Source of the DNA: an uncultured Methanosarcinaceae archaeon
GTDB lineage: Archaea > Halobacteriota > Methanosarcinia > Methanosarcinales > Methanosarcinaceae
NCBI GenBank assembly: GCA_963727895.1
Contig: CAVSHT010000005.1
Span: 224,001-288,000, forward strand
Length of the DNA stretch: 64,000 nt
Direction: 5' to 3'
The translations under genes and the position numbers were made by a program. Position 1 is the first letter of the stretch. Each line of letters starts with the position of its first letter. The notes beneath the pieces were generated by a model. It saw only the letters and a program-made list of their open reading frames with translations, did not search any database and had not been told where the DNA came from. Below, in pieces: positions 1 to 64,000 of this stretch.

Positions 1-223
1 AAGACTATAACTATATCGTACTATTTATGAAATGTTGTTTATTATTTACAGATTTTTAATAATTAGATAAATTTATTCAATTGGCAATATTTTTAAATGA
101 ATTTTTCAGGAATAAATGCTTAAGCTCATTTATTAATCAGTATCTTCAGTTTTTAGAACATTTACATTATTACTTCGTTGTGAGGTCGCAAAAATTATTT
201 AAGAGCAGCGCATTGAATGATTA

Positions 224-1105
224 ATGAGACTTAAAGGATGCGCCTGCGCTTCGGGAGCAGGAACCATTATCGCAGCATTTGCGACCTGGAAAGGTGCAGC
301 ATTTGGAACTGGCTTAAAAACATATTCAGAAGTTGAACTCTCGGATCGCGAGCGAAAAGTCCACGGATCAATTGAAGGGATGCCTGAAGGAGATACCTTT
401 CTTATTGAGAGGTGTGTTGAGCTTGTGCTTGAGCACTTTGAGTTTGAACTTGGAGGCACGGTTAAAACAAGCAGCAATATTCCTCTTGCTGGTGGACTCA
501 AGAGTAGTAGCGCAGCTGCCAATGCAACTATACTGGCGACCTTAAATGCGATTGAAGAATCAATGCCTCCCCTTGACGCTGTAAAGCTTGGGGTAAGAGC
601 TGCAAGAGAAGCAAAAGTAACGATAACAGGCTCTTTTGATGATGCATGTGCATCTTTTTTTGGAGGAGTTGTGATCACTGATAACCGGGAATTGAAGTTA
701 CTCAAAAGAGAAGAGTATAATTCAAAAGTACTCATTTTTGCTCCGGATAGAAAAGCATTCAGTTCACAAACAAACGTTAAACGTTCACAGCTCATTGCTC
801 CTTATGTCGATATGGCGTATGAGCTTGCACTTTCAGGAGAATATGAAAAAGCAATGACTTTAAACGGTTTCCTTTACTGCTCTGCCCTTGGCTTTGATAC
901 TGAATTCATTCTTCGGGCCATGGAATGCGGAGTTAAAGGGGTAAGTCTATCTGGGTCTGGCCCGGCATATGTTGCACTTGTCAAAGAAAAACAGGTTGAA
1001 GATCTCAGGTTGGCCTGGGAGAACTGTGGGGTAGAAGGCAGGATTATAGAAACCTCTATAAATAACAGAGATGCAATATCTTTACAAAACGAGGGGTTCA
1101 CTTGA
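224..1105 (+). CDS. aroK: Archaeal shikimate kinase (GHMP family)
   Basis: GHMP motif PLAGGLKSSSA, ITGSFDD and LSGSGP; overlaps chorismate mutase. Confidence 0.93.
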   Translation: MRLKGCACASGAGTIIAAFATWKGAAFGTGLKTYSEVELSDRERKVHGSIEGMPEGDTFLIERCVELVLEHFEFELGGTVKTSSNIPLAGGLKSSSAAANATILATLNAIEESMPPLDAVKLGVRAAREAKVTITGSFDDACASFFGGVVITDNRELKLLKREEYNSKVLIFAPDRKAFSSQTNVKRSQLIAPYVDMAYELALSGEYEKAMTLNGFLYCSALGFDTEFILRAMECGVKGVSLSGSGPAYVALVKEKQVEDLRLAWENCGVEGRIIETSINNRDAISLQNEGFT

Positions 1106-1389
1106 GCGAACTTGAATCTGTCCGCAAAGAAATAGAAGAAATTGATAGGGAAATTCTTGCCCTCATTGATCGAAGAGTAGATATGGCTGAAAGAGTACTT
1201 GAATCAAAAAGAATAAATGGAACTTCGATAAATGACCAGAAGCAAAATGAGGTTGTAATTAGTAGAGCTTTGAACACTGCAACCGAACTCAACCTTGATT
1301 TGGGATCTATAAAAGCTATTTTTGAGATTCTGATAGAGATGAGTATTGAGCGTCAGAATGAATTGAGTGGAAAGGGACGCTTACCCTAA
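1102..1389 (+). CDS. Chorismate mutase (AroQ type)
   Basis: LESVRKEIEEIDREILALIDRR AroQ signature; TTG start overlaps the aroK stop. Confidence 0.88.
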   Translation: MSELESVRKEIEEIDREILALIDRRVDMAERVLESKRINGTSINDQKQNEVVISRALNTATELNLDLGSIKAIFEILIEMSIERQNELSGKGRLP

Positions 1390-1410
1390 CTACTCGGGAG
1401 AAACTAAAAA

Positions 1411-1830
1411 ATGGTTGATATTTCAGTAATTATGGGTTCCGAATCCGATCGGCCTATTGCTAACCGTGCGACTTCGGTTCTTGAAAAAAGTAAATACACT
1501 TACGAAGTAAAAGTTATTTCTGCTCATAGGAACCCTGAGGAACTTGACTCTTACGTCTCAAGCACTGATGCAAAGGTCTTTATTACAATTGCAGGCTTAT
1601 CAGCAGCCCTTCCAGGAGTTGTAGCCTCCAAGACAAAAAGACCTGTAGTAGGAGTGCCTGTAAGTGCCAAGCTTGGCGGACTCGATGCTCTTCTCTCTAT
1701 TGCACAGATGCCTCCAGGAGTGCCTGTAGGAAGCGTAGGAATTGATAATGGGGCAAACGGTGCACATCTTGCCTTAAGAATTCTGGACTTGATTGACATA
1801 GCTAAACTTGAGAATTCGACCAAAAGTTAA
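1411..1830 (+). CDS. purE: N5-CAIR mutase / AIR carboxylase
   Basis: [21 protein letters not shown] and AQMPPGVPV motifs. Confidence 0.95.
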
Positions 1831-2109
1831 AAATTAAAAGCCTTAATTTCATGCTTAATGGTGTAACGATTCACTACTACTAATTTTGTAGTAATAATCA
1901 CCAATAATATTATATCCAGCGGGCTAGTCCCGAAAACCTCTTTTTTAAGCCATCTCACTAATAGTAAAAAGAATATTGAAAATTAGATATAAAAATTAAA
2001 AAATAATAAGAGAATAGTTCATTTTGGTTTCTTTTAAAACATTATAACACTTTAAAATTATGAATAAATCCAAAGAAAGATTCATTCATATAGAATAAGT
2101 TTTTGAGAA

Positions 2110-2787
2110 TCAATTTTTGTCAACAAGTTTTGCTTCCAAGATTTTTAAAGACCCTATATCTCCTTCCCATTCAACTTCACTTTTTACGATTTCAATTCGC
2201 TTTTTATAAAAAGGAGCATCAAGCACAATAGTTTCGTATTCTCCGCCTTCTCCAGCCATATGAACCATATACCTTTTGTTCAAGGCTTTTAGATGTTCAA
2301 TAGAGTTCACATTTATAGGGCGACCTAGCCAAGACTGGTCAAGGCCTTCAGCTGCAACCTTGACAATCCGGATATCAAGAACTTTTGCCATCTCGTTGAG
2401 CAATTCTTCAGGATTTCTATGCCAGAGTGGTGCATAGACCTTAAGCCCCAGAGAGTCACAGATCTTCTGTACTCTACCTGCCTGATACTGTGATTCAATT
2501 GCACCTACGGATACACCATCTACATCTACTTTCTTGAGAGCAAGAGTCAGATCATCCAGTTCAAGTTCCTTTATTCCGCTGGACTCTTGCTGGATCAAGG
2601 GGATTTCACAGGCGGCAGAGATAAGTTCTACCATGTGGAGGTTGACGGAATGGTACATATAGGAATCGTCCCTTGCGGGAATAATATTAATAAGGTTGGT
2701 GACTTCATACCCTTCTTGAAGGGCATTATATATGGCAAAAATCGAGTCCTTGCCACCGGAGACCAGTGCTGCGAGTTTCATCTGCAT
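2110..2787 (-). CDS. Diphthine--ammonia ligase family PP-loop ATPase (Dph6-like)
   Basis: SGGKDS PP-loop, DSYMYH, GEGGEYET; near dph5; start may be 2781. Confidence 0.88.
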   Translation of the reverse strand: MQMKLAALVSGGKDSIFAIYNALQEGYEVTNLINIIPARDDSYMYHSVNLHMVELISAACEIPLIQQESSGIKELELDDLTLALKKVDVDGVSVGAIESQYQAGRVQKICDSLGLKVYAPLWHRNPEELLNEMAKVLDIRIVKVAAEGLDQSWLGRPINVNSIEHLKALNKRYMVHMAGEGGEYETIVLDAPFYKKRIEIVKSEVEWEGDIGSLKILEAKLVDKN

Positions 2788-2906
2788 CCCTTTTTGTTTT
2801 ATTATTTTTTCGTACTTTAGGGTTATAATGCGTGGATCATTAGGTAATATTTTATATATTTTTTGACTTTTTCGCCATTTACTTCAGTATTCGCAATTTA
2901 TAGCAT

Positions 2907-3797
2907 TTATTCAAGCCTTCCAAAATTGGATTCATAACGAACTTTCATTTCCTCCCAGGTAGGAAGATTTGTCTGGCAACCTCGCATCTGTACTACAAAA
3001 GAAGATACAGTAGTTCCTATTTTTCCGCATGTAGAAAGTGAGTATCCTCTAGTAAGAGCTAGAAGAAAACCCGCCCTATAAGCATCTCCTGCTCCAGTGG
3101 GATCTACAGCTTTGACAGAAACCACAGGAATTACAAATTCTTCTTTATCTGTATAGATTTTGCTGCCTTTAGAATCGTATGTAACCACGATAATGTCAAT
3201 CATTTCCTTAAGTTCAGAAAAGCTTTTTCCGGTAATCTCCGAGACTCGCCTGATTTCATGCCGGTTAGCAAAAAGGATATCAGTCTGAGTGAGTATGAGC
3301 TCAAGGTTTTCTTTTGAATAAGTAACAAGATCTTGTCCTGGATCGAAGGACACAAAACCAGCAATCTGTGCTATCTTTGCGTTATACACAGAGTCTGCAG
3401 TTGCAAGGTGGACAAAATCTACGGGTCTGGGTTCCAATTCTTTAAATTTTGAGGAAGCTCCCCAGTAAAAATAGGTTGTCTGGTTACTTTCTCTGTCTGT
3501 GAAAACAAATGCTTTGGAAATTTTCCGATTTTCGATTTTATAAAGACGAGAAAGATCTACATTAGCTTCTGTAAGGAGTTTTTCATATCCAGAACTTACA
3601 AAATCCGTTCCTACAGGAGAAATTAACTGGCTCTTACCCCCAAGTTTTGCGATGGCAACCGCAATATTGGCAGCTCCTCCACCAGGATGTTCTTCATAAT
3701 CAATTACAGGAGACGATTCATTTTTTCCTGCAATTTTTTCAACATCTACTATATAATCAAGGGCAGTATGCCCTACGATGGAAATCACTCTGTCCAT
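2907..3797 (-). CDS. PfkB family carbohydrate/nucleoside kinase
   Basis: PGGGAAN, FDPGQ, DPTGAGDAY signatures; start placed at MDRVISIVG. Confidence 0.9.
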   Translation of the reverse strand: MDRVISIVGHTALDYIVDVEKIAGKNESSPVIDYEEHPGGGAANIAVAIAKLGGKSQLISPVGTDFVSSGYEKLLTEANVDLSRLYKIENRKISKAFVFTDRESNQTTYFYWGASSKFKELEPRPVDFVHLATADSVYNAKIAQIAGFVSFDPGQDLVTYSKENLELILTQTDILFANRHEIRRVSEITGKSFSELKEMIDIIVVTYDSKGSKIYTDKEEFVIPVVSVKAVDPTGAGDAYRAGFLLALTRGYSLSTCGKIGTTVSSFVVQMRGCQTNLPTWEEMKVRYESNFGRLE

Positions 3798-4062
3798 GTA
3801 GTGTCCTCTTTTTGTGGGTTGTGAAAAATCCCGGATTTTTTGAGCAGGCATAACTTTTAAAAATAAAGTCATTAGAAAAGACAAAACTTGCTTTTTTGTT
3901 GTCTTCTGTTAATGGTAAGTATTTTTTCATACAAGGAGTATCATTTTTCAGCCACGTAACATCTAGATGAGCAAAAATCAGAGACATCACTAGGATGCAG
4001 CGACGTGCCTTTTTTATGCCTACTAACAGGCTTTGAAAAAAGCTATTATTTAATCCTTATAT

Positions 4063-4452
4063 TTATTTACCTGTTTTACTCTTCTGTTGCTGTTCTGACT
4101 TTTCAGCTGACCTCTCAAACTCCGTAACTTCCACAACTGTCAAAGGAATATCCCTGAGAGATTTCCCTATTACGGATTTTGCTATTCTTTCTGCATGTTC
4201 CGCAGACTCGGCATCAAAAACCTTCATCTCAAAAATTAGACCGACAAGAGCGGTGTTTGCTGCTATGAATACACTACTAAAAGGCTCACCACATGCTGGG
4301 CAGGACGTAGTTCCCACGTCGACCTCTACAAAATCTAATTTAGGATTCAGGCGTTTTCCAGCTTCTGATATTGCAACTCCGATAGCATCATCAGCTGTCT
4401 TTACATCTCTAACCAACCAAGCTGCTTCAAGTACCACATGGAAGTTTTTCAT
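4063..4452 (-). CDS. UPF0212/DUF555 family protein
   Basis: [29 protein letters not shown] pattern. Confidence 0.8.
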
Positions 4453-4719
4453 TATTGTCCACCATATTCATTTAATTGTAAGCATAATTGTAAGCATTTT
4501 TAAGGAGATTTCTCGATAGGGATAAGTTTTACAGAATCTAAAGAATAGAATAAAGTATATAAATTGTTTCTGCTTCAAATAAAATAGTATCACGTTTAGT
4601 TTTATAGGGCTTTTCAATTAAGCATTTAATTTTAGTTTTGCAATATTATTCCTTCCATTGTGTATACACTTTTTCCTTAGATCAGGACTCAGTTATTTTT
4701 GATTCTCTATTCCTTAAAA

Positions 4720-5001
4720 TTATATAGTAAAAAGAGTCTCATCGTCTACTGTAAAAATTCCAAGCTTTGCTCCAGCATCAAGCCAGGCATGGCCATAACT
4801 AAAGGAAGCAAGTGCATTTACAGGATCTCCATTTTCCCGAAAATAGACTCCATCTTTATAATAGGCTTCTGCCATCGTATAATAATCCTTTGCAACAGCA
4901 TACATATGAGATCCCTGAATTGGAGAATATTTTGCTTTTTGAAGCGCTCTCTTTAACATATCTTCGTATCTTCTGACTTTTTCATCTAAGACGGCAGGCA
5001 T
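4720..5001 (-). CDS. DUF357 family protein
   Basis: MAEAYYKDG...NALASFSYGHAWLDAG; usual neighbour of dph5. Confidence 0.82.
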   Translation of the reverse strand: MPAVLDEKVRRYEDMLKRALQKAKYSPIQGSHMYAVAKDYYTMAEAYYKDGVYFRENGDPVNALASFSYGHAWLDAGAKLGIFTVDDETLFTI

Positions 5002-5042
5002 TTTATCACCAAGAAGTATTTAACGATATTAGTGGCCTATCC

Positions 5043-5843
5043 TTATTCCACACCGTTCATGAGCCCGATTGGACCTGCTGCAAGTTTCACAAGCGCTTCA
5101 GCTTCAAGAAAATGGAGTTTTCCAGGAATTACAAGGATATGAAGCGGCTTTCCAAAATCAAAGTCCTTCAGTTTTTCTGCATAATCTGCTTTTACTACTG
5201 GTTTTTCCGAACCTGCCCTAGCTATTCCTACAGTAACGGCTCCATGCATAACTCCTTCTTTTCTCTTTTCTTCTACTTCCAGGAGAAGCTCAAGTGCAGT
5301 ATTTACAGTCATGTAGCCTTTCTCTTTATCTATATCCAGGAATACCAGAGTATGCAATCCCAGTTCCAGGTTCTGCTTTATAATATCATAAGGAGTTTCC
5401 GAGATTACTCTTGTACCTCTCCTGCTTTCATAAGGGTGAGGGATACTTACAGATTTCCCGAAATGATAATTTTGCAGTCCTGTTAGTCCAGAAACAGCTG
5501 AAGCAATGGAAGCACCATGAATTAGACGGGTTTCTATTCCCAGTTTTTGAGCCCTAAGGCGCAAATCTACATGGGTTGTAGAGACCATTGTATCTCCTCC
5601 AGTCAAGAAACAAAGCTTCTTATTTCTTGCCTCGTCGAGCCAATAAGGATGTTGTTCTACGTCTTCCCTTGAAAGCAAAACGACTTTTTTTCCGTAGAGT
5701 TTTTCTAGTTTTTCAAGGTTCGTGCCCATGAGATCGGAGGTATAAAACTCTGCATAAATTAGGTCAGCTTCCCTGATAGCCTCAAGTCCTTTTAAAGAAA
5801 TGTCATATTCATCAAAAAGGCCCAGACCTATAAATGTAAGCAT
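5043..5843 (-). CDS. dph5: Diphthine synthase
   Basis: MLTFIGLGL, AEFYTS, GLQNYHFG, GLHTLVFLDI, LHFLEAE. Confidence 0.95.
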   Translation of the reverse strand: MLTFIGLGLFDEYDISLKGLEAIREADLIYAEFYTSDLMGTNLEKLEKLYGKKVVLLSREDVEQHPYWLDEARNKKLCFLTGGDTMVSTTHVDLRLRAQKLGIETRLIHGASIASAVSGLTGLQNYHFGKSVSIPHPYESRRGTRVISETPYDIIKQNLELGLHTLVFLDIDKEKGYMTVNTALELLLEVEEKRKEGVMHGAVTVGIARAGSEKPVVKADYAEKLKDFDFGKPLHILVIPGKLHFLEAEALVKLAAGPIGLMNGVE

Positions 5844-5991
5844 AGATCGCTTTAAGAGTCCTGTTTGTTTAAAACTTTTTCTTCGTATATCTTCGATATT
5901 TTCCTGATTTTGGGAGACGCTTAACTTATTTATATTTAAAGATCAAAATACTATATTTGATTATAACTTTAGTTTTCAAGGGGTTTTTATA

Positions 5992-6234
5992 ATGGTTAAA
6001 GTTACGCTTATTCATGCTAGCTGGTGTACTGCTTGTCCAGCAGCTCGTAGATTTTGGAAAGATCTGAAATCTGAATACGACTTTGAGTACGAGGAAATAT
6101 ACGTGGAAACTCCAGAGGGCCAGGCGTTGATAGATAAATATGGCATTGTTGGAGTTCCTACAACTATTATTGATGGAGAAGTGGCTTTTACAGGCCTCCC
6201 AAAAAAAGCTGATGCTATATCTCGTATTAGCTAA
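5992..6234 (+). CDS. Thioredoxin family protein
   Basis: WCTACP redox motif and GVPT cis-Pro loop; upstream of TrxR. Confidence 0.9.
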   Translation: MVKVTLIHASWCTACPAARRFWKDLKSEYDFEYEEIYVETPEGQALIDKYGIVGVPTTIIDGEVAFTGLPKKADAISRIS

Positions 6235-6306
6235 GTTAGCTCTATAGCTAAGTTATATCTAAAAAATATTTTATCTTAGTCTTTTTTCTAGATTCAGGAG
6301 GCAAGT

Positions 6307-7236
6307 ATGTACGACCTTATTATTATAGGAGGAGGACCTGCAGGGTTAGCAGCCGGTATTTATGCCGTGCGGTTTGGACTTAATACTCTGGTTCTTGAAA
6401 GAAGCGAAATCAGTGGTCAGATTGCACTGTCAGATATGGTTGAAAATTATCCTGGCTTTCCAGCGATCTCAGGACTGGAACTAATGGAAAAATATAAAAC
6501 TCATGCTCGAGCTGTCGGGGTAGAAACAAAGATAACGGAAGTCCTTTCTGTTCGTGCTGAAGGAGAAAAGAAAATAATCTCCACAGATGGTGGCGATCTG
6601 GAATCAAAAACAGTCATAGTTGCTACAGGTGCAAATCCAAAGCATCTAAACGTCCCTGGAGAGGAAGAGCTTATCAGTAAAGGAGTTTCTTACTGTGCTA
6701 TATGTGATGGGCCTTTTTTTAGAAATAAAACTGTTGTAGTAGTCGGGGGCGGTAACTCAGCAGTTACGGATGCTCTTTTCCTCTCAAAGATTGCTCAGAA
6801 AGTGTATCTAGTTCACAGGAGAAACCAGTTAAAAGCCTTAAAAGTCCTTCAGGACAGAGCTTTTAAGGTTCCAAATATTGAGTTTATTTTCAATGCCAAT
6901 ATCCTTGAAATTGTAGGAAGCAGCGAAGGAATTAAAAAAGTAGAAAAAATAAATTATAAAGATATAAAAAGTGGAAAACTTAATGAATTAGTCACGGATG
7001 GGGTTTTCATTTACGTTGGCATTCATCCAAATACTGAAATTATTGATGTAGAGAAAGATGATGCAGGTTTCATCAAAACAGATCGCTTTCTTGAGACTTC
7101 AACGAAAGGAATTTATGCTGTTGGGGACTGTCGTGATACTCCAATCTGGCAGCTTGTAGCAGCCGTTAGAGATGGAGCACTGGCAGCTACTGCTGTAAAT
7201 ATGTACATAGAAAACCCTAAAGAAAAGAATACATGA
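6307..7236 (+). CDS. trxB: Thioredoxin-disulfide reductase
   Basis: GGGPAG, CAICD, GGGNSA and VHRR motifs. Confidence 0.94.
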   Translation: MYDLIIIGGGPAGLAAGIYAVRFGLNTLVLERSEISGQIALSDMVENYPGFPAISGLELMEKYKTHARAVGVETKITEVLSVRAEGEKKIISTDGGDLESKTVIVATGANPKHLNVPGEEELISKGVSYCAICDGPFFRNKTVVVVGGGNSAVTDALFLSKIAQKVYLVHRRNQLKALKVLQDRAFKVPNIEFIFNANILEIVGSSEGIKKVEKINYKDIKSGKLNELVTDGVFIYVGIHPNTEIIDVEKDDAGFIKTDRFLETSTKGIYAVGDCRDTPIWQLVAAVRDGALAATAVNMYIENPKEKNT

Positions 7237-7428
7237 AGGCAATTTAAATCAAGATTTTCTGAGATTCACCTGAGAAAAATTACCGGATAAATTATTTTAA
7301 TCAGGATTTTGTTCTTAATTCGCCTTAATACTTAATTGTTTAAAATGTTAGAGTGTTCGTAAATTTTTCAAGACTAGCCAGTAAACCTGTCTGCTCTTAT
7401 TTTCATTTTTCTTGTTTCTTTTTCAGGC

Positions 7429-7710
7429 TTATTCAAGAATCTGGTTGATTTTGTTATAGAAATCTATAATCATGTTTGTTGCTTCATTGTCCATGTTCAG
7501 CTGGAAAGTCCTTATTTGCTTTCCCAGAGGTTTTTCTATGACAATGCCTGATGCAATCAGAGGAGTAATAACCCTTGATACGCTGGAGTGGGACAGACCA
7601 GTTTCTTCAGCTATTCCTGAAAGGTATGTTGACTCATTCTGGTGTTCAATCAGATTCTTAAGGACCGTCATCTGTGCAGTTTTTCCAAAGATTCTTTCCA
7701 TAGCGTCCAT
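7429..7710 (-). CDS. Winged helix-turn-helix DNA-binding protein
   Basis: LSGIAEETGLSHSSVSRVI helix-turn-helix followed by a wing. Confidence 0.75.
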   Translation of the reverse strand: MDAMERIFGKTAQMTVLKNLIEHQNESTYLSGIAEETGLSHSSVSRVITPLIASGIVIEKPLGKQIRTFQLNMDNEATNMIIDFYNKINQILE

Positions 7711-7948
7711 TTATATCATCCCAGAGGTGGCTGTTCTCCGTAAGTGATTCTTATTTCCACTATTAACTTGCTATTTACGGTTATAAACTTATCTCCTTAT
7801 TGGGTAAGCCGACGATCTATAAAAATTCTTCTAAATATTTAGGGGACTCTGTCCCTGACGACTGTGGTAAGTTTAAAGTACTGTTTGTTTGAAAAGATTT
7901 CAGAAATGTTTAAGATCTAATAAAATGTATACTGTATGGTGATGGAGG

Positions 7949-8461
7949 GTGATGAATAACAAAAATCTTGATCATGAGATTTTGAAATTAATTGAAGCGC
8001 AGCCTGAAATAAGTGATGGTGAGATTGCATCCAGTCTTTCAGTTCCGGAGGAACTTGTAAAAGTCCACATTTCAAATCTTACGGACACAAGACAGAAAAT
8101 CCTGATTATGGGTAATGGGAACAGTACTTTCAATATTAAGGCAACGCTTGAAGCTGAAAACTATAATGTTGTCAAAATTCCAGGAGACTTACCCACACTT
8201 GAAGCCATAAAAACTGAAAAACCTGACCTTGTCCTGCTGGACACTGGGCTTGCAGATCTTGAAGGTTTTAAAATCTGCAAACAGCTTAGAACCAGTTCAA
8301 AGTACTGGTGGATTCCGGTAATGGTGCTTAGTGAAACAGGTGAAGTGAAAAACAGGGTAAAAGCTTTTGAATCAGGAGTTGATGATTATGTTACAACGCC
8401 TTTTAATCCATTGGAACTACGAGCCAGAGTCGGAATGGTTTTGAGGAGGGTGTATATATAA
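7949..8461 (+). CDS. N-terminal HTH plus atypical response-regulator receiver domain
   Basis: PDLVLLD, GFKICKQLR, IPVMVLS, GVDDYVTTPFNPLELRARV; N-terminal ISDGEIASSLSV. Confidence 0.8.
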   Translation: MMNNKNLDHEILKLIEAQPEISDGEIASSLSVPEELVKVHISNLTDTRQKILIMGNGNSTFNIKATLEAENYNVVKIPGDLPTLEAIKTEKPDLVLLDTGLADLEGFKICKQLRTSSKYWWIPVMVLSETGEVKNRVKAFESGVDDYVTTPFNPLELRARVGMVLRRVYI

Positions 8462-9153
8462 TTGTAAAGCTTCAATATTTTCAAAAAACTCCTTTTTTTA
8501 ACTTTGCAAACTGGAAAGATTGCTCTAAAAAATCTTTTTTAGGGCATCCATTTGATATTTTTTGACTTAATATATATAAGAATATTTTTAGATATTTTAA
8601 TTAAAGACATTTATTAAGTGTCTTATTTAACGTTTTCATATTACAACTGATAAAATCTATAATTAACTTTTTCTGTGAATTGAAATATCCGAGAGCGTCT
8701 TGTGTATTATTTTTAAAAAGATCTTTGCAAAAAAAATTTTTAAAATGAACGACTGTTATAATATGAGTTTGGTCTAAATCAAAGATTTTGTCCTAAATTA
8801 AGTATCACACTTTAGGAAAAATATTCAAACACGTGATGCAAAAATCCAGTCATCAGCCTTTTTACAGGCCGTGAGAGGAAGAAATTCCAACTTTTTCCAA
8901 GATTAAATTTACTTAAACTTTAACGTTTTATTTAAATGATCAATTTTCCCCATGTCAGGGCAAAATTATGGGTAAAAAAAGACGGAAGAATTTGAGGCTA
9001 AAATATATATATAGTTTATTAACTGGAATAAAAAGTTATAAAAACGTACTATTAAGTTGTTTTGGTTTATTTAATTATCAACCTCACTTAAAAAACATTA
9101 TTTTTAAAATATTTGAGTGTAGAAATATTCCAAAATCTTTAAAAGAGAAAAAT

Positions 9154-9253
9154 ACTTAGGTTAAGTGTAACTATAAAACTTAGGTTAAGTGTAACTATAA
9201 AACTTAGGTTAAGTGTAACTATAAAACTTAGGTTAAGTGTAACTGTAACTATA
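9154..9253. repeat. 24-bp tandem repeat, about 3.8 copies (ACTTAGGTTAAGTGTAACTATAAA)
   Basis: Directly visible. Confidence 0.95.
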
Positions 9254-9416
9254 TCCTCAAAACTCAAAATTATCGCATGTAACTGCAAATATATCCTTAT
9301 TTTTGGTACTAATTTAAAGTACAAAATTTTTTTAACGTTATAAATGCATATAATTATTATTGCTAGAGAGATGCGATAAAAGTTGGAAAGATATTATCGA
9401 AAAAAGGTGTGGTTGA

Positions 9417-10298
9417 GTGATGACTTCGAATGAGTGGTACAATAAAGGTGTTGCACTCCATGAACTTAGAAGATTTGTAGAAGCTCTGGATGCATACAAC
9501 AAAGCTCTAGAAATAAGTCCTGACAATGCAAAAATCCTGTTCAACAAAGGGATGGTTCTAAAAAGTCTTTTCAAGTATGATGAAGCGCTCGAGGTTTTTA
9601 ATAAATCCCTTCAGATCAATCCTACTGATGAAAAAACATGGTATTCCAAAGCTGAACTGCTGATAGATCTTATGCAGTACAGAGAAGCCTTGGATGCATA
9701 CTATCAAGCTATATATCTAGCTCCTGACAACCCTGAGGTCTGGTACAGGCGCGGAAGGGCACTAAGAGAAATGAAGGCATATGAAGACGCTATGGATGAT
9801 TTTGAGAAAGCTATCTGCCTTTACGAACGGAATTACGATATGAATTCTATGAATGCAAGCGAGTGGTGCAAGAAAGGCATGGGACTCTGTAAAATAAAGA
9901 GTTACGAAGAGGCTATTAATGCGTTTAACAGGGCTCTTGAATTAAACCCTTCAAATGGGAAAGCCCTTTATAACAAAGGTGTAGCTCTTCGCTGGCTCGG
10001 AAAGCATGAAGAAGCAAGACTTTATCTCGAAAAAGCCGTGGAGATTTTTGATACCAAGATAAAAACGAATCCTGATAATGCCAGATTCTGGTATAATAAA
10101 GGAACTGCCTTGAGAGATCTGGAGAAATACAAAGAAGCGCTTCAAGCTTTTGAGAGAGCTATTGAAATTAATCCAAGTTTTACAAAAGCCTGGATTGGTA
10201 AAGGTATTGTATATGATAGAATCAAAAAACATCAGAAGGCAATGGAAGCTTACGAAAAAGCAGTCGATATAAATCCGATATATTCCGATCTCCTTTGA
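9417..10298 (+). CDS. Tetratricopeptide repeat protein
   Basis: Repeated W-x-x-KG...YxEALxxFxKALxINP units. Confidence 0.92.
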   Translation: MMTSNEWYNKGVALHELRRFVEALDAYNKALEISPDNAKILFNKGMVLKSLFKYDEALEVFNKSLQINPTDEKTWYSKAELLIDLMQYREALDAYYQAIYLAPDNPEVWYRRGRALREMKAYEDAMDDFEKAICLYERNYDMNSMNASEWCKKGMGLCKIKSYEEAINAFNRALELNPSNGKALYNKGVALRWLGKHEEARLYLEKAVEIFDTKIKTNPDNARFWYNKGTALRDLEKYKEALQAFERAIEINPSFTKAWIGKGIVYDRIKKHQKAMEAYEKAVDINPIYSDLL

Positions 10299-10338
10299 AT
10301 ATCCAAATTTAATTTTTTACGTAAATAAGAGTCCGGGC

Positions 10339-10866
10339 GCTAGATGACTAAGTAGTTACTATGCTAGATGACTAAGTAGTTACTATGTTAGATGACTAAG
10401 TAGTTACTATGTTAGATGACTAAGTAGTTACTATGTTAGATGACTAAGTAGTTACTATGTTAGATGACTAAGTAGTTACTATGTTAGATGACTAAGTAGT
10501 TACTATGTTAGATGACTAAGTAGTTACTATGTTAGATGACTAAGTAGTTACTATGTTAGATGACTAAGTAGTTACTATGTTAGATGACTAAGTAGTTACT
10601 ATGTTAGATGACTAAGTAGTTACTATGTTAGATGACTAAGTAGTTACTATGTTAGATGACTAAGTAGTTACTATGTTAGATGACTAAGTAGTTACTATGT
10701 TAGATGACTAAGTAGTTACTATGTTAGATGACTAAGTAGTTACTATGCTAGATGACTAAGTAGTTACTATGTTAGATGACTAAGTAGTTACTATGTTAGA
10801 TGACTAAGTAGTTACTATGTTAGATGACTAAGTAGTTACTATGCTAGATGACTAAGTAGTTACTAT
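10339..10866. repeat. 24-bp tandem repeat x22 (GYTAGATGACTAAGTAGTTACTAT), no spacers
   Basis: 528 bp = 22 x 24; position 2 is C in copies 1, 2, 18 and 22, T in the rest. Confidence 0.98.
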
Positions 10867-10875
10867 AATTTTCGC

Positions 10876-11637
10876 TCAAGCCTTTTTTGAAAAGGCTTTC
10901 CAGACCCCAGGCATATCAAGCATTTCCGAAAATACATTAAGCTTGAAATCAAAGCACTTATCTGATTCTTCTCCATGTCTCCAGTCTCCGTAGGCAGCAT
11001 ATGCGGTTTTAAACCCAAGTTTGTGGGCAGGTACAATATCTCTTTTAATGCTATCTCCAACTACAAGAGTCTCAATGGGTTTTATTTTTAGGGTATCAAG
11101 TGCAAAAAGAAAATGGGCAGGATCTGGTTTTTTTGTGCCTGTTGTATCTGCAGCCACAATAAAATCGAAGTAATTTAAAAGCCCTACTTTGGTAAGTCTT
11201 GCAAGAGCATGATGCGTATCTGCATCCGTTATGATCACAAGCTTTAAACTTAATTCTTTTAGCTTATCAAGAGTATCCGTAACAGTTGGATAGAGTTCGA
11301 GATTTTGTAGTTTTTCCCTTTCATATATTTCACAGCACTTTATGTAGCCTTGAATTGTAAAAAGATTTCTTTCCTGAATATAATCTCGAATATTTTCGTA
11401 ATCTTCAAAACCGTAAGTGCCTCTCAAAAAATACCTGAAAAGTTCCAAAGATTCTTTAGCAGCATTATCTTTTTCCATTCCAATAAAAAAGAGAATTTTT
11501 TTGCATGCTTCCATTTTTGCGGCTACTAAATCAAAAAGAGTGTTATCCATATCAAAAAGTACAGCTTTTAGAGTTACAGTGAAAATCTGCTCTTTATCTA
11601 TCTGGATTGCATTTCTCTTCTTCTCAGTATCTTCCAT
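10876..11637 (-). CDS. HAD family hydrolase
   Basis: FDMDNTL motif I, KKPDP, VGDSIKRD; true start may lie downstream. Confidence 0.9.
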   Translation of the reverse strand: MEDTEKKRNAIQIDKEQIFTVTLKAVLFDMDNTLFDLVAAKMEACKKILFFIGMEKDNAAKESLELFRYFLRGTYGFEDYENIRDYIQERNLFTIQGYIKCCEIYEREKLQNLELYPTVTDTLDKLKELSLKLVIITDADTHHALARLTKVGLLNYFDFIVAADTTGTKKPDPAHFLFALDTLKIKPIETLVVGDSIKRDIVPAHKLGFKTAYAAYGDWRHGEESDKCFDFKLNVFSEMLDMPGVWKAFSKKA

Positions 11638-11859
11638 TTTCTTTGAACCTGCCGTTTTTTCTAAATTTTGTATATCGTAGTTTTTCTTTCTTTGTTTACC
11701 TTTTGGAAACTTTATTCAGGATTTTTTGGGGAGAGGCTATAAAAGCTATAAAGGCTAGATGTATAGATCATAAACAAACAATAGATTTAAGTAAATAACG
11801 AACACGGATACTTAAAAATACGCAGGTCTATTATAAAAGGCAGAGTAGGAAATTTTGAT

Positions 11860-13050
11860 ATGAGTTCCGATGAACAAAAAGAGAAATCCTTCAAAAAAGA
11901 AGGCGGGGAAGAAAAATCTGAAGACGAAACCATTTCCGAAAACATGTATGTTTTGAATGATTTGGGGGATATAGGAAAGCAGGAAGTAAGTAATGAAGTC
12001 AGTGCAGCCGACCTTAATGAATATGGACTTGATCTCCTCAAGTTTGGTAAACTCAATGAAGCAGTTGTGGCTTTTGAGAAAGCAATCAAAAAAGATCCAG
12101 AGAATATAAATCTATTAAACAACAAGGCTCAAGTCCTTGAAACCCTTGGAAAATACGAGGAAGCTCTTGAGCTTTATGAAAAAGCGATCAAAATAAATTC
12201 AGAAGATCCAGATATTTGGAATAATATGGCTTTTTCTCTTTCTCAGGTTGGAAAATATAAAGAAGCTATCAATGCTTATGAAAAAGCTATTGAGCTGAGA
12301 CCGGATTATCCCAATGCATGGTATGGAAAGGCTTTGAACTTGAACCAGGCTGGAGACTATGAAGCTGCTATTAAAGCTTATGAAAAAGTCCTTGAGGAAG
12401 CTCCTGATTATAAAGAAGCTTGGGTAGGAAAAGGCATAGCTTTCGGTCAAATGGGCAAATATGACGAAGCAATTCTAGCATACGATAAAGCACTTGAAAT
12501 TGACCCTAACTTTCCTGAAGCCTGGCACTATAAAGGCGTGGACATGGATAGCCTTGGCAGCTACAGGCAAGCCCTGAAAGCATATGAGAAAGCTGTAGAA
12601 CTGGACTCTGAAAACGATGATGCCTGGAATAACATGGGGATAGATCTCGAAAACCTAGAAAAATATGATGAGGCAATTAAAGCCTTTGACAGGGCAATAG
12701 AAATCAACGCCGAAAATGCTGATGTTTGGTATAACAAAGGTTTTACCCTCAGCCAAATGCAGAGATTTGAGGAAGCTGTAGAAGCATATAAGAAAGCTAC
12801 ACAGCTTGATCCTGAGTATTTAGAAGCCTATTCTAGTTTGGGCTTCGTGCTTGCCCAACTCAAACGTTTTGAAGAGGCTCTGGACATTTATGAGCAGGCA
12901 CTAAAACTTAATCCTGAGGCTGCAGATTCATGGTTCGGGAAAGCTGTTTGTCTGAGTTTCCTTGGGCATGAAAAAGAAGCTGAGGAAGCATACAAAAAAG
13001 CTGTAGAAATTGATCCCAGATATGCTGATGTGGGAAGAGATATCCAGTAA
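11860..13050 (+). CDS. Tetratricopeptide repeat protein with acidic N-terminus
   Basis: About 10 TPR units. Confidence 0.92.
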   Translation: MSSDEQKEKSFKKEGGEEKSEDETISENMYVLNDLGDIGKQEVSNEVSAADLNEYGLDLLKFGKLNEAVVAFEKAIKKDPENINLLNNKAQVLETLGKYEEALELYEKAIKINSEDPDIWNNMAFSLSQVGKYKEAINAYEKAIELRPDYPNAWYGKALNLNQAGDYEAAIKAYEKVLEEAPDYKEAWVGKGIAFGQMGKYDEAILAYDKALEIDPNFPEAWHYKGVDMDSLGSYRQALKAYEKAVELDSENDDAWNNMGIDLENLEKYDEAIKAFDRAIEINAENADVWYNKGFTLSQMQRFEEAVEAYKKATQLDPEYLEAYSSLGFVLAQLKRFEEALDIYEQALKLNPEAADSWFGKAVCLSFLGHEKEAEEAYKKAVEIDPRYADVGRDIQ

Positions 13051-13243
13051 TCAAACTTGTATTATGGGCAGAATCTAATAATTTTTTATCCATAACAATT
13101 CTCATTTTTTAATCAATTTACTCTATTCATTGGATAAGTCTGCCCATATCTTATTTATTCCTTTATTTTCACCGATTTATTTTTTAGGCAGTCACCTTCG
13201 ACAATATAATTTATTAGTAATTTATTATTAATTTATTACTATT

Positions 13244-13621
13244 TTATGTGGCTTTGACTATAGTGGTTCTAGCTGCAGTAGTATTATTACCCTTTATTGT
13301 GGTTCGAGTTGCAGTAGTGTTATTACCCCGTACAACAGTCCTATTTGCAGTAGTATTATTGTCTTTTATTGTGGTCCGAGTTACAGTAGTATTATTACCC
13401 CGTATAACAGTCCTATTTAAAGTAGTATTATTTCCCTCTATAGTGGTTCTATTTACTCCTGTAGCTGGAGTTACTGATTTAACAGGGGTTTCATTTACAG
13501 CTCCAGTAGCATTCTGAACCGGAGTTTCTGTTTTATTTGGAACCTCACCTTTTTGACCAGCGCATCCTATTGCAAGGAATACACCTAACAAGACTATCAA
13601 TATAACAAGTTCTTTTTTCAT
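13244..13621 (-). CDS. Putative lipoprotein with Thr/Asn-rich 12-aa repeats
   Basis: Signal peptide ending LAIG-C; repeats xxRTxIxGNNTT. Confidence 0.75.
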   Translation of the reverse strand: MKKELVILIVLLGVFLAIGCAGQKGEVPNKTETPVQNATGAVNETPVKSVTPATGVNRTTIEGNNTTLNRTVIRGNNTTVTRTTIKDNNTTANRTVVRGNNTTATRTTIKGNNTTAARTTIVKAT

Positions 13622-13817
13622 ATTTTCCCTCCACTTTAATCCATCGGTTTTATAATAAATGTATTATAATTGATTTTGAGGTTTTATAACAATTACTGCT
13701 AGATTCTGAACATAGTTATTTTTGAATTAATACTCAGGCAACGATTTTCCTTAGGTTATAATACTGGGAATTTCAATATTATAAGATAATTTTCAAACGG
13801 CTTTTCGGGGGGAAGTT

Positions 13818-15182
13818 ATGAAGATAAAATCCATTAATCCTTATACAGAAGAAGTAAACTGGACATATGACTTATTTTCTTTTGAAGAATATGAGTCAAA
13901 GATTGAAAACTCAAGAAATGCTTTTTTCGGATGGAGTTCATTGTCTACTGAAGAAAGGACAAAGTACTTTTCAAGAGCGGGGAAGATTCTTCGACAAAAT
14001 ACTGAGGTTTATGCCAAAATTATTACGAAGGAAATGGGAAAACCTATCAGACAGTCCAGAGACGAAATTGAAAAATGTGCATTTCTCTGTGATTATTATG
14101 CAGAAAATGCAGCTGAGTTCTTAAAAGATGAAATCGTGGAAACCGGAACAGAAAAAAGCTATGTGACTTTTGAACCTCTTGGGGTAATACTGGGGATCAT
14201 GCCCTGGAGTTTTCCATTCTGGCATGTCTTCAGGTTTGCAGTACCTGCGATGTGTGCTGGAAACGTATGTATAATCAAGCACGCTTCGAATGTTCCAGAA
14301 TCGGCACTGGAGATTGAAAAGGTCTTTCTTGAGGCTGGATTTCCTGAAAATGTATTTAATATCTTATTAATAGATTCAAAAACATTAATGGAAATTATTG
14401 AAGAGGAAATGATAGATGGAGTTTCGTTCACTGGCAGTGTAATTGTAGGTTCAGAGATCGGTGAACTTGCGGGGGGACTGATAATGCCTTTTGTATTGGA
14501 ACTAGGAGGATCAGATTCCTTTATAGTTCTTGAAGATGCCGATATTGAAAAAGCTGCACAGACGGCCATAAAATCTCGTTTTCTCAATAATGGACAGAGC
14601 TGTATTGCTGCTAAACGACTTATTGTCTTAGAGGATATCGCTGTGGACTTTATCGAAGCACTCAAACTTGAAATTCAAGAGCTGAAAATCGGAGACCCTA
14701 TGGATGAGGAAATCGATCTGGGACCTCTTGCAAAGAAAGAACTTATAATTAGCCTGGAAAAAGTATTGAAAGACGCAAAAAAGAAAGGTGCAGAACCTCA
14801 CATTTACGGAGAAGAACATAAAAAAGGTTTCTTCTTCAGACCAGTCCTTATACCTGCAGCCAGTACCGATATGAAGGTTTGTAATGTAGATGTTTTTGGA
14901 CCTATTGTCTCAGTAATCACAGTAAAGGATGAAGACGAAGCTGTCAAAGTTGCAAATTCCACAGAATTCGGTCTTGGAGCAGAGATCTGGTCCAGAGATC
15001 TCGAAAGAGCCCAAAGACTGGCAAAAAGAGTGAAATCAGGATTTGTGGCCATTAATGGAATGGTTAAACCCGATCCAAGGCTGCCTTTTGGTGGAGTAAA
15101 GAAATCAGGAATTGGGAGAGAACTTTCCCATTATGGACTTAAAGAATTTGTGAATATAAAAACGATAGTCATCAATAAATGA
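13818..15182 (+). CDS. NAD(P)-dependent aldehyde dehydrogenase (succinate-semialdehyde DH-like)
   Basis: FTGS, LELGGSD, NGQSCIA, PFGGVKKSGIGRE. Confidence 0.9.
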   Translation: MKIKSINPYTEEVNWTYDLFSFEEYESKIENSRNAFFGWSSLSTEERTKYFSRAGKILRQNTEVYAKIITKEMGKPIRQSRDEIEKCAFLCDYYAENAAEFLKDEIVETGTEKSYVTFEPLGVILGIMPWSFPFWHVFRFAVPAMCAGNVCIIKHASNVPESALEIEKVFLEAGFPENVFNILLIDSKTLMEIIEEEMIDGVSFTGSVIVGSEIGELAGGLIMPFVLELGGSDSFIVLEDADIEKAAQTAIKSRFLNNGQSCIAAKRLIVLEDIAVDFIEALKLEIQELKIGDPMDEEIDLGPLAKKELIISLEKVLKDAKKKGAEPHIYGEEHKKGFFFRPVLIPAASTDMKVCNVDVFGPIVSVITVKDEDEAVKVANSTEFGLGAEIWSRDLERAQRLAKRVKSGFVAINGMVKPDPRLPFGGVKKSGIGRELSHYGLKEFVNIKTIVINK

Positions 15183-15434
15183 AGCTCACATAACTTGAGA
15201 TTTATTGAAGCTTAATTGAAGACACCTTATCCAGATATTATAAAAAATGTGTATAGGCTTGAGATATAATTTGGTTAAGATTAAAATCCTACTCAAGCCT
15301 AAAAATAAAACTGAATTTAAGCTTAACAAACAACTTTAATCGAAGCTTATAATATCTAATCAAAGCCTAATTAAAAGACTTGTATTAAATTAATTCAACT
15401 TAAATAAAAGCCAAATAGTATGCGGGGTTTTTTC

Positions 15435-17070
15435 ATGAAAGCTTCAGATCTTTTTGTTGCCCAGTTAGAAGAAGAAGGCGTTGAATATATTTTTGGACTA
15501 CCTGGTGAAGAAAACCTTGACCTTCTTGAGTCCCTAAGAACTTCCAGAATCAAATTGATAATAACAAGGCATGAGCAAGCCGCAGCATTTATGGCTACAA
15601 CATATGGAAGGCTGACAGGAAAGCCAGGCGTCTGTTTTTCAACGCTTGGACCTGGAGCTACAAATCTAGTTACAGGCGTTGCTCAGGCACAGCTTATAGG
15701 AGCTCCTCTTGTTTCCATATCAGGACAAAAAGCTCTCGTTGACAACTGGCAGGCTCGTTTTCAGTTAGTAGACATTGTCAGGATGATGGAGCCGCTCTGT
15801 AAAAACGCTGTATCCATTACCGATCCTGGAATGATTCCCACAGTAATCCGCAACGCTTTCAAGCATGCGGAAGCTGAAAGACCAGGAGCCATACATATTG
15901 AACTTCCTGAAGATATAGCTGAAGAAGAGACGGACACGGTAGTGCAGAAGAGGGGCGATGTTAAAATCCCTTATCCGAATCTAGAATCTGTTAAAAAAGC
16001 CGCTAATATGATTTGTGATGCTAAAAATCCCCTGATAATGGTTTCCTCAGGTGCAAACCGGAAAGCAATCAATGATGCACTTGAGAGATTTTGTGGAGAG
16101 AACAGGCATTTATCTGGTGCATACCCAGATGGGGAAAGGAGTTATTCCAGATGACTGCATTTATAGCCTTTTTGCTACAGGGATTCATGCAAGGGACTAT
16201 GTTAACTGTGGAATTGATGGGGCTGACCTCATAATCACTATTGGATATGATATAGTGGAATATCCTCCCTACCTGTGGAACAAGACGCTTGATAAGCAGA
16301 TCATAAATATTGATTTCGTAGAATCTGTACCTGATAGATACTTTAATCCCATCGTAGAAATAATTGGGGATGTAGCCGTTTCAATAAGGGAACTTGCTGC
16401 ATGTATTCCAGAAAAACGTGAGTTTCCTATCTTTGAAAACACCAGACGTTTCATTGAGGAAAAAATAAATCCTGTAGTTAAGAAAAGTTATCCTCCTATC
16501 CCACAGGCTGTAGTTCAGAGTGTAAGAAAGGTGCTTGGAAGGGAAGATATAATCACTCTGGATAACGGGATTTATAAACTGTGGTTTGCTCGTCTTTACA
16601 AAACTTATGCTCCTAATACTATTATCCTTGACAATGCCCTTGCAGCTATGGGTTCAGGGCTTCCAGCAGGAATCACTGCAAAACTTCTTTATCCTGAACG
16701 TCGTGTGCTTGCAATATGTGGGGATGGAGGGTTCATGATGAACTGCCAGGAACTTGAAACCGCAGTACGCTATGGAATCCATGTTGTTGTTCTTATACTC
16801 AATGACAACGGTTTCGGTTTTATTAAATGGAAGCAAAAAAAGATGAATTTTGAAGATTTTGGACTGGACTACGGAAATCCTGATTTTTCTCTCTTTGCTA
16901 AGAGTTTTGGAGCTGCTGGTTTCAAGATCATGGAAGAGGACGATCTTGAAGAAGTTCTAGAGAGAGCTTTTTCACTGAATAAGGCAGTAGTTATCGAGTG
17001 TCCTATTGACTATTCCGTGAATTATGAAACTTTTTCAATAGAACTGGGAAAGCTTACATGTATATTCTAA
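15435..17070 (+). pseudogene. Acetolactate synthase large subunit-like ThDP enzyme, +1 frameshift at T run 16089-16092
   Basis: RHEQAAAF and TLGPGATN in ORF1; GDGGFMM...NDN in ORF2; removing one T restores LERFVERTG. Confidence 0.85.
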
Positions 17071-17248
17071 TTAGCATGCAAATTTGACTGGAAAGCTGGA
17101 CTTGCAGATTAATGTTCTTTACAAGTTATACCCCTTCAACGTAAAGTCCTAGAGGATGTAATTTGGATGTAAAAAATAATGTAGAGAACTTGATCTCATG
17201 TCATAAATGTATAATGTGAATATAAAGTTATAATTCGTACCCAGCATT

Positions 17249-17324
<76 letters not shown>

Positions 17325-17523
17325 TAAAACGTAGTAATTCTATTTTGTCCCTTAATCTTCTCATGAACTATAATGGGAGTTAATGAGAATTCAACTTGAA
17401 AGTGTAACGTCTGGAAGTAAAAAACTGTTTAAAATTATTTGAAATATTGAGCAATTAACTATTGAATTAAACAGGGTCAATTTTGAAGTAGAGTCATTTT
17501 CTGCTTGATCCTAATTTTATGAG

Positions 17524-17679
17524 TAAAACTTATATAATTTGACTGAATAGTAAAAACATTAAAAATAAAGAGATGTATAATCTGTTATTAAAAACTAGTT
17601 TCTGTTTTTAATCAAAGAGCAATACACAACCTTATTTTTAAAATAGTTACTATCCGTTGTAAGCGGAGGTGAAAAGAAA
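17524..17679 (+). promoter_or_regulatory. TATA box plus conserved structured 5' leader of a CxxC-x17-CxxC gene
   Basis: TTATATAA at about 17530; long imperfect hairpin 17560-17640; SD-overlapping hairpin 17653-17667; homologous to 19665-19825. Confidence 0.6.
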
Positions 17680-17883
17680 ATGGCTTTTAATGACAGAGGT
17701 AACTCTTTCAGAGGAAGGGACAACAACCGGGGAGGTTTCGGAGCTCCCAGAGAAATGTTTAACGCGATCTGTTCAGACTGCGGTGCTGAAACTCAGGTAC
17801 CTTTCAGGCCTGACCCTGATAGACCAATATACTGCAGAGAGTGTCTTCCGAACCATAGGAAACCCAGAGAAAACAGATATTAA
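17680..17883 (+). CDS. CxxC-x17-CxxC zinc-ribbon protein with RG-rich N-terminus
   Basis: CSDCG...VPFRP...PIYCRECL; SD GGAGGTGA. Confidence 0.9.
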   Translation: MAFNDRGNSFRGRDNNRGGFGAPREMFNAICSDCGAETQVPFRPDPDRPIYCRECLPNHRKPRENRY

Positions 17884-18213
17884 TCTACCGGTTTGATTCT
17901 AAAAGTTTTTACTTTAATCCTTTATATGTCTGTTTAGTTTTGCTTGAGCAGACCAAACGGACCTCCTTCTTTTATAGTTTTTACATGCAATAGTATTGTG
18001 TTTTTAGCTCTGTACTATATTTAGAAGTTAGTTTAGAATTATTTCATGACTGCACAACCATAATTGAAAAAAACTAAAGGTAGTTAAATAGAGATACGAT
18101 AAGTGCGTGAAGAATTATATGGAAAAGGAGAAAAGGTTTTACCGAAAATTGGTTAAAACCAAAGTATATCAGGATAATATGATATTATTAATTTTACTTA
18201 TATTGTTTGGACC

Positions 18214-18558
18214 TTACTTTAAATACCCTTTTCTTTCAAGCCATTCAACTTGAGGTCTTGTGTATTTCCAGATTACATCTGCTTTAGAATCCTGGATTTC
18301 CCAAGGAGCGACGATTACTACATCTCCTTCGTGGATCCACATTTTCTTATTTTTAGAACCAGGAATACGACCCATTCGGACTATACCGTCCATACATTGC
18401 AATGTGACTCTTTTTGAACCTAAAAGGTTTCCTACGGTTGCCAAAACTTCATGGTTTTCTTTGCGTGGTGTACGTACTCTTGTTACTTCCTGAGTCGCAG
18501 GCATGGAATTTCCAGTCCCTGCTTTTTTCTTTCTTATATTGCTTCTATAGTTAGCCAG
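18214..18558 (-). CDS. eif1A: Translation initiation factor aIF-1A; probable CTG start at 18558, ATG alternative at 18504
   Basis: [41 protein letters not shown] precedes an in-frame CTG. Confidence 0.92.
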
Positions 18559-18934
18559 GTTAATTCCTCTAATATTATCAATTCATATCTTTATTTTTAT
18601 TAGTTAGTTATAATTTATAAGAAATTTAAGAATTTATGTGACTACATATAGTTTACATATTTTGACATTAAGGTTCGTAAAAGGATAATAGTTAAGGAAC
18701 TTTTCAGAAGAGATTATAATCTCTATAAATTCTGAATTTCAGAAAGCTTACATTTCAAAGATTTGTTGGAAAATTTTCAGTTATCATTTGATCCACATAC
18801 TGAACATTTACTTTAAAATTCTTTAGGATCTATTACAGCTTCAGATATGAAAAATATCTGTAAAAATTTTAAAGCATATTTTATAAATGCAGTAAAGTAT
18901 ACTTTATTTAAATCTAACTTCAACAGGCTTTAGT

Positions 18935-19137
18935 TTTGAAATTCCTGTAGCCAAACAGGCAATCTCTGCAATAAACTGGCCGACATTGTTGGTTTGAACA
19001 GACTTTAGTTTCAATACCAAGCTCAGAACTATAACCTTGTGCATTTCTAGATGGGCATTCTTGCAAACTTTGAAACTTCCATGGATGCTATTTCAATTGC
19101 CTCCATGATAGGAACTTCCTATGCCATTAAAACTTAT
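18935..19137 (-). pseudogene. Decayed third CxxC-x17-CxxC paralog
   Basis: Reads ISFNGIGSS..*..EMHKVI..GIETKV..FKP..RPVYCRDCL; start ATG->ATA, internal TGA, frameshifts; same leader core upstream. Confidence 0.8.
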
Positions 19138-19379
19138 TTTTGTTTAACCTTTGTAAGATAAAGGTACATATATTCGATAAATAATGATCGGATGCAACTA
19201 TTATTTAAAAACAAAAATGAGTTTTTAATAACAGATTATATGTTTCATCACTTTTACTGGATATATAAGTCTTCCAATGCTATATAAGATTAATCCAATA
19301 ACAAGCTGGGAACTATAAGCAACATCCTTCAGGATAATAATCTGTCATCAATTATACGCAAAAATAAAGAGAATTTGGA

Positions 19380-19399
19380 AACCTTTCTACAGAAAGGTT
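19380..19399. terminator. Inverted repeat downstream of the 19443-19664 gene
   Basis: AACCTTTCT-AC-AGAAAGGTT. Confidence 0.4.
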
Positions 19400-19442
19400 C
19401 CTATTAATATAATTATAATTGAAAATAATTGAATTTCGAAAT

Positions 19443-19664
19443 TTAGAACTTTCTGTGGTTTGGCAGGCAATCTCTACAGTAAACCGGTCTTCCCTCAGCT
19501 GGTTTGAATGGAACCTGTGTTTCTACACCACAGTCAGAACAAACTGCAGGGTACATTTCTGTGGGGCCGCTGTTGCCACCTCTAAAACCTCCGCGGTTAT
19601 TGTCTCTGTTTCCCCGGTTGCTGTCTCTTCCCCTGAAAGAGCTCCCTCTGTCATTAAAACTCAT
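19443..19664 (-). CDS. CxxC-x17-CxxC zinc-ribbon protein, paralog 2
   Basis: CSDCG...VPFKP...RPVYCRDCL; SD GGAGGTGA. Confidence 0.9.
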   Translation of the reverse strand: MSFNDRGSSFRGRDSNRGNRDNNRGGFRGGNSGPTEMYPAVCSDCGVETQVPFKPAEGRPVYCRDCLPNHRKF

Positions 19665-19825
19665 TCTCGTTTCACCTCCGCTTATAGCGGATTAGTCTAT
19701 GTTGCTATAAAAATAAGATCTATACATTCTTTTATTAAAAACAAAAATGAAGTTTTTAATAACAGATTATATGACTCTTTATTTTTACTGCCATTATTTC
19801 TCAAGCTTTTATTATATATAAATAT
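19665..19825 (-). promoter_or_regulatory. TATA box plus conserved structured 5' leader, second copy
   Basis: TTTATATATA at about 19812-19822; hairpin 19708-19787; SD hairpin 19677-19691. Confidence 0.6.
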
Positions 19826-19977
19826 ATCTGATTAATGCATAAAATTCCTACAACAGAAGCTGTAAAAAAATGCATAGAAATAATATATATAAATTTAAAA
19901 CTTTTTTTGAAAGTTGCCTGCTCAATTTTGAATTTTCAGCTCGATAAAAAATATATTGAAACCGAAGAAGTTAAAGT

Positions 19978-21636
19978 TTAATATTTAAACTTCAATTTCA
20001 TTCCACAGAAAGGACAAAAATTTGGGGTTGTGGAAATATTCAATTTTCGAGAGCAATATGGACAAATCAGTCTGATCCCTCTTTTTTCTCCAGGACTCAA
20101 GCTTTGATGGGCTCTTGATTCTTCGGCCTCCTCAACAGAAACTGAAAGTTCAAGTTCTTTAAGAGAGTTTATGCTATATATATCACATGAAATATTTGAA
20201 TCCTGATTTTGAGTTTCAGAATTATTGGACATCAGATGTTCTTTTAGAACAGATTTTGCATCAGAAGTTTCGACTTTATTTTGAAGGTTTACCAGCGATG
20301 GAGTAGTTTTATTAATCCTTTCTAAGGCTTTTAATGCAGTCCTTCGTATGCAAGCATCTGGACTTTCAGTAGCTTTAACAATTCCTGCAACTGCTTCTGA
20401 AGTTCCAATTTTTTCAAGCGAAGAAATGACTACTTTTTGCATAAGGCTTTCTGGAGTCTCAAGGATTCGGATCAGTTCCGGCACAGCCTGTTGCGCTTTG
20501 AGATCACCAAGTGTAGAAGCTGCAGCTTCTCTTACTACTGCTTTAGAATCATTAAGAGCTTTTAAAAGACCTGAGATCGCTAAAGGAGTACCGGCTTTAC
20601 CAAGAGCCACGACTGCAGATTCCCTTACTGAACTATCAGGATCATTAAGAGCTTTAACTAATCCTTCTATAGCTTCAGGAGTTCTGTTTTTTCCAAGAGC
20701 ACAGGTAATTGTTCTCCTTAATGAGTTTTCATAAGTCTCGAAAGCTTTAGTAAGTCCCATTGCGGCCTCAGGAGTGCCAATGTTTCCCAAGGCGTCTGCA
20801 GCTCGGCTTCTCAAATACCAGTCTGGATCATCAAGAGCTTTCAAAAGTCCTGAGACCGCCTCAGGCGTACCTATCTTCCAGAGAGTTTCAATTGATATTT
20901 TTCTCACATCTCTACTCGAAGCCCCTAGTGCTTTGACAAGTATAGGTACTGAAGTTGAGTCACTTAATATTTTGCAAAGTGTTTCGGAAGCAGCTTCTTG
21001 TACAGGCTGTCTTGGATCCTTGATAGTTTCCATCAATTCATCAAGTACGTCAATTTTTCCCCGTTTTCCCAGAGTTTCAGCAGCTTGTCGGCTTATTTTA
21101 TTATCCGGGTTTTCAATAGCTTTTACCAAGCAGATAGCAGCTTCGTAAGTATCAATTTTCCCAAGTGCTATTATTGAAATTCTTTTCAACGAATCATCCG
21201 GATAAGTCAAGGCTTTTTCAAGGCCATAAATAGCTTCTTGAGAACCTATTCTCATAAGGGATTTCACAGCTTCTTTCTGAACAAATTTATCTTTATCCCC
21301 AAATCCTTTAATAATACCTGAAATTGCCTCTGATGTGCTTATTTTTTCAAGAGAAGAGATTGCAGCCTTTTTAACAGGACTTTCAGAGTCATCAAGAGCT
21401 TTTATAAGACCGGGAACAGATTCTGGTAATTTAAATTTCCCAAGAGCTTCTGCAACGGCAATTCTTACCTTTGAACTTGAATCATCCAGCGCTTCAATAA
21501 GTGCAGGCAAAGAGGATGGATTTTCTAATTTTCCAAGTTCTTCGGCAGCAATTGCTCGATTTCCTGCAAAGACTGAATGTTTTAATTTTTTAATAAGATT
21601 CTTGATATTCTCATCCATTTCTCTTCTATCCCCCAT
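19978..21636 (-). CDS. HEAT (PBS lyase-like) repeat protein with C-terminal zinc ribbon
   Basis: Repeated LxxALxDxDxxVRxxAAxALGxxG units; CPYC...CPFC at C-terminus. Confidence 0.9.
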   Translation of the reverse strand: MGDRREMDENIKNLIKKLKHSVFAGNRAIAAEELGKLENPSSLPALIEALDDSSSKVRIAVAEALGKFKLPESVPGLIKALDDSESPVKKAAISSLEKISTSEAISGIIKGFGDKDKFVQKEAVKSLMRIGSQEAIYGLEKALTYPDDSLKRISIIALGKIDTYEAAICLVKAIENPDNKISRQAAETLGKRGKIDVLDELMETIKDPRQPVQEAASETLCKILSDSTSVPILVKALGASSRDVRKISIETLWKIGTPEAVSGLLKALDDPDWYLRSRAADALGNIGTPEAAMGLTKAFETYENSLRRTITCALGKNRTPEAIEGLVKALNDPDSSVRESAVVALGKAGTPLAISGLLKALNDSKAVVREAAASTLGDLKAQQAVPELIRILETPESLMQKVVISSLEKIGTSEAVAGIVKATESPDACIRRTALKALERINKTTPSLVNLQNKVETSDAKSVLKEHLMSNNSETQNQDSNISCDIYSINSLKELELSVSVEEAEESRAHQSLSPGEKRGIRLICPYCSRKLNISTTPNFCPFCGMKLKFKY

Positions 21637-22210
21637 TAGTGTAAAACTTACTCGACCCAGTTTTAATTCAAATATTTAGTAATTTACAGTTTAGATAAAT
21701 AAAAATAAATAAAATGTTCTTCAATATGAGAATTCTAAAAGTGATATTTTCAATCTGGATTTTTAGTATGTTGACAATATAATTTCATAAATTATAACTC
21801 ATCTATTTGATTTTAGGGCTAGAAAGTTGCAAATATCCCCCTCTTTACACTATCAAATTCAACCCTTAACATTTTTTATTTTTAAAGATATTACATTCTA
21901 AGATATATTAACTTTTAGCTTGCTAATATGATAAAACGAGACTATTAGTGAAAATAATTAGGTATTAACAGAATAAGCAACCCATATATTGTTACTATAC
22001 CACTAGCATTTATATTCTCAAGTATCTCCACAATATTCTCAATTTTCTCCTTAAAATGAATACACTATTTGAAAAAATCCTTGAAACATTATTCATTTTT
22101 TAAATTAGCATTAACTGACATTTATCCATTATTATTTTTTTAACTTTTTATAAATAAAAATAGAAATGTCTATATAATTTATAGTCTTCATATTTTAATG
22201 GAGGATTCTT

Positions 22211-22959
22211 ATGAAGTTTACCAAGCAGGTCTTTACAATTTTTATCTTAGCTCTTTTAGTATCTCTTTCTGCAAGTGGATGCATCTCAAAAGGTGAAGGA
22301 ACGCAGGAACAAAATGTAACAGAGATAAATACAACCAAGATTTTGAATATAAGGGAAATCCAGTAACGCCATGGAATTCTAAACCAACGGCACCTGTGAT
22401 TGATCCTACGGCTTTTATCGACCCTCAGGCTTTTGTCATAGGAGATGTAACAATTGGCAGAAATGTGATGGTTTCTCCTATGGCCTCTATAAGGAGCGAC
22501 GAAGGAATGCCGATTTTCATAGGAAATAATAGCAATGTACAGGATGGAGTTGTGCTTCACGCCCTTGAGACAATTAATGAAGAAGGAGAACCTGTAGAAA
22601 AGAATCTGGTTGAAGTCGGCGGTGAAAAATATGCTGTTTATATAGGAGAAAATGTTTCGCTTGCTCATCAATCTCAGATACACGGTCCTTCTTATGTAGG
22701 CAATGATACTTTTATTGGTATGCAGGCTTTTGTTTTTAAGTCAAATGTGGGAAACAACTGTGTACTTGAGCCAACATCAGCAGCAATCGGAGTAAATATT
22801 CCTGACGGTAGGTATGTTCCAGCAGGTACGGTTGTCACTTCTCAGGCCGAAGCCGATAAGCTGCCAGAAATTACCGACTACTATGCATATAGACACACTA
22901 ATGAAGCCGTAGTATATGTAAACGTCCATCTGGCTGAAGGATATAATAAAGCTTCATAA
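22211..22959 (+). pseudogene. cam: Gamma-class carbonic anhydrase (Cam) with signal peptide; one A missing at 22356-22358
   Basis: IRSDEG, NVQDGVVLHAL, SLAHQSQIHGP; one extra A restores IRENPVTPWN and joins the signal peptide. Confidence 0.88.
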
Positions 22960-23139
22960 TTAAAGACAAGATTATCGAATAGATATATTTAAACAAAAAC
23001 TTAGTCTTAAAATATAAAAATCAAATTAATTTGAATAAAGAAAGTTGAATATTAAGAATCAAGAAGTTAGTTTGACCTTAGAGTTACCCGGAATCTCAAC
23101 TTTCTTTATTCCGAGTAAATTTTTTATATTTTATTTATT

Positions 23140-23269
23140 GAGTTCACCCCAAAACTAATATTATTCTCAAAACTTCCATAAATTTCAGGAATATTTTCGT
23201 GATCTGAAAATCAATTGATTATTCGGAATCCGGGGGTTGAGAAGTAGCCTTGAGTTTTGGGATGAATTT
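23140..23269. mobile_element. 130-bp MITE-like element, family A copy 1
   Basis: Imperfect TIR GAGTTCACCCCAAAACT / AGTTTTGGGATGAATTT; similar to 48345-48474. Confidence 0.65.
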
Positions 23270-24690
23270 TTCCATAATAGAAAAATTGGATATTTTGGGG
23301 AGTTGAAATATAATTGCAGCTACCTAATATCATTTTTTCCGGCTCAAAAAACTAATTTAAGAGCAATAATGTGTATACTTTTAATATATTTGGATAGGAT
23401 GATTTTTCCCAAAATAATCAAAAACTAAATATGCGGCTTTTTTTGTTTTTTTGGTCAAATGCGAATATTGAAACTAAATGAAAAATATTATTTTGAACAT
23501 TAAAGTTCATCCTTGAAATAAGAATATTATAGGGTAATAAACAAAATAAAGAATGAAATAGTGAAATATATAAGAAATATGTGGAAAAATTGCCTATCAA
23601 AAAAATAAAACATATATTTGAGCATATATTTCTTTTAAATTGAGAAATATAAGTCAAATAGCAAAATAATGAAATAAATTAAAATATTTATCAAAATAAA
23701 GTGGTATAATTAGATATTAAACTTATTTCTTTTAATCAAATGATTTAATTTTGAAAGAAAGATACATAGAAGTCTATATTTAAGATAAAACTATTCTTTT
23801 AGTTTTGATAAGTATTAAAGTTATTATATTGAACTTTATTTTAGATTAAGTTCTAATTAAAGCTTTTTTTTAAAAGGATGTCTATAAAAATATTTCAATA
23901 TGTAAGTAACGTTATATTTTACGTTTTATATTTCAGAACCGTTGGCTATAAACCAACAAGACAATTGGAAACAAAAATAGGATTATGCTGTTAAAATGAA
24001 AAAGTGATACTCCTAGATATAAATCCTACTTCAATTATGTGATCCTAAATTGATAGGAGTAAAAAAATGTAAAAGCAGTATGTGAATTTCACAAACCAGT
24101 ATTCAAATCAATATACAAAACAATAACCCAAAATTATACAAAAAATAATCCATAACTTAATCTACTTTTATTTTAAAAGTGATAGAAACCTTGATAAACA
24201 CCTTTACCAAATAAACATATTTACCTAAATATACAAAATTATTATATAGAAAATATAGGACTTAAAATCATTTTTAGGTCCTATAAGCCATTCAAAATCT
24301 AGAGATACTGGATACAATGATACTAGATACAATAGAGCTAAAAAGCTAATAACTTTGAAAAATCAATTTTTAGACCTTTATCCTACAAAACAATGGGCTA
24401 AATATCTAACTTTTACCTGAGAATGCTGAGAAAAAGTCCTAAAATCAGGATCCATTTAGATAATAAAGAAATAAATATATTTATTTGTTTTTAATATATA
24501 AAGGGAATATTATTTAAAGACTTAAAAAATACATGTTAATCCTAGAAACTGGCAGTAACCTGAAGACAATCATTAGCGATGATGCCAAATTTCTCTACAG
24601 CTTAAAAGGCACCTGTCCAGCTTCAAGACATTCCAGAGGACAAAGACCTCTATAAAATAAAATGAAGGCAACATTGATGCCTTTAAGGAG

Positions 24691-26355
24691 TTGGTCATAT
24701 TGAAATTTTTGCTGTTCGTATTATTACTTGTGTGCCTAATCGGAACAGCGTCAGCAGTTGATGTTCCGGCGGGATATGTATCTACTTATAAATTGAATTC
24801 ACCAGGAACAACCTATGTATTGACTGGAAATATATCAGCAAACACAACTGCATTTTCCGTAGCAGCAAATGATATTGTTTTGGATGGAAATGGATACACA
24901 ATAGATTGCGGGTTAACCGGTGCTGGTGATGGGGTAGTTAGTGACAAATACACTAACATCACTATAAAAAACTTAAAAGTTATACAGCACAATCCAAGTA
25001 AATCATCAAGTGGGATCCGCATTGAAAATACAGCAAATACTCTTATCAGTAATTGTTCTGCATCAAGTATAGCAGAATCCGGCATATATGTCACTGGATC
25101 TAACACAACAATTAACAGATGCAATGCGTCATCAGTTAAAGGTACAGCATTGTACATAGATGCAAAAGATTCAAATGTGACAAATTGTTTGGCTGTATCT
25201 GACACACATTATGCAATATCTCTTACAGATGCAAACAATAACATAGTGTCAAATTGTATAGGGCATTCTAATATAAGTGGTGGAATTGACTTTGCAACAT
25301 CAACTAATAATAAGGTATCTAACTGTGATGGTTATTCAAATACAAGTCATGGTCTCTCATTTACGACATGTACAAACAACAAAGTTAGCAGTTCAATTGG
25401 ATACACAAATTCCAGTGCAGGAGGTGATGGAATCTCTCTGGAAAACTCCTCAAAGAATACTTTTATTAACAGCACTGGATCATCTTATTTGAAATTTGGT
25501 ATTAAGCTGGCTGGTAAAACCACATACAATACTTTTGTAAATTGTGTAGGAGAGTCTTTTGGACGCAATAGTATATATCAAGGAATCTGGTTTACATTTT
25601 CGTCGGCTGCATGCTCTGGAACTAATGTTTATACAAATTGTACAAGTCGGTCTGCACTTGCGACTACATGTAATGATTCCTCAAAAACAACAGTGCTAGC
25701 TATGGGTGACTCAATTACCGCAGGCGGTGCTGCTGGATTGCCTTATGGTGCATACATCCATTACGCGAATCTCACACTGAACAATCGAGGATATGTATTT
25801 TATGATGCCGGACTTGGAGGAGAGAAAGCATCATCTGGAAGAGTACGCTTTTTAGATGAAATGGCGGTATTTAAACCCAAATATGTAACCATCATGTACG
25901 GTGCTAATGATTTGAAAGCTATGCGGTCTCAACAAGACATTATTGACGACATTTTGTGGATGGCATCACAGGCTAAAGCACAGGGAGCCACACCAATAAT
26001 TCTTTTGACTCCCGCCAGGAGAGGCTCTGAGGAGAATACAACAAGTCTAGATCAGAGTCTGTCTACACAAGCACTTGCAGCTGGATACAAGGTCTTTAAT
26101 GTTTATGACATAATAGATACCGTGCCCAACAACTCACAGTACGATAAATACAACTCCACCAATTATGTAGATAGCGTCCACCCTAATCAAGCAGGTAATA
26201 AATTGATAGGAGACGCATTCGCGAACTACATTGCAGGATTAGGTCAAGGGAATAATCAACAGACTTCTGTTACACAACAGTCATCTGTTAGCTTTATTAC
26301 TAAAATTGAGCTATGGGTACGTTCCTATATAGATACAATTCAAAAACTTATCTAA
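24691..26355 (+). CDS. Secreted parallel beta-helix (NosD/pectin-lyase-like) plus SGNH/GDSL hydrolase
   Basis: Signal peptide; LDGNGYTI and NNxVSNC repeats; GDSIT, GLGG, GANDL and DSVHPN blocks. Confidence 0.85.
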   Translation: MVILKFLLFVLLLVCLIGTASAVDVPAGYVSTYKLNSPGTTYVLTGNISANTTAFSVAANDIVLDGNGYTIDCGLTGAGDGVVSDKYTNITIKNLKVIQHNPSKSSSGIRIENTANTLISNCSASSIAESGIYVTGSNTTINRCNASSVKGTALYIDAKDSNVTNCLAVSDTHYAISLTDANNNIVSNCIGHSNISGGIDFATSTNNKVSNCDGYSNTSHGLSFTTCTNNKVSSSIGYTNSSAGGDGISLENSSKNTFINSTGSSYLKFGIKLAGKTTYNTFVNCVGESFGRNSIYQGIWFTFSSAACSGTNVYTNCTSRSALATTCNDSSKTTVLAMGDSITAGGAAGLPYGAYIHYANLTLNNRGYVFYDAGLGGEKASSGRVRFLDEMAVFKPKYVTIMYGANDLKAMRSQQDIIDDILWMASQAKAQGATPIILLTPARRGSEENTTSLDQSLSTQALAAGYKVFNVYDIIDTVPNNSQYDKYNSTNYVDSVHPNQAGNKLIGDAFANYIAGLGQGNNQQTSVTQQSSVSFITKIELWVRSYIDTIQKLI

Positions 26356-26582
26356 AATACACATGAAATGTTTTTTAGAAATAGAACTATCTAACTAAAA
26401 TCAAAAAAATAGACAACAATGAAGAAATTTAAACTGCGAGCTGAGCAATTGGACTTCCGTCTTTGAAATATAAATCAAGCATATTAGACATTGTGAATAA
26501 TCGTACTTTAGGTAGTTGAAGGTCTAATATGTTATTTTTAATTTCAACTGCTTAAGTCCTGTATTTTTTATTTTCTTTATAA

Positions 26583-27788
26583 TTACTCATCAAGTTCTTT
26601 TCTTCCAAAAATATAGTTTGCAACCCTTATCGCATCTTTTTCTCCTGTTTCTTTTTCCTGTGAATCACTTAATTTTACAACAGGAATACCTTCGATACTA
26701 TGCAGTTTTATAACCATATTAAGAGGCGGACTTTCTCTGAAGAAGTCTGAGTTGTTGGTCAGGTTTGTGCCGATACCAAAACTGCAGTTGATTTTTCCTT
26801 CGCAGTATTTTTTGAGCTTAATCGCTGTATCTGCATTGAGGGCATCACTGAAAACGATTGATTTTTTCATGGGATCTATGCCCATTTTCTGATAATGCTT
26901 TATCACAGAATCTACAAAGGTATAAGGGTCTCCACTATCGTGCCTGAATCCATCATAAATTTTTGATAACTTCAGATCCATGTCCTTAAAAAAGGCCTTT
27001 GAGCCAAATGTGTCTGTAAGAGCAATTCCAAGATCCCCATTATAAACTTCGACCCAGTTCTCAAAAGCGAAATGGTTTGCATATCTTAAACCAACAAGAG
27101 CCGAAGTGCCCATAATCCATTCATGTCCAACTGTTCCGATTGGTTTTACACCGTATTTTTTTGCAAAATATACATTACTTGTTCCACTAAGAGTCTTTAT
27201 TGTTGTTAGGGCTTTCATCGCACGATCATGGAGTTCGAAACTTCTTCTCCTGCGAGTTCCAAATTCCGAAAAAAGACAATCATTTTCTTCAAGAGCTTTT
27301 CCTATTTCAAGGATCTTGTTTTCATAATCAGCCAGTACAGATTCCGAAGTACATCCATTTTGAGAATTTCCTTTCCACTCATTTTCAATAGTTGCAAAAT
27401 AGAGTTCGGAAACTACGGCCATAATGACAATTTCCCATAAAATAGTACTATGCCAGGGCCCTTTTATTCGAATATCCAGGTCTTTTTCTTCAGTAAGGCA
27501 AATTTTTACTTCACCTGACTTGAAACGGTAATTCTTAAGATATTCAAGATACATGGGTTTCAGGTAAGAGCAGTTATCGGAAAGCCAGTTGTATTCTTCT
27601 TCTGTTAAGGCTAGTTTTGAGATATCTTCTTCTATGATCCTCTTCAGTTCTTCTACAAACTCTGTAGAAAAGCGCTGAGAGCCACGGTTTGTAAACCGAT
27701 ACTCAGCTTCAGTTTTAGGAAAAAGTTCTAGTACTGCAAGTTGCATGGTGAATTTGTAAAGATCGTTATCAAGTATAGATTTAATCAC
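26583..27788 (-). CDS. pncB: Nicotinate phosphoribosyltransferase
   Basis: [38 protein letters not shown]. Confidence 0.95.
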
Positions 27789-28066
27789 GAAAGGCCTTCC
27801 TGTAGCGTTTTAAATTGCTTATACAGCAAACTATTTTTATAATCGCACCTTTTGATCAACATATATAGTTACTATATTTTTAAAATTTCTGATACATGGG
27901 AATAAATCTCAGTGGTAAAGTTAAGTTTTCTTATTGACCTCAGGAAAAAAAGAAGTCTTAGATTTCCAGACAAAGGAATCAGAAAAATAATTTACATAAA
28001 ATTAAGGTTTATAAATAGCCAATTTTCTAATAAGATACAATTATATCCAATCCATACTTATAACCT

Positions 28067-28444
28067 ATGATAATTATGGAGAAAGCTGCTAAAGAAATTA
28101 AAGAAATCAAAGAGATAAAGGGTTTTTTGCCCAGATCTATTGAGTATGCCGGACAGATGAACAAAGACTTTGCCGAAGGCTTATCAGGTCTTTATAAAGC
28201 CGTCTGGGGGGAAAGGGAAGGCGGACTTTCTATGAAACATAAGCATCTAATAGTCTTTGCTATAGCCTGCTCAACCAATAATACAGAGAGCGCGGTTAAA
28301 ATCCTTGAAAGACTTCATAAATTTGGAGCTACAAGAACTGAGATTAACGATGCCATGATGCTAGCCGCCTGGACAGGTGGAATCCAGCATTTTACGGATT
28401 TCAGTATAAAAATTCTTAAAGAAATGGATAGATTAGGTTATTAA
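28067..28444 (+). CDS. Carboxymuconolactone decarboxylase / AhpD-like protein
   Basis: GLSMKHKHLIVFAIA and GATRTEINDAM helices; no CxxC; start may be 28076. Confidence 0.75.
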   Translation: MIIMEKAAKEIKEIKEIKGFLPRSIEYAGQMNKDFAEGLSGLYKAVWGEREGGLSMKHKHLIVFAIACSTNNTESAVKILERLHKFGATRTEINDAMMLAAWTGGIQHFTDFSIKILKEMDRLGY

Positions 28445-28577
28445 GGATATAAAACCTTTATTAAAAGCATTTTCTTTAATTTTTTAATTAATTATGGTTT
28501 CCATTAAAATTAATTTTTTGTCAAAACTTTTTGCCAGATAAGTGATATCTTTTATACAATATTTAGGACTGGTAAAT

Positions 28578-28727
28578 ATGGATGTTACATATAAGAAAAT
28601 GGATACAGAGAAAGGGAGTTCTCTAGTTCTGTTTAGAGAAGTTCAAAAAATGAATCAGACATGGATCTGGATAATTGTTTCAATATCTGTCATCCTTATA
28701 TGGTACGAGGCTTATCAGCAACTATAG
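28578..28727 (+). pseudogene. N-terminal fragment of a membrane protein, truncated by IS630
   Basis: LFREVQK..WIWII hydrophobic start ends exactly at the IS630 end. Confidence 0.5.
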
Positions 28728-29686
28728 TCACCTCTGTATTTAATGCAACATTATTATACCTGAAATTAGTATATTATTTTAATTATGAGTTTGAAAATGT
28801 TTACAACTTTTGATATTTCTTCAGCTATTATAAATTCCTGTAACAAAAACGAGTAGATTAAACTTCAAGCCTTATTATTGGTCAAAAATGGTTTGAGTCC
28901 CGCTAAAGCTGCCGACGATTTTTCAGTTCACCGTTCAACTGTTCATCGCTGGATAAAACGAGCTGAAACCGACGGTTTGTTTAGCCTTAAATGTAAACCT
29001 GGTCGAGGAATCAAGTCTTTTTTAACTGCAGAACAATTATCTGAGTTAAGAGAGGCATTTTTAGAACCTATACCAACAGATGATGTTTATTCTCGTGGTT
29101 GGCAAACAAAAGATGCAGTTCAATTTGTCAAGGAAAAATTTGGAGTATCTGATTCCAAATCAAGAATGAGACAAATTTTAAAAAATTTAGGGTTGAGAAA
29201 AATCACATGTCGACCTCAATTTAAAAGAAGAAATGAGGTGCTTAAAAAATAATTCATAAGAGAAGTCCAAAAAACAGATTACTAAACCCTAATCATTTAT
29301 TCGTTACCCATGATGAAAATAATTTTTGTGTGGATTCAAATAGATCAAGATGTTGGGCAATAAAGGGCTCAAAACCTATTAAATTTACAAGTGGTTCAAA
29401 AGAAAAAATCAATATTGGAGGATTCTACATTGAAAATGGAGAGTTTTATTGGTATGATTTAGGAATTACACAGAATACAGACTCTTACTTAAAATCATTA
29501 ATCAAGTTTCAAAGAGATATAGGGGCAAGGATATTTCTTTTACTAAACAGAGCTACATAGCATAGATCAGCAAAGGCAAAGGAATTTTATCAAAATAATA
29601 AGCATTGGTTGAAAATAATATTTTTCCCTCCAGCTACTCCAGATAGGAACCCAGTAGAATACTGTTGGAAAGTGACAGGAGAAAAC
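28725..29686 (+). mobile_element. IS630 family element; transposase disrupted and 3'-truncated
   Basis: HTH VHRSTVHRW, PGRG, HDE, PPATPDRNPVEYCW; stops at 28854 (TAG), 29250 (TAA), 29558 (TAG); begins after TA. Confidence 0.85.
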
Positions 29687-30785
29687 TTAGGAATGCTTGA
29701 AATATAACTTCAAGTTTTCACCTCTGGAATTGCTCTATAATTCCATTTCCCCAAATAATCATCAAATATAATTTTCATATTTTCCTTGAAGTTTTCACTT
29801 ACTTTTCTTGCTGTTGCATAAACTTTATCCTTGATAGTCGAAAATACTTTCAATCCTGTTGATGTAGAAGTCTTATCAATAAGACTTTTAACCACATCAA
29901 GACTGCTGAAAACGGTGCCTTTGCAGGCAGCCGTTACATGGCAGAATAACCTATGTTCAATTGGATTGTATTTCGAAGTGTATGGTGGATAGTGAGCCAT
30001 TCGAATTTCAATTCCAATTTTATTTACCAGCTTTTGTAAGTCTTCCTTGAAAATATAATGTCTACTTGAGTTACTTCCACCACCATCTCCCAAAATTAAA
30101 ATGCTCTTTGCCTTGAGGTACTTTTCCTTGCCGTAATTTTTCCCCCAGTCTTTAATACAGTCACAACAAAATTCACTCGTATCCTTACCGGTTCCTAAAG
30201 TGATATAACCTTCATAAGTTTCACGTCGTATATACCGTGCGGAATTACAACGCAATCTGAAAATGTACGGAAGTCGTGATCATATACCTTTACCGTTTCA
30301 GTACAATAAAATTTTCCATTTCGGTAGAAATTACCTATAAACTCTTTTTTTACATCTATACTGATAATTGGATTTTCGCTGTTAGAGTACTCTTCTTTCA
30401 ACTCGCTAATTCTCTCAAATTGCTTGTTTCTGTCTTTACAGTCTTTCATTGTGACAGCTTTTTGCATTTTTCTTTCTACAAAATTATGTTTATTCAATAG
30501 CTGCTTTACTACATATGGTGATATATTCAGATCTCTTGATTTGAAAGCATTTGAAATTTTTTTAAGGGTAAGGTTTGTCCATTTTATTTCTTCGTCCATA
30601 GGACTTCTAACAGTGTGATTTTTTATGATCTCAAAGAAAACTTCATCGATATTTTCCACAGTGTCGATGATTTTCTTTTTACCTCCACCAGGCTTTCGAA
30701 TCCTGTAATCTGGTGTTTTTATACCATTAGTGATTTCATTAATTCCAGCCATGACAGTTTGGAAATGACAACCTCGTAAACTACT
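29687..30785 (-). mobile_element. ISAzo13 family transposase, frameshifted and 5'-truncated by IS1
   Basis: RIRKPGGG, ISIDVKKE, DHDF, DGGGSNS, HYPPYTSKYNPIEHRLF. Confidence 0.9.
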
Positions 30786-31522
30786 GGAATTGATACTTAA
30801 ACATAGTTATATGCTTATAACATATATTTCTTCATGAACTGCCCCAGATGCAATAGTTCTAATCACAAAAAGAACGGTATAGTTGGCGGGCGTCAACGGT
30901 ACAAATGCTCTGATTGTGGCTATAACTATACAGTAGAGCTAAAATCAACTGCTTTTTCCGCTTCTGTAAAAAGACAGGCTTTACAACTTTACCTTGAAGG
31001 ATTGGGCTTTCGCTCAATAGGAAGAGTTTTAGGGGTGAGTCATGTTTCTGTCCAAAAATGGATAACGAAATTTGGTCAAGAGTGAGAGGACCTAAAAAGT
31101 GAAAATGAGATATCTATTGTTAAAATGGATGAAATGCACACTTACATCGGTAACAAAAAAAATATTGCTGGATCTGGATTGCTGTTGATAGAATTGGGAA
31201 AAAGTTCATCAACTGCTCTTTTGGCAGCAGAGGAACGGAAACTGGAAAACGACTATGGAAAAATTGAAGAAAAAAGAGATTGGAGAAGTGATGACCGATC
31301 ACTGGAGAGCATATGCAGAGTTTCTTCCTGAAACGATTCATACTCAATCAAAAGCAGAAACATTTACAGTTGAGGGATATAACAGCATATTGAAGCACTT
31401 TCTAGCAAGATTGAGAAGAAAGACAAAGTGTTATACAAAAAGTCTTGAAATGCTAAAGTACTCGGTTATTCTATTGATGAAATAAAGAAATAAAGAACTA
31501 GATATAGTTAAGTAACAATGCC
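30786..31522 (+). mobile_element. IS1 family element, copy 1 (premature TGA at 31083)
   Basis: CPRC..KNG..GRQRYKC zinc finger, DEM, TDHW, VEGYN; ends GGAATTGATACTTAA / TTAAGTAACAATGCC. Confidence 0.92.
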
Positions 31523-31695
31523 AAGATTTTTATTCTATATGATACAAATTTTCTAAACTTTTATATATGTTATTTTTCAGTTACCTTTTTAAATGTCTAT
31601 TCCCTCAAAATAACAAATTCTTATCATCTTTGCCGTAAATATCTGTAGCATTCTGGCAAAATATATTTTCAGATCAAAAAACAGGAAACGTTCCT

Positions 31696-32577
31696 ATGAA
31701 AATGAACCCACGCTGTACCTATTGTTTGCTTTCAAGAGTACACTTTCAATCCAAACTTTCCACAGATGACGAAGATCTTATTAGCAAGACAATTCACGAA
31801 TGTCTTCAAGTTATGACTAAAAACTACAGCCCTGAATCTGTATCTGCTTCCGTAGCCACCAAAGTTCACCGGAAATGTTATGAGGTCCTGGGAGACAATG
31901 ATCCTTACGCAGTAACAAAAAAGCTTATCAATCAGGCTGCAATGAAAGTCCTGCCCGCGGCAAAAGAGAAAATTTATGGAAATTTCCCTGATAACGGAGA
32001 ACTGTTTAAGCGGGCAGTGCTGGCATCCGTGGTTGCAAATTACTTTGATTTCGGGATTATGGGATTTGATGCCAGTGAAGACAAGTTTGAAGCCGCTTTT
32101 CTGAAATACTTCGAACAGGGACTTGATGTTGACGATACACCTAAAATGCTAGGGCTTTTGCAGGATGTTGTTTACCTTGCAGATAATTGCGGAGAGATCC
32201 TATTTGATGTATTCGTTTTTGAAATTATCAAGAAATTGGGTGGGAGAATCACACTTGTAGTCAGGGGTGGACCTATTCTTACAGATGTCACTATGGCAGA
32301 GGTAAAAGAGTTTGAAATTGACAAAAAGGTAGATAGAGTCCTGACGACCGGCTCAAATTCCGTGGGAGTCCTTATTGAAGAAGCGCCGGCTGAACTGATT
32401 CAAGCTATGAAGGATGCAACTCTTATTATCAGCAAAGGAATGGCAAATTACGAAACTCTCTCCGAACATAACTTTGGACCTATTGCTTATATGCTTCTTA
32501 CTAAATGTGAGTGTGTTGCTGAAGATCTGGGACTTGAAAAGGGTCTATCCGTTGCAAAACTGATGAACTATCCCTGA
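31696..32577 (+). CDS. Damage-control phosphatase, ARMT1/DUF89 family
   Basis: CxxC N-terminus, DPY, DNCGE, KGMANYETL, KC. Confidence 0.9.
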   Translation: MKMNPRCTYCLLSRVHFQSKLSTDDEDLISKTIHECLQVMTKNYSPESVSASVATKVHRKCYEVLGDNDPYAVTKKLINQAAMKVLPAAKEKIYGNFPDNGELFKRAVLASVVANYFDFGIMGFDASEDKFEAAFLKYFEQGLDVDDTPKMLGLLQDVVYLADNCGEILFDVFVFEIIKKLGGRITLVVRGGPILTDVTMAEVKEFEIDKKVDRVLTTGSNSVGVLIEEAPAELIQAMKDATLIISKGMANYETLSEHNFGPIAYMLLTKCECVAEDLGLEKGLSVAKLMNYP

Positions 32578-32766
32578 GTTTTTCATTGAAATATTTTCGG
32601 AAGCTTCTTATCTCTCAGGCTCACTAATGGAAATATGGTTATGGATAGCATAAAAAAATTGATGCATGTAGTAAAGTGCTAATATCACAACAGATAATAT
32701 ATTTAATACTAAATTCAAACCAACAAAATTAAAAAATATAAAATGAATTGTGAGGAGAGCTAAAAG

Positions 32767-32955
32767 ATGTGTGAACTCAATGTGTTCCTGCTTCGTGGAA
32801 ATGAACGTGAAAGAATTATGGATTCTGTAGTAAGGATTCTAGTTGACGGTGATTCAATTCAGCTTACCGGGATTCTTGGAGATCAAATGACTGTTGAAGG
32901 CTCAATAAGGGAAGTTAATTTTTCAAGTGGAGAAGCCCTTATCCTTGCAAATTAA
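32767..32955 (+). CDS. CooT family nickel-binding protein
   Basis: MCE start, IMDSV, GILGD; SD GAGGAG. Confidence 0.78.
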   Translation: MCELNVFLLRGNERERIMDSVVRILVDGDSIQLTGILGDQMTVEGSIREVNFSSGEALILAN

Positions 32956-33495
32956 AAACTTTTTCTTTTTGCCTGTTCTTTTATATATGAGGTTTCTTCT
33001 ATCTTTCCTTATCTTTTCTAAGATTTTCTAGCTTTTTATCTCCTTTGTTCTATTGTTTTTCTCAATTAACTTTCTTTGAGATTAAAACTGTTTTTAATAC
33101 TCATTTTTGGTAAATAACAAGTAGAAAAAGGATTTGTAAGCTCTGAATTTCGTAATTTCTCTTTTATTCTCTGTAATTAATAAGATCTCCCCGGGAAAAG
33201 CATTTATCTGACCTTATCTATACTCAATATGATCTAAGATACAATTTCAAACTTATGTTAAAATATTCAAATTATATACATTGATACGATGTATTTGGTC
33301 ACATATCGGAATGTTGTAACAAACCTGCAAAATCTATTAAAAATATATTGTATTTGAATATACTTTAAGCTTATACCTATACTCTGATTGTAATCCTGCT
33401 TTCTGGAATTATAATATCCGGAAATATTTTAAATTTTCAGTGATTTAGGCTATATATCAAGTTGGGTAAAATTTCATTAAAAAGGTAGGATATAA

Positions 33496-34516
33496 ATGGT
33501 TAAAGCAAAAATCGCAGTAAATGGTTATGGAACCATAGGAAAAAGAGTTGCAGATGCTGTACAAGCTCAGGATGATATGGAAGTAATCGGAATTTCCAAA
33601 ACAAAGCCGAACTATGAAGCTGCAGTGGCTCACCAGATAGGATACGATATCTATGCTCCTGCTGCAAATCTAGGAGTTTTTGAGAAAGCAGGAATACCTG
33701 CAGCCGGAACAATTGAAGAAATGGTCGAAAAGGCTGATCTTGTTGTGGACTGTACACCAGGAGGAATTGGAGAAGGAAATAAGCCACTTTATGAAAAGGC
33801 TGGAGTAAAGGCAATCTGGCAGGGCGGCGAAGATCATTCACTTGCAGGTTTTTCATTTAATGCAATTTGTAACTACGAGCAGGCTGTGGGTCGTGACCTG
33901 GTAAGGGTTGTCTCATGTAACACTACAGCACTTTGCAGGGCTATTTACCCGATAGACAAGGAATTGGGGGTAAACAAGGTCAGGGTAGTTCTTGCAAGGA
34001 GGGCAACAGATCCCAATGATATAAAGAAAGGGCCAATTAATGCAATCGTACCCGATCCTATCAAGCTTCCGTCCCACCACGGACCTGATGTAAAAAGTGT
34101 GCTTCCGCAGATTACTAATATTACAAGTGCAGCCCTGAAAATTCCGACAACTCTAATGCACGTACATACAGTGAATATAGAAGTCAACAAAGATTGCACT
34201 GCAGAAGATATTAAAAACATCTTTGGTTCACAGCCAAGAATCCGTTTCGTAGGACAGGGAATTACTTCAACAGCCGAAATAATTGAATTCGCGCAGAGAT
34301 ATGAAGCGTCCCAGAAATGATATGTGGGAGAACTGTATATGGCCTGACTCCATAACTGTACAGGACAAGGAGTTTTATTTCTTCCAGGCTGTTCACCAAG
34401 AGTCTATTGTAGTTCCAGAAAACGTGGACGCTATACGGGCTATGATGGAATTGGAAAGCGACGGCGCAAAATCAATTGAGAAAACAAATAAAGCTATTGG
34501 CCTATATAATAAGTAA
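33496..34516 (+). pseudogene. gap: Archaeal type II GAPDH with +1 frameshift near 34291-34294
   Basis: NGYGTIGKRVADA, VVSCNTT, PSHHGPDV; C-terminal [24 protein letters not shown] in another frame. Confidence 0.9.
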
Positions 34517-35074
34517 GGCTATAGGACTGTAAATATACAAAGTTTGATCTTTTGAGAGGGCTCCGGGTTGAAAAATATTGATCAACATCTGGAGTCCTGG
34601 TTCAAATAAAAAATGAGATAGTATAAAGAGATATAGTGAGAAGACTTTAAAAAATATATTAAGTAACTATCAAGATTTGCAGATCTTGACAGACACCATT
34701 TAATGAATTAATGACAAGAAGCATTACCTTTGTCACATGACATAAATAAACTGGGCATACTGAATAATAGTATAAGTAAATTTCCTTTTTAAAAAATATA
34801 TAATCAGTTGTATTATGTAAAGTGGATCCTTTTGTCAGATACCACCTTAGACTCTCCCCACTCAACAAAGACGGTTACAATTTTAACTTTCACCAATAGT
34901 TATAGATATCATATTAAGCATTTACTATTACTAAAAGAACAAGTCGTAACTTCGATTCGATTTATACTGGCATAGGATACTATGAATTGAATTTACTTAT
35001 TAATATTGATGACTAACTCTAAGTATCTAATATCTTCTTAAATTATTTGCTGATCAATAAGTTGAAATCAAATT

Positions 35075-35436
35075 TTAGCAGGTAACGTGGAACATTGCAA
35101 TTACTTTTCCTTTGCTTCTGTTCCAGAGTTTTATTGCTTTTTGAGTGGGAAGAAGTTTTGCTTTGCAGTCTTTCTCGTCAAAAAACTTTCGGGCTTTTTT
35201 GAAAGTTCAACATACCCAGTCTGGCCAGTGCCGATAATTATTTTCTCTGCTCCCTTTTCATAGATATATTTTGCCTCTGCAAGCGAAATTTTATGGGATG
35301 TCCCATAGACTTTTTTAGAAAGCTTTTTCCTGCGTTTTTCAATCTGCCCACTCATACGTATAAGAATATCATGCTCAAACGGCTTATTTTTGACTATGAT
35401 TGAGCCAAAACTGGTTGAGTTTATTTTTGGTTTCAT
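35075..35436 (-). pseudogene. Mth938-like (DUF498) protein, frameshifted
   Basis: FGSI..FEHDI..KKLSKKVYGTSH..IIIGTGQTG; tail IAMFHVTC* in another frame. Confidence 0.75.
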
Positions 35437-35439
35437 GGT

Positions 35440-35850
35440 TTTCTCCATCTCTCTTATAGTTACCTCTTTCACTAGTAGATACTTCCTGTTTCCACGCTTG
35501 AAAGATTTCAAGCAATTTCATAGGTATTTCGGATATGACCTTAACTTTTCCTTCATATATCTCTCCGTTTGTCCCATCCAGACTGATTATGTCTCCTCCA
35601 TGAAACTCCTTTTCCCCTATTCTGCATTTCCTATTACTAGGATAAATCTTAAGGTGCTGACAGTTGACAATACAGAGACTTTCCCATCTGGCGGGCTAAC
35701 CGGCTGTATGGGTATTTCTGGCACCTTTTGCGATCAGGGAAGCCTGCAGATATATGGATTTCCGAGATGTCGTCAGGCGAGGGAGTTTCCCGAACTAGGA
35801 TTACAGCTTTTGTATTATAAGAGGCATAGCTTTTTGCTTTCTCACTGCTG
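35440..35850 (-). pseudogene. Remnant of a PEP-utilising mobile (phosphohistidine) domain, PPDK-like
   Basis: Across frameshifts: VILVRETPSPDDI..KGARNTHTA..ARQMGK..GDIISLDGTNGEIYEGKV. Confidence 0.7.
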
Positions 35851-35853
35851 AAT

Positions 35854-36162
35854 GTGATAGCTAACCTGCAAGGAGCCGACTTACAAGAAGCTGACCTGCA
35901 AGGAGCTAATCTTCAAGGAGCTAATCTTCAAGGAGCTAACCTTATCGAAACAAAGCTTAAAGGAGCTAACCTTATCGAAACAAAGCTTAAAGGAGCTAAC
36001 CTTATCGAAACAAAGCTTAAAGAAGCTAAGCTTTAGGAAGCTTACAGTTTATCACTTGACCTGCTTTCAAAAGTGAAAACACTCTATGATATAAAATTAA
36101 ACGAAGATATCTTAATACTATTAAAAGAAAAGTATTCCGCTCTTTTTGAGGTACCTGAGTAA
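35854..36162 (+). pseudogene. Pentapeptide-repeat protein C-terminal fragment with in-frame TAG at 36034
   Basis: A(N/D)LQG repeats, a 30-bp unit x3, then LSKVKTLY...LKEKYSALFEVPE*. Confidence 0.75.
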
Positions 36163-36575
36163 AAATATTAAGGACGCAAATTTAGGTCTCTTAAGTTTAG
36201 CTCTTCAATCTTAGTGTGAACTTTAATCCAAAATAAATTAAATATAAAATAGATTAGAAAGAATAAGAAAATTCATTGGATTACATTCGCAACTCTTAAC
36301 ATTTCTGAAGTCATGGATATTTAAGATTGCAAGTATTCTTCTAGTAACCGGATATACACAATCTGGTTTCCAATAGTAGCTTTGTCATCTTTGGCTCATC
36401 CAGCAACTCAGCCATTGAAGACATTTCGGAAAAATTACTGTATTATCACTCATACAGTCCATATTGATGACACAACTGGTACCATGAGCTCTACTAAAAT
36501 ATATCCAAACGACCTTTGGAAATTTGACATTTCTTGAACATTTAATATAAAGAATAGTAAGGAAGTTAGTAAATT

Positions 36576-37595
36576 ATGACAAATAGAATAGAAGAATTAC
36601 TGGATGCTCTGAGAGTTCCTCCCAGCAAGAAGATCAACCTGATAAAAGACTATGATCCTGGTTTCACCGGTAAATGGGTAAAAAAAGAAGAAGCTGAAGA
36701 AACTCTGGCTGAAGGCATCCAGATCCTGTCTGAGATGCAAGACAAGCTCTGGGCCCAAGACCAATATGCTCTGTTAATAATTTTTCAGGCTCTAGATGCA
36801 GCAGGCAAGGACAGCACCATCAAGCATGTAATGTCAGGTGTCAACCCACAGGGAGTCGATGTCCACAGTTTCAAGGTTCCTTCAGGTGAAGAACAGGATC
36901 ACGATTATCTGTGGCGCCATTTCAAGGTCCTGCCTGCTCGTGGTCGCATTGGAATTTTTAATCGTTCTTACTATGAAGAAGTCCTTGCCGTTCGCGTGCA
37001 TCCAGAGTTCATCGCTGGTGAGAAGCTTCCCTCATACCTGAAGGACAAAAATATTTGGAACCGGCGCTTTGAGGAGATCAATAACTTCGAGAAGTATCTG
37101 TTTGACAACGGCATTATTGTAGTAAAATTCTTCCTTTATGTGTCTAAAGAGGCACAAAAAGAGCGTTTCCTAGAGCGGGCACTGGAACCAGAGAAGAACT
37201 GGAAGTTCTCTGCAGCCGATATGAAAGAGCGAGCTTTTTGGGACGATTATATAGCGGCCTATGAAGACATGTTCAATCATACGAGTACTGAGTGGGCTCC
37301 CTGGTACATCGTGCCTGCTGATCATAAGTGGTTTACCCGGCTGGCTGTGGCGGGTGTGCTCTACAACAAGATGAAAAAACTCAATCTAGCATATCCTACT
37401 GTCAGCGAGACACAGAAACAAGCTTTGATTGAGGCTAAGGAGGAGCTTGAATACGAAAATGGTGGTATGAAGGATAAAATCGTCATAAAGGCCGAAGCGA
37501 AGGCTGCCGCCGATTTAAAAAATCTAGCTGCAAACAAAGAAGTCACCAAGAAAGAAACTAAGAAAAACAAGAAGAAAAACAAGAAGAACAAGTAA
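36576..37595 (+). CDS. Polyphosphate kinase 2 family (class III-like) with Lys-rich tail
   Basis: QALDAAGKD, FKVPS, HDYLWR, FNRSYYEEVL, KNWKFS, PWYIVPADHKW. Confidence 0.93.
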   Translation: MTNRIEELLDALRVPPSKKINLIKDYDPGFTGKWVKKEEAEETLAEGIQILSEMQDKLWAQDQYALLIIFQALDAAGKDSTIKHVMSGVNPQGVDVHSFKVPSGEEQDHDYLWRHFKVLPARGRIGIFNRSYYEEVLAVRVHPEFIAGEKLPSYLKDKNIWNRRFEEINNFEKYLFDNGIIVVKFFLYVSKEAQKERFLERALEPEKNWKFSAADMKERAFWDDYIAAYEDMFNHTSTEWAPWYIVPADHKWFTRLAVAGVLYNKMKKLNLAYPTVSETQKQALIEAKEELEYENGGMKDKIVIKAEAKAAADLKNLAANKEVTKKETKKNKKKNKKNK

Positions 37596-37700
37596 TTCCT
37601 TTCCGGAAATTAGAGCTACTCATGACCAGAAGAAATCAAAACTCCACACTTTTCTAACCAAAGAAGAATAACGTTCTTCCTGTTCTATAAAATTAAATCA

Positions 37701-37725
37701 CTGGATCCGGCTTAGACGGATCCAG
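37701..37725. terminator. GC-rich hairpin between convergent ppk2 and GT4 genes
   Basis: CTGGATCCG-N7-CGGATCCAG. Confidence 0.45.
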
Positions 37726-37871
37726 ATGTCAAATCTGAATTTTTCTTTGATTTTTAGGAATAGAATGATCCCTTTAAGAGCATTTAATCAATGTTACAAA
37801 ATTGTGTAGGGAATTATAATCATAAAAGTTTTCCCATAAGTAATATGCTAAAAAGGAATTAACTCTCTATT

Positions 37872-39035
37872 TTATTTTATATCAGTTACTTTTTCATACA
37901 CCTTGAGAGTTTTTTCAGCTATTGTTTTCCAGTTATACTGCTTTTTAAGAAGGTAGTTACCTTTTTCCCCCATTCGATTATGCCTAAGTCCTTCAAGGAC
38001 ATAATTGAGGCCCCAAGCAATAGAAGATGGCTCTTTATGAGCAATAACCCCTGTCCTGAAATTTTCCACAAGTGCGACTGCATCGCTTGCAACTACAGGT
38101 TTTTTTGCGTCCCAGGCTTCAAGCACCACAATTCCAAAGGGTTCGTTCCGGCTGGGCACACATACAAGATCACAGGCGTTAAACCAGTTTATTACAGTAT
38201 TATCTGAAGCATATCCAAGGAAATTACAGGAATTTCCAATGCCAAGTTTTTTTGCCCGATATTTGCAATAGGAACGCATTTTTCCTTTTCCGATAAGTAC
38301 AAACTGGGCATCTCTTTTTTTCAGGACTTTTGCAGCTGCTTCCACAAGCAAGTCAGGTCCTTTCTGATATTCCATCCTTCCCGTGAACAGAACTACTGGA
38401 AGACGTGGATGGATTCCATAGTGCCTTTTCACATCTTCAGGGTTGATTTTTCTTTTTATTTTTCCAACATTCATGCCATTAGGAATTTCCCAGAGCTTGT
38501 AATCGGGAATTTTATAGATGCGCTTGACTTCTTTCTTCAATAAGGTAGAAGTAATGATAACAGCCGAAGATTCATAGCCTCCGAGCCACTCTCTATGTGA
38601 AATTTCCTTTGCTTCCCACCAATTTCCATGCTGATTTCCATTACGTCCCCATTCAGTACTATGGAAAGTTAGTACAAAAGGCAATCCAAACTGGGCTTTT
38701 ATTCTGCAAAGAACATTTACAGGGTGCCAGTCATGGCCATGTAGAACGTCAAATTCGCCTGCGCTTTTTCTCACTTCAAGGAACCGGCAATACATCGCAT
38801 CACACATCCGGTTCATCTGTTCTATTATTCCCTCATTTTGATCGCAGGCAATCTTGTGATAATGGACTCCGTTTATTATTTCATTTTTATCTTCGCGGTC
38901 TCGTGTAAAAAGGTGGACTTCATGTCCCTCTGCTGCAAGAGCATCAGAGAGTTCAGATACATGGGGTGAAATTCCTCCTACACGTATCGAATACAAACTT
39001 TCCCAGGTAAACATTCCTATTCTGATCTTTTTCAT
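37872..39035 (-). CDS. Glycosyltransferase family 4
   Basis: GGISPHV, HGHDW, HSTE, QKGPD, PSRNEPFGIVVLEAW. Confidence 0.92.
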   Translation of the reverse strand: MKKIRIGMFTWESLYSIRVGGISPHVSELSDALAAEGHEVHLFTRDREDKNEIINGVHYHKIACDQNEGIIEQMNRMCDAMYCRFLEVRKSAGEFDVLHGHDWHPVNVLCRIKAQFGLPFVLTFHSTEWGRNGNQHGNWWEAKEISHREWLGGYESSAVIITSTLLKKEVKRIYKIPDYKLWEIPNGMNVGKIKRKINPEDVKRHYGIHPRLPVVLFTGRMEYQKGPDLLVEAAAKVLKKRDAQFVLIGKGKMRSYCKYRAKKLGIGNSCNFLGYASDNTVINWFNACDLVCVPSRNEPFGIVVLEAWDAKKPVVASDAVALVENFRTGVIAHKEPSSIAWGLNYVLEGLRHNRMGEKGNYLLKKQYNWKTIAEKTLKVYEKVTDIK

Positions 39036-39179
39036 AGTCCCTCCCCTTTTGTCAGAATGAGACATGAGGAACTAAGTTACGAATTACAGTCCCCCTTGCC
39101 TGCATATATTGTTATTTTTTAGAAACTTGTAATATATTCAGAGGTACCAAATTTAACACTACTTTTAGTATTTTATGAC

Positions 39180-40140
39180 TAAATTTAACTTTTGTTGATT
39201 GCATTTAAGCATTCACGTGCTTCTTTGATTAGATAATTTTTATGACTACCTATGATGAATGCGTGCTGAACGAAGCAATCCTATACTCACAAAAAAAGGC
39301 AAAACTTTAGTAATATTGGTGAAATCCTTTTCGTCTTTGCTATATTCACTAGAGAAAGCTTTCTATGTATGGTTCGGCTCTCCAGTCTCCTCCTTTATGC
39401 CGTTCGAATTCGTTCTTAAGTTCTGCAGTAAGGATTCCCAAGATCTCTTACAGGATGGGCCTGCGAACCAGGAGCTTTCAAAATCAATTGCATAAGGGCT
39501 TACCTTTACAGAATATATAATTCGAAGGAGTAGCATCCCTGTGAACCATGCAGCCACATTCTCTGTCAAGCCACGAACTGTACCACCATTTTCCAAGCAG
39601 TTTATTAAAAGTCTTCCTGGTATCACGATCCAAGTTTTAGATGATCCAGGACTTCATGGTAGTTTCTGAATTCATTTTCCTTATTGTAGGAGGATTTTGT
39701 ATTATCGTGAAGCTGTCGAAGCATATGTGCAATGGCAGCAAGCCGTTCATTAAGCTTTTCTTCATGCTTTATGTACCAGCCCAAAGGTTTCCCAGGTATA
39801 TATTCAGTTACAAGGACGCAGTGGAATTTTTTATTGACTGCAAGAGGTTTTGCAACATTTATTATGGAAGCTACTCTTCTCTAGGTTCCTATATTCTTTC
39901 ATCATGCCTTTATAAGGATTATAATTTCTCAGTTGCCCAGTTGGTTCTGCAAAGAACTTTGCCACTACGCTGTAGTGTTCGCCCTTGAAATGATACTTGC
40001 AGACAGTATGGGATGAATTGGATTTCAAAAACATCAACCAAACAATGTTTATTCTTAAGCCTATCCTTACAACTTTCTCAACAAGCCAGTCCCTGAAGGG
40101 ATCTCCAGGACTTAAAGTATTTACATAGTGATATGCCACC
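39180..40140 (-). pseudogene. Aminoglycoside phosphotransferase/kinase-like protein, multiple frameshifts
   Basis: Fragments SHTVCKY..SVVAKFF, VHGDA-like, YAIDFES, AEPYI; ends approximate. Confidence 0.6.
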
Positions 40141-40654
40141 TTAGACTCTCCCCCACTCAATAAAAATGACCACTGTTTCAATTTTGGACAATAGTTGTCT
40201 GTTTAATTTTAAAAATTTTGCGATTTATAATAAGAAAACAATAATTTTTGATATTATGTACTGGTATTGGATGTATGAGGTTGAATTTATTTATTGATAC
40301 TGGTGACTAATTATAAGTGTCTATTATCCTTTCAAATGTAGATAAATATTGATTGGAGACTGAGAGCTTATCTGAAAAGTGAGTATTGATTTTGGCATTA
40401 ACCATATCTAGATTAAATATGCAACCTTTTTAATATAAGTTACTTTATAGTATTATATGCCATACTATTTCCAATAGTTCTATATAGCGAAACATATATT
40501 TTTATATTGATTTCAGAGTTTAAACCCTAACAATGTTATATTTTTTGATTATAAAAGTCAACTGTGGGATGATAGTACTTCAAATTCAATTATAAAATTG
40601 GCTGAAATTTATAAAATATAAAAATTGTAGTCGAATATGGCATTAAGAGGGATA

Positions 40655-40794
40655 AAATGACAGAAGAAATTAAGATAGCAGAGGAAATCAGTGTACTCAA
40701 ATCAAATTCTTCAAGTTTTTCAATATTTGATTTGAGTACACTGATTTCCTCTGCTATCTTAATTTCTTCTGTCATTTATTGAAAAACTTGAAGA
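40655..40794. repeat. 70-bp inverted duplication (40708-40777) forming a 53-bp-arm palindrome
   Basis: 40708-40777 is the exact reverse complement of 40655-40707 joined to 40778-40794. Confidence 0.92.
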
Positions 40795-41063
40795 GATTGT
40801 AGATAAGGTAAATACTACAAAAGGAAATAAAAAAAGTCTTATAAAGAAAGCAAAGGAAAACAAACTTTTACCAAAGAAAGAACTAAAAAAGTTATCTACT
40901 GAAATTGGAAATTTTAACAAAATTGCAATAGATAAAGCTTTGATAAAAAAGCTAAATATAAGTTGATAAGGTTAGAACTCGAAATGGCACTCAATGAATA
41001 TACCGCGTTACAAAATGAATATGCGAAAACTTATTCTGAAATTGAGAGTCAAATTATCAATTA
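40657..41063 (+). pseudogene. Lys-rich coiled-coil hypothetical gene disrupted by the inverted insert
   Basis: Removing the insert gives MTEEIKIAEEISVLKSNIEKLEEIVDKVNTTK...; SD-like GAGGG. Confidence 0.5.
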
Positions 41064-41234
41064 AACTTGAGATAAAAACACAAGTAAAATCAAAAAATAT
41101 ATGTCATTGCTAGTAAATGTATGAATAATGCTGAGATGTACTGTGTAGTGACGGGATTTTACCTCTAAACAAACGTCATAGAATGCTGAAATATATCACA
41201 GACCCCTTAGACTACCAGTATCCGGGGGGAAGGC

Positions 41235-43820
41235 ATGGAAACTGAATTAAAGTTCTTGGTACTGGATGAAGTAGACACTAAAGATTTTGAAAAACTATCT
41301 CAACTGGGAAGTTATTCCCTTTCCGAATCTTCAGTACAGCTTATTGAAGACACTTTTTTGGACACAAAAAAACTTGCTTTAATGGCTGAGGGTTATTTTC
41401 TACGGCTTCGGAAAGAGATGGAAAAAGAAGGACAATTCTTGACTCTCAAAAGCCTGGGGGGATTCGAAGATGGGGTACACAAGAGAGAAGAATATATCAG
41501 TTTCCTACCAGAAGGGGCTTCGGTATTTGAATATCCTGATGCCAGAATCAAGAATATGATTTTAGAACTTAGCTCGGGATTTAATCTACTTCCACTTCTG
41601 AAGCTCAAACAAAAAAGGATTTTACGCCAGGTGAAACTTGGGGAGAAAGATATAGCTGAATTTTCTCTAGACAACGTGAACCTTAAAAGTGGAAAGAAAG
41701 AAAAACTCTATAACGAAATTGAAATTGAATTAAAGACTGACGGAACCCATCCAGATTTGCAGGTTATTTCGGAATACCTGCTAGAAAATTACCAGCTTGT
41801 AAAAGATCCTTTTTCTAAATTTGAGAGAGCTCTTCTCTTCAAAGATAATCTGCCGGAAAAAACTCTTTTGAGCTTCAGGGAAAGAGCTTTTTGTTTGCAG
41901 CTTGCAGACCAGGAAGATATATATGGAAAACAGGCCAAAATTCTCCTTTCACTTGAAAATGGCTTAAATACGGCAGAAGTGAGCCTTTTCCTAAAAGTTC
42001 CTGAGCAAGAAATCGAGACTTTGTACTCTCTATTTGAAAAAGAAAGACTTTCCGTTTTTCCCTTTATATCTAAAAATTACGGGCTAAAAGAATTTCATTT
42101 CTATGCTGGACGCTACGCTCTGGGCAAAAAACCGGAAAATATTAACTTCAAAGAATGGACCCTTGAGACCCTTTTTGATCTCTATGGAGCAGATGAAAAG
42201 AAGGCAGAAAAAACTCGGAATAATGCACTTATACTTTTTGACGGACTTTTTTCTTATCACAGGTTAGGGCAGAAAGAGAGAAAAATACTAGGCTTTGCAG
42301 CTCTTCTCCAAGAGATCGGAAGCTTAGTTTTCCCAGAAGATAAATCCAGGATTGGTAAGGAAATTCTCCTGACCCATCCTCTAAAAGAATTAGAACTCTA
42401 CGAACTCAAGATGCTTGCTTTCATCATGGAGCTTCAGTCTCCCAAAATCGAAATAAAGAACCTTTCTTCATTTTTTGAAGAATCAAATATCATGTTACCT
42501 CCAGAAATCAAAAACAAAGCTCTTATTCTCGCTTCTTTTCTCCAGATCGCAGAAACTCTTGAAAACGGCAGCTGTAGACTCCTGCCAGATAGGATCAGGC
42601 AGGTAGAAGGAGCAGTTGAAGTAGAGATTTTTGGGCAGGATGCGGAAAAAGCAGTAAAAAGGGCAGAAAAGAGAGACGAGCTATGGGAGTATCTTTTTGG
42701 TACCAAACTCTCCTTCATATCTAAGAAAAAGATAGATGAAGCCGAAATAATTGAAAAGAGAATAGAGGAAATTAATGGAGAAAATGAAAAAAAGAACGAA
42801 AACAAAAAAGAGAATGAAAACCTGAAATTTGTAGTTAGACCTGAAGATTCAATGGCTATAGTAGCTCAGAGGGTTTTTTCCCGACAATTTGCTAGAATGC
42901 TTGCTCATGAGAAAGGAACTCGAAAGGGAAAAAGTATAGAAGACCTGCATGATATGAGGGTTGCAATTCGCAGGATGAGAGCTGCTGCAAAGGTTTTTGA
43001 AGAATACTTGGATTCTAAAAAGCTTAAACCTTACTTGGAAGGACTAAAAACTACTCTTTCGGCACTCAGTGATGTAAGAGACCTAGATGTCTTTCGGGAG
43101 AAAGCTGAAGAATATCTTAAAAAATTACCTACTGAAAATGAACATGATCTTGATCCCCTGTTTACAGTGCTTGCTGAAGAGAGGAAAAAAGCCCGTAAAA
43201 ACATGACCACTTATCTGAAAAGTGAAAGATACGCCAATTTCAAAAAGGACTTCTCAGACGTTCTTGCTGTTTCTGAATCTTGGGCTCTGCCCACAACAAC
43301 TACAAAACACGATGCTCTGCCACATAGAGTAAGAAATGTGCTTCCTTCTATCCTCTATGCCCGTTTCGCAGACATCGGTGCCTATTCCGAATGGGTAGAA
43401 GGGCCACATGTCTCTATAGAGAGGTTGCATAGGTTGAGAATTGCATCCAAAGGACTACGCTATACATTTGAGTTCTTTGGAGAAGTGTTAGGAAAGGAAG
43501 TAGATATAATGATCAAAGAAGTCACAGCTTTGCAGGATCATCTTGGAGACTTGCACGACGCTGTGGTTGCAGTAGACTTAATGGAGTCATATCTGCAAAC
43601 TGGAGACTGGAACCTTTCAGAAGGAAAAAAATATTCTGAAGAAAAGGAAGTTTCTGAAGGTCTTAAGGGAGTAGAAGCCTACAAGACATACAGGGAAGAA
43701 GAACTCCAGACATTACTCGATACTTTTCCGGAAGCCTGGGCAAAAGTTCAGAGTAATGAATTTAGAAAGAGAATTGAAAACGCAATAACAAATTTGTATC
43801 AAGAAACAACATCTTTATGA
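41235..43820 (+). CDS. CYTH + degenerate Ppx/HD-like + CHAD domain protein
   Basis: N-terminal ETELK and EIEIELK; AALLQEIG; CHAD LHDMRVAIRRMRA, LHRLRIASKGLRY, LQDHLGDLHD. Confidence 0.88.
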   Translation: METELKFLVLDEVDTKDFEKLSQLGSYSLSESSVQLIEDTFLDTKKLALMAEGYFLRLRKEMEKEGQFLTLKSLGGFEDGVHKREEYISFLPEGASVFEYPDARIKNMILELSSGFNLLPLLKLKQKRILRQVKLGEKDIAEFSLDNVNLKSGKKEKLYNEIEIELKTDGTHPDLQVISEYLLENYQLVKDPFSKFERALLFKDNLPEKTLLSFRERAFCLQLADQEDIYGKQAKILLSLENGLNTAEVSLFLKVPEQEIETLYSLFEKERLSVFPFISKNYGLKEFHFYAGRYALGKKPENINFKEWTLETLFDLYGADEKKAEKTRNNALILFDGLFSYHRLGQKERKILGFAALLQEIGSLVFPEDKSRIGKEILLTHPLKELELYELKMLAFIMELQSPKIEIKNLSSFFEESNIMLPPEIKNKALILASFLQIAETLENGSCRLLPDRIRQVEGAVEVEIFGQDAEKAVKRAEKRDELWEYLFGTKLSFISKKKIDEAEIIEKRIEEINGENEKKNENKKENENLKFVVRPEDSMAIVAQRVFSRQFARMLAHEKGTRKGKSIEDLHDMRVAIRRMRAAAKVFEEYLDSKKLKPYLEGLKTTLSALSDVRDLDVFREKAEEYLKKLPTENEHDLDPLFTVLAEERKKARKNMTTYLKSERYANFKKDFSDVLAVSESWALPTTTTKHDALPHRVRNVLPSILYARFADIGAYSEWVEGPHVSIERLHRLRIASKGLRYTFEFFGEVLGKEVDIMIKEVTALQDHLGDLHDAVVAVDLMESYLQTGDWNLSEGKKYSEEKEVSEGLKGVEAYKTYREEELQTLLDTFPEAWAKVQSNEFRKRIENAITNLYQETTSL

Positions 43821-43872
43821 AGGAATGTATAAGTTATTTAGCCTGAAAATCCACTTGTTCTATCCTTTTAAT

Positions 43873-44612
43873 GGCATTGATACTTAAACATAGTTATATA
43901 CTATTAGAAAGTATATTTCTTCATGAACTGCCCCAGATGCAATAGTTCCAGTCACAAAAAGAACGGTATAGTTGGCGGGCGTCAACGGTACAAATGCTCT
44001 GATTGTGGCTATAACTATACAGTAGAGCTAAAATCAACTGATTTTTCCGCTTCTGTAAAAAGACAGGCTTTACAACTCTATCTTGAAGGATTGGGCTTTC
44101 GTTCAATAGGAAGATTTTTAGGGGTAAGTCATGTTTCTGTCCAAAAATGGATCAAGAAATTTGGTCAGGAGTTAGAGAACCTAAAAAGTGAAAGTGAGAT
44201 ATCTATTGTTGAAATGGATGAGATGCACACTTACATCGGTAACAAAAAAAATATTGCTGGATCTGGATTGCTGTTGATAGAGTTGGGAAAAAGTTTATCA
44301 ACTGCTCTTTTGGCAGCAGAGGAACGGAAACTGGAAAACTACTCTGGGAAAAAGTGAAGAAAAAATAGATTGGAGAAGTGATGACCGATCACTGGAGGGC
44401 ATATGCAGAGTTTCTTCCAGAAAAGATCCATACTCAATCAAAAGCAGAAACGTATACTGTTGAAGGATATTACAGCATATTGAGGCATTTCCTGGCAAGG
44501 TTGAGAAGAAAGACAAAGTGTTATACGAAGAGTCTTGAAATGCTAAAGTACTCGGTTATTCTATTGATGAAATAAAGAAATAAAGAGTTAATTATGTTTA
44601 GTTAACAATACC
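43873..44612 (+). mobile_element. IS1 family element, copy 2 (in-frame TAG at 44366)
   Basis: TIRs GGCATTGATACTTAA / TTAGTTAACAATACC; two ORFs joined at an A8 slippery run. Confidence 0.93.
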
Positions 44613-44646
44613 GTTTTCTGATATACAGTGGAATAAGCAAATAAAA

Positions 44647-45093
44647 ATGCAAAAACAAAATGTTGCTATTGGTTTTTATAAAGAAATAACAGAAATTGAA
44701 AACATTATTCGCCCAATTGCGAAATATTATGAAAGTAATCATGTAACAGTGGGTTCACCTACTTTGTTAGATTCGGTAATTCATGATACAAAAGTTAATT
44801 TAAACAAATTTAATTCATTCTATGATGAGAATGGTTTGTATTTTCATTTCCGAAAGGAAATTTATATTTTTGAAACAGATATAGTTAAAAGTATTTTAAT
44901 ATTTTATACAAACTTGCTTCAGGCAGACAAAGAGTATAAAATTTATATAACTTGTCTATATGGAATTAATTCTAAAAAAGGCCCAGATATTGATACTGCT
45001 TGGAATATCCAAGATGATTTCGTTAAGCATTTACTTATTTCTAATAAAGAAGCTTCGAATTTGATAAGTCTGCTTGAAAAATATGTTAAATGA
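44647..45093 (+). CDS. Hypothetical low-GC protein, possibly 5'-truncated by IS1
   Basis: 148-aa open frame directly after the IS1 end. Confidence 0.5.
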   Translation: MQKQNVAIGFYKEITEIENIIRPIAKYYESNHVTVGSPTLLDSVIHDTKVNLNKFNSFYDENGLYFHFRKEIYIFETDIVKSILIFYTNLLQADKEYKIYITCLYGINSKKGPDIDTAWNIQDDFVKHLLISNKEASNLISLLEKYVK

Positions 45094-45590
45094 TGTAACC
45101 AAGATTCAGGTTTGTCATCAAATAAGTATATTAAATTTATTGATCTTAGTCTTAAAATGGTTCAGTCTTGCAGAATGAACCTGTAAAGTGATAAGTGACA
45201 CTACTTTTTAAATTTTTATTAATTTTGATTTTCTTCTAAATATTGAGGATTTCTACAGGGCCTATAATAATGAGAGAATAATCAGAATCAATATTATCAG
45301 ATACAATTCTTGAAGACCTGGAGATCAATAGGGATATGCTTCTCATACTGTTTGATATCAGATATTGAAGATACTTATCTCAAGACGAGTTTAGAAAGAT
45401 AGCAAACAGCTCTTCTCTTCCAAAAAATGGAATAAAAATGATTTCACAGAAATTATAATATATAATTGTGAAGAATATAGTTCCGTAAATTATTTTTGAG
45501 GAACCTTTTGTGATTATAAATCAGGAATAGGCAAAATATCTAAAATTATGTAGAATGTGAGTAGAAGGAAGATTAAAGTAGGTACAAAAA

Positions 45591-48140
45591 ATGGGGACAG
45601 AATTCGATCCTGAAAATATAATTGGACTTTCTGGAGAAGAGGCTTCTGAAATACTCAAAAAAGAAGGTTATAATGAATTACCTTCACAAAAGAAACAGAG
45701 CCTTTTTTCCATCTTACTGAATGTTCTTAAAGAACCTATGCTGCTCCTTCTTTTAGGCGCAGGTCTGATTTATTTGATTTTAGGGGAAGTAAAAGACGCT
45801 CTGATACTGCTATTGTTTGTTTTTGTGGTTATGGGTATAACGTTTAACCAGGAGCGAAAGACTGAGAGAGCATTAGAGGCTTTGAGGGATCTTTCAAGTC
45901 CAAGAGCTCTTGTAATAAGAGATGGAAAACAGAAGAGAATTCCAGGACGAGAAGTCGTTAAAGGCGACATTATGATATTAAGGGAAGGAGATCGTATCCC
46001 AGCAGATGGTGTTGTCCTTTTCTGTACAAATCTTCTGGTAGATGAATCTCTCCTTACAGGTGAATCCCTTGCAGTTCGAAAATCCGAATCTAATGGCATA
46101 ATTCAGGCTTTAAGTCTCGAACAGCCCGGAGGAGACGATACTCCATTTGTATATTCAGGGGCAATGGTGATTCAGGGACAGGGAGTAGCTCAGGCAATCT
46201 CTACAGGTATACACACCGAAATGGGAAAAATCGGAAAAGCTCTGGGGACAATTGCTGAAGAAGAGTCTCTGCTTAAGAAAGAAACTGCCTTAATTATAAA
46301 GAATTTTGCTATTTTTGGAGGAATATTATGCTTACTTGTTGTGGTAGTTTACGGATTAACAAAAGGAGATTGGCTGCATGGATTGTTAGCAGGACTGAGT
46401 TTAAGCATGGCTCTTCTTCCGGAAGAATTCTCAGTCGTTTTACTTGTATTCCTGAGCATGGGTGCCTGGCGCCTATCTAAAAGAAATGTTCTGGTGCGGC
46501 GTATGCCCGCTATTGAGACTCTTGGTTCTTCAACTGTGCTATGTGTGGATAAAACAGGGACTTTGACACAGAACAGGATGATTTTAAGCACTCTGTATTC
46601 AGGAAACGAGTATTGTGAGATTAATAAAAGTGAATGCCTTTTTGAGAACTTCCGTGAACTGCTTGAATTTGGATATCTGGCAAGTTTGCAGGATCCTTTT
46701 GATCCACTTGAGAAAGAGATCAAAAAAAGCACTAAAAAATTCCTTCCAGACCATGAAGACATACATCGTGAATGGAAACTTGTCCGAGAGTACCCTCTTT
46801 CTAAAAACCTACTTGCGATTTCAAATGTATGGGAATCAAATGATTCCCGTAAATATGTTATCGCTGTAAAAGGTGCTCCTGAAGCTATTATTGATTTATG
46901 TCATCTAAATGAGTCCGAGAAAAATGAATTACAGTTTCATATTCAGGAAATGGCAAATAAAGGTTTGAGACTTCTTGGCGTAGCTAAAGCAAGCTTTCAG
47001 GAAGATTCATTGCCTGAACAACAGCATGATTTTGAATTTGAATTTATAGGATTGCTTGGTTTTGTTGATCCTGTTCGTCCATCGGTTGCCCAATCAGTAA
47101 AAGAATGCTATGCTGCAGGTATAAGGGTAATCATGATTACAGGAGATTATCCAGGCACAGCCCAGCATATCGCAAGACAGATCGGTTTAAAAAATACTGA
47201 TAAATATATTGCTGGTCCTGAGCTTGCCAGTATGGATCAAAAGGAGCTTACAGAAAAAATTAAAACAACAAATATATTCGCTCGAGTAATACCTGAACAA
47301 AAACTTGCAATTGTAAATGCTTTGAAATCAAATGGAGAAGTTGTTGCGATGACAGGAGACGGTGTTAACGATGCCCCTGCCCTAAAATCCGCCCATATCG
47401 GAATTGCAATGGGAGAAAGGGGCACTGATGTAGCTCGTGAGTCCGCATCGATTGTCCTCTTAAACGATGATTTCTTTTCTATAGTTGCAGCCGTCAGGCT
47501 TGGGAGGAGGATTTTCGAAAATCTCAAGAAAGCAATAGGTTATATATTTTCAGTCCACCTGCCTATTGCAGGACTTGCGGTTTTTCCGATATTATTTAAT
47601 TTACCTCTTGTCCTTTTGCCTGCTCACATAGCATTTCTGGAATTGATAATTGATCCTGCCTGTTCAACAGTCTTTGAGGCTGAACCTGAAGAGAAAAATA
47701 TAATGAACAGACCACCTCGAAATTTACAGGAAAGAATGTTCGGAAGAAAAAACCTGGTCCTTAGTCTGGTACAGGGGATAAGCATGCTTGTAGGAGTAAT
47801 TGCTGTTTTCCTGTATGCATTACATATGGGCAAAGGCGAAGTAGATGCGCGTACACTTACATTTGCCACACTAGTAATTTCCAACCTTACTTTAATCGTA
47901 GCAAATCTTTCCTGGTCACAGAGCATAATAAAAACACTGTTTTCTGAGAACAAGGCTTTAAGATATGTGCTTGCAGGATCACTTTCAGGTTTATTTCTGG
48001 TTCTTTATTTTCCAGCTTTGAGAAGCTTATTCCGTTTCTCATTACTGCACGGTGACGATCTGATTATCGTATTCGTTGTGGGAACTCTAAGTATTGTATG
48101 GCTCAGATTACTTAAAAGCACGATATACAATAATATTTAA
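45591..48140 (+). CDS. Cation-translocating P-type ATPase (P2-type, possibly Ca2+)
   Basis: TGES, DKTGTLT, KGAPE, MITGD, GDGVNDAPAL. Confidence 0.93.
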   Translation: MGTEFDPENIIGLSGEEASEILKKEGYNELPSQKKQSLFSILLNVLKEPMLLLLLGAGLIYLILGEVKDALILLLFVFVVMGITFNQERKTERALEALRDLSSPRALVIRDGKQKRIPGREVVKGDIMILREGDRIPADGVVLFCTNLLVDESLLTGESLAVRKSESNGIIQALSLEQPGGDDTPFVYSGAMVIQGQGVAQAISTGIHTEMGKIGKALGTIAEEESLLKKETALIIKNFAIFGGILCLLVVVVYGLTKGDWLHGLLAGLSLSMALLPEEFSVVLLVFLSMGAWRLSKRNVLVRRMPAIETLGSSTVLCVDKTGTLTQNRMILSTLYSGNEYCEINKSECLFENFRELLEFGYLASLQDPFDPLEKEIKKSTKKFLPDHEDIHREWKLVREYPLSKNLLAISNVWESNDSRKYVIAVKGAPEAIIDLCHLNESEKNELQFHIQEMANKGLRLLGVAKASFQEDSLPEQQHDFEFEFIGLLGFVDPVRPSVAQSVKECYAAGIRVIMITGDYPGTAQHIARQIGLKNTDKYIAGPELASMDQKELTEKIKTTNIFARVIPEQKLAIVNALKSNGEVVAMTGDGVNDAPALKSAHIGIAMGERGTDVARESASIVLLNDDFFSIVAAVRLGRRIFENLKKAIGYIFSVHLPIAGLAVFPILFNLPLVLLPAHIAFLELIIDPACSTVFEAEPEEKNIMNRPPRNLQERMFGRKNLVLSLVQGISMLVGVIAVFLYALHMGKGEVDARTLTFATLVISNLTLIVANLSWSQSIIKTLFSENKALRYVLAGSLSGLFLVLYFPALRSLFRFSLLHGDDLIIVFVVGTLSIVWLRLLKSTIYNNI

Positions 48141-48190
48141 CGTTTTTTGGTAATATATCACTTTATAAAACTTATTTTTTGGCTACTAAA

Positions 48191-48230
48191 AATAAGCTTA
48201 AATCGGCTTTAATAAGCTTAAATCGGCTTT
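48191..48230. repeat. 20-bp direct duplication (AATAAGCTTAAATCGGCTTT x2)
   Basis: Directly visible. Confidence 0.85.
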
Positions 48231-48344
48231 GTATAAATTTTCTAAAATCTATTTTTCCCAAAGCGTTATAAAAAGGACTATTAAAATTGCTCCTAGTTTT
48301 TTGTGGGAACAAAAAATAAGAAGTATTTTTATAATTTTATTTTT

Positions 48345-48474
48345 AGAGGCCATCCCCAACAACTTTATTCTCTAAATCATAAAATTTTCAGTATTACTTT
48401 CATTATCTGAAGCTCAAGTGATGATTGCAAATTCAAGACCTAAATAAGCTATTTTGAGTTTTGGGATCAGCTCT
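48345..48474. mobile_element. 130-bp MITE-like element, family A copy 2
   Basis: AGAGGCCATCCCCAAC / GAGTTTTGGGATCAGCTCT; colinear similarity with 23140-23269. Confidence 0.65.
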
Positions 48475-48595
48475 TATAATTATTTGGGCAAAAACAGAAA
48501 TTAGAGCATTTTTACAAAGCCTTTTCTTCTACAAGAAATGTTCAATTTAGGTGATTATTTGGGTAAAGATAAAATCATCGACACTTTACTTTTAT

Positions 48596-48925
48596 TTAGC
48601 AAAATTGTGCCCAGTATCGATAAGCTTTGAGGTAACTTCTCCATAGTACGAAATCATTCCATTCTTCAAGATCTATTTCTCCTGCTCTCAAATAAAGCTT
48701 ATTCTGAAAAGCTGAAAAATCCATCTTATATTTTTGTTTCATTGTGACTATCTTTTTTCCATAGTAGTCAGTTTTTATTTCAGCTTTATTATGAACAAAT
48801 CCCTGTAAAACTTTTTGTTCTTCTTGATATATGCTGATTTTGGCCATGCTATCTAGAGGCTCTAACAGTTTCCCAGAAATTTTTATGGATTGACTGTATT
48901 CAACAATATCTCCCAAGATTACCAC
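48596..48925 (-). CDS. Hypothetical protein
   Basis: 109-aa ORF with GTG start and plausible composition. Confidence 0.55.
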   Translation of the reverse strand: MVILGDIVEYSQSIKISGKLLEPLDSMAKISIYQEEQKVLQGFVHNKAEIKTDYYGKKIVTMKQKYKMDFSAFQNKLYLRAGEIDLEEWNDFVLWRSYLKAYRYWAQFC

Positions 48926-49584
48926 CTATTATTGCTCTATCCGACCCATTTTTATGTATTTGTGTGCTTGCTCATTTTTAAGTAAAACTTATTGAAGGTT
49001 CAAAAAAGATAGAAACTAGAAAATCTTCCTTATTTATACCAACATAAGTATATTTCATACACTGTAGTTTACTAAGGTTATGTCTCCAAAAATTTATAAA
49101 GTTTGTGGAAAATTTAGAGAGTTTCGTGGAAAATGTGACAATCTGATTATATTGGAAAAAATAATATCCGAACTATTTTGTGATTTAATGTAAAAACATG
49201 GATGAACACAATAAATGAACAACATGCATTAAATTAAAGATAAAAGTTATTACCTGAGAAAAATTGACTTAATTACAAAATTAAAAAATAGAAATAGACA
49301 TAGTGGATTATGTACTATTACTCCTTTCTTTTCAGTCTAATGAAGCTAGTATAGATAGGTTTTCTACAAAGACTAATTCGATTGTTCCTGATTCTTTTGA
49401 TATTAGATAGAAACCAAGTTATTTTAACAATTTTGATATTACAAATCAATTAAATAACAATAAAATCTATATCCTAACAACTCGGGTTCAATAAAGCCAG
49501 AAATTAATAAAACCAGAGAGAACTAAATTTATTCTCTTCTCAGTTTTTCTTATTGCAATCTTTATTTTACTCTATATTTTTTCG

Positions 49585-50709
49585 TTATTTCCTTGTTCGC
49601 AAGTTTTTCTTTCTTTCAGTTTCTCTTTTCTCTTTTTGTTGACCCAGATTTTTCGTTATTATTTCGCTTGTTGGCTTTTTCTTTGTCCAGACGCTTTCTC
49701 TCATTTTTGGCTTCTCTTCTTCCGTTTTTTCTCCATCATCTTCATCAAAATTAAATCCAAGTTTAGAGTTTACGGAAGCTCTAGCTTTTTTAACATCTAT
49801 ATTATCCGGATTGAGCCTAATGGCTCTTTCAAGGGCTCCAAGGGCTTCTTCATTCTTTTCCATGTGAGAAAGAGCCATTCCCTTACAGTACCAGGCTTCA
49901 GATGAATCAGGCTTTATAGAAATTGCTTTGCTGCAGAACTCAAGGGCTTTTCTGGATTTGCCTAGTTTGAGATGGACAAAACCTTTTCCTATCCAGGTTT
50001 TTGCATTGTTGGGATTTATTTTGAGGGCGGCATCATAAGCTATCATAGCTTCCACAGGCCTGTTAAGGCTATAAAGGGCAAAGGCTTTATCCTCCAGGGC
50101 CCTTGAAAGATTTGGGTTAAGCTTAATAGAAGTTTCATAAGCTTTGATTGCTTCTTCATACTTACCCATATCTGCAAAGACAAAACCTTTGGAGTGCCAA
50201 GCACTTGCGAGTTTAGGATTTATAGAAAGGGCTTTCTCAGAGGCTGCAAGAGCTTTTTCATGCTTATTCAGCCTGCAAAGTACTGATGTTCTAAGATTCC
50301 AGGCTTTATCATTATCAGGCTGAATTTCAAGCAGCCTGTCAAAAGTTTGAATGGCAGCTTCATCTCTGTTGAGTCGTAGGAGAACAAAACTTTTTTCATA
50401 AAGATAACGAGGGTTTTCAGAATCAATCTCAAGTGCTTTTTCAAAGTTGTTCAAAGATTCCTTATACATTTTATGCTTCAATAAAACCGAGGCTTTTCCA
50501 GCCCATGCAGATGCATTATCAGGATTTTCTTCAATAACTTTTTCATAACGTTTGAGAGATTTATTCAGGCGGTCATAGGCGGTCTCAATGACTTCCTTGG
50601 TCTTGCTTCTTTTATCTTTTTTTCCGGTCCCATCTAGCTTGCTTTTCTTGTTTTTTCTGCCTAAGTTTTCTGTTTGTCTGTGTCTATTTTCTTTGAGATC
50701 TTTTGCCAT
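49585..50709 (-). CDS. Tetratricopeptide repeat protein with basic termini
   Basis: About 8 TPR units. Confidence 0.9.
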   Translation of the reverse strand: MAKDLKENRHRQTENLGRKNKKSKLDGTGKKDKRSKTKEVIETAYDRLNKSLKRYEKVIEENPDNASAWAGKASVLLKHKMYKESLNNFEKALEIDSENPRYLYEKSFVLLRLNRDEAAIQTFDRLLEIQPDNDKAWNLRTSVLCRLNKHEKALAASEKALSINPKLASAWHSKGFVFADMGKYEEAIKAYETSIKLNPNLSRALEDKAFALYSLNRPVEAMIAYDAALKINPNNAKTWIGKGFVHLKLGKSRKALEFCSKAISIKPDSSEAWYCKGMALSHMEKNEEALGALERAIRLNPDNIDVKKARASVNSKLGFNFDEDDGEKTEEEKPKMRESVWTKKKPTSEIITKNLGQQKEKRETERKKNLRTRK

Positions 50710-51116
50710 AGTATCAGTCCATGTAACCAGGTTTAGAGTAATGATTATTTATAAAGAGAATTCAATACACTCCCCTCACTCTATATAGTATTATACTCTC
50801 TAGAGAATCTTATTTCAAACTCTGTTCTTTTATTTCAAGCTGATCCTGTTAATTCAAGTTCAAAGTGCTAAATTTTAAAGTGCTGAATTGATCTGATTTT
50901 ATTAGTATAAAGAGGAGACATGAATCTAGTTTAATGGTAAATTCAAGAGTCCCTATAGAGTATTCTATATTTTTATAGAAAATCCCTCTATTTTCATTTA
51001 TATCTCATTTGACTTGAGGGATATAATTATCTCTCAAATTTGTCATTGACAAATAAGATGAAAAAGACTGGTTAGAAGTTACCTTATTGTAACACTTTAC
51101 CATATGGCAGTGGAGG

Positions 51117-52193
51117 TTGTTTAATTTGGAAAAAACAAAAATACTGGAAAACGTTTTCAATATCCTTCTTCTCTTTATACCGCTAAGCTTGTTTGCAGAA
51201 TATATGAATTTTTCTCCTATAGTCATTTTTATTCTAGCTTCACTTGCGATCATACCTCTTGCTAAATTTATCGGTAAATCAACAGAGGAAATTTCAGGGT
51301 ATACAGGTCCAGCGTTGGGTGGGTTATTAAATGCTACCTTCGGGAACGCAACAGAATTAATCATAAGCATTTTTTCTCTGCAAGCAGGACTTACTGAAAT
51401 GGTAAAAGCATCTATTACAGGTTCCATTATTGGAAATCTGCTTTTGATTTTGGGAACGGCGTTTTTCTTTGGAGGTCTCGGTAAAGATGAACAGGAGTTT
51501 AATACGATAGCAGCAAGGACAAGTGCCTCCACTCTGATTCTTGCAACTGCCGCTATTGTCATGCCAGCCGTTTTCGTTCTGACTTCCGAAAATCCTTCTG
51601 CTATAACTATCGAAACGTTGAGCATAGCAGTTTCAGTTATTATGGCAGTGTCTTATATTGCGAGTTTACTTTTCTCGCTTCATACCCACAAGCATTTATA
51701 TACTGCCGATACTACTGAGTGCAGTTCCAATAATTGGAGCGTCAAAAAATCTGTTGTGGTGCTTCTTGTATCAACCAGTGCAGTTGCTGTTATGAGTGAA
51801 ATTCTGGTTGGCTCAATAGAACCACTGGCTCAAAGCCTTGGCTGGACTGAGCTATTTATTGGCATGATTTTCATAGCAATTATTGGAAACGCTGCAGAAC
51901 ATGTATCAGCTATCACAATCGCCATTAAAGGGCGAATGGACCTAGCACTTCAAATAGCAATTGGATCTACAACTCAAGTAGCTATGTTTGTCGTGCCTGT
52001 CCTGGTGTTTACAAGTTATTTCTTCAAGACACCAATGAACCTAATTTTCAATACTTTTGAAATTGCTGCTATAGTCTCTGCTGTCATAATGGTTAAATCC
52101 ATTATCGAAGACGGTAAAAGTAATTGGTTTGAAGGATTACAACTTCTAGGGACATATGGAATAATGATTGTCGTCTCATTCCTTCATCCATAA
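51117..52193 (+). CDS. cax: Calcium/proton exchanger (CaCA family)
   Basis: GGLLNATFGNATE, GSIIGNLLL, GNAAEH, SNWFEG. Confidence 0.92.
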   Translation: MFNLEKTKILENVFNILLLFIPLSLFAEYMNFSPIVIFILASLAIIPLAKFIGKSTEEISGYTGPALGGLLNATFGNATELIISIFSLQAGLTEMVKASITGSIIGNLLLILGTAFFFGGLGKDEQEFNTIAARTSASTLILATAAIVMPAVFVLTSENPSAITIETLSIAVSVIMAVSYIASLLFSLHTHKHLYTADTTECSSNNWSVKKSVVVLLVSTSAVAVMSEILVGSIEPLAQSLGWTELFIGMIFIAIIGNAAEHVSAITIAIKGRMDLALQIAIGSTTQVAMFVVPVLVFTSYFFKTPMNLIFNTFEIAAIVSAVIMVKSIIEDGKSNWFEGLQLLGTYGIMIVVSFLHP

Positions 52194-52241
52194 ATTTAAA
52201 ATAAAATTAAATTATGACAATGTTAAATTATGATAATGTTC

Positions 52242-52417
52242 TTTATTACTATGGGAGTGCAGAGGGTCACGAATACCCCATCCTTTAGAGGCTGTCCGAC
52301 AATTATTGGTAGTAATAAAAAAGCGCTAAAAAGAAAGCAAATAAGACCTTTAAATCAAAAAAGAGAGAATTCTTTGATTACCGAAGGTAATTGTCGGACA
52401 GCCTCTTTAGGGTGGGG
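52242..52417. mobile_element. IS200/IS605-type hairpin element (right outer arm lost) carrying a 118-bp MITE at 52288-52405
   Basis: Inner TIR GAGGCTGTCCGACAATT with TTTA duplication; homologous to 61379-61588. Confidence 0.8.
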
Positions 52418-52447
52418 TGGCCTCACGTAATTTGGTTTTTATTTTGT

Positions 52448-52522
52448 ACATAATATTCTTTAACATAATATTCTTTAACATAATATTCTTTAACATAATA
52501 TTCTTTAACATAATATTCTTTA
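52448..52522. repeat. 15-bp tandem repeat x5 (ACATAATATTCTTTA)
   Basis: Directly visible. Confidence 0.95.
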
Positions 52523-52687
52523 TTTTGTTTCAACAATTGAAAAGAATATTTATTGAAACAAATTCTTTACTATCAGGCGTAAAGAAAAAGTTTGATTATA
52601 AGCTCATCCTCAAATCTTTTTTCTTCTAAAATCCATAAAAATTTCAGATCCATATTCAATGAAAAGAAACTTGAGTAATCTTTCAAA

Positions 52688-52739
52688 TATTACCTAAAAA
52701 GTAATACTCCAACTATTACCTAAAAAGTAATACTCCAAC
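52688..52739. repeat. 26-bp direct duplication (TATTACCTAAAAAGTAATACTCCAAC x2)
   Basis: Directly visible. Confidence 0.9.
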
Positions 52740-52767
52740 TTTTCTTTTCATATTTATATGAAATTAT

Positions 52768-53507
52768 GGCATTGTTACTTAACTATATCTAGTTCTTTAT
52801 TTATGTATTTCATCAATAGAATAACCGAGTACTTTAGCATTTCAAGACTCTTCGTATAACACTTTGTCTTTCTTCTCAACCTTGCTAGAAAATGCCTCAA
52901 TATGCTGTTATATCCCTCAACTGTAAATGTTTCTGCTTTGGATTGAGTATGAATCGTTTCAGGAAGAAACTCTGCATATGCCCTCCAGTGATCGGTCATC
53001 ACTTCTCCAATCTCTTTTTTCTTCAATTTTGCCCAGAGTAGTTTTCCAGTTTCCGTTCCTCTGCTACCAAAAGAGCAGTTGATGAACTTTTTCCCAACTC
53101 TATCAACAGCAATCCAGATCCAACAATATTTTTTTTGTTACCGATGTAAGTGTGCATCTCATCCATTTCAACAATAGATATCTCATTTTCACTTTTTAGG
53201 TTCTCTAACTCCTGACCAAATTTCTTTATCCATTTTTGGACAGAGACATGACTTACCCCTAAAATTCTTCCTATTGAGCGAAAGCCCAATCCTTCAAGAT
53301 AAAGTTGTAAAGCCTGTCTTTTAACAGAGGCGGAAAAAGCAGTTGATTTTAGCTCTACTGTATAGTTATATCCACAATCAGAGCATTTGTACCGTTGACG
53401 CCCGCCAACTATACCATTCTTTTTGTGACTGGAACTATTACATTTTGGGCAGTTCATGAAGAAATATATGTTATAAGCATATATATCTATTTTTAATTAC
53501 CAATGCC
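52768..53507 (-). mobile_element. IS1 family element, copy 3 (apparently intact)
   Basis: Both ORFs open, A8 frameshift site, GGCATTG at both termini. Confidence 0.93.
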
Positions 53508-53815
53508 TAAATTTTTAAGCGAAAAAATATTTATAATTAAAGAAATTGTTCTTTTAAATTTAAAAATAAATATAATTAATTAGTATATAAATTTAGAACA
53601 AAATCGAAAGATAAATAATAGTCTTCTATAATTTTTATAAGCATTTACACAAAAGAATCTAATAGTTTTATATTATAATTCAATAAATATAATATCATTT
53701 GTTTATATTTATTGAACTCTATATTAAAAAACATTTACAGTTACAATTTCTACTCTAAAATCTCTACCTACAAACTGATTTATTTGAGGTTTTAAAAGCA
53801 AAACTGAGGCATAAG

Positions 53816-54667
53816 ATGGTAACAAAATATATTCAGTACATATTAGAAAACTGGACAAAAATAAGATTTTACATTATAGTCTTCACTTTTTTGCTTGTAC
53901 TGGATATATTTAGTTGTTATATTCTAGTGCATTCCAGTTCTTCTCTTTCATGGCCGAATAATACTGTCTATGTTGTTACAGATGGAAGAGGAAATTTTAA
54001 TTGTAATGGAAATAATGACCAGGTAGAAATAAACAAAGCTCTTGAATATGTCGCAGAAAATCCTCAGTTCACAACCGTTCACCTGAAAGGTCCAAACACA
54101 TACATTCTTTCCGATACTATTCTAATTGGAAATAATACCACCCTTGAAGGTGACCCTACAGCCGTAATAAAGCTTAAAGATAAAGCGGATTGGCCAGCTG
54201 CTAAACCTCTGATAACACAGATTAACAAAACCGGAGCCTATGGAATTACTATAAAAGGATTTGAAATCAATGGAAATCATGATAATAATTTAGATAGACC
54301 AAAGGGATACGGATATTACAATATGATCCATTTTCTCAATTCTACAGATATTCAAGTCCATGATATGTATATGCACGATGGGCATGGGGAAGGATTAAAA
54401 GTAGACAATAGTTACAATATTCAGTTTTATAATAATAGTATATATAAAACGGGGCACAATGGTCTTTTTGATGAAAATTGCCAGAATGTAGATGTCTGGA
54501 ACAACACAATAACTGTCAGGACTGACAGTGGTTTTAGAAATAGAAACTCAAACCATGTAAAAATTCATGATAATAATATAACTTCCTTTTCTGACTGGAG
54601 TGCAGGTGGCGCTGGAATTCTGATTGAGAAAACAACAGGCATTGTTAACGACATTGAAGTATATAAT
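53816..54667 (+). pseudogene. Disaggregatase-related beta-helix surface protein, truncated by IS1
   Basis: Paralogous to the N-terminus of 58083-60752 (GNFNCNG..DQVEINKAL..LKGP..LEGDP); ends in IS1 sequence. Confidence 0.85.
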
Positions 54668-55010
54668 ATTTCAACAATAGATATCTCATTTTCACTTTTT
54701 AGGTCCTCTAACTCCTGACCAAATTTCTTTATCCATCTTTGGACAGAAACATGACTCACCCCTAAAAATCTTCCTATTGAACGAAAGCCCAATCCTTCAA
54801 GGTAAAGTTGTAAAGCCTGTATTTTAACAGAAGCGGAAAAAGCAGTTGATTTTAGCTCTACTGTATAGTTATATCCACAATCATGACATTTGTAGCGTTG
54901 ACGCCCACCAACTATACCATTATTTTTGTGACTGGAACTATTGCATCTGGGGCAGTTCATGAAGAAATATACTTTCTAATAGTATATAACTATGTTTAAG
55001 TATCAATGAC
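54668..55010 (-). mobile_element. IS1 family 5' fragment, copy 4
   Basis: Matches the first ~340 bp of the other copies. Confidence 0.9.
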
Positions 55011-55218
55011 AAAAATAGATCTCCATGAGACACCTCTACATGTATTGATTTTTCAAATACGTTATCATACTTAAATGGACTATTCCTCAAGTACATAGTA
55101 TAAAATTAGAAAAGGCCAAGCTAGCATGTTTTAATTTTGTAATTTTTTAAGTTATAAATATAAAAAGTCAAAACATCTGAAAAGAAAATAAATATGAAAG
55201 TTAACTGAATTTATTTTC

Positions 55219-56310
55219 TTACCAGACGCTGTTATTTTTTAAAGTTGCCAAAACATTTGTAAATTCATTACTAAATCTGCATTTCTCAAAGTCTGGAGAA
55301 TTCAAGATATTTCTCTTTATTTCCTGCAGTCCAATCAAGAGATTTATGTCATCAGTATACTCAAATCCTTCATCAGATGCGGTGAGATTTTCTGAAAGAA
55401 TTTCAAGAAGCTGAGGATCAAGGTCATTTGTAATATAAGTGTCCAGAATCAGAAGATCTGAAATTCTCTTATAGAAATCAATGAGTTCCTGGTAACTGGG
55501 TATAGGATAGGCTTTTGCCATCTGTTTTTGTCTGTTCAGGTAAATTAGATAACGTGAGATTATGCTTATAATGTTTTCAGTAATCTCTTTTTTAGGGAAT
55601 GCTATTGGGAATCTTTTCAGCATTTGTGAATTAAGGCTAACAGTATCACGTGCTCTATTATGATTCAATACCTCAGGAAATGCCCTTGATATTGAAGAAT
55701 TGAGTACAGCAGTAACATAATGATAGAGTGTAGGGTCTCCAAGAACTACTCCTACTCCATTTGCAAAGACGTGTTTTCCAGTCATGTCGTAAAAAGCATG
55801 CAAACGGGAGTCACTGGTGACTATTATTTTTGGTGTATTTACATAATGCAGGAAACTTTCGTTCTCAAATCGGTAATCGGCAGAAATAAGTTCCTGTTTT
55901 TCAACTTCGGATTGCTGTCTAATTTCCATTAGCTGTTTATAAGCTACGGGAAACTTTGCTTTTAGTTCCTCTGGCTGAAATATTCTGTATTCTTTCCTTA
56001 TGCTGTTATCGAGAATTTCATAAGGTAACATAAACTGATACTGAGTTGACTGTACTGCAAATTCATTTGAAAATGAGCCGTCTACATAAGGATACATTAG
56101 TTCTTTTTCTATGCTTATCTGTTCTATGCTTGCACTCATCGAGTCCCTGCGAATGCAGGATGTATCTGTGCAGCTATCTCTAGAAAGGCCAGCTTTTTGC
56201 AAAAAATCATTTTTGGGGGGTACACCTTCAAAGACTTCTATTGAGATATCTTCAAGGGTTCGATTGATCTTGCTCAGCCTTTCTACAATATAGGCCTTAT
56301 TCCATAACAT
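55219..56310 (-). CDS. Stand-alone TaqI-like C-terminal target-recognition domain protein
   Basis: FMLPY, FPVAY, PKIIV..AFYD..G..F, YVTAVLNS, LKRFPI; no methyltransferase motifs seen. Confidence 0.6.
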   Translation of the reverse strand: MLWNKAYIVERLSKINRTLEDISIEVFEGVPPKNDFLQKAGLSRDSCTDTSCIRRDSMSASIEQISIEKELMYPYVDGSFSNEFAVQSTQYQFMLPYEILDNSIRKEYRIFQPEELKAKFPVAYKQLMEIRQQSEVEKQELISADYRFENESFLHYVNTPKIIVTSDSRLHAFYDMTGKHVFANGVGVVLGDPTLYHYVTAVLNSSISRAFPEVLNHNRARDTVSLNSQMLKRFPIAFPKKEITENIISIISRYLIYLNRQKQMAKAYPIPSYQELIDFYKRISDLLILDTYITNDLDPQLLEILSENLTASDEGFEYTDDINLLIGLQEIKRNILNSPDFEKCRFSNEFTNVLATLKNNSVW

Positions 56311-56606
56311 ATATTCACTTCTTTTTTATATATAGGAAATTCTGGGTAAAATAATTTCTTTGTCGGTTGGATGCTCAAAAATTATTTTTTAATTTTTAGA
56401 GGAATCTTATTTTAACACCTAAGAATTACCATATCAAATACTTTGAATCTACCTCTTAATATAATAATGTATCTATAATAGCGGTTAACAATTAAAAAAG
56501 GATATTTATATAAACGATCAATAAGAGTCGATGATATTAATTAAATAATTTCTCCCATACAAAATGAGTTTTTTGGAGATTAAAGAAAAAATGTGAGGTT
56601 TACAAA

Positions 56607-57888
56607 CTAGAAATGACTTTTAATGTCATTCTTGCATTTTCCAGCATATTATAGTCGTTATTAAAATAAATGTAAACCTTTTTAGGTCCCAATATACAGA
56701 TTTTCCTGATGGTTTCGCTAATTTCTGCCTGGGAATAGTTATAACTGTACCATTCTTCTCTCCCATGCATCCGCATATAACAGTTTTCCGGAGAATATAT
56801 GGTTTATGTAATCCGTTGAGTCTATAGACACAAGGATCACTTTTTTCATATACATGCTTCATCATTTCCAAGAAGTTTTTCATTCCTGATATAGAAAGCA
56901 AAACCTTTCTCCAAGTTTTGCAGCTTCTGCAAACCTGAATACCCTTGAAACATCATCGAATTTGAGAGGACACTTGAAATAGGTAAAAATCAACTAGATG
57001 ATCCATTGGCCTGAAAAGTTTCAGAAAACTTCCAGGATCTCAAGGGAACTTTCATGAAGCTGATGCCAGTGAGTTATAGACCTGTGGACCTTTATGCTTC
57101 ACCTGAGTTTTTTTCTTTTCTGTTCCAGCCTTCAACTTGGTCATACGACGGAAATCTATAATTGGTATTGTTAACTAAACATAGTTAACTCTTTATTTCT
57201 GTATTTCATCAATAGAATAACCTAGTACTTTAGCATTTCAAGACTTTTTTATAACACTTTGTCTTTCTTCTCAATCTTGCCAGAAAATGCTTCAATATGC
57301 TGTTATATCCTTCAACAGTATACGTTTTTGCTTTGGATTGAGTATGGATCTTTTCTGGAAGAAACTCTGCATATGCCCTCCAGTGATCTGTCATCACTTC
57401 TCCAATCTCTTTTTTCTTCAATTTTTCCCAGAGTAGTTTTCCAGTTTCTGTTCCTCTGCTACCAAAAGAGCAGTTGATAAACTTTTTCCCAACTCTATCA
57501 ACAGCAATCCAGATCCAGCAATATTTTTTTTGTTACCGATGTAAGTGTGCATCTTTGGACAGAAACATGACTTACCCCTAAAACTCTTCCTATTGAACGA
57601 AAGCCCAATCCTTCAACATAGAGTTGTAAAGCCTGTCTTTTTACAGAAGCGGAAAAAGCAGTTGATTTTAGCTCTACTGTATAGTTATATCCACAATCAT
57701 GGCATTTGTAGCGTTGACGCCCACCAACTATACCGTTCTTTTTGTGACTGGAACTATTGCATCTGGGGCAGTTAATGAAGAAATAGAGGTTCTCATAATA
57801 AATAACTATAGTTAATTAGCAAAGCCCTATAATTTTCTTTTTATTCCAATCATAGTACCACCCCACTTGTGCCTACAAAATAATCCAT
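56607..57888 (-). pseudogene. DUF72 (YecE-like) protein, frameshifted and interrupted by IS1
   Basis: MDYFVGTSG.YYDW on one side of the IS; YRFP, SIKVHRSITH, RMHGREEWYSYNYS, VYIYFNND on the other. Confidence 0.75.
57164..57826 (-). mobile_element. IS1 family element, copy 5; internal deletion, start lost, 8-bp TSD
   Basis: Flanked by CTATAATT at 57156-57163 and 57827-57834; deletion near 57553. Confidence 0.92.
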
Positions 57889-57943
57889 ACAGTTCTCTAA
57901 TATAATAATACCAGATCTATTCTCATTTCATGATTAGAAAGTT

Positions 57944-57975
57944 AGGCAGTTCACATCCTTATCAATGAACTGCCT
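57944..57975. terminator. Hairpin downstream of the PKD gene
   Basis: AGGCAGTTCA-N12-TGAACTGCCT. Confidence 0.45.
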
Positions 57976-58082
57976 CCCATTCTTGCTTTTCTAGTTGTTT
58001 ATCATTAAAGCAAGCAACTAGAGCTCCCAATAATTTACTGTAGACAACTTACCTCATTTATTGGTTTTTATGACTGACAAGA

Positions 58083-60752
58083 TCACCTTGCAACCAGTAC
58101 TATCTTGCTTGCTGTACTTGATTTCCCGCTATTAGTTGCAGTTAATTTCACAGTAAAAATTCCTATTGTTTTATATGTATGACTTGGGTTTGACTCAGTG
58201 GTTGTCGGACTATTGTCTCCAAAGTCCCACTTTAATGAAGTTGTATTTGTGGATGTATCTGTGAACTTAACTGTGAGAGGAACATGCCCAATCTGAGGTA
58301 CTGCTGTAAAACTTGCTGTTGGCAACCCAGTTATTGCAGTGACAGTTATTGCCTTACTTATAGTATTGGTACCATCTGTATTGCTTACAGTCAGATTAGT
58401 TATGTAATTCCCTGCAGTATTATAGGTGTGTGTTGAATTTGTATCGGTAGATGTGGAACCATCACCAAATTCCCAGTTCCATTTATTTGGATCGTTACTG
58501 GATGTATCATTAAACTGAACCATGAGCGATCCAATCTGTGTTGCAGTAAAGTTTGCAACTGGGGGTGTTGGTACACGGTTTACTGTAATATTCATTGATT
58601 TTACACCGCTTGAACCGTCACTATTTTTTGCAACCAGTGTAACCTTGTAAACACCGACTCCGCTGAATGTATGTTCAGGATTCTTAACTGTTGATGTTTG
58701 ACTATCTCCAAAATTCCATTCCCACTTAGTTGGACTATTAGTGGATGTATCAGTAAACTTCACATTAAGAGGAGTTGTTCCTTCTGTCGTATTTGCAGTA
58801 AAGTTTGCAACTGGTGGCGTTGGTGCACGGTTTACAGTTATATTTATAGATTTAATATTGCTTGAACCGTCACCATTTACTGCAATAAGAGTAACATTGT
58901 AAACACCTACTTCATTAAATGTGTGTTCAGGATTCTGAACTGTAGATGTCTGACTATCTCCAAAATTCCAGTTCCATTTAGTTGGTTTGTTGGTGGATGT
59001 GTCAGTAAATTTCACAGTAAGAGGAGTTGTTCCTTCAGTCTTGTCTGCAGTGAAGCTTGCAACCGGTGGTGTCAGCATACTGTTGACGGTGATAACCATT
59101 AACCTTGCATCACTTGAAACGCCAGCGTTTGTTGCAACTAAGGTAACATTGTATGTTCCTTCCTTACTGAATACATGTACAGGATTTTGCTCGGTTGAAT
59201 TGGTTCCATCTCCAAAGTTCCATTCCCATTTGACTGGATTATTTGTAGACATATCAGTAAACTTAACAGTAAGGGCTGCAGTAAAGTATGCATCTGGGGA
59301 TTTTAATTCTGATTTCGAAGCATAGACAGTATTTCCATCTGGACCTATGTTAATCCTATTTCCATTAGGGTCTGGTTCATTAGAATAATCCGATAAAGGA
59401 TCTCCGGCATCGATACATGGAGAACTTATACTGTCATTTTCCCAACTACTTTCATTCCAACGTCCTGTTTTTGATTTTAAATGATAATCATGATTGTTTC
59501 TGTCTGCATACTGTGGATCTGCCAATATATCTGTAGCTGACGCGCTTACATTTGAATAATCGCTTCCAGAATTATTATATAAACAGTTATTATTTAAAAC
59601 AAAAGAGTGCGTATTTGTGAGTAAATTTGATATGCCAGATCCATTTCCTCCGGCTGATGAATTTTGAGTGTTTGTTATAATGTTATTTTTTACTGTAATT
59701 ACATATCCAGAGCCATCCAAAGATGAAGAAGAATACACATTTTTTTGTGCAATGGCAGATCCATAAGCTCCATCAATCACATTATTTTCAATAGTAGCAT
59801 TGAATCCATCGGACACGATTCCCCCTATTTCGTTACGGTTGGAGGCAATCCCGGTATCATAAATCTTGTTATGGTGAACGTGGACATTTGTCGAGGAATT
59901 TACATAAGATCCTGATCCAAAAATCCAGATTCCAGAAAGCATAGTCCTGTATATCGTGTTATTATATACTTCAATATTGTCCATTTTATAATCTGTTCCT
60001 GCTTTCTGAATTTCGATTCCTGCACCTCCAGAACCTTCAGATGTGATATTATTGTTGTAAAAAGTCACATTATTTGTGTTGTAAACTCTTAGTCCACTGT
60101 TTATTCTGCATATTATCTTATTGTTGTAAGCCTCAACATCTGAACATTTAATGGTTGATAGAACATCATGTCCGAGTAAATGTGCCCCATTGTCATGGAA
60201 TTTTATGTTAGAACTCCTATTAACTCTTAGACCATCTCCATGGCTATTAGTCATGTACATATTACTTACATCAATATTTTGACAATTACTCAAGTAAATA
60301 AAATTGTAGTAACTTTTTCCACTAGTAACGTCATCGTTTCCTTCGCGGTTTCCATCAATAGTAAAATTTTTGATAGTAATATTATGGTTTCCATCGCTAT
60401 TCATTTGTGTAATTAAAGGCTTGTCTACCGGCCAACCTGCATGATCAGCTAGTTTAATTACGGAATTGGGGTCGCCTTCAAGAGTGGTATTATTACCAAT
60501 TAGAAGTGTATCATTAACAACATATGTGAATGGCCCTTTAAGGAAAACAGTTGTATATTCGGGATTAGTTGCCACAAACTCTAGGGCCTGATTTATCTGT
60601 ACGTTATCATTTGTTCCAGTACAATTAAAATCACCATTACCATTCCCAGAAACGTATACTATCGGTGCATATGTTGTACACATAACAGTAGGAATGTTCA
60701 TTAGTATGAATAGACATACAAGAAAAGAAAACAAAAGCTTTCGACTTTTCAT
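58083..60752 (-). CDS. Secreted beta-helix (disaggregatase-related) protein with 5 PKD domains
   Basis: Signal peptide; beta-helix repeats; DYHLKS..SPCIDAG; five W(N/E/D)FGD PKD units. Confidence 0.92.
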   Translation of the reverse strand: MKSRKLLFSFLVCLFILMNIPTVMCTTYAPIVYVSGNGNGDFNCTGTNDNVQINQALEFVATNPEYTTVFLKGPFTYVVNDTLLIGNNTTLEGDPNSVIKLADHAGWPVDKPLITQMNSDGNHNITIKNFTIDGNREGNDDVTSGKSYYNFIYLSNCQNIDVSNMYMTNSHGDGLRVNRSSNIKFHDNGAHLLGHDVLSTIKCSDVEAYNNKIICRINSGLRVYNTNNVTFYNNNITSEGSGGAGIEIQKAGTDYKMDNIEVYNNTIYRTMLSGIWIFGSGSYVNSSTNVHVHHNKIYDTGIASNRNEIGGIVSDGFNATIENNVIDGAYGSAIAQKNVYSSSSLDGSGYVITVKNNIITNTQNSSAGGNGSGISNLLTNTHSFVLNNNCLYNNSGSDYSNVSASATDILADPQYADRNNHDYHLKSKTGRWNESSWENDSISSPCIDAGDPLSDYSNEPDPNGNRINIGPDGNTVYASKSELKSPDAYFTAALTVKFTDMSTNNPVKWEWNFGDGTNSTEQNPVHVFSKEGTYNVTLVATNAGVSSDARLMVITVNSMLTPPVASFTADKTEGTTPLTVKFTDTSTNKPTKWNWNFGDSQTSTVQNPEHTFNEVGVYNVTLIAVNGDGSSNIKSINITVNRAPTPPVANFTANTTEGTTPLNVKFTDTSTNSPTKWEWNFGDSQTSTVKNPEHTFSGVGVYKVTLVAKNSDGSSGVKSMNITVNRVPTPPVANFTATQIGSLMVQFNDTSSNDPNKWNWEFGDGSTSTDTNSTHTYNTAGNYITNLTVSNTDGTNTISKAITVTAITGLPTASFTAVPQIGHVPLTVKFTDTSTNTTSLKWDFGDNSPTTTESNPSHTYKTIGIFTVKLTATNSGKSSTASKIVLVAR

Positions 60753-61378
60753 TTATTTACCTCTGTTATTGATTATTTGATGTAAAAAATATTTGGAATA
60801 TGTTGGGTTACTTAGTTTACAATCAATAATGTCTCAATAGGGGGCATAATTTCTTAAATATATTAAACTGTAATGTGGGTTTTAAGTTAGTTTCTGTGAT
60901 ATTGTAAATTTGAACTAAGAGCACATTCCAAAAATCAAAATCTGTTTTTGAACTTTGTTTTTCGATAATCAATCAAGTTCATAGTCCTGAAACTAATATT
61001 CTGAAACCTCTTGACGATAAAGAACAAAGGTGGTTTCTGGAAGGTCAGATAGGATAACTCTTCATGAATATCACTGCAATGTGAAAGAAAAAATGCCCTC
61101 AAACAATATAAAAATTTTGATTTAGTGCTAAAAACAAAATTGAATTGATTTGAGGGATAAATCAAAAAATGTTAATAAACAAAATCAAAATCTTGGAAGG
61201 TTGGGTTTATACTTTCAATCCATAAAGTTAAAAAAGTAATAGCCAATGTTGAGACCAACTCCTATAATAATAGTCAACATTTTCAATCATATTATGTATC
61301 ATATGAATATTTTCCTAACCACAAATAATATTATAATTTTATTAGAAAATCATGACTTAAAGTATGTTTTCAATTTTC

Positions 61379-61588
61379 TTTATTACTATGGGAGCGCAGA
61401 GGGTCACGAATACCCTGACCTTTAGAGGCTGTCCGACAATTTATTGGTAGTAATAAAAAAGCGCTAAAAAGAAAGCAAATAAGACCTTTAAATATAAAAA
61501 GAGAATTCTTTGATTACCGAAGGTAATTGTCGGACAGCCTCTTTAGGTCGGGGATGAAATGAACCCTCTGCACTCCCATAGTAATAAA
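61379..61588. mobile_element. Palindromic IS200/IS605-type mini element carrying a 117-bp MITE at 61425-61541
   Basis: Outer IR TTTATTACTATGGGAGYGCAGAGGG; inner stem CCCTGACC/GGTCGGGG; inner TIR with TTTA duplication. Confidence 0.85.
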
Positions 61589-62002
61589 CTTTATTTGAGA
61601 TTTAATATCAAATAAAACATAAAAATTAGAGGTTTGATACTTATTAGGACTTATTAAGGAGTTATATGCCAAAAAATACCATATATCTTTTTTCGATTTT
61701 TCGATTTATAGAAGAAATTAAAAAATGGCTGAAAGGTAGTGTATCAAATGTTCTGTAAATCCAAAGTCAAATTTTTAGATACTGAGCATAATTCAGTTCT
61801 TTTAACATTGAATTCTCAAGCTAGCAACTAAGTATGATTTATAATTTATAATTTTGTATATATATATTGAAACAATACTAATAATCAGATTGACAGAATA
61901 ATTAAATGAAAAATTAGTAAGAAAAAATCATAAAATTAAGGTTTCAACATTATTTTTTTAGATCTATTCTTTTAGATACTCTAAGAGTTTATTTATCTTC
62001 TT

Positions 62003-62161
62003 TTATTCATTCTTCAGTTTCATTGGCTCTCCACAACAGTCAATATCCCCGACACATCCTATACTGCAGCTATCGCCTTTGCACTCATTTATCACTTTAA
62101 ATTCAAGCCCGCATCTCTCACAAACAAGAGTTTGACCATCCCTCAGTTCTCTATAGTTCAT
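62003..62161 (-). CDS. 52-aa desulforedoxin-like Cys-rich small protein (not in ORF track)
   Basis: MNYRELRDGQTLVCERCGLEFKVINECKGDSCSIGCVGDIDCCGEPMKLKNE; SD GAGGTGA 6 nt upstream. Confidence 0.82.
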   Translation of the reverse strand: MNYRELRDGQTLVCERCGLEFKVINECKGDSCSIGCVGDIDCCGEPMKLKNE

Positions 62162-62349
62162 TCCATATCACCTCACAATACAATATAGAAAAAGTATGTA
62201 ATTCAGGTTCAAATTACTTATGAAACAATAATTTTGAAGAGTAATTTTAAAGATTGACTGATTTGTGAGCTTAATACAAATAGAAAGATTAAGGGACAGA
62301 AAGAATATATAAATTCGTGAACAGGGCTCTAAGCCGAAATAAGGGCATA

Positions 62350-63681
62350 TCAAAGTTTTTCTTCGTGGCTCTTCCTTGCAACACAACTTTCAAGTGATGC
62401 ACTTGAAACAGCTTTTGCAACCGCAGGTACTACACGCTTGTCCAACGGATCAGGAATTATATGATCTTCTGAAAGCTCTCTGATTGTTATAACCTCTGCA
62501 AGCGCGTGAGCTGCAGCCGTTTCCATTTCAGATGTTATTTTCCTTGCACAGGTACTGAGAGCTCCTTTGAAAACTCCCGGGAAACTTAGGCAGTTATTAA
62601 GCTGGTTTGGAAAATCCGATCGTCCTGTAGCAACAACCCTTGCCCCTGCACGTTTTGCAGTATCGGGCATTATCTCAGGCAAAGGATTAGCCATGGCTAT
62701 TACAATTGCATCTTTTGCCATAGAACGAATCATGTTCTCAGTAACTATGCCTCCTACTGAGACTCCAATAAAGAGGTCAGCTCCTTGTAAGGCATTTTCG
62801 AGTCCTCCATTCAGTTTTTCAGGGTTTGTAAGCCTGGCAATTTCCTTTTTTATAGAGTTCATACCATTTTTTCGACCTTCATATACCAATCCTTTGCTGT
62901 CGCTAGTAATAATTTTTGCAGGATCAGCTCCCTCTCTGATTAAGAACCGAAAAATTGCAACTCCTGCAGCTCCAATTCCTGAAATTACTATTTTGAGGTA
63001 TTTTAATTCTTTATTAACAATATTAAGAATCTTGAGAAGTCCCGCAAAAAGTACAATAGCTGTTCCATGCTGATCGTCATGCATAACTGGCAAATCCAGT
63101 TCTTCACGCAGCCTGGATTCAATTTCAAAGCATCGCGGGGCACTGATATCTTCAAGGTTAATGCCCCCAAAAACAGGGGCAAGATGTTTTACCGCTTTTA
63201 TGATTTCTTCAGTTTCCTGAGTATCAAGGCAGATGGGGAAAGCATCAATACCTGCAAATTCCTTAAAAATAATTGCTTTTCCTTCCATTACAGGCAGAGC
63301 AGCATAAGGTCCTATATTCCCAAGTCCAAGAACTGCTGACCCATCGGTGATGACAGCTACAGTATTTCTCTTCAGAGTATAGAGATAGACAAGTTCCTGG
63401 TCCTCGCTTATTTTCCTGCACGGCTCGGCAACCCCTGGGGTATAAGCAACGCTGAGATCGTGTATTGTTTGAAGGGGGACTTTACTTGCAACTTCCAGTA
63501 CACCCCCAAAATTTCTGTGCATGGCAAGTGATTCCCTGTATAAAGACTGGTGTGCCTCACTTTCGTTCTCCGGGTCTTTTTTATGGTTTTTTTCAGGCTG
63601 TTTTTCCTGATTTCTTCCGGAATGTTTTTCTAGGTTCTTTCCTGGAGACTTTAAAAGATCCTCTACAGAATCTTTTTTCAT
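62350..63681 (-). CDS. NAD(P)-dependent malic enzyme
   Basis: AYTPGVA, DGSAVLGLGNIG, PVMEGK, INLEDI, HDDQHGTA, ATGRSDFPNQ; start uncertain. Confidence 0.93.
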   Translation of the reverse strand: MKKDSVEDLLKSPGKNLEKHSGRNQEKQPEKNHKKDPENESEAHQSLYRESLAMHRNFGGVLEVASKVPLQTIHDLSVAYTPGVAEPCRKISEDQELVYLYTLKRNTVAVITDGSAVLGLGNIGPYAALPVMEGKAIIFKEFAGIDAFPICLDTQETEEIIKAVKHLAPVFGGINLEDISAPRCFEIESRLREELDLPVMHDDQHGTAIVLFAGLLKILNIVNKELKYLKIVISGIGAAGVAIFRFLIREGADPAKIITSDSKGLVYEGRKNGMNSIKKEIARLTNPEKLNGGLENALQGADLFIGVSVGGIVTENMIRSMAKDAIVIAMANPLPEIMPDTAKRAGARVVATGRSDFPNQLNNCLSFPGVFKGALSTCARKITSEMETAAAHALAEVITIRELSEDHIIPDPLDKRVVPAVAKAVSSASLESCVARKSHEEKL

Positions 63682-63915
63682 GTTTTCCGCCAGACCTGAA
63701 ACAGACTTTATTTCTTTGATCTCAACACCCCCTAAAAATTGAACATTCCCTGTAATATTTAGCATTAAGAGCGAATTCTTAACCAGAATAAGCTCTAAGA
63801 TAAAAAATTCTTGTGTCAGTAATGTTGTGCTAATAATATTTTCTCAAGCCGTAAATAAACTCACTGGTCTATAATTAAAGAAGTGGTTCACTTGAGAGTA
63901 AATAATCCTAAATTT

Positions 63916-64000
63916 GGTATTGTTAACTAAACATAGTTAACTCTTTATTTCTGTATTTCATCAATAGAATAACCTAGTACTTTAGCATTTCAAGACTCTT
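63916..64000 (-). mobile_element. IS1 family element end, copy 6 (runs off window)
   Basis: Near identical to 57164-57248. Confidence 0.88.

Follow-up and report, generated by a model that had tools for sequence, protein, structure and literature searches.

A conserved hairpin leader of archaeal CxxC-x17-CxxC zinc-protein genes is antisense to its own translation start and may form a two-state switch

Genes for small RG-rich CxxC-x17-CxxC zinc proteins in an uncultured Methanosarcinaceae archaeon (GCA_963727895.1) are preceded by a conserved leader hairpin, in which the near-invariant 5' arm and loop (about 23 nt) are complementary to the initiation region of the same mRNA, from -5 to +19. 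A 5 nt spacer together with the AUG and codons 2-6 makes up the antisense target, of which the 3' arm of the hairpin is a weaker look-alike. Because the 5' arm and loop are antisense, the likely mechanism is no longer that of a hairpin as such but of one in which an internal antisense is caged; because the arm is directed at its own start region, the leader is probably a built-in on/off translation switch. It represents a new archaeal family, of a mechanistic kind that, as proposed, is already known.

The leader hairpin

The window (the whole stretch of 64,000 nucleotides analysed, contig CAVSHT010000005.1, 224,001 to 288,000) contains three copies of the hairpin, A, B and C. The relevant features are as follows, with bit scores from the covariance model R1.

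17530..17537, + strand: TATA box of gene A (TTATATAA), with an A-rich BRE-like stretch just before it
17559..17641, + strand: leader hairpin copy A, with outer, middle and inner stems and an 8-nt loop (84.9 bits)
17581..17603, + strand: copy A 5' arm and loop ('anti-TIR'), antisense to its own gene start by duplex energy
17604..17618, + strand: 3' arm of the copy A inner stem, a degenerate look-alike of the coding start on reading the sequence; proposed antisense cage
17654..17672, + strand: copy A mini-hairpin CCGN-loop-GCGG, which shares two bases, the first two G, with the Shine-Dalgarno sequence
17665-17672, + strand: copy A Shine-Dalgarno sequence GGAGGTGA
17675..17698, + strand: copy A initiation region (spacer, ATG at 17680, codons 2-6 A-F-N-D-R), the antisense target
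17680..17883, + strand: gene A, encoding a 67-aa RG-rich CxxC-x17-CxxC zinc protein; ATG at 17680
18920..19137, - strand: third paralog, decayed, with ATG changed to ATA at 19137 and a remnant reading ...RPVYCRDCL...
19172..19264, - strand: leader hairpin copy C, in which the 5' arm is preserved and the outer stem is in decay (62.5 bits)
19443..19664, - strand: gene B, 73 aa, of the same family as gene A; antisense target at 19646-19669
19672..19690, - strand: copy B mini-hairpin and Shine-Dalgarno sequence
19704..19791, - strand: leader hairpin copy B (83.9 bits)
19743..19766, - strand: copy B anti-TIR (5' arm and loop), in which the loop CAU faces the AUG
19815..19822, - strand: TATA box of gene B

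The element constitutes the first ~85 nt of an mRNA leader of ~120 nt, and forms a single long, AU-rich, imperfect hairpin. The first-pass annotation of this DNA had described a core common to copies A and B, capable of folding into one extended hairpin with three stems and persisting upstream of the dead third paralog. Alignment agrees with respect to the core (A at about 17559-17641, +; B at 19791-19704, -), and the named stems are present, with predicted folds of -17.1 kcal/mol for copy A (z -3.82) and -22.0 kcal/mol for copy B (z -5.64), neither of which is equalled by any of 200 shuffles. The core upstream of the dead paralog is copy C (19264-19172, -; -13.2 kcal/mol, z -3.25), whose fold is equalled by 1 of 200 shuffles.

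Overall, 77 of 78 distinct sequences adopt the single-hairpin fold, with a mean z of -4.2. RNAalifold applied to plain MAFFT alignments recovers the apical stem only, or part of the rod, because the middle stem uses two registers in different paralog types; a hand-written structure was therefore supplied to the covariance model. In the resulting model-fitted alignment, in which counts are biased toward that structure and are not independent because all copies share one ancestor, 90.4% of hairpin cells are paired, vs 44-54% in a slid control. Pairs (8,101), with UA 34, GU 25 and GC 2, and (19,92), with AU 57 and UA 20, covary. Covariation inside the hairpin is modest, and derives from few events between paralog types; still, the pair-preserving variation includes G-U wobbles compatible with the sense RNA only, and the objection that the alignment might hold nothing beyond chance AT-rich pairing is not borne out. 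The loop is 8-10 nt long across copies, and in one locus (L029) it is inverted, a DNA-level event that has been tolerated. Between the hairpin and the gene, the mini-hairpin is paired in 85.5% of cells (22-67% when slid), with pair (121,127) occurring as CG 48, UG 15 and UA 4, and is absent in 11 of 79 leaders.

An upstream ORF lies within the copy A hairpin (ATG...TAA, 17573-17611, 12 codons). Other copies read ACG or CAT in place of its ATG, at a site that covaries as part of a stem, and the upstream-ORF reading is therefore rejected.

Downstream genes and distribution

The proteins encoded by genes A and B match the TIGR04272 profile (72.2 and 72.5 bits, cut-off 36) and Pfam PF23477 (67.9 and 67.5 bits, cut-off 27). 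In a report on Methanosarcina small proteins, which also describes purified zinc-ribbon proteins of this kind, the CxxC-x17-CxxC proteins are among the most strongly detected, with a function given as not known (PMC12704099); the same report, together with the profile matches, indicates zinc binding and the look of nucleic-acid binders (PMC12704099). The genes are tandem paralogs, and aIF-1A genes adjoin CxxC-x17-CxxC zinc-ribbon genes.

The source genome contains seven intact TIGR04272 genes and one pseudogene, three of whose hairpin copies fall within the window. All eight are preceded by the hairpin and account for the eight R1 matches in this genome, so the earlier statement that all paralogs share the leader holds here; it does not extend to the genus, where the hairpin is missing before one paralog type (L015-L017, MAFNDRGKPF...). 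Within the genus, R1 has matches in 58 of 59 genomes, with 2-16 copies in each and ~350 in total. A scan of the family was positive in 33/34 genomes of the genus (g1) and in 2/2 and 6/6 genomes of two sister genera (g12, g23), and in 0/108 genomes across 13 other genera. Of 93 distinct matches, 81 lie before an intact CxxC-x17-CxxC ORF and six before decayed copies, and in the remaining six the end of the locus cuts the ORF after MAFND.... Hairpin copies that have lost their gene are represented by copy C in the window and by L040, L041 (L041:2174-2267) and L046 in relatives.

A cmscan of positions 16500-20500 against Rfam 15 (E up to 10) returned nothing on the three hairpins, in keeping with the initial impression that this is not a named RNA family; the four matches obtained elsewhere in that interval are at chance level, with E of 7.7-9.4 and scores of 12.8-20.2 bits that fall well short of the gathering scores. 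No account of the leader was found in the literature, supplements and older dRNA-seq start-site tables lying outside the search, and the accessible parts of the M. mazei small-protein papers do not discuss it under UTR, cold or zinc.

Promoter and transcription

The TATA box noted at the outset is a general feature: TTATATA is invariant upstream of all eight copies of the source genome. In 62 of the 93 distinct matches the TATA box starts 22-23 nt before model position 1, or 29-30 nt before the first paired base, a geometry that places the base of the stem at about the predicted +1.

RNA contigs are available for a relative (G041, locus L041) rather than for the source organism, and do not fix the RNA 5' end. 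Their depth is 0 in bins 1350-1496, a gap that in itself carries no proof, and 1,332 in the 21-nt bin with the predicted +1. Over the hairpin it reaches 15,078-67,697, and within the CDS as much as 126,284. A start site downstream of the hairpin, which would have told against a leader, is thus contradicted by the cover of the relative's hairpin (depth 15,000-67,000), and the R1 scan and these contigs together uphold the proposal that these genes have a 5' leader specific to them that is conserved, structured and transcribed. Early termination at the T5 tracts of the 3' arm finds no support, since depth climbs along the leader, with the proviso that short RNAs may escape such libraries. Short footprint-like reads stack at 1611-1644, from the Shine-Dalgarno sequence to ATG+15, and no read pile-up is seen on the antisense arm in these data. 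The L041 data and the small-protein report indicate strong translation of the genes under growth at the normal temperature, and that their mRNA and protein are very abundant (PMC12704099).

Complementarity to the start region

The first-pass annotation missed the antisense relationship between the 5' arm and loop and the start region of the gene. For copy A, the best duplex of the 5' arm and loop on its own mRNA falls at -5..+19, with an energy of -19.4 kcal/mol. When the 5' arm and loop are compared with the linker and the whole CDS in 72 units, the best duplex covers codons 2-6 in 72/72 and the start codon in 70/72; the mean energy is -19.4 kcal/mol and the z is -5.0, with z < -3 in 71/72. 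In a scan of 216,552 windows (contigs C1-C7) with the copy A antisense, about four windows of unrelated sequence match its own start region in energy, a count that leaves out the complementary strands of the element itself. Swapping loops and own starts between units gives a weak result, with -5.48 vs -4.91 kcal/mol and 52 of 5000 permutations as good.

The long-range helix has 98.4% of its cells paired across 79 full leaders, vs 35-60% when slid. Eight of its 14 pairs never vary, and a single pair has changed on both sides. This pair, (35,155), is AU in 67, GU in 10 and GC in 2; the two G-C cases come from synonymous AAT-to-AAC changes, one in each of two genera, where the arm had G already. 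In a column-shuffle control, 13 of 500 shuffles match the covariation score of the long-range helix. The arm bases that are left unpaired in the hairpin are invariant, and are paired with the start region.

The coding side of this helix is similarly constrained. Codons 3-6 are frozen at synonymous sites, on codons that are rare elsewhere in these genes: codon 3 is TTT in 78/78 (elsewhere TTC 250, TTT 23), codon 4 is AAT in 75/75 (elsewhere AAC 304, AAT 80), codon 5 is GAC in 77/77 and codon 6 is AGA in 76/76. Third-position identity among the paralogs has a mean of 0.52, and 0.30 for A vs B, indicating that synonymous sites are saturated. Identity is 0.86 in the 5' arm (0.92 for A vs B), 0.71 in the 3' arm and 0.89 at codon positions 1 and 2; given the saturation of synonymous sites, the value for the 5' arm represents conservation beyond chance.

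The start-region match could have been left behind by an inverted duplication of the gene start, and the frozen AU-rich early codons could instead ease initiation. Homologs that have no leader exhibit no significant antisense (27 loci, z -1.6 to +1.9: 11 from other families of the order together with the L015-17 type, and 16 from seven other genera of the family), and thus provide no independent replication of the design.

A possible two-state switch and its alternatives

The reading that we favor, and to which we assign roughly even chances, is that the leader is a two-state translational switch, in which the hairpin would cage the antisense and a refolded form would sequester the start codon. 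During transcription the hairpin would form first; in this state the antisense would be caged and the ribosome-binding region free, and translation would be on. Refolding, for which the loop may be the toehold, would join the antisense to the start region as a duplex of 21-23 bp, which would block initiation, such that the ribosome and the antisense would be mutually exclusive occupants of the start region. Candidate triggers include temperature, as the balance in the energy model moves toward the open form on cooling; the age of the transcript, if the hairpin is a kinetic trap; and the RG-rich zinc protein itself, which might drive refolding as feedback.

Full-length folding of 73 units gives hairpin energies that differ from the refolded ones (hairpin minus refolded, in kcal/mol) by -0.17 (15 C), +0.93 (25 C), +2.29 (37 C) and +3.29 (45 C). 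Differences of 0-3 kcal/mol fall inside the error of the energy model. At 37 C the closed form is the predicted minimum in 51/73 units; yet the genes are strongly translated, and so the closed form may seldom form in cells.

An extended version of the switch is quite unlikely as a whole. It combines a bistable riboregulator with gene-less copies that act in trans as anti-start-codon sRNAs, and with zinc proteins that catalyse refolding as feedback. The caged antisense would make translation of a paralog family of 2-16 members cold-favored or confine it to young transcripts, and the gene-less hairpin copies (copy C; L040, L041, L046) would persist through trans action on paralog mRNAs.

The alternative that best survives, although we consider it unlikely, is that the hairpin simply stabilises the 5' terminus or enhances expression. 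Its stem at the first mRNA bases would block 5'-end-dependent decay and sustain the very high expression, with the start-region match as a leftover of its origin. The position of the stem, which begins 29-30 nt after the TATA start and hence at about +1 in 62/93 matches, is as expected for such an element, as are the presence of the hairpin in every copy and the great abundance of mRNA and protein recorded in PMC12704099. However, a stabiliser requires pairing only. In this leader conservation is much higher in the 5' arm than in the 3' arm, and is complete at arm bases that the hairpin leaves unpaired; the loop complements the spacer and AUG, and codons 3-6 stay fixed on codons that these genes otherwise seldom use. 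A mere relic would have been erased by the saturation of synonymous sites.

It is distinctly improbable that the hairpin, chiefly its invariant 5' arm, is an RNA operator that binds a protein, possibly the zinc-ribbon product, and mediates feedback without refolding. Conservation equal to that of codon positions 1 and 2 and an element common to all paralogs, which suits joint control, are consistent with this, as are proteins that bind zinc and resemble nucleic-acid binders, as described in PMC12704099. The start-region match and the frozen codons are nevertheless left unexplained. An operator of this kind is compatible with the two-state switch if the zinc protein drives refolding.

A DNA operator or cruciform, with a dimeric transcription regulator bound to the palindrome that follows the promoter, is very improbable. 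There is an inverted repeat near the promoter (TTAAAAAC-N-GTTTTTAA), and the L029 loop inversion is a DNA-level event. However, the center of the repeat lies ~45 nt downstream of the predicted start, the conserved 85-nt rod is too long, and a loop that varies from 8-10 nt and tolerates inversion departs from a symmetric dyad of fixed spacing. Strand asymmetry also points to RNA: the outer helix contains 72 G-U cells vs 15 A-C cells, the sense strand is the better folder in 54/78 sequences, and R1 scores are at least 56.7 bits on the sense strand vs at most 40.7 bits on the antisense strand. The same count over the whole structure (78 G-U vs 61 A-C cells) is not discriminating, because register shifts create false A-C cells; the outer helix alone is clean. 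Finally, a functionless sequence carried along by recent duplication of what are tandem paralogs is scarcely credible, given that the paralogs are old (third positions 0.52; A vs B 0.30) while the 5' arm is 0.86-0.92 identical, and that the element is retained in three genera.

The element spans a genus in many copies. To our knowledge, natural cis-acting translational RNA switches are scarcely documented in methanogens, and the Methanosarcina group is genetically tractable. If the two-state model is correct, the leader would represent a native, compact part for translation control in methanogens, and would hint that the zinc-ribbon proteins are dosage-sensitive, RNA-linked factors.

Comparison with known systems

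ROSE and fourU thermometers are opened by heat and act locally on the Shine-Dalgarno sequence. The archaeal leader resembles them in its proposed protein-free control of ribosome access and in the small GC hairpin that overlaps two Shine-Dalgarno bases; it differs in that the occluding sequence is ~100 nt upstream, the predicted temperature direction is opposite and there is no Rfam match. Stabiliser stem-loops of the E. coli ompA leader type need no specific sequence or match to the coding start. The archaeal genes are likewise very highly expressed, and promoter geometry predicts that the stem begins close to the mRNA 5' end, but the archaeal leader has a conserved 5' arm that matches the coding start.

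In mRNAs of the hok/sok type, metastable 5' hairpins formed during transcription gate the long-range pairing that closes translation, and the archaeal hairpin is likewise proposed to decide whether a closing long-range pairing forms. Unlike hok, which is a toxin mRNA with 3' processing and a trans antisense RNA, the archaeal leader exhibits none of these features. The 5' UTR thermosensor of the enterobacterial cspA family (RF01766) opens the start region in the cold through alternative folds. The two share a long leader common to paralogs of a small, abundant nucleic-acid-binding protein; an open form favored in the cold is, for the archaeal leader, a model prediction only. They differ in that there is no match to the RF01766 model, that the downstream proteins belong to TIGR04272 / PF23477 rather than to the cold-shock domain, and that the organisms belong to different domains of life.

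A further parallel in layout is the leader of the phage MS2 maturation gene, which reportedly combines an upstream complementary sequence with a kinetic-trap hairpin that slows or rivals the long-distance pairing, such that ribosomes load only while the start is open. Both have an upstream stretch complementary to the initiation region, found here in the leader, and in both a local hairpin uses the same stretch, which in the archaeal leader is the 5' arm, part of the inner stem. In the archaeal case, which is known from sequence and models, an 85-nt rod at the extreme 5' end serves as the putative cage, and whereas the MS2 target is the Shine-Dalgarno sequence of a phage RNA, the leader targets the AUG and codons 2-6 of an archaeal family of cellular mRNAs.

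Copies of the leader hairpin in the window

The element occurs three times within 17530-19822 of the window:

Copy A, + strand: upstream of a 67-aa gene at 17680-17883 (gene A)
Copy B, - strand: upstream of a 73-aa gene at 19664-19443 (gene B)
Copy C, - strand: upstream of a decayed paralog, with ATG changed to ATA at 19137

Genes A and B encode CxxC-x17-CxxC proteins that match TIGR04272 (72 bits, cut-off 36) and also PF23477. All three copies fold into one long imperfect hairpin, at -17.1 kcal/mol (z -3.82) for copy A, -22.0 kcal/mol (z -5.64) for copy B and -13.2 kcal/mol (z -3.25) for copy C, and for each at most 1 of 200 dinucleotide shuffles matches the fold energy. The shared hairpin leader proposed in the first-pass annotation is thus confirmed; the stems listed there are found in the predicted folds, and the core said to persist upstream of the dead third paralog belongs to a copy that still folds.

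Several other features are found nearby. The copy A hairpin contains a 12-codon ATG...TAA frame (17573-17611), the ATG of which is not conserved in the other copies. An (AAT)n microsatellite of about 25 units (~17249-17325) lies just 5' of the gene A promoter region, and at 15420-17070 there are two overlapping ORFs in different frames (244 aa and 339 aa), which look like two halves of one acetolactate-synthase type thiamine-diphosphate enzyme; the split may reflect a frameshift or faulty assembly. Genes A and B are separated by an aIF-1A gene (18504-18214, - strand; NF003085, 168 bits), and in a relative, aIF-1A-like ORFs are located on both sides of the zinc-ribbon paralogs (L041:345-662 and 2581-3036). 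This adjacency hints at a link between the zinc-ribbon paralogs and translation initiation.

Distribution of the leader

The core 20-mer has five exact occurrences in the 3.67-Mb assembly and one with a single mismatch. A cysteine-motif scan of the same genome identifies seven intact paralogs, two on contig C5 (those of the window) and five on contig C8, and the leader is present at all seven as well as at the pseudogene. The earlier claim that all paralogs share it therefore holds for this genome, but not for the genus, in which one paralog type (MAFNDRGKPF..., loci L015-L017) is without the element. An apparent other long-range stem, AGGACTTA/TAAGTCCT, encloses about 95 nt of leader at these three loci.

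A covariance model of the hairpin (R1; 94 positions and 31 pairs, built on 38 copies in the sense orientation and a structure written by hand) matches 58 of the 59 genomes of the genus, with 2-16 copies per genome. The genus is very probably Methanosarcina, given that the NCBIfam model takes its name from M. barkeri and that M. acetivorans is the sole matching control genome. In a family-wide draw, matches are found in 33/34 genomes of genus g1 and in the sister genera g12 (2/2) and g23 (6/6), and in 0/108 genomes from 13 other genera of the family, under stricter filters that may lose weak matches. TIGR04272 is more broadly distributed than the leader, occurring in 11 of the family's 16 genera (including 19/19 genomes of g14, 13/13 of g20 and 11/11 of g26) and in other families of the order. 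Among 93 distinct R1 matches at the loci examined, 81 have an intact CxxC-x17-CxxC ORF 31-45 nt 3' of the element; six are at loci that end after MAFND..., and another six are upstream of decayed copies.

The element has no match in Rfam 15, in keeping with the first-pass statement that it was not recognised as a named RNA family, and a full-text literature search found no description of the leader. The proteins themselves have been observed: according to the accessible text of PMC12704099, M. mazei has eight small proteins of this kind, which are always detected with highest confidence and whose function is described as unknown; two of them bind zinc when purified. Neither 'UTR' nor 'cold' is mentioned in that text. 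In the available part of PMC11456600, sORF_06 is a highly translated small ORF with four cysteines, and may be a member of the CxxC-x17-CxxC family.

Conservation and structure of the hairpin

Among the seven paralogs of this genome, identity in the zinc domain averages 0.89 at codon positions 1 and 2 and 0.52 at the third position, where genes A and B (0.30) are saturated. Identity within the hairpin is 0.86 for the 5' arm (0.92 between A and B), 0.70 for the loop and 0.71 for the 3' arm; the element is under selection and not a remnant of duplication.

Across 80 distinct model-aligned copies, 90.4% of cells are paired, vs 44-54% when the partners are slid. Pair-preserving changes include those at (8,101), with UA 34, GU 25 and GC 2, and at (19,92), with AU 57 and UA 20; wobbles are many, as at (10,99) (GU 22) and (16,94) (UG 18). 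The outer helix has 72 G-U cells vs 15 A-C cells, while the whole-structure counts, 78 vs 61, are blurred by register shifts. Covariation, which had been put forward as a check on the hairpin, is real but modest, since the pair changes stem from few events between paralog types. A single-hairpin fold is obtained for 77 of 78 distinct sequences (mean z -4.2), with the sense strand the more stable one in 54 of the 78, and R1 scores are 56.7-102.7 bits for sense copies and 31-40.7 bits for reverse strands.

Complementarity to the start region

The 5' arm and loop (UCUGUUAUUAAAAAC plus 8-10 nt) form the reverse complement of the region where their own gene initiates, which takes in roughly 5 nt of spacer together with the AUG and codons 2-6 (A/S/G-F-N-D-R). 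When the ~23-nt arm and loop are compared by RNAduplex with the linker and the entire CDS in 72 of 81 units (the search pattern missed nine), the best duplex falls over codons 2-6 in 72/72 and over the start codon in 70/72, usually at -5 to +19. Its mean energy is -19.4 kcal/mol (z -5.0 vs shuffles, with z < -3 in 71/72). In a scan of 216,552 forty-nt windows with the copy A antisense, covering contigs C1-C7, only about four unrelated windows reach the -19.4 kcal/mol of its own start region, besides the reverse strands of the element itself. The same scan uncovered a ~40-nt repeat (…AAAGAGATTGGAGAAGTGATGACAGATCACTGGAG…) with over 30 occurrences on C3, C4 and C5 (e.g. C3:27076, C4:141631, C5:302071); the repeat probably marks one terminus of a mobile element.

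In a full-leader alignment of 79 sequences (66 from the genus and 13 from sister genera, leaving out identical rows and units with unusual starts), the resulting 14-pair long-range helix is 98.4% paired, vs 35-60% when slid, which exceeds the 92.9% of the hairpin's own inner helix. Variation is scarce but keeps the pairing, as at (35,155), with AU 67, GU 10 and GC 2; both G-C cases (L078 and L081, from two different genera and paralogs) are synonymous AAT to AAC changes opposite arms that already had G. Codons 3-6 are invariant. Codon 3 is TTT in 78/78, vs 250 TTC and 23 TTT for Phe elsewhere in these genes, and codon 4 is AAT in 75/75, vs 304 AAC and 80 AAT elsewhere; codons 5 and 6 are GAC (77/77) and AGA (76/76). 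The complementarity to the start region also accounts for the higher conservation of the 5' arm relative to the 3' arm, since the 5' arm has two pairing partners, one of them set by protein sequence, and for the invariance of arm bases left unpaired in the hairpin. The loop pairs slightly better with its own spacer and AUG (-5.48 kcal/mol) than with those of other copies (-4.91), a difference equalled in 52 of 5000 permutations. At L029:1265-1359 the loop is inverted, with AGAAATGAG in place of CTCATTTCT and the stems unaltered; this looks like a DNA-level flip at a palindrome, through which the loop-to-AUG complementarity is lost.

About 68 of the 79 leaders also have a 4-bp GC hairpin whose 3' arm overlaps the first two G of GGAGGTGA (85.5% of cells paired; pair (121,127) CG 48, UG 15, UA 4), and the remaining 11 have an A-rich linker instead. 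Three gene-less copies in relatives (L041:2174-2267, L040:899-992 and L046:2057-2150; 78-84 bits) retain the hairpin and a mini-hairpin but have lost the Shine-Dalgarno sequence and the ORF. Copy C (19172-19264) is likewise a hairpin with no working gene. Such hairpins may represent small RNAs that derive from the leader and bear the antisense to the start codon.

The MERRGF... paralog type of other genera of the family has a non-homologous leader, in which GTTCAT...CCTCCC, 65-95 nt upstream, pairs with both the GGGAGG Shine-Dalgarno sequence and the ATGGA start of the gene itself, at z -1.0 to -4.0. This pairing is present in the minimum-energy folds of 5/5 loci (L091, L095, L096, L098 and L100); at L018 and L031, of the same type, start-region pairing was not found. 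Masking of the start region may recur in the CxxC-x17-CxxC gene family.

Transcription and footprint-like reads

In 62 of the 93 matches the TATA box starts 22-23 nt 5' of R1 position 1, or 29-30 nt before the first paired base, a spacing that makes the base of the stem the predicted +1. Public RNA data from four runs cover 1350-1950 of L041, the gene A ortholog of a relative from the same genus (G041):

L041 1478-1485: TATA box
L041 ~1508: start of the stem
L041 1629: ATG

In RNA-seq run X9, contig depth is 0 in every bin across 1350-1496 and 1,332 in bin 1497-1517, although such contigs cannot fix an RNA end and a gap in their cover proves nothing. Depth rises over the hairpin from 15,078 to 34,546 to 67,697 and peaks at 126,284 within the CDS; separate 60-nt contigs, spanning 1534-1593 and 1565-1624, stand at a depth of 25,000. 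The two-fold rise over the hairpin would be compatible with a second start or 5' trimming. Because contigs do not fix RNA ends, these data identify the hairpin as part of a very abundant RNA and not a mapped start. The element is an RNA of the sense strand and is transcribed in this relative.

Raw reads of runs X22 and X23 (~34-nt inserts) start at 1611 (210 and 737 molecules) and end at 1644, spanning the Shine-Dalgarno sequence to ATG+15. The pile-up has the appearance of ribosomes initiating at the annotated ATG, and such reads are nearly absent from the antisense arm.

Proposed mechanism

To compare the two states, +1 to +75 of the CDS was folded in 73 of 81 units under one of two constraints, the apical stem or the long-range helix. 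The forms differ by a few kcal/mol: hairpin minus refolded rises from -0.17 kcal/mol (15 C) to +0.93 (25 C), +2.29 (37 C) and +3.29 (45 C), differences that lie within model error. At 37 C the minimum is the refolded, closed form in 51/73 units and the hairpin form in 18/73. From the folding we take no more than a competition between the two forms, with the open one favoured in the cold.

The hairpin would form first during transcription, leaving the start open, and its single-stranded loop, complementary to the spacer and AUG, would be the natural toehold from which strands could later exchange. The footprint of the ribosome, at -18 to +15, overlaps the antisense target (-5 to +19), so that each excludes the other. 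Translation is strong at normal temperature, as seen in the L041 reads and in the proteomics of the accessible text of PMC12704099, which implies that mRNAs in use are mostly in the open form. The switch may then act on idle or ageing transcripts, upon temperature change, or with a helper protein.

The reading of the element as a structured regulatory leader is supported, and a caged start-codon antisense is the most likely mechanism. This logic is already known from phage and bacterial mRNAs; the present leader would represent a new archaeal family of it, distributed genus-wide.
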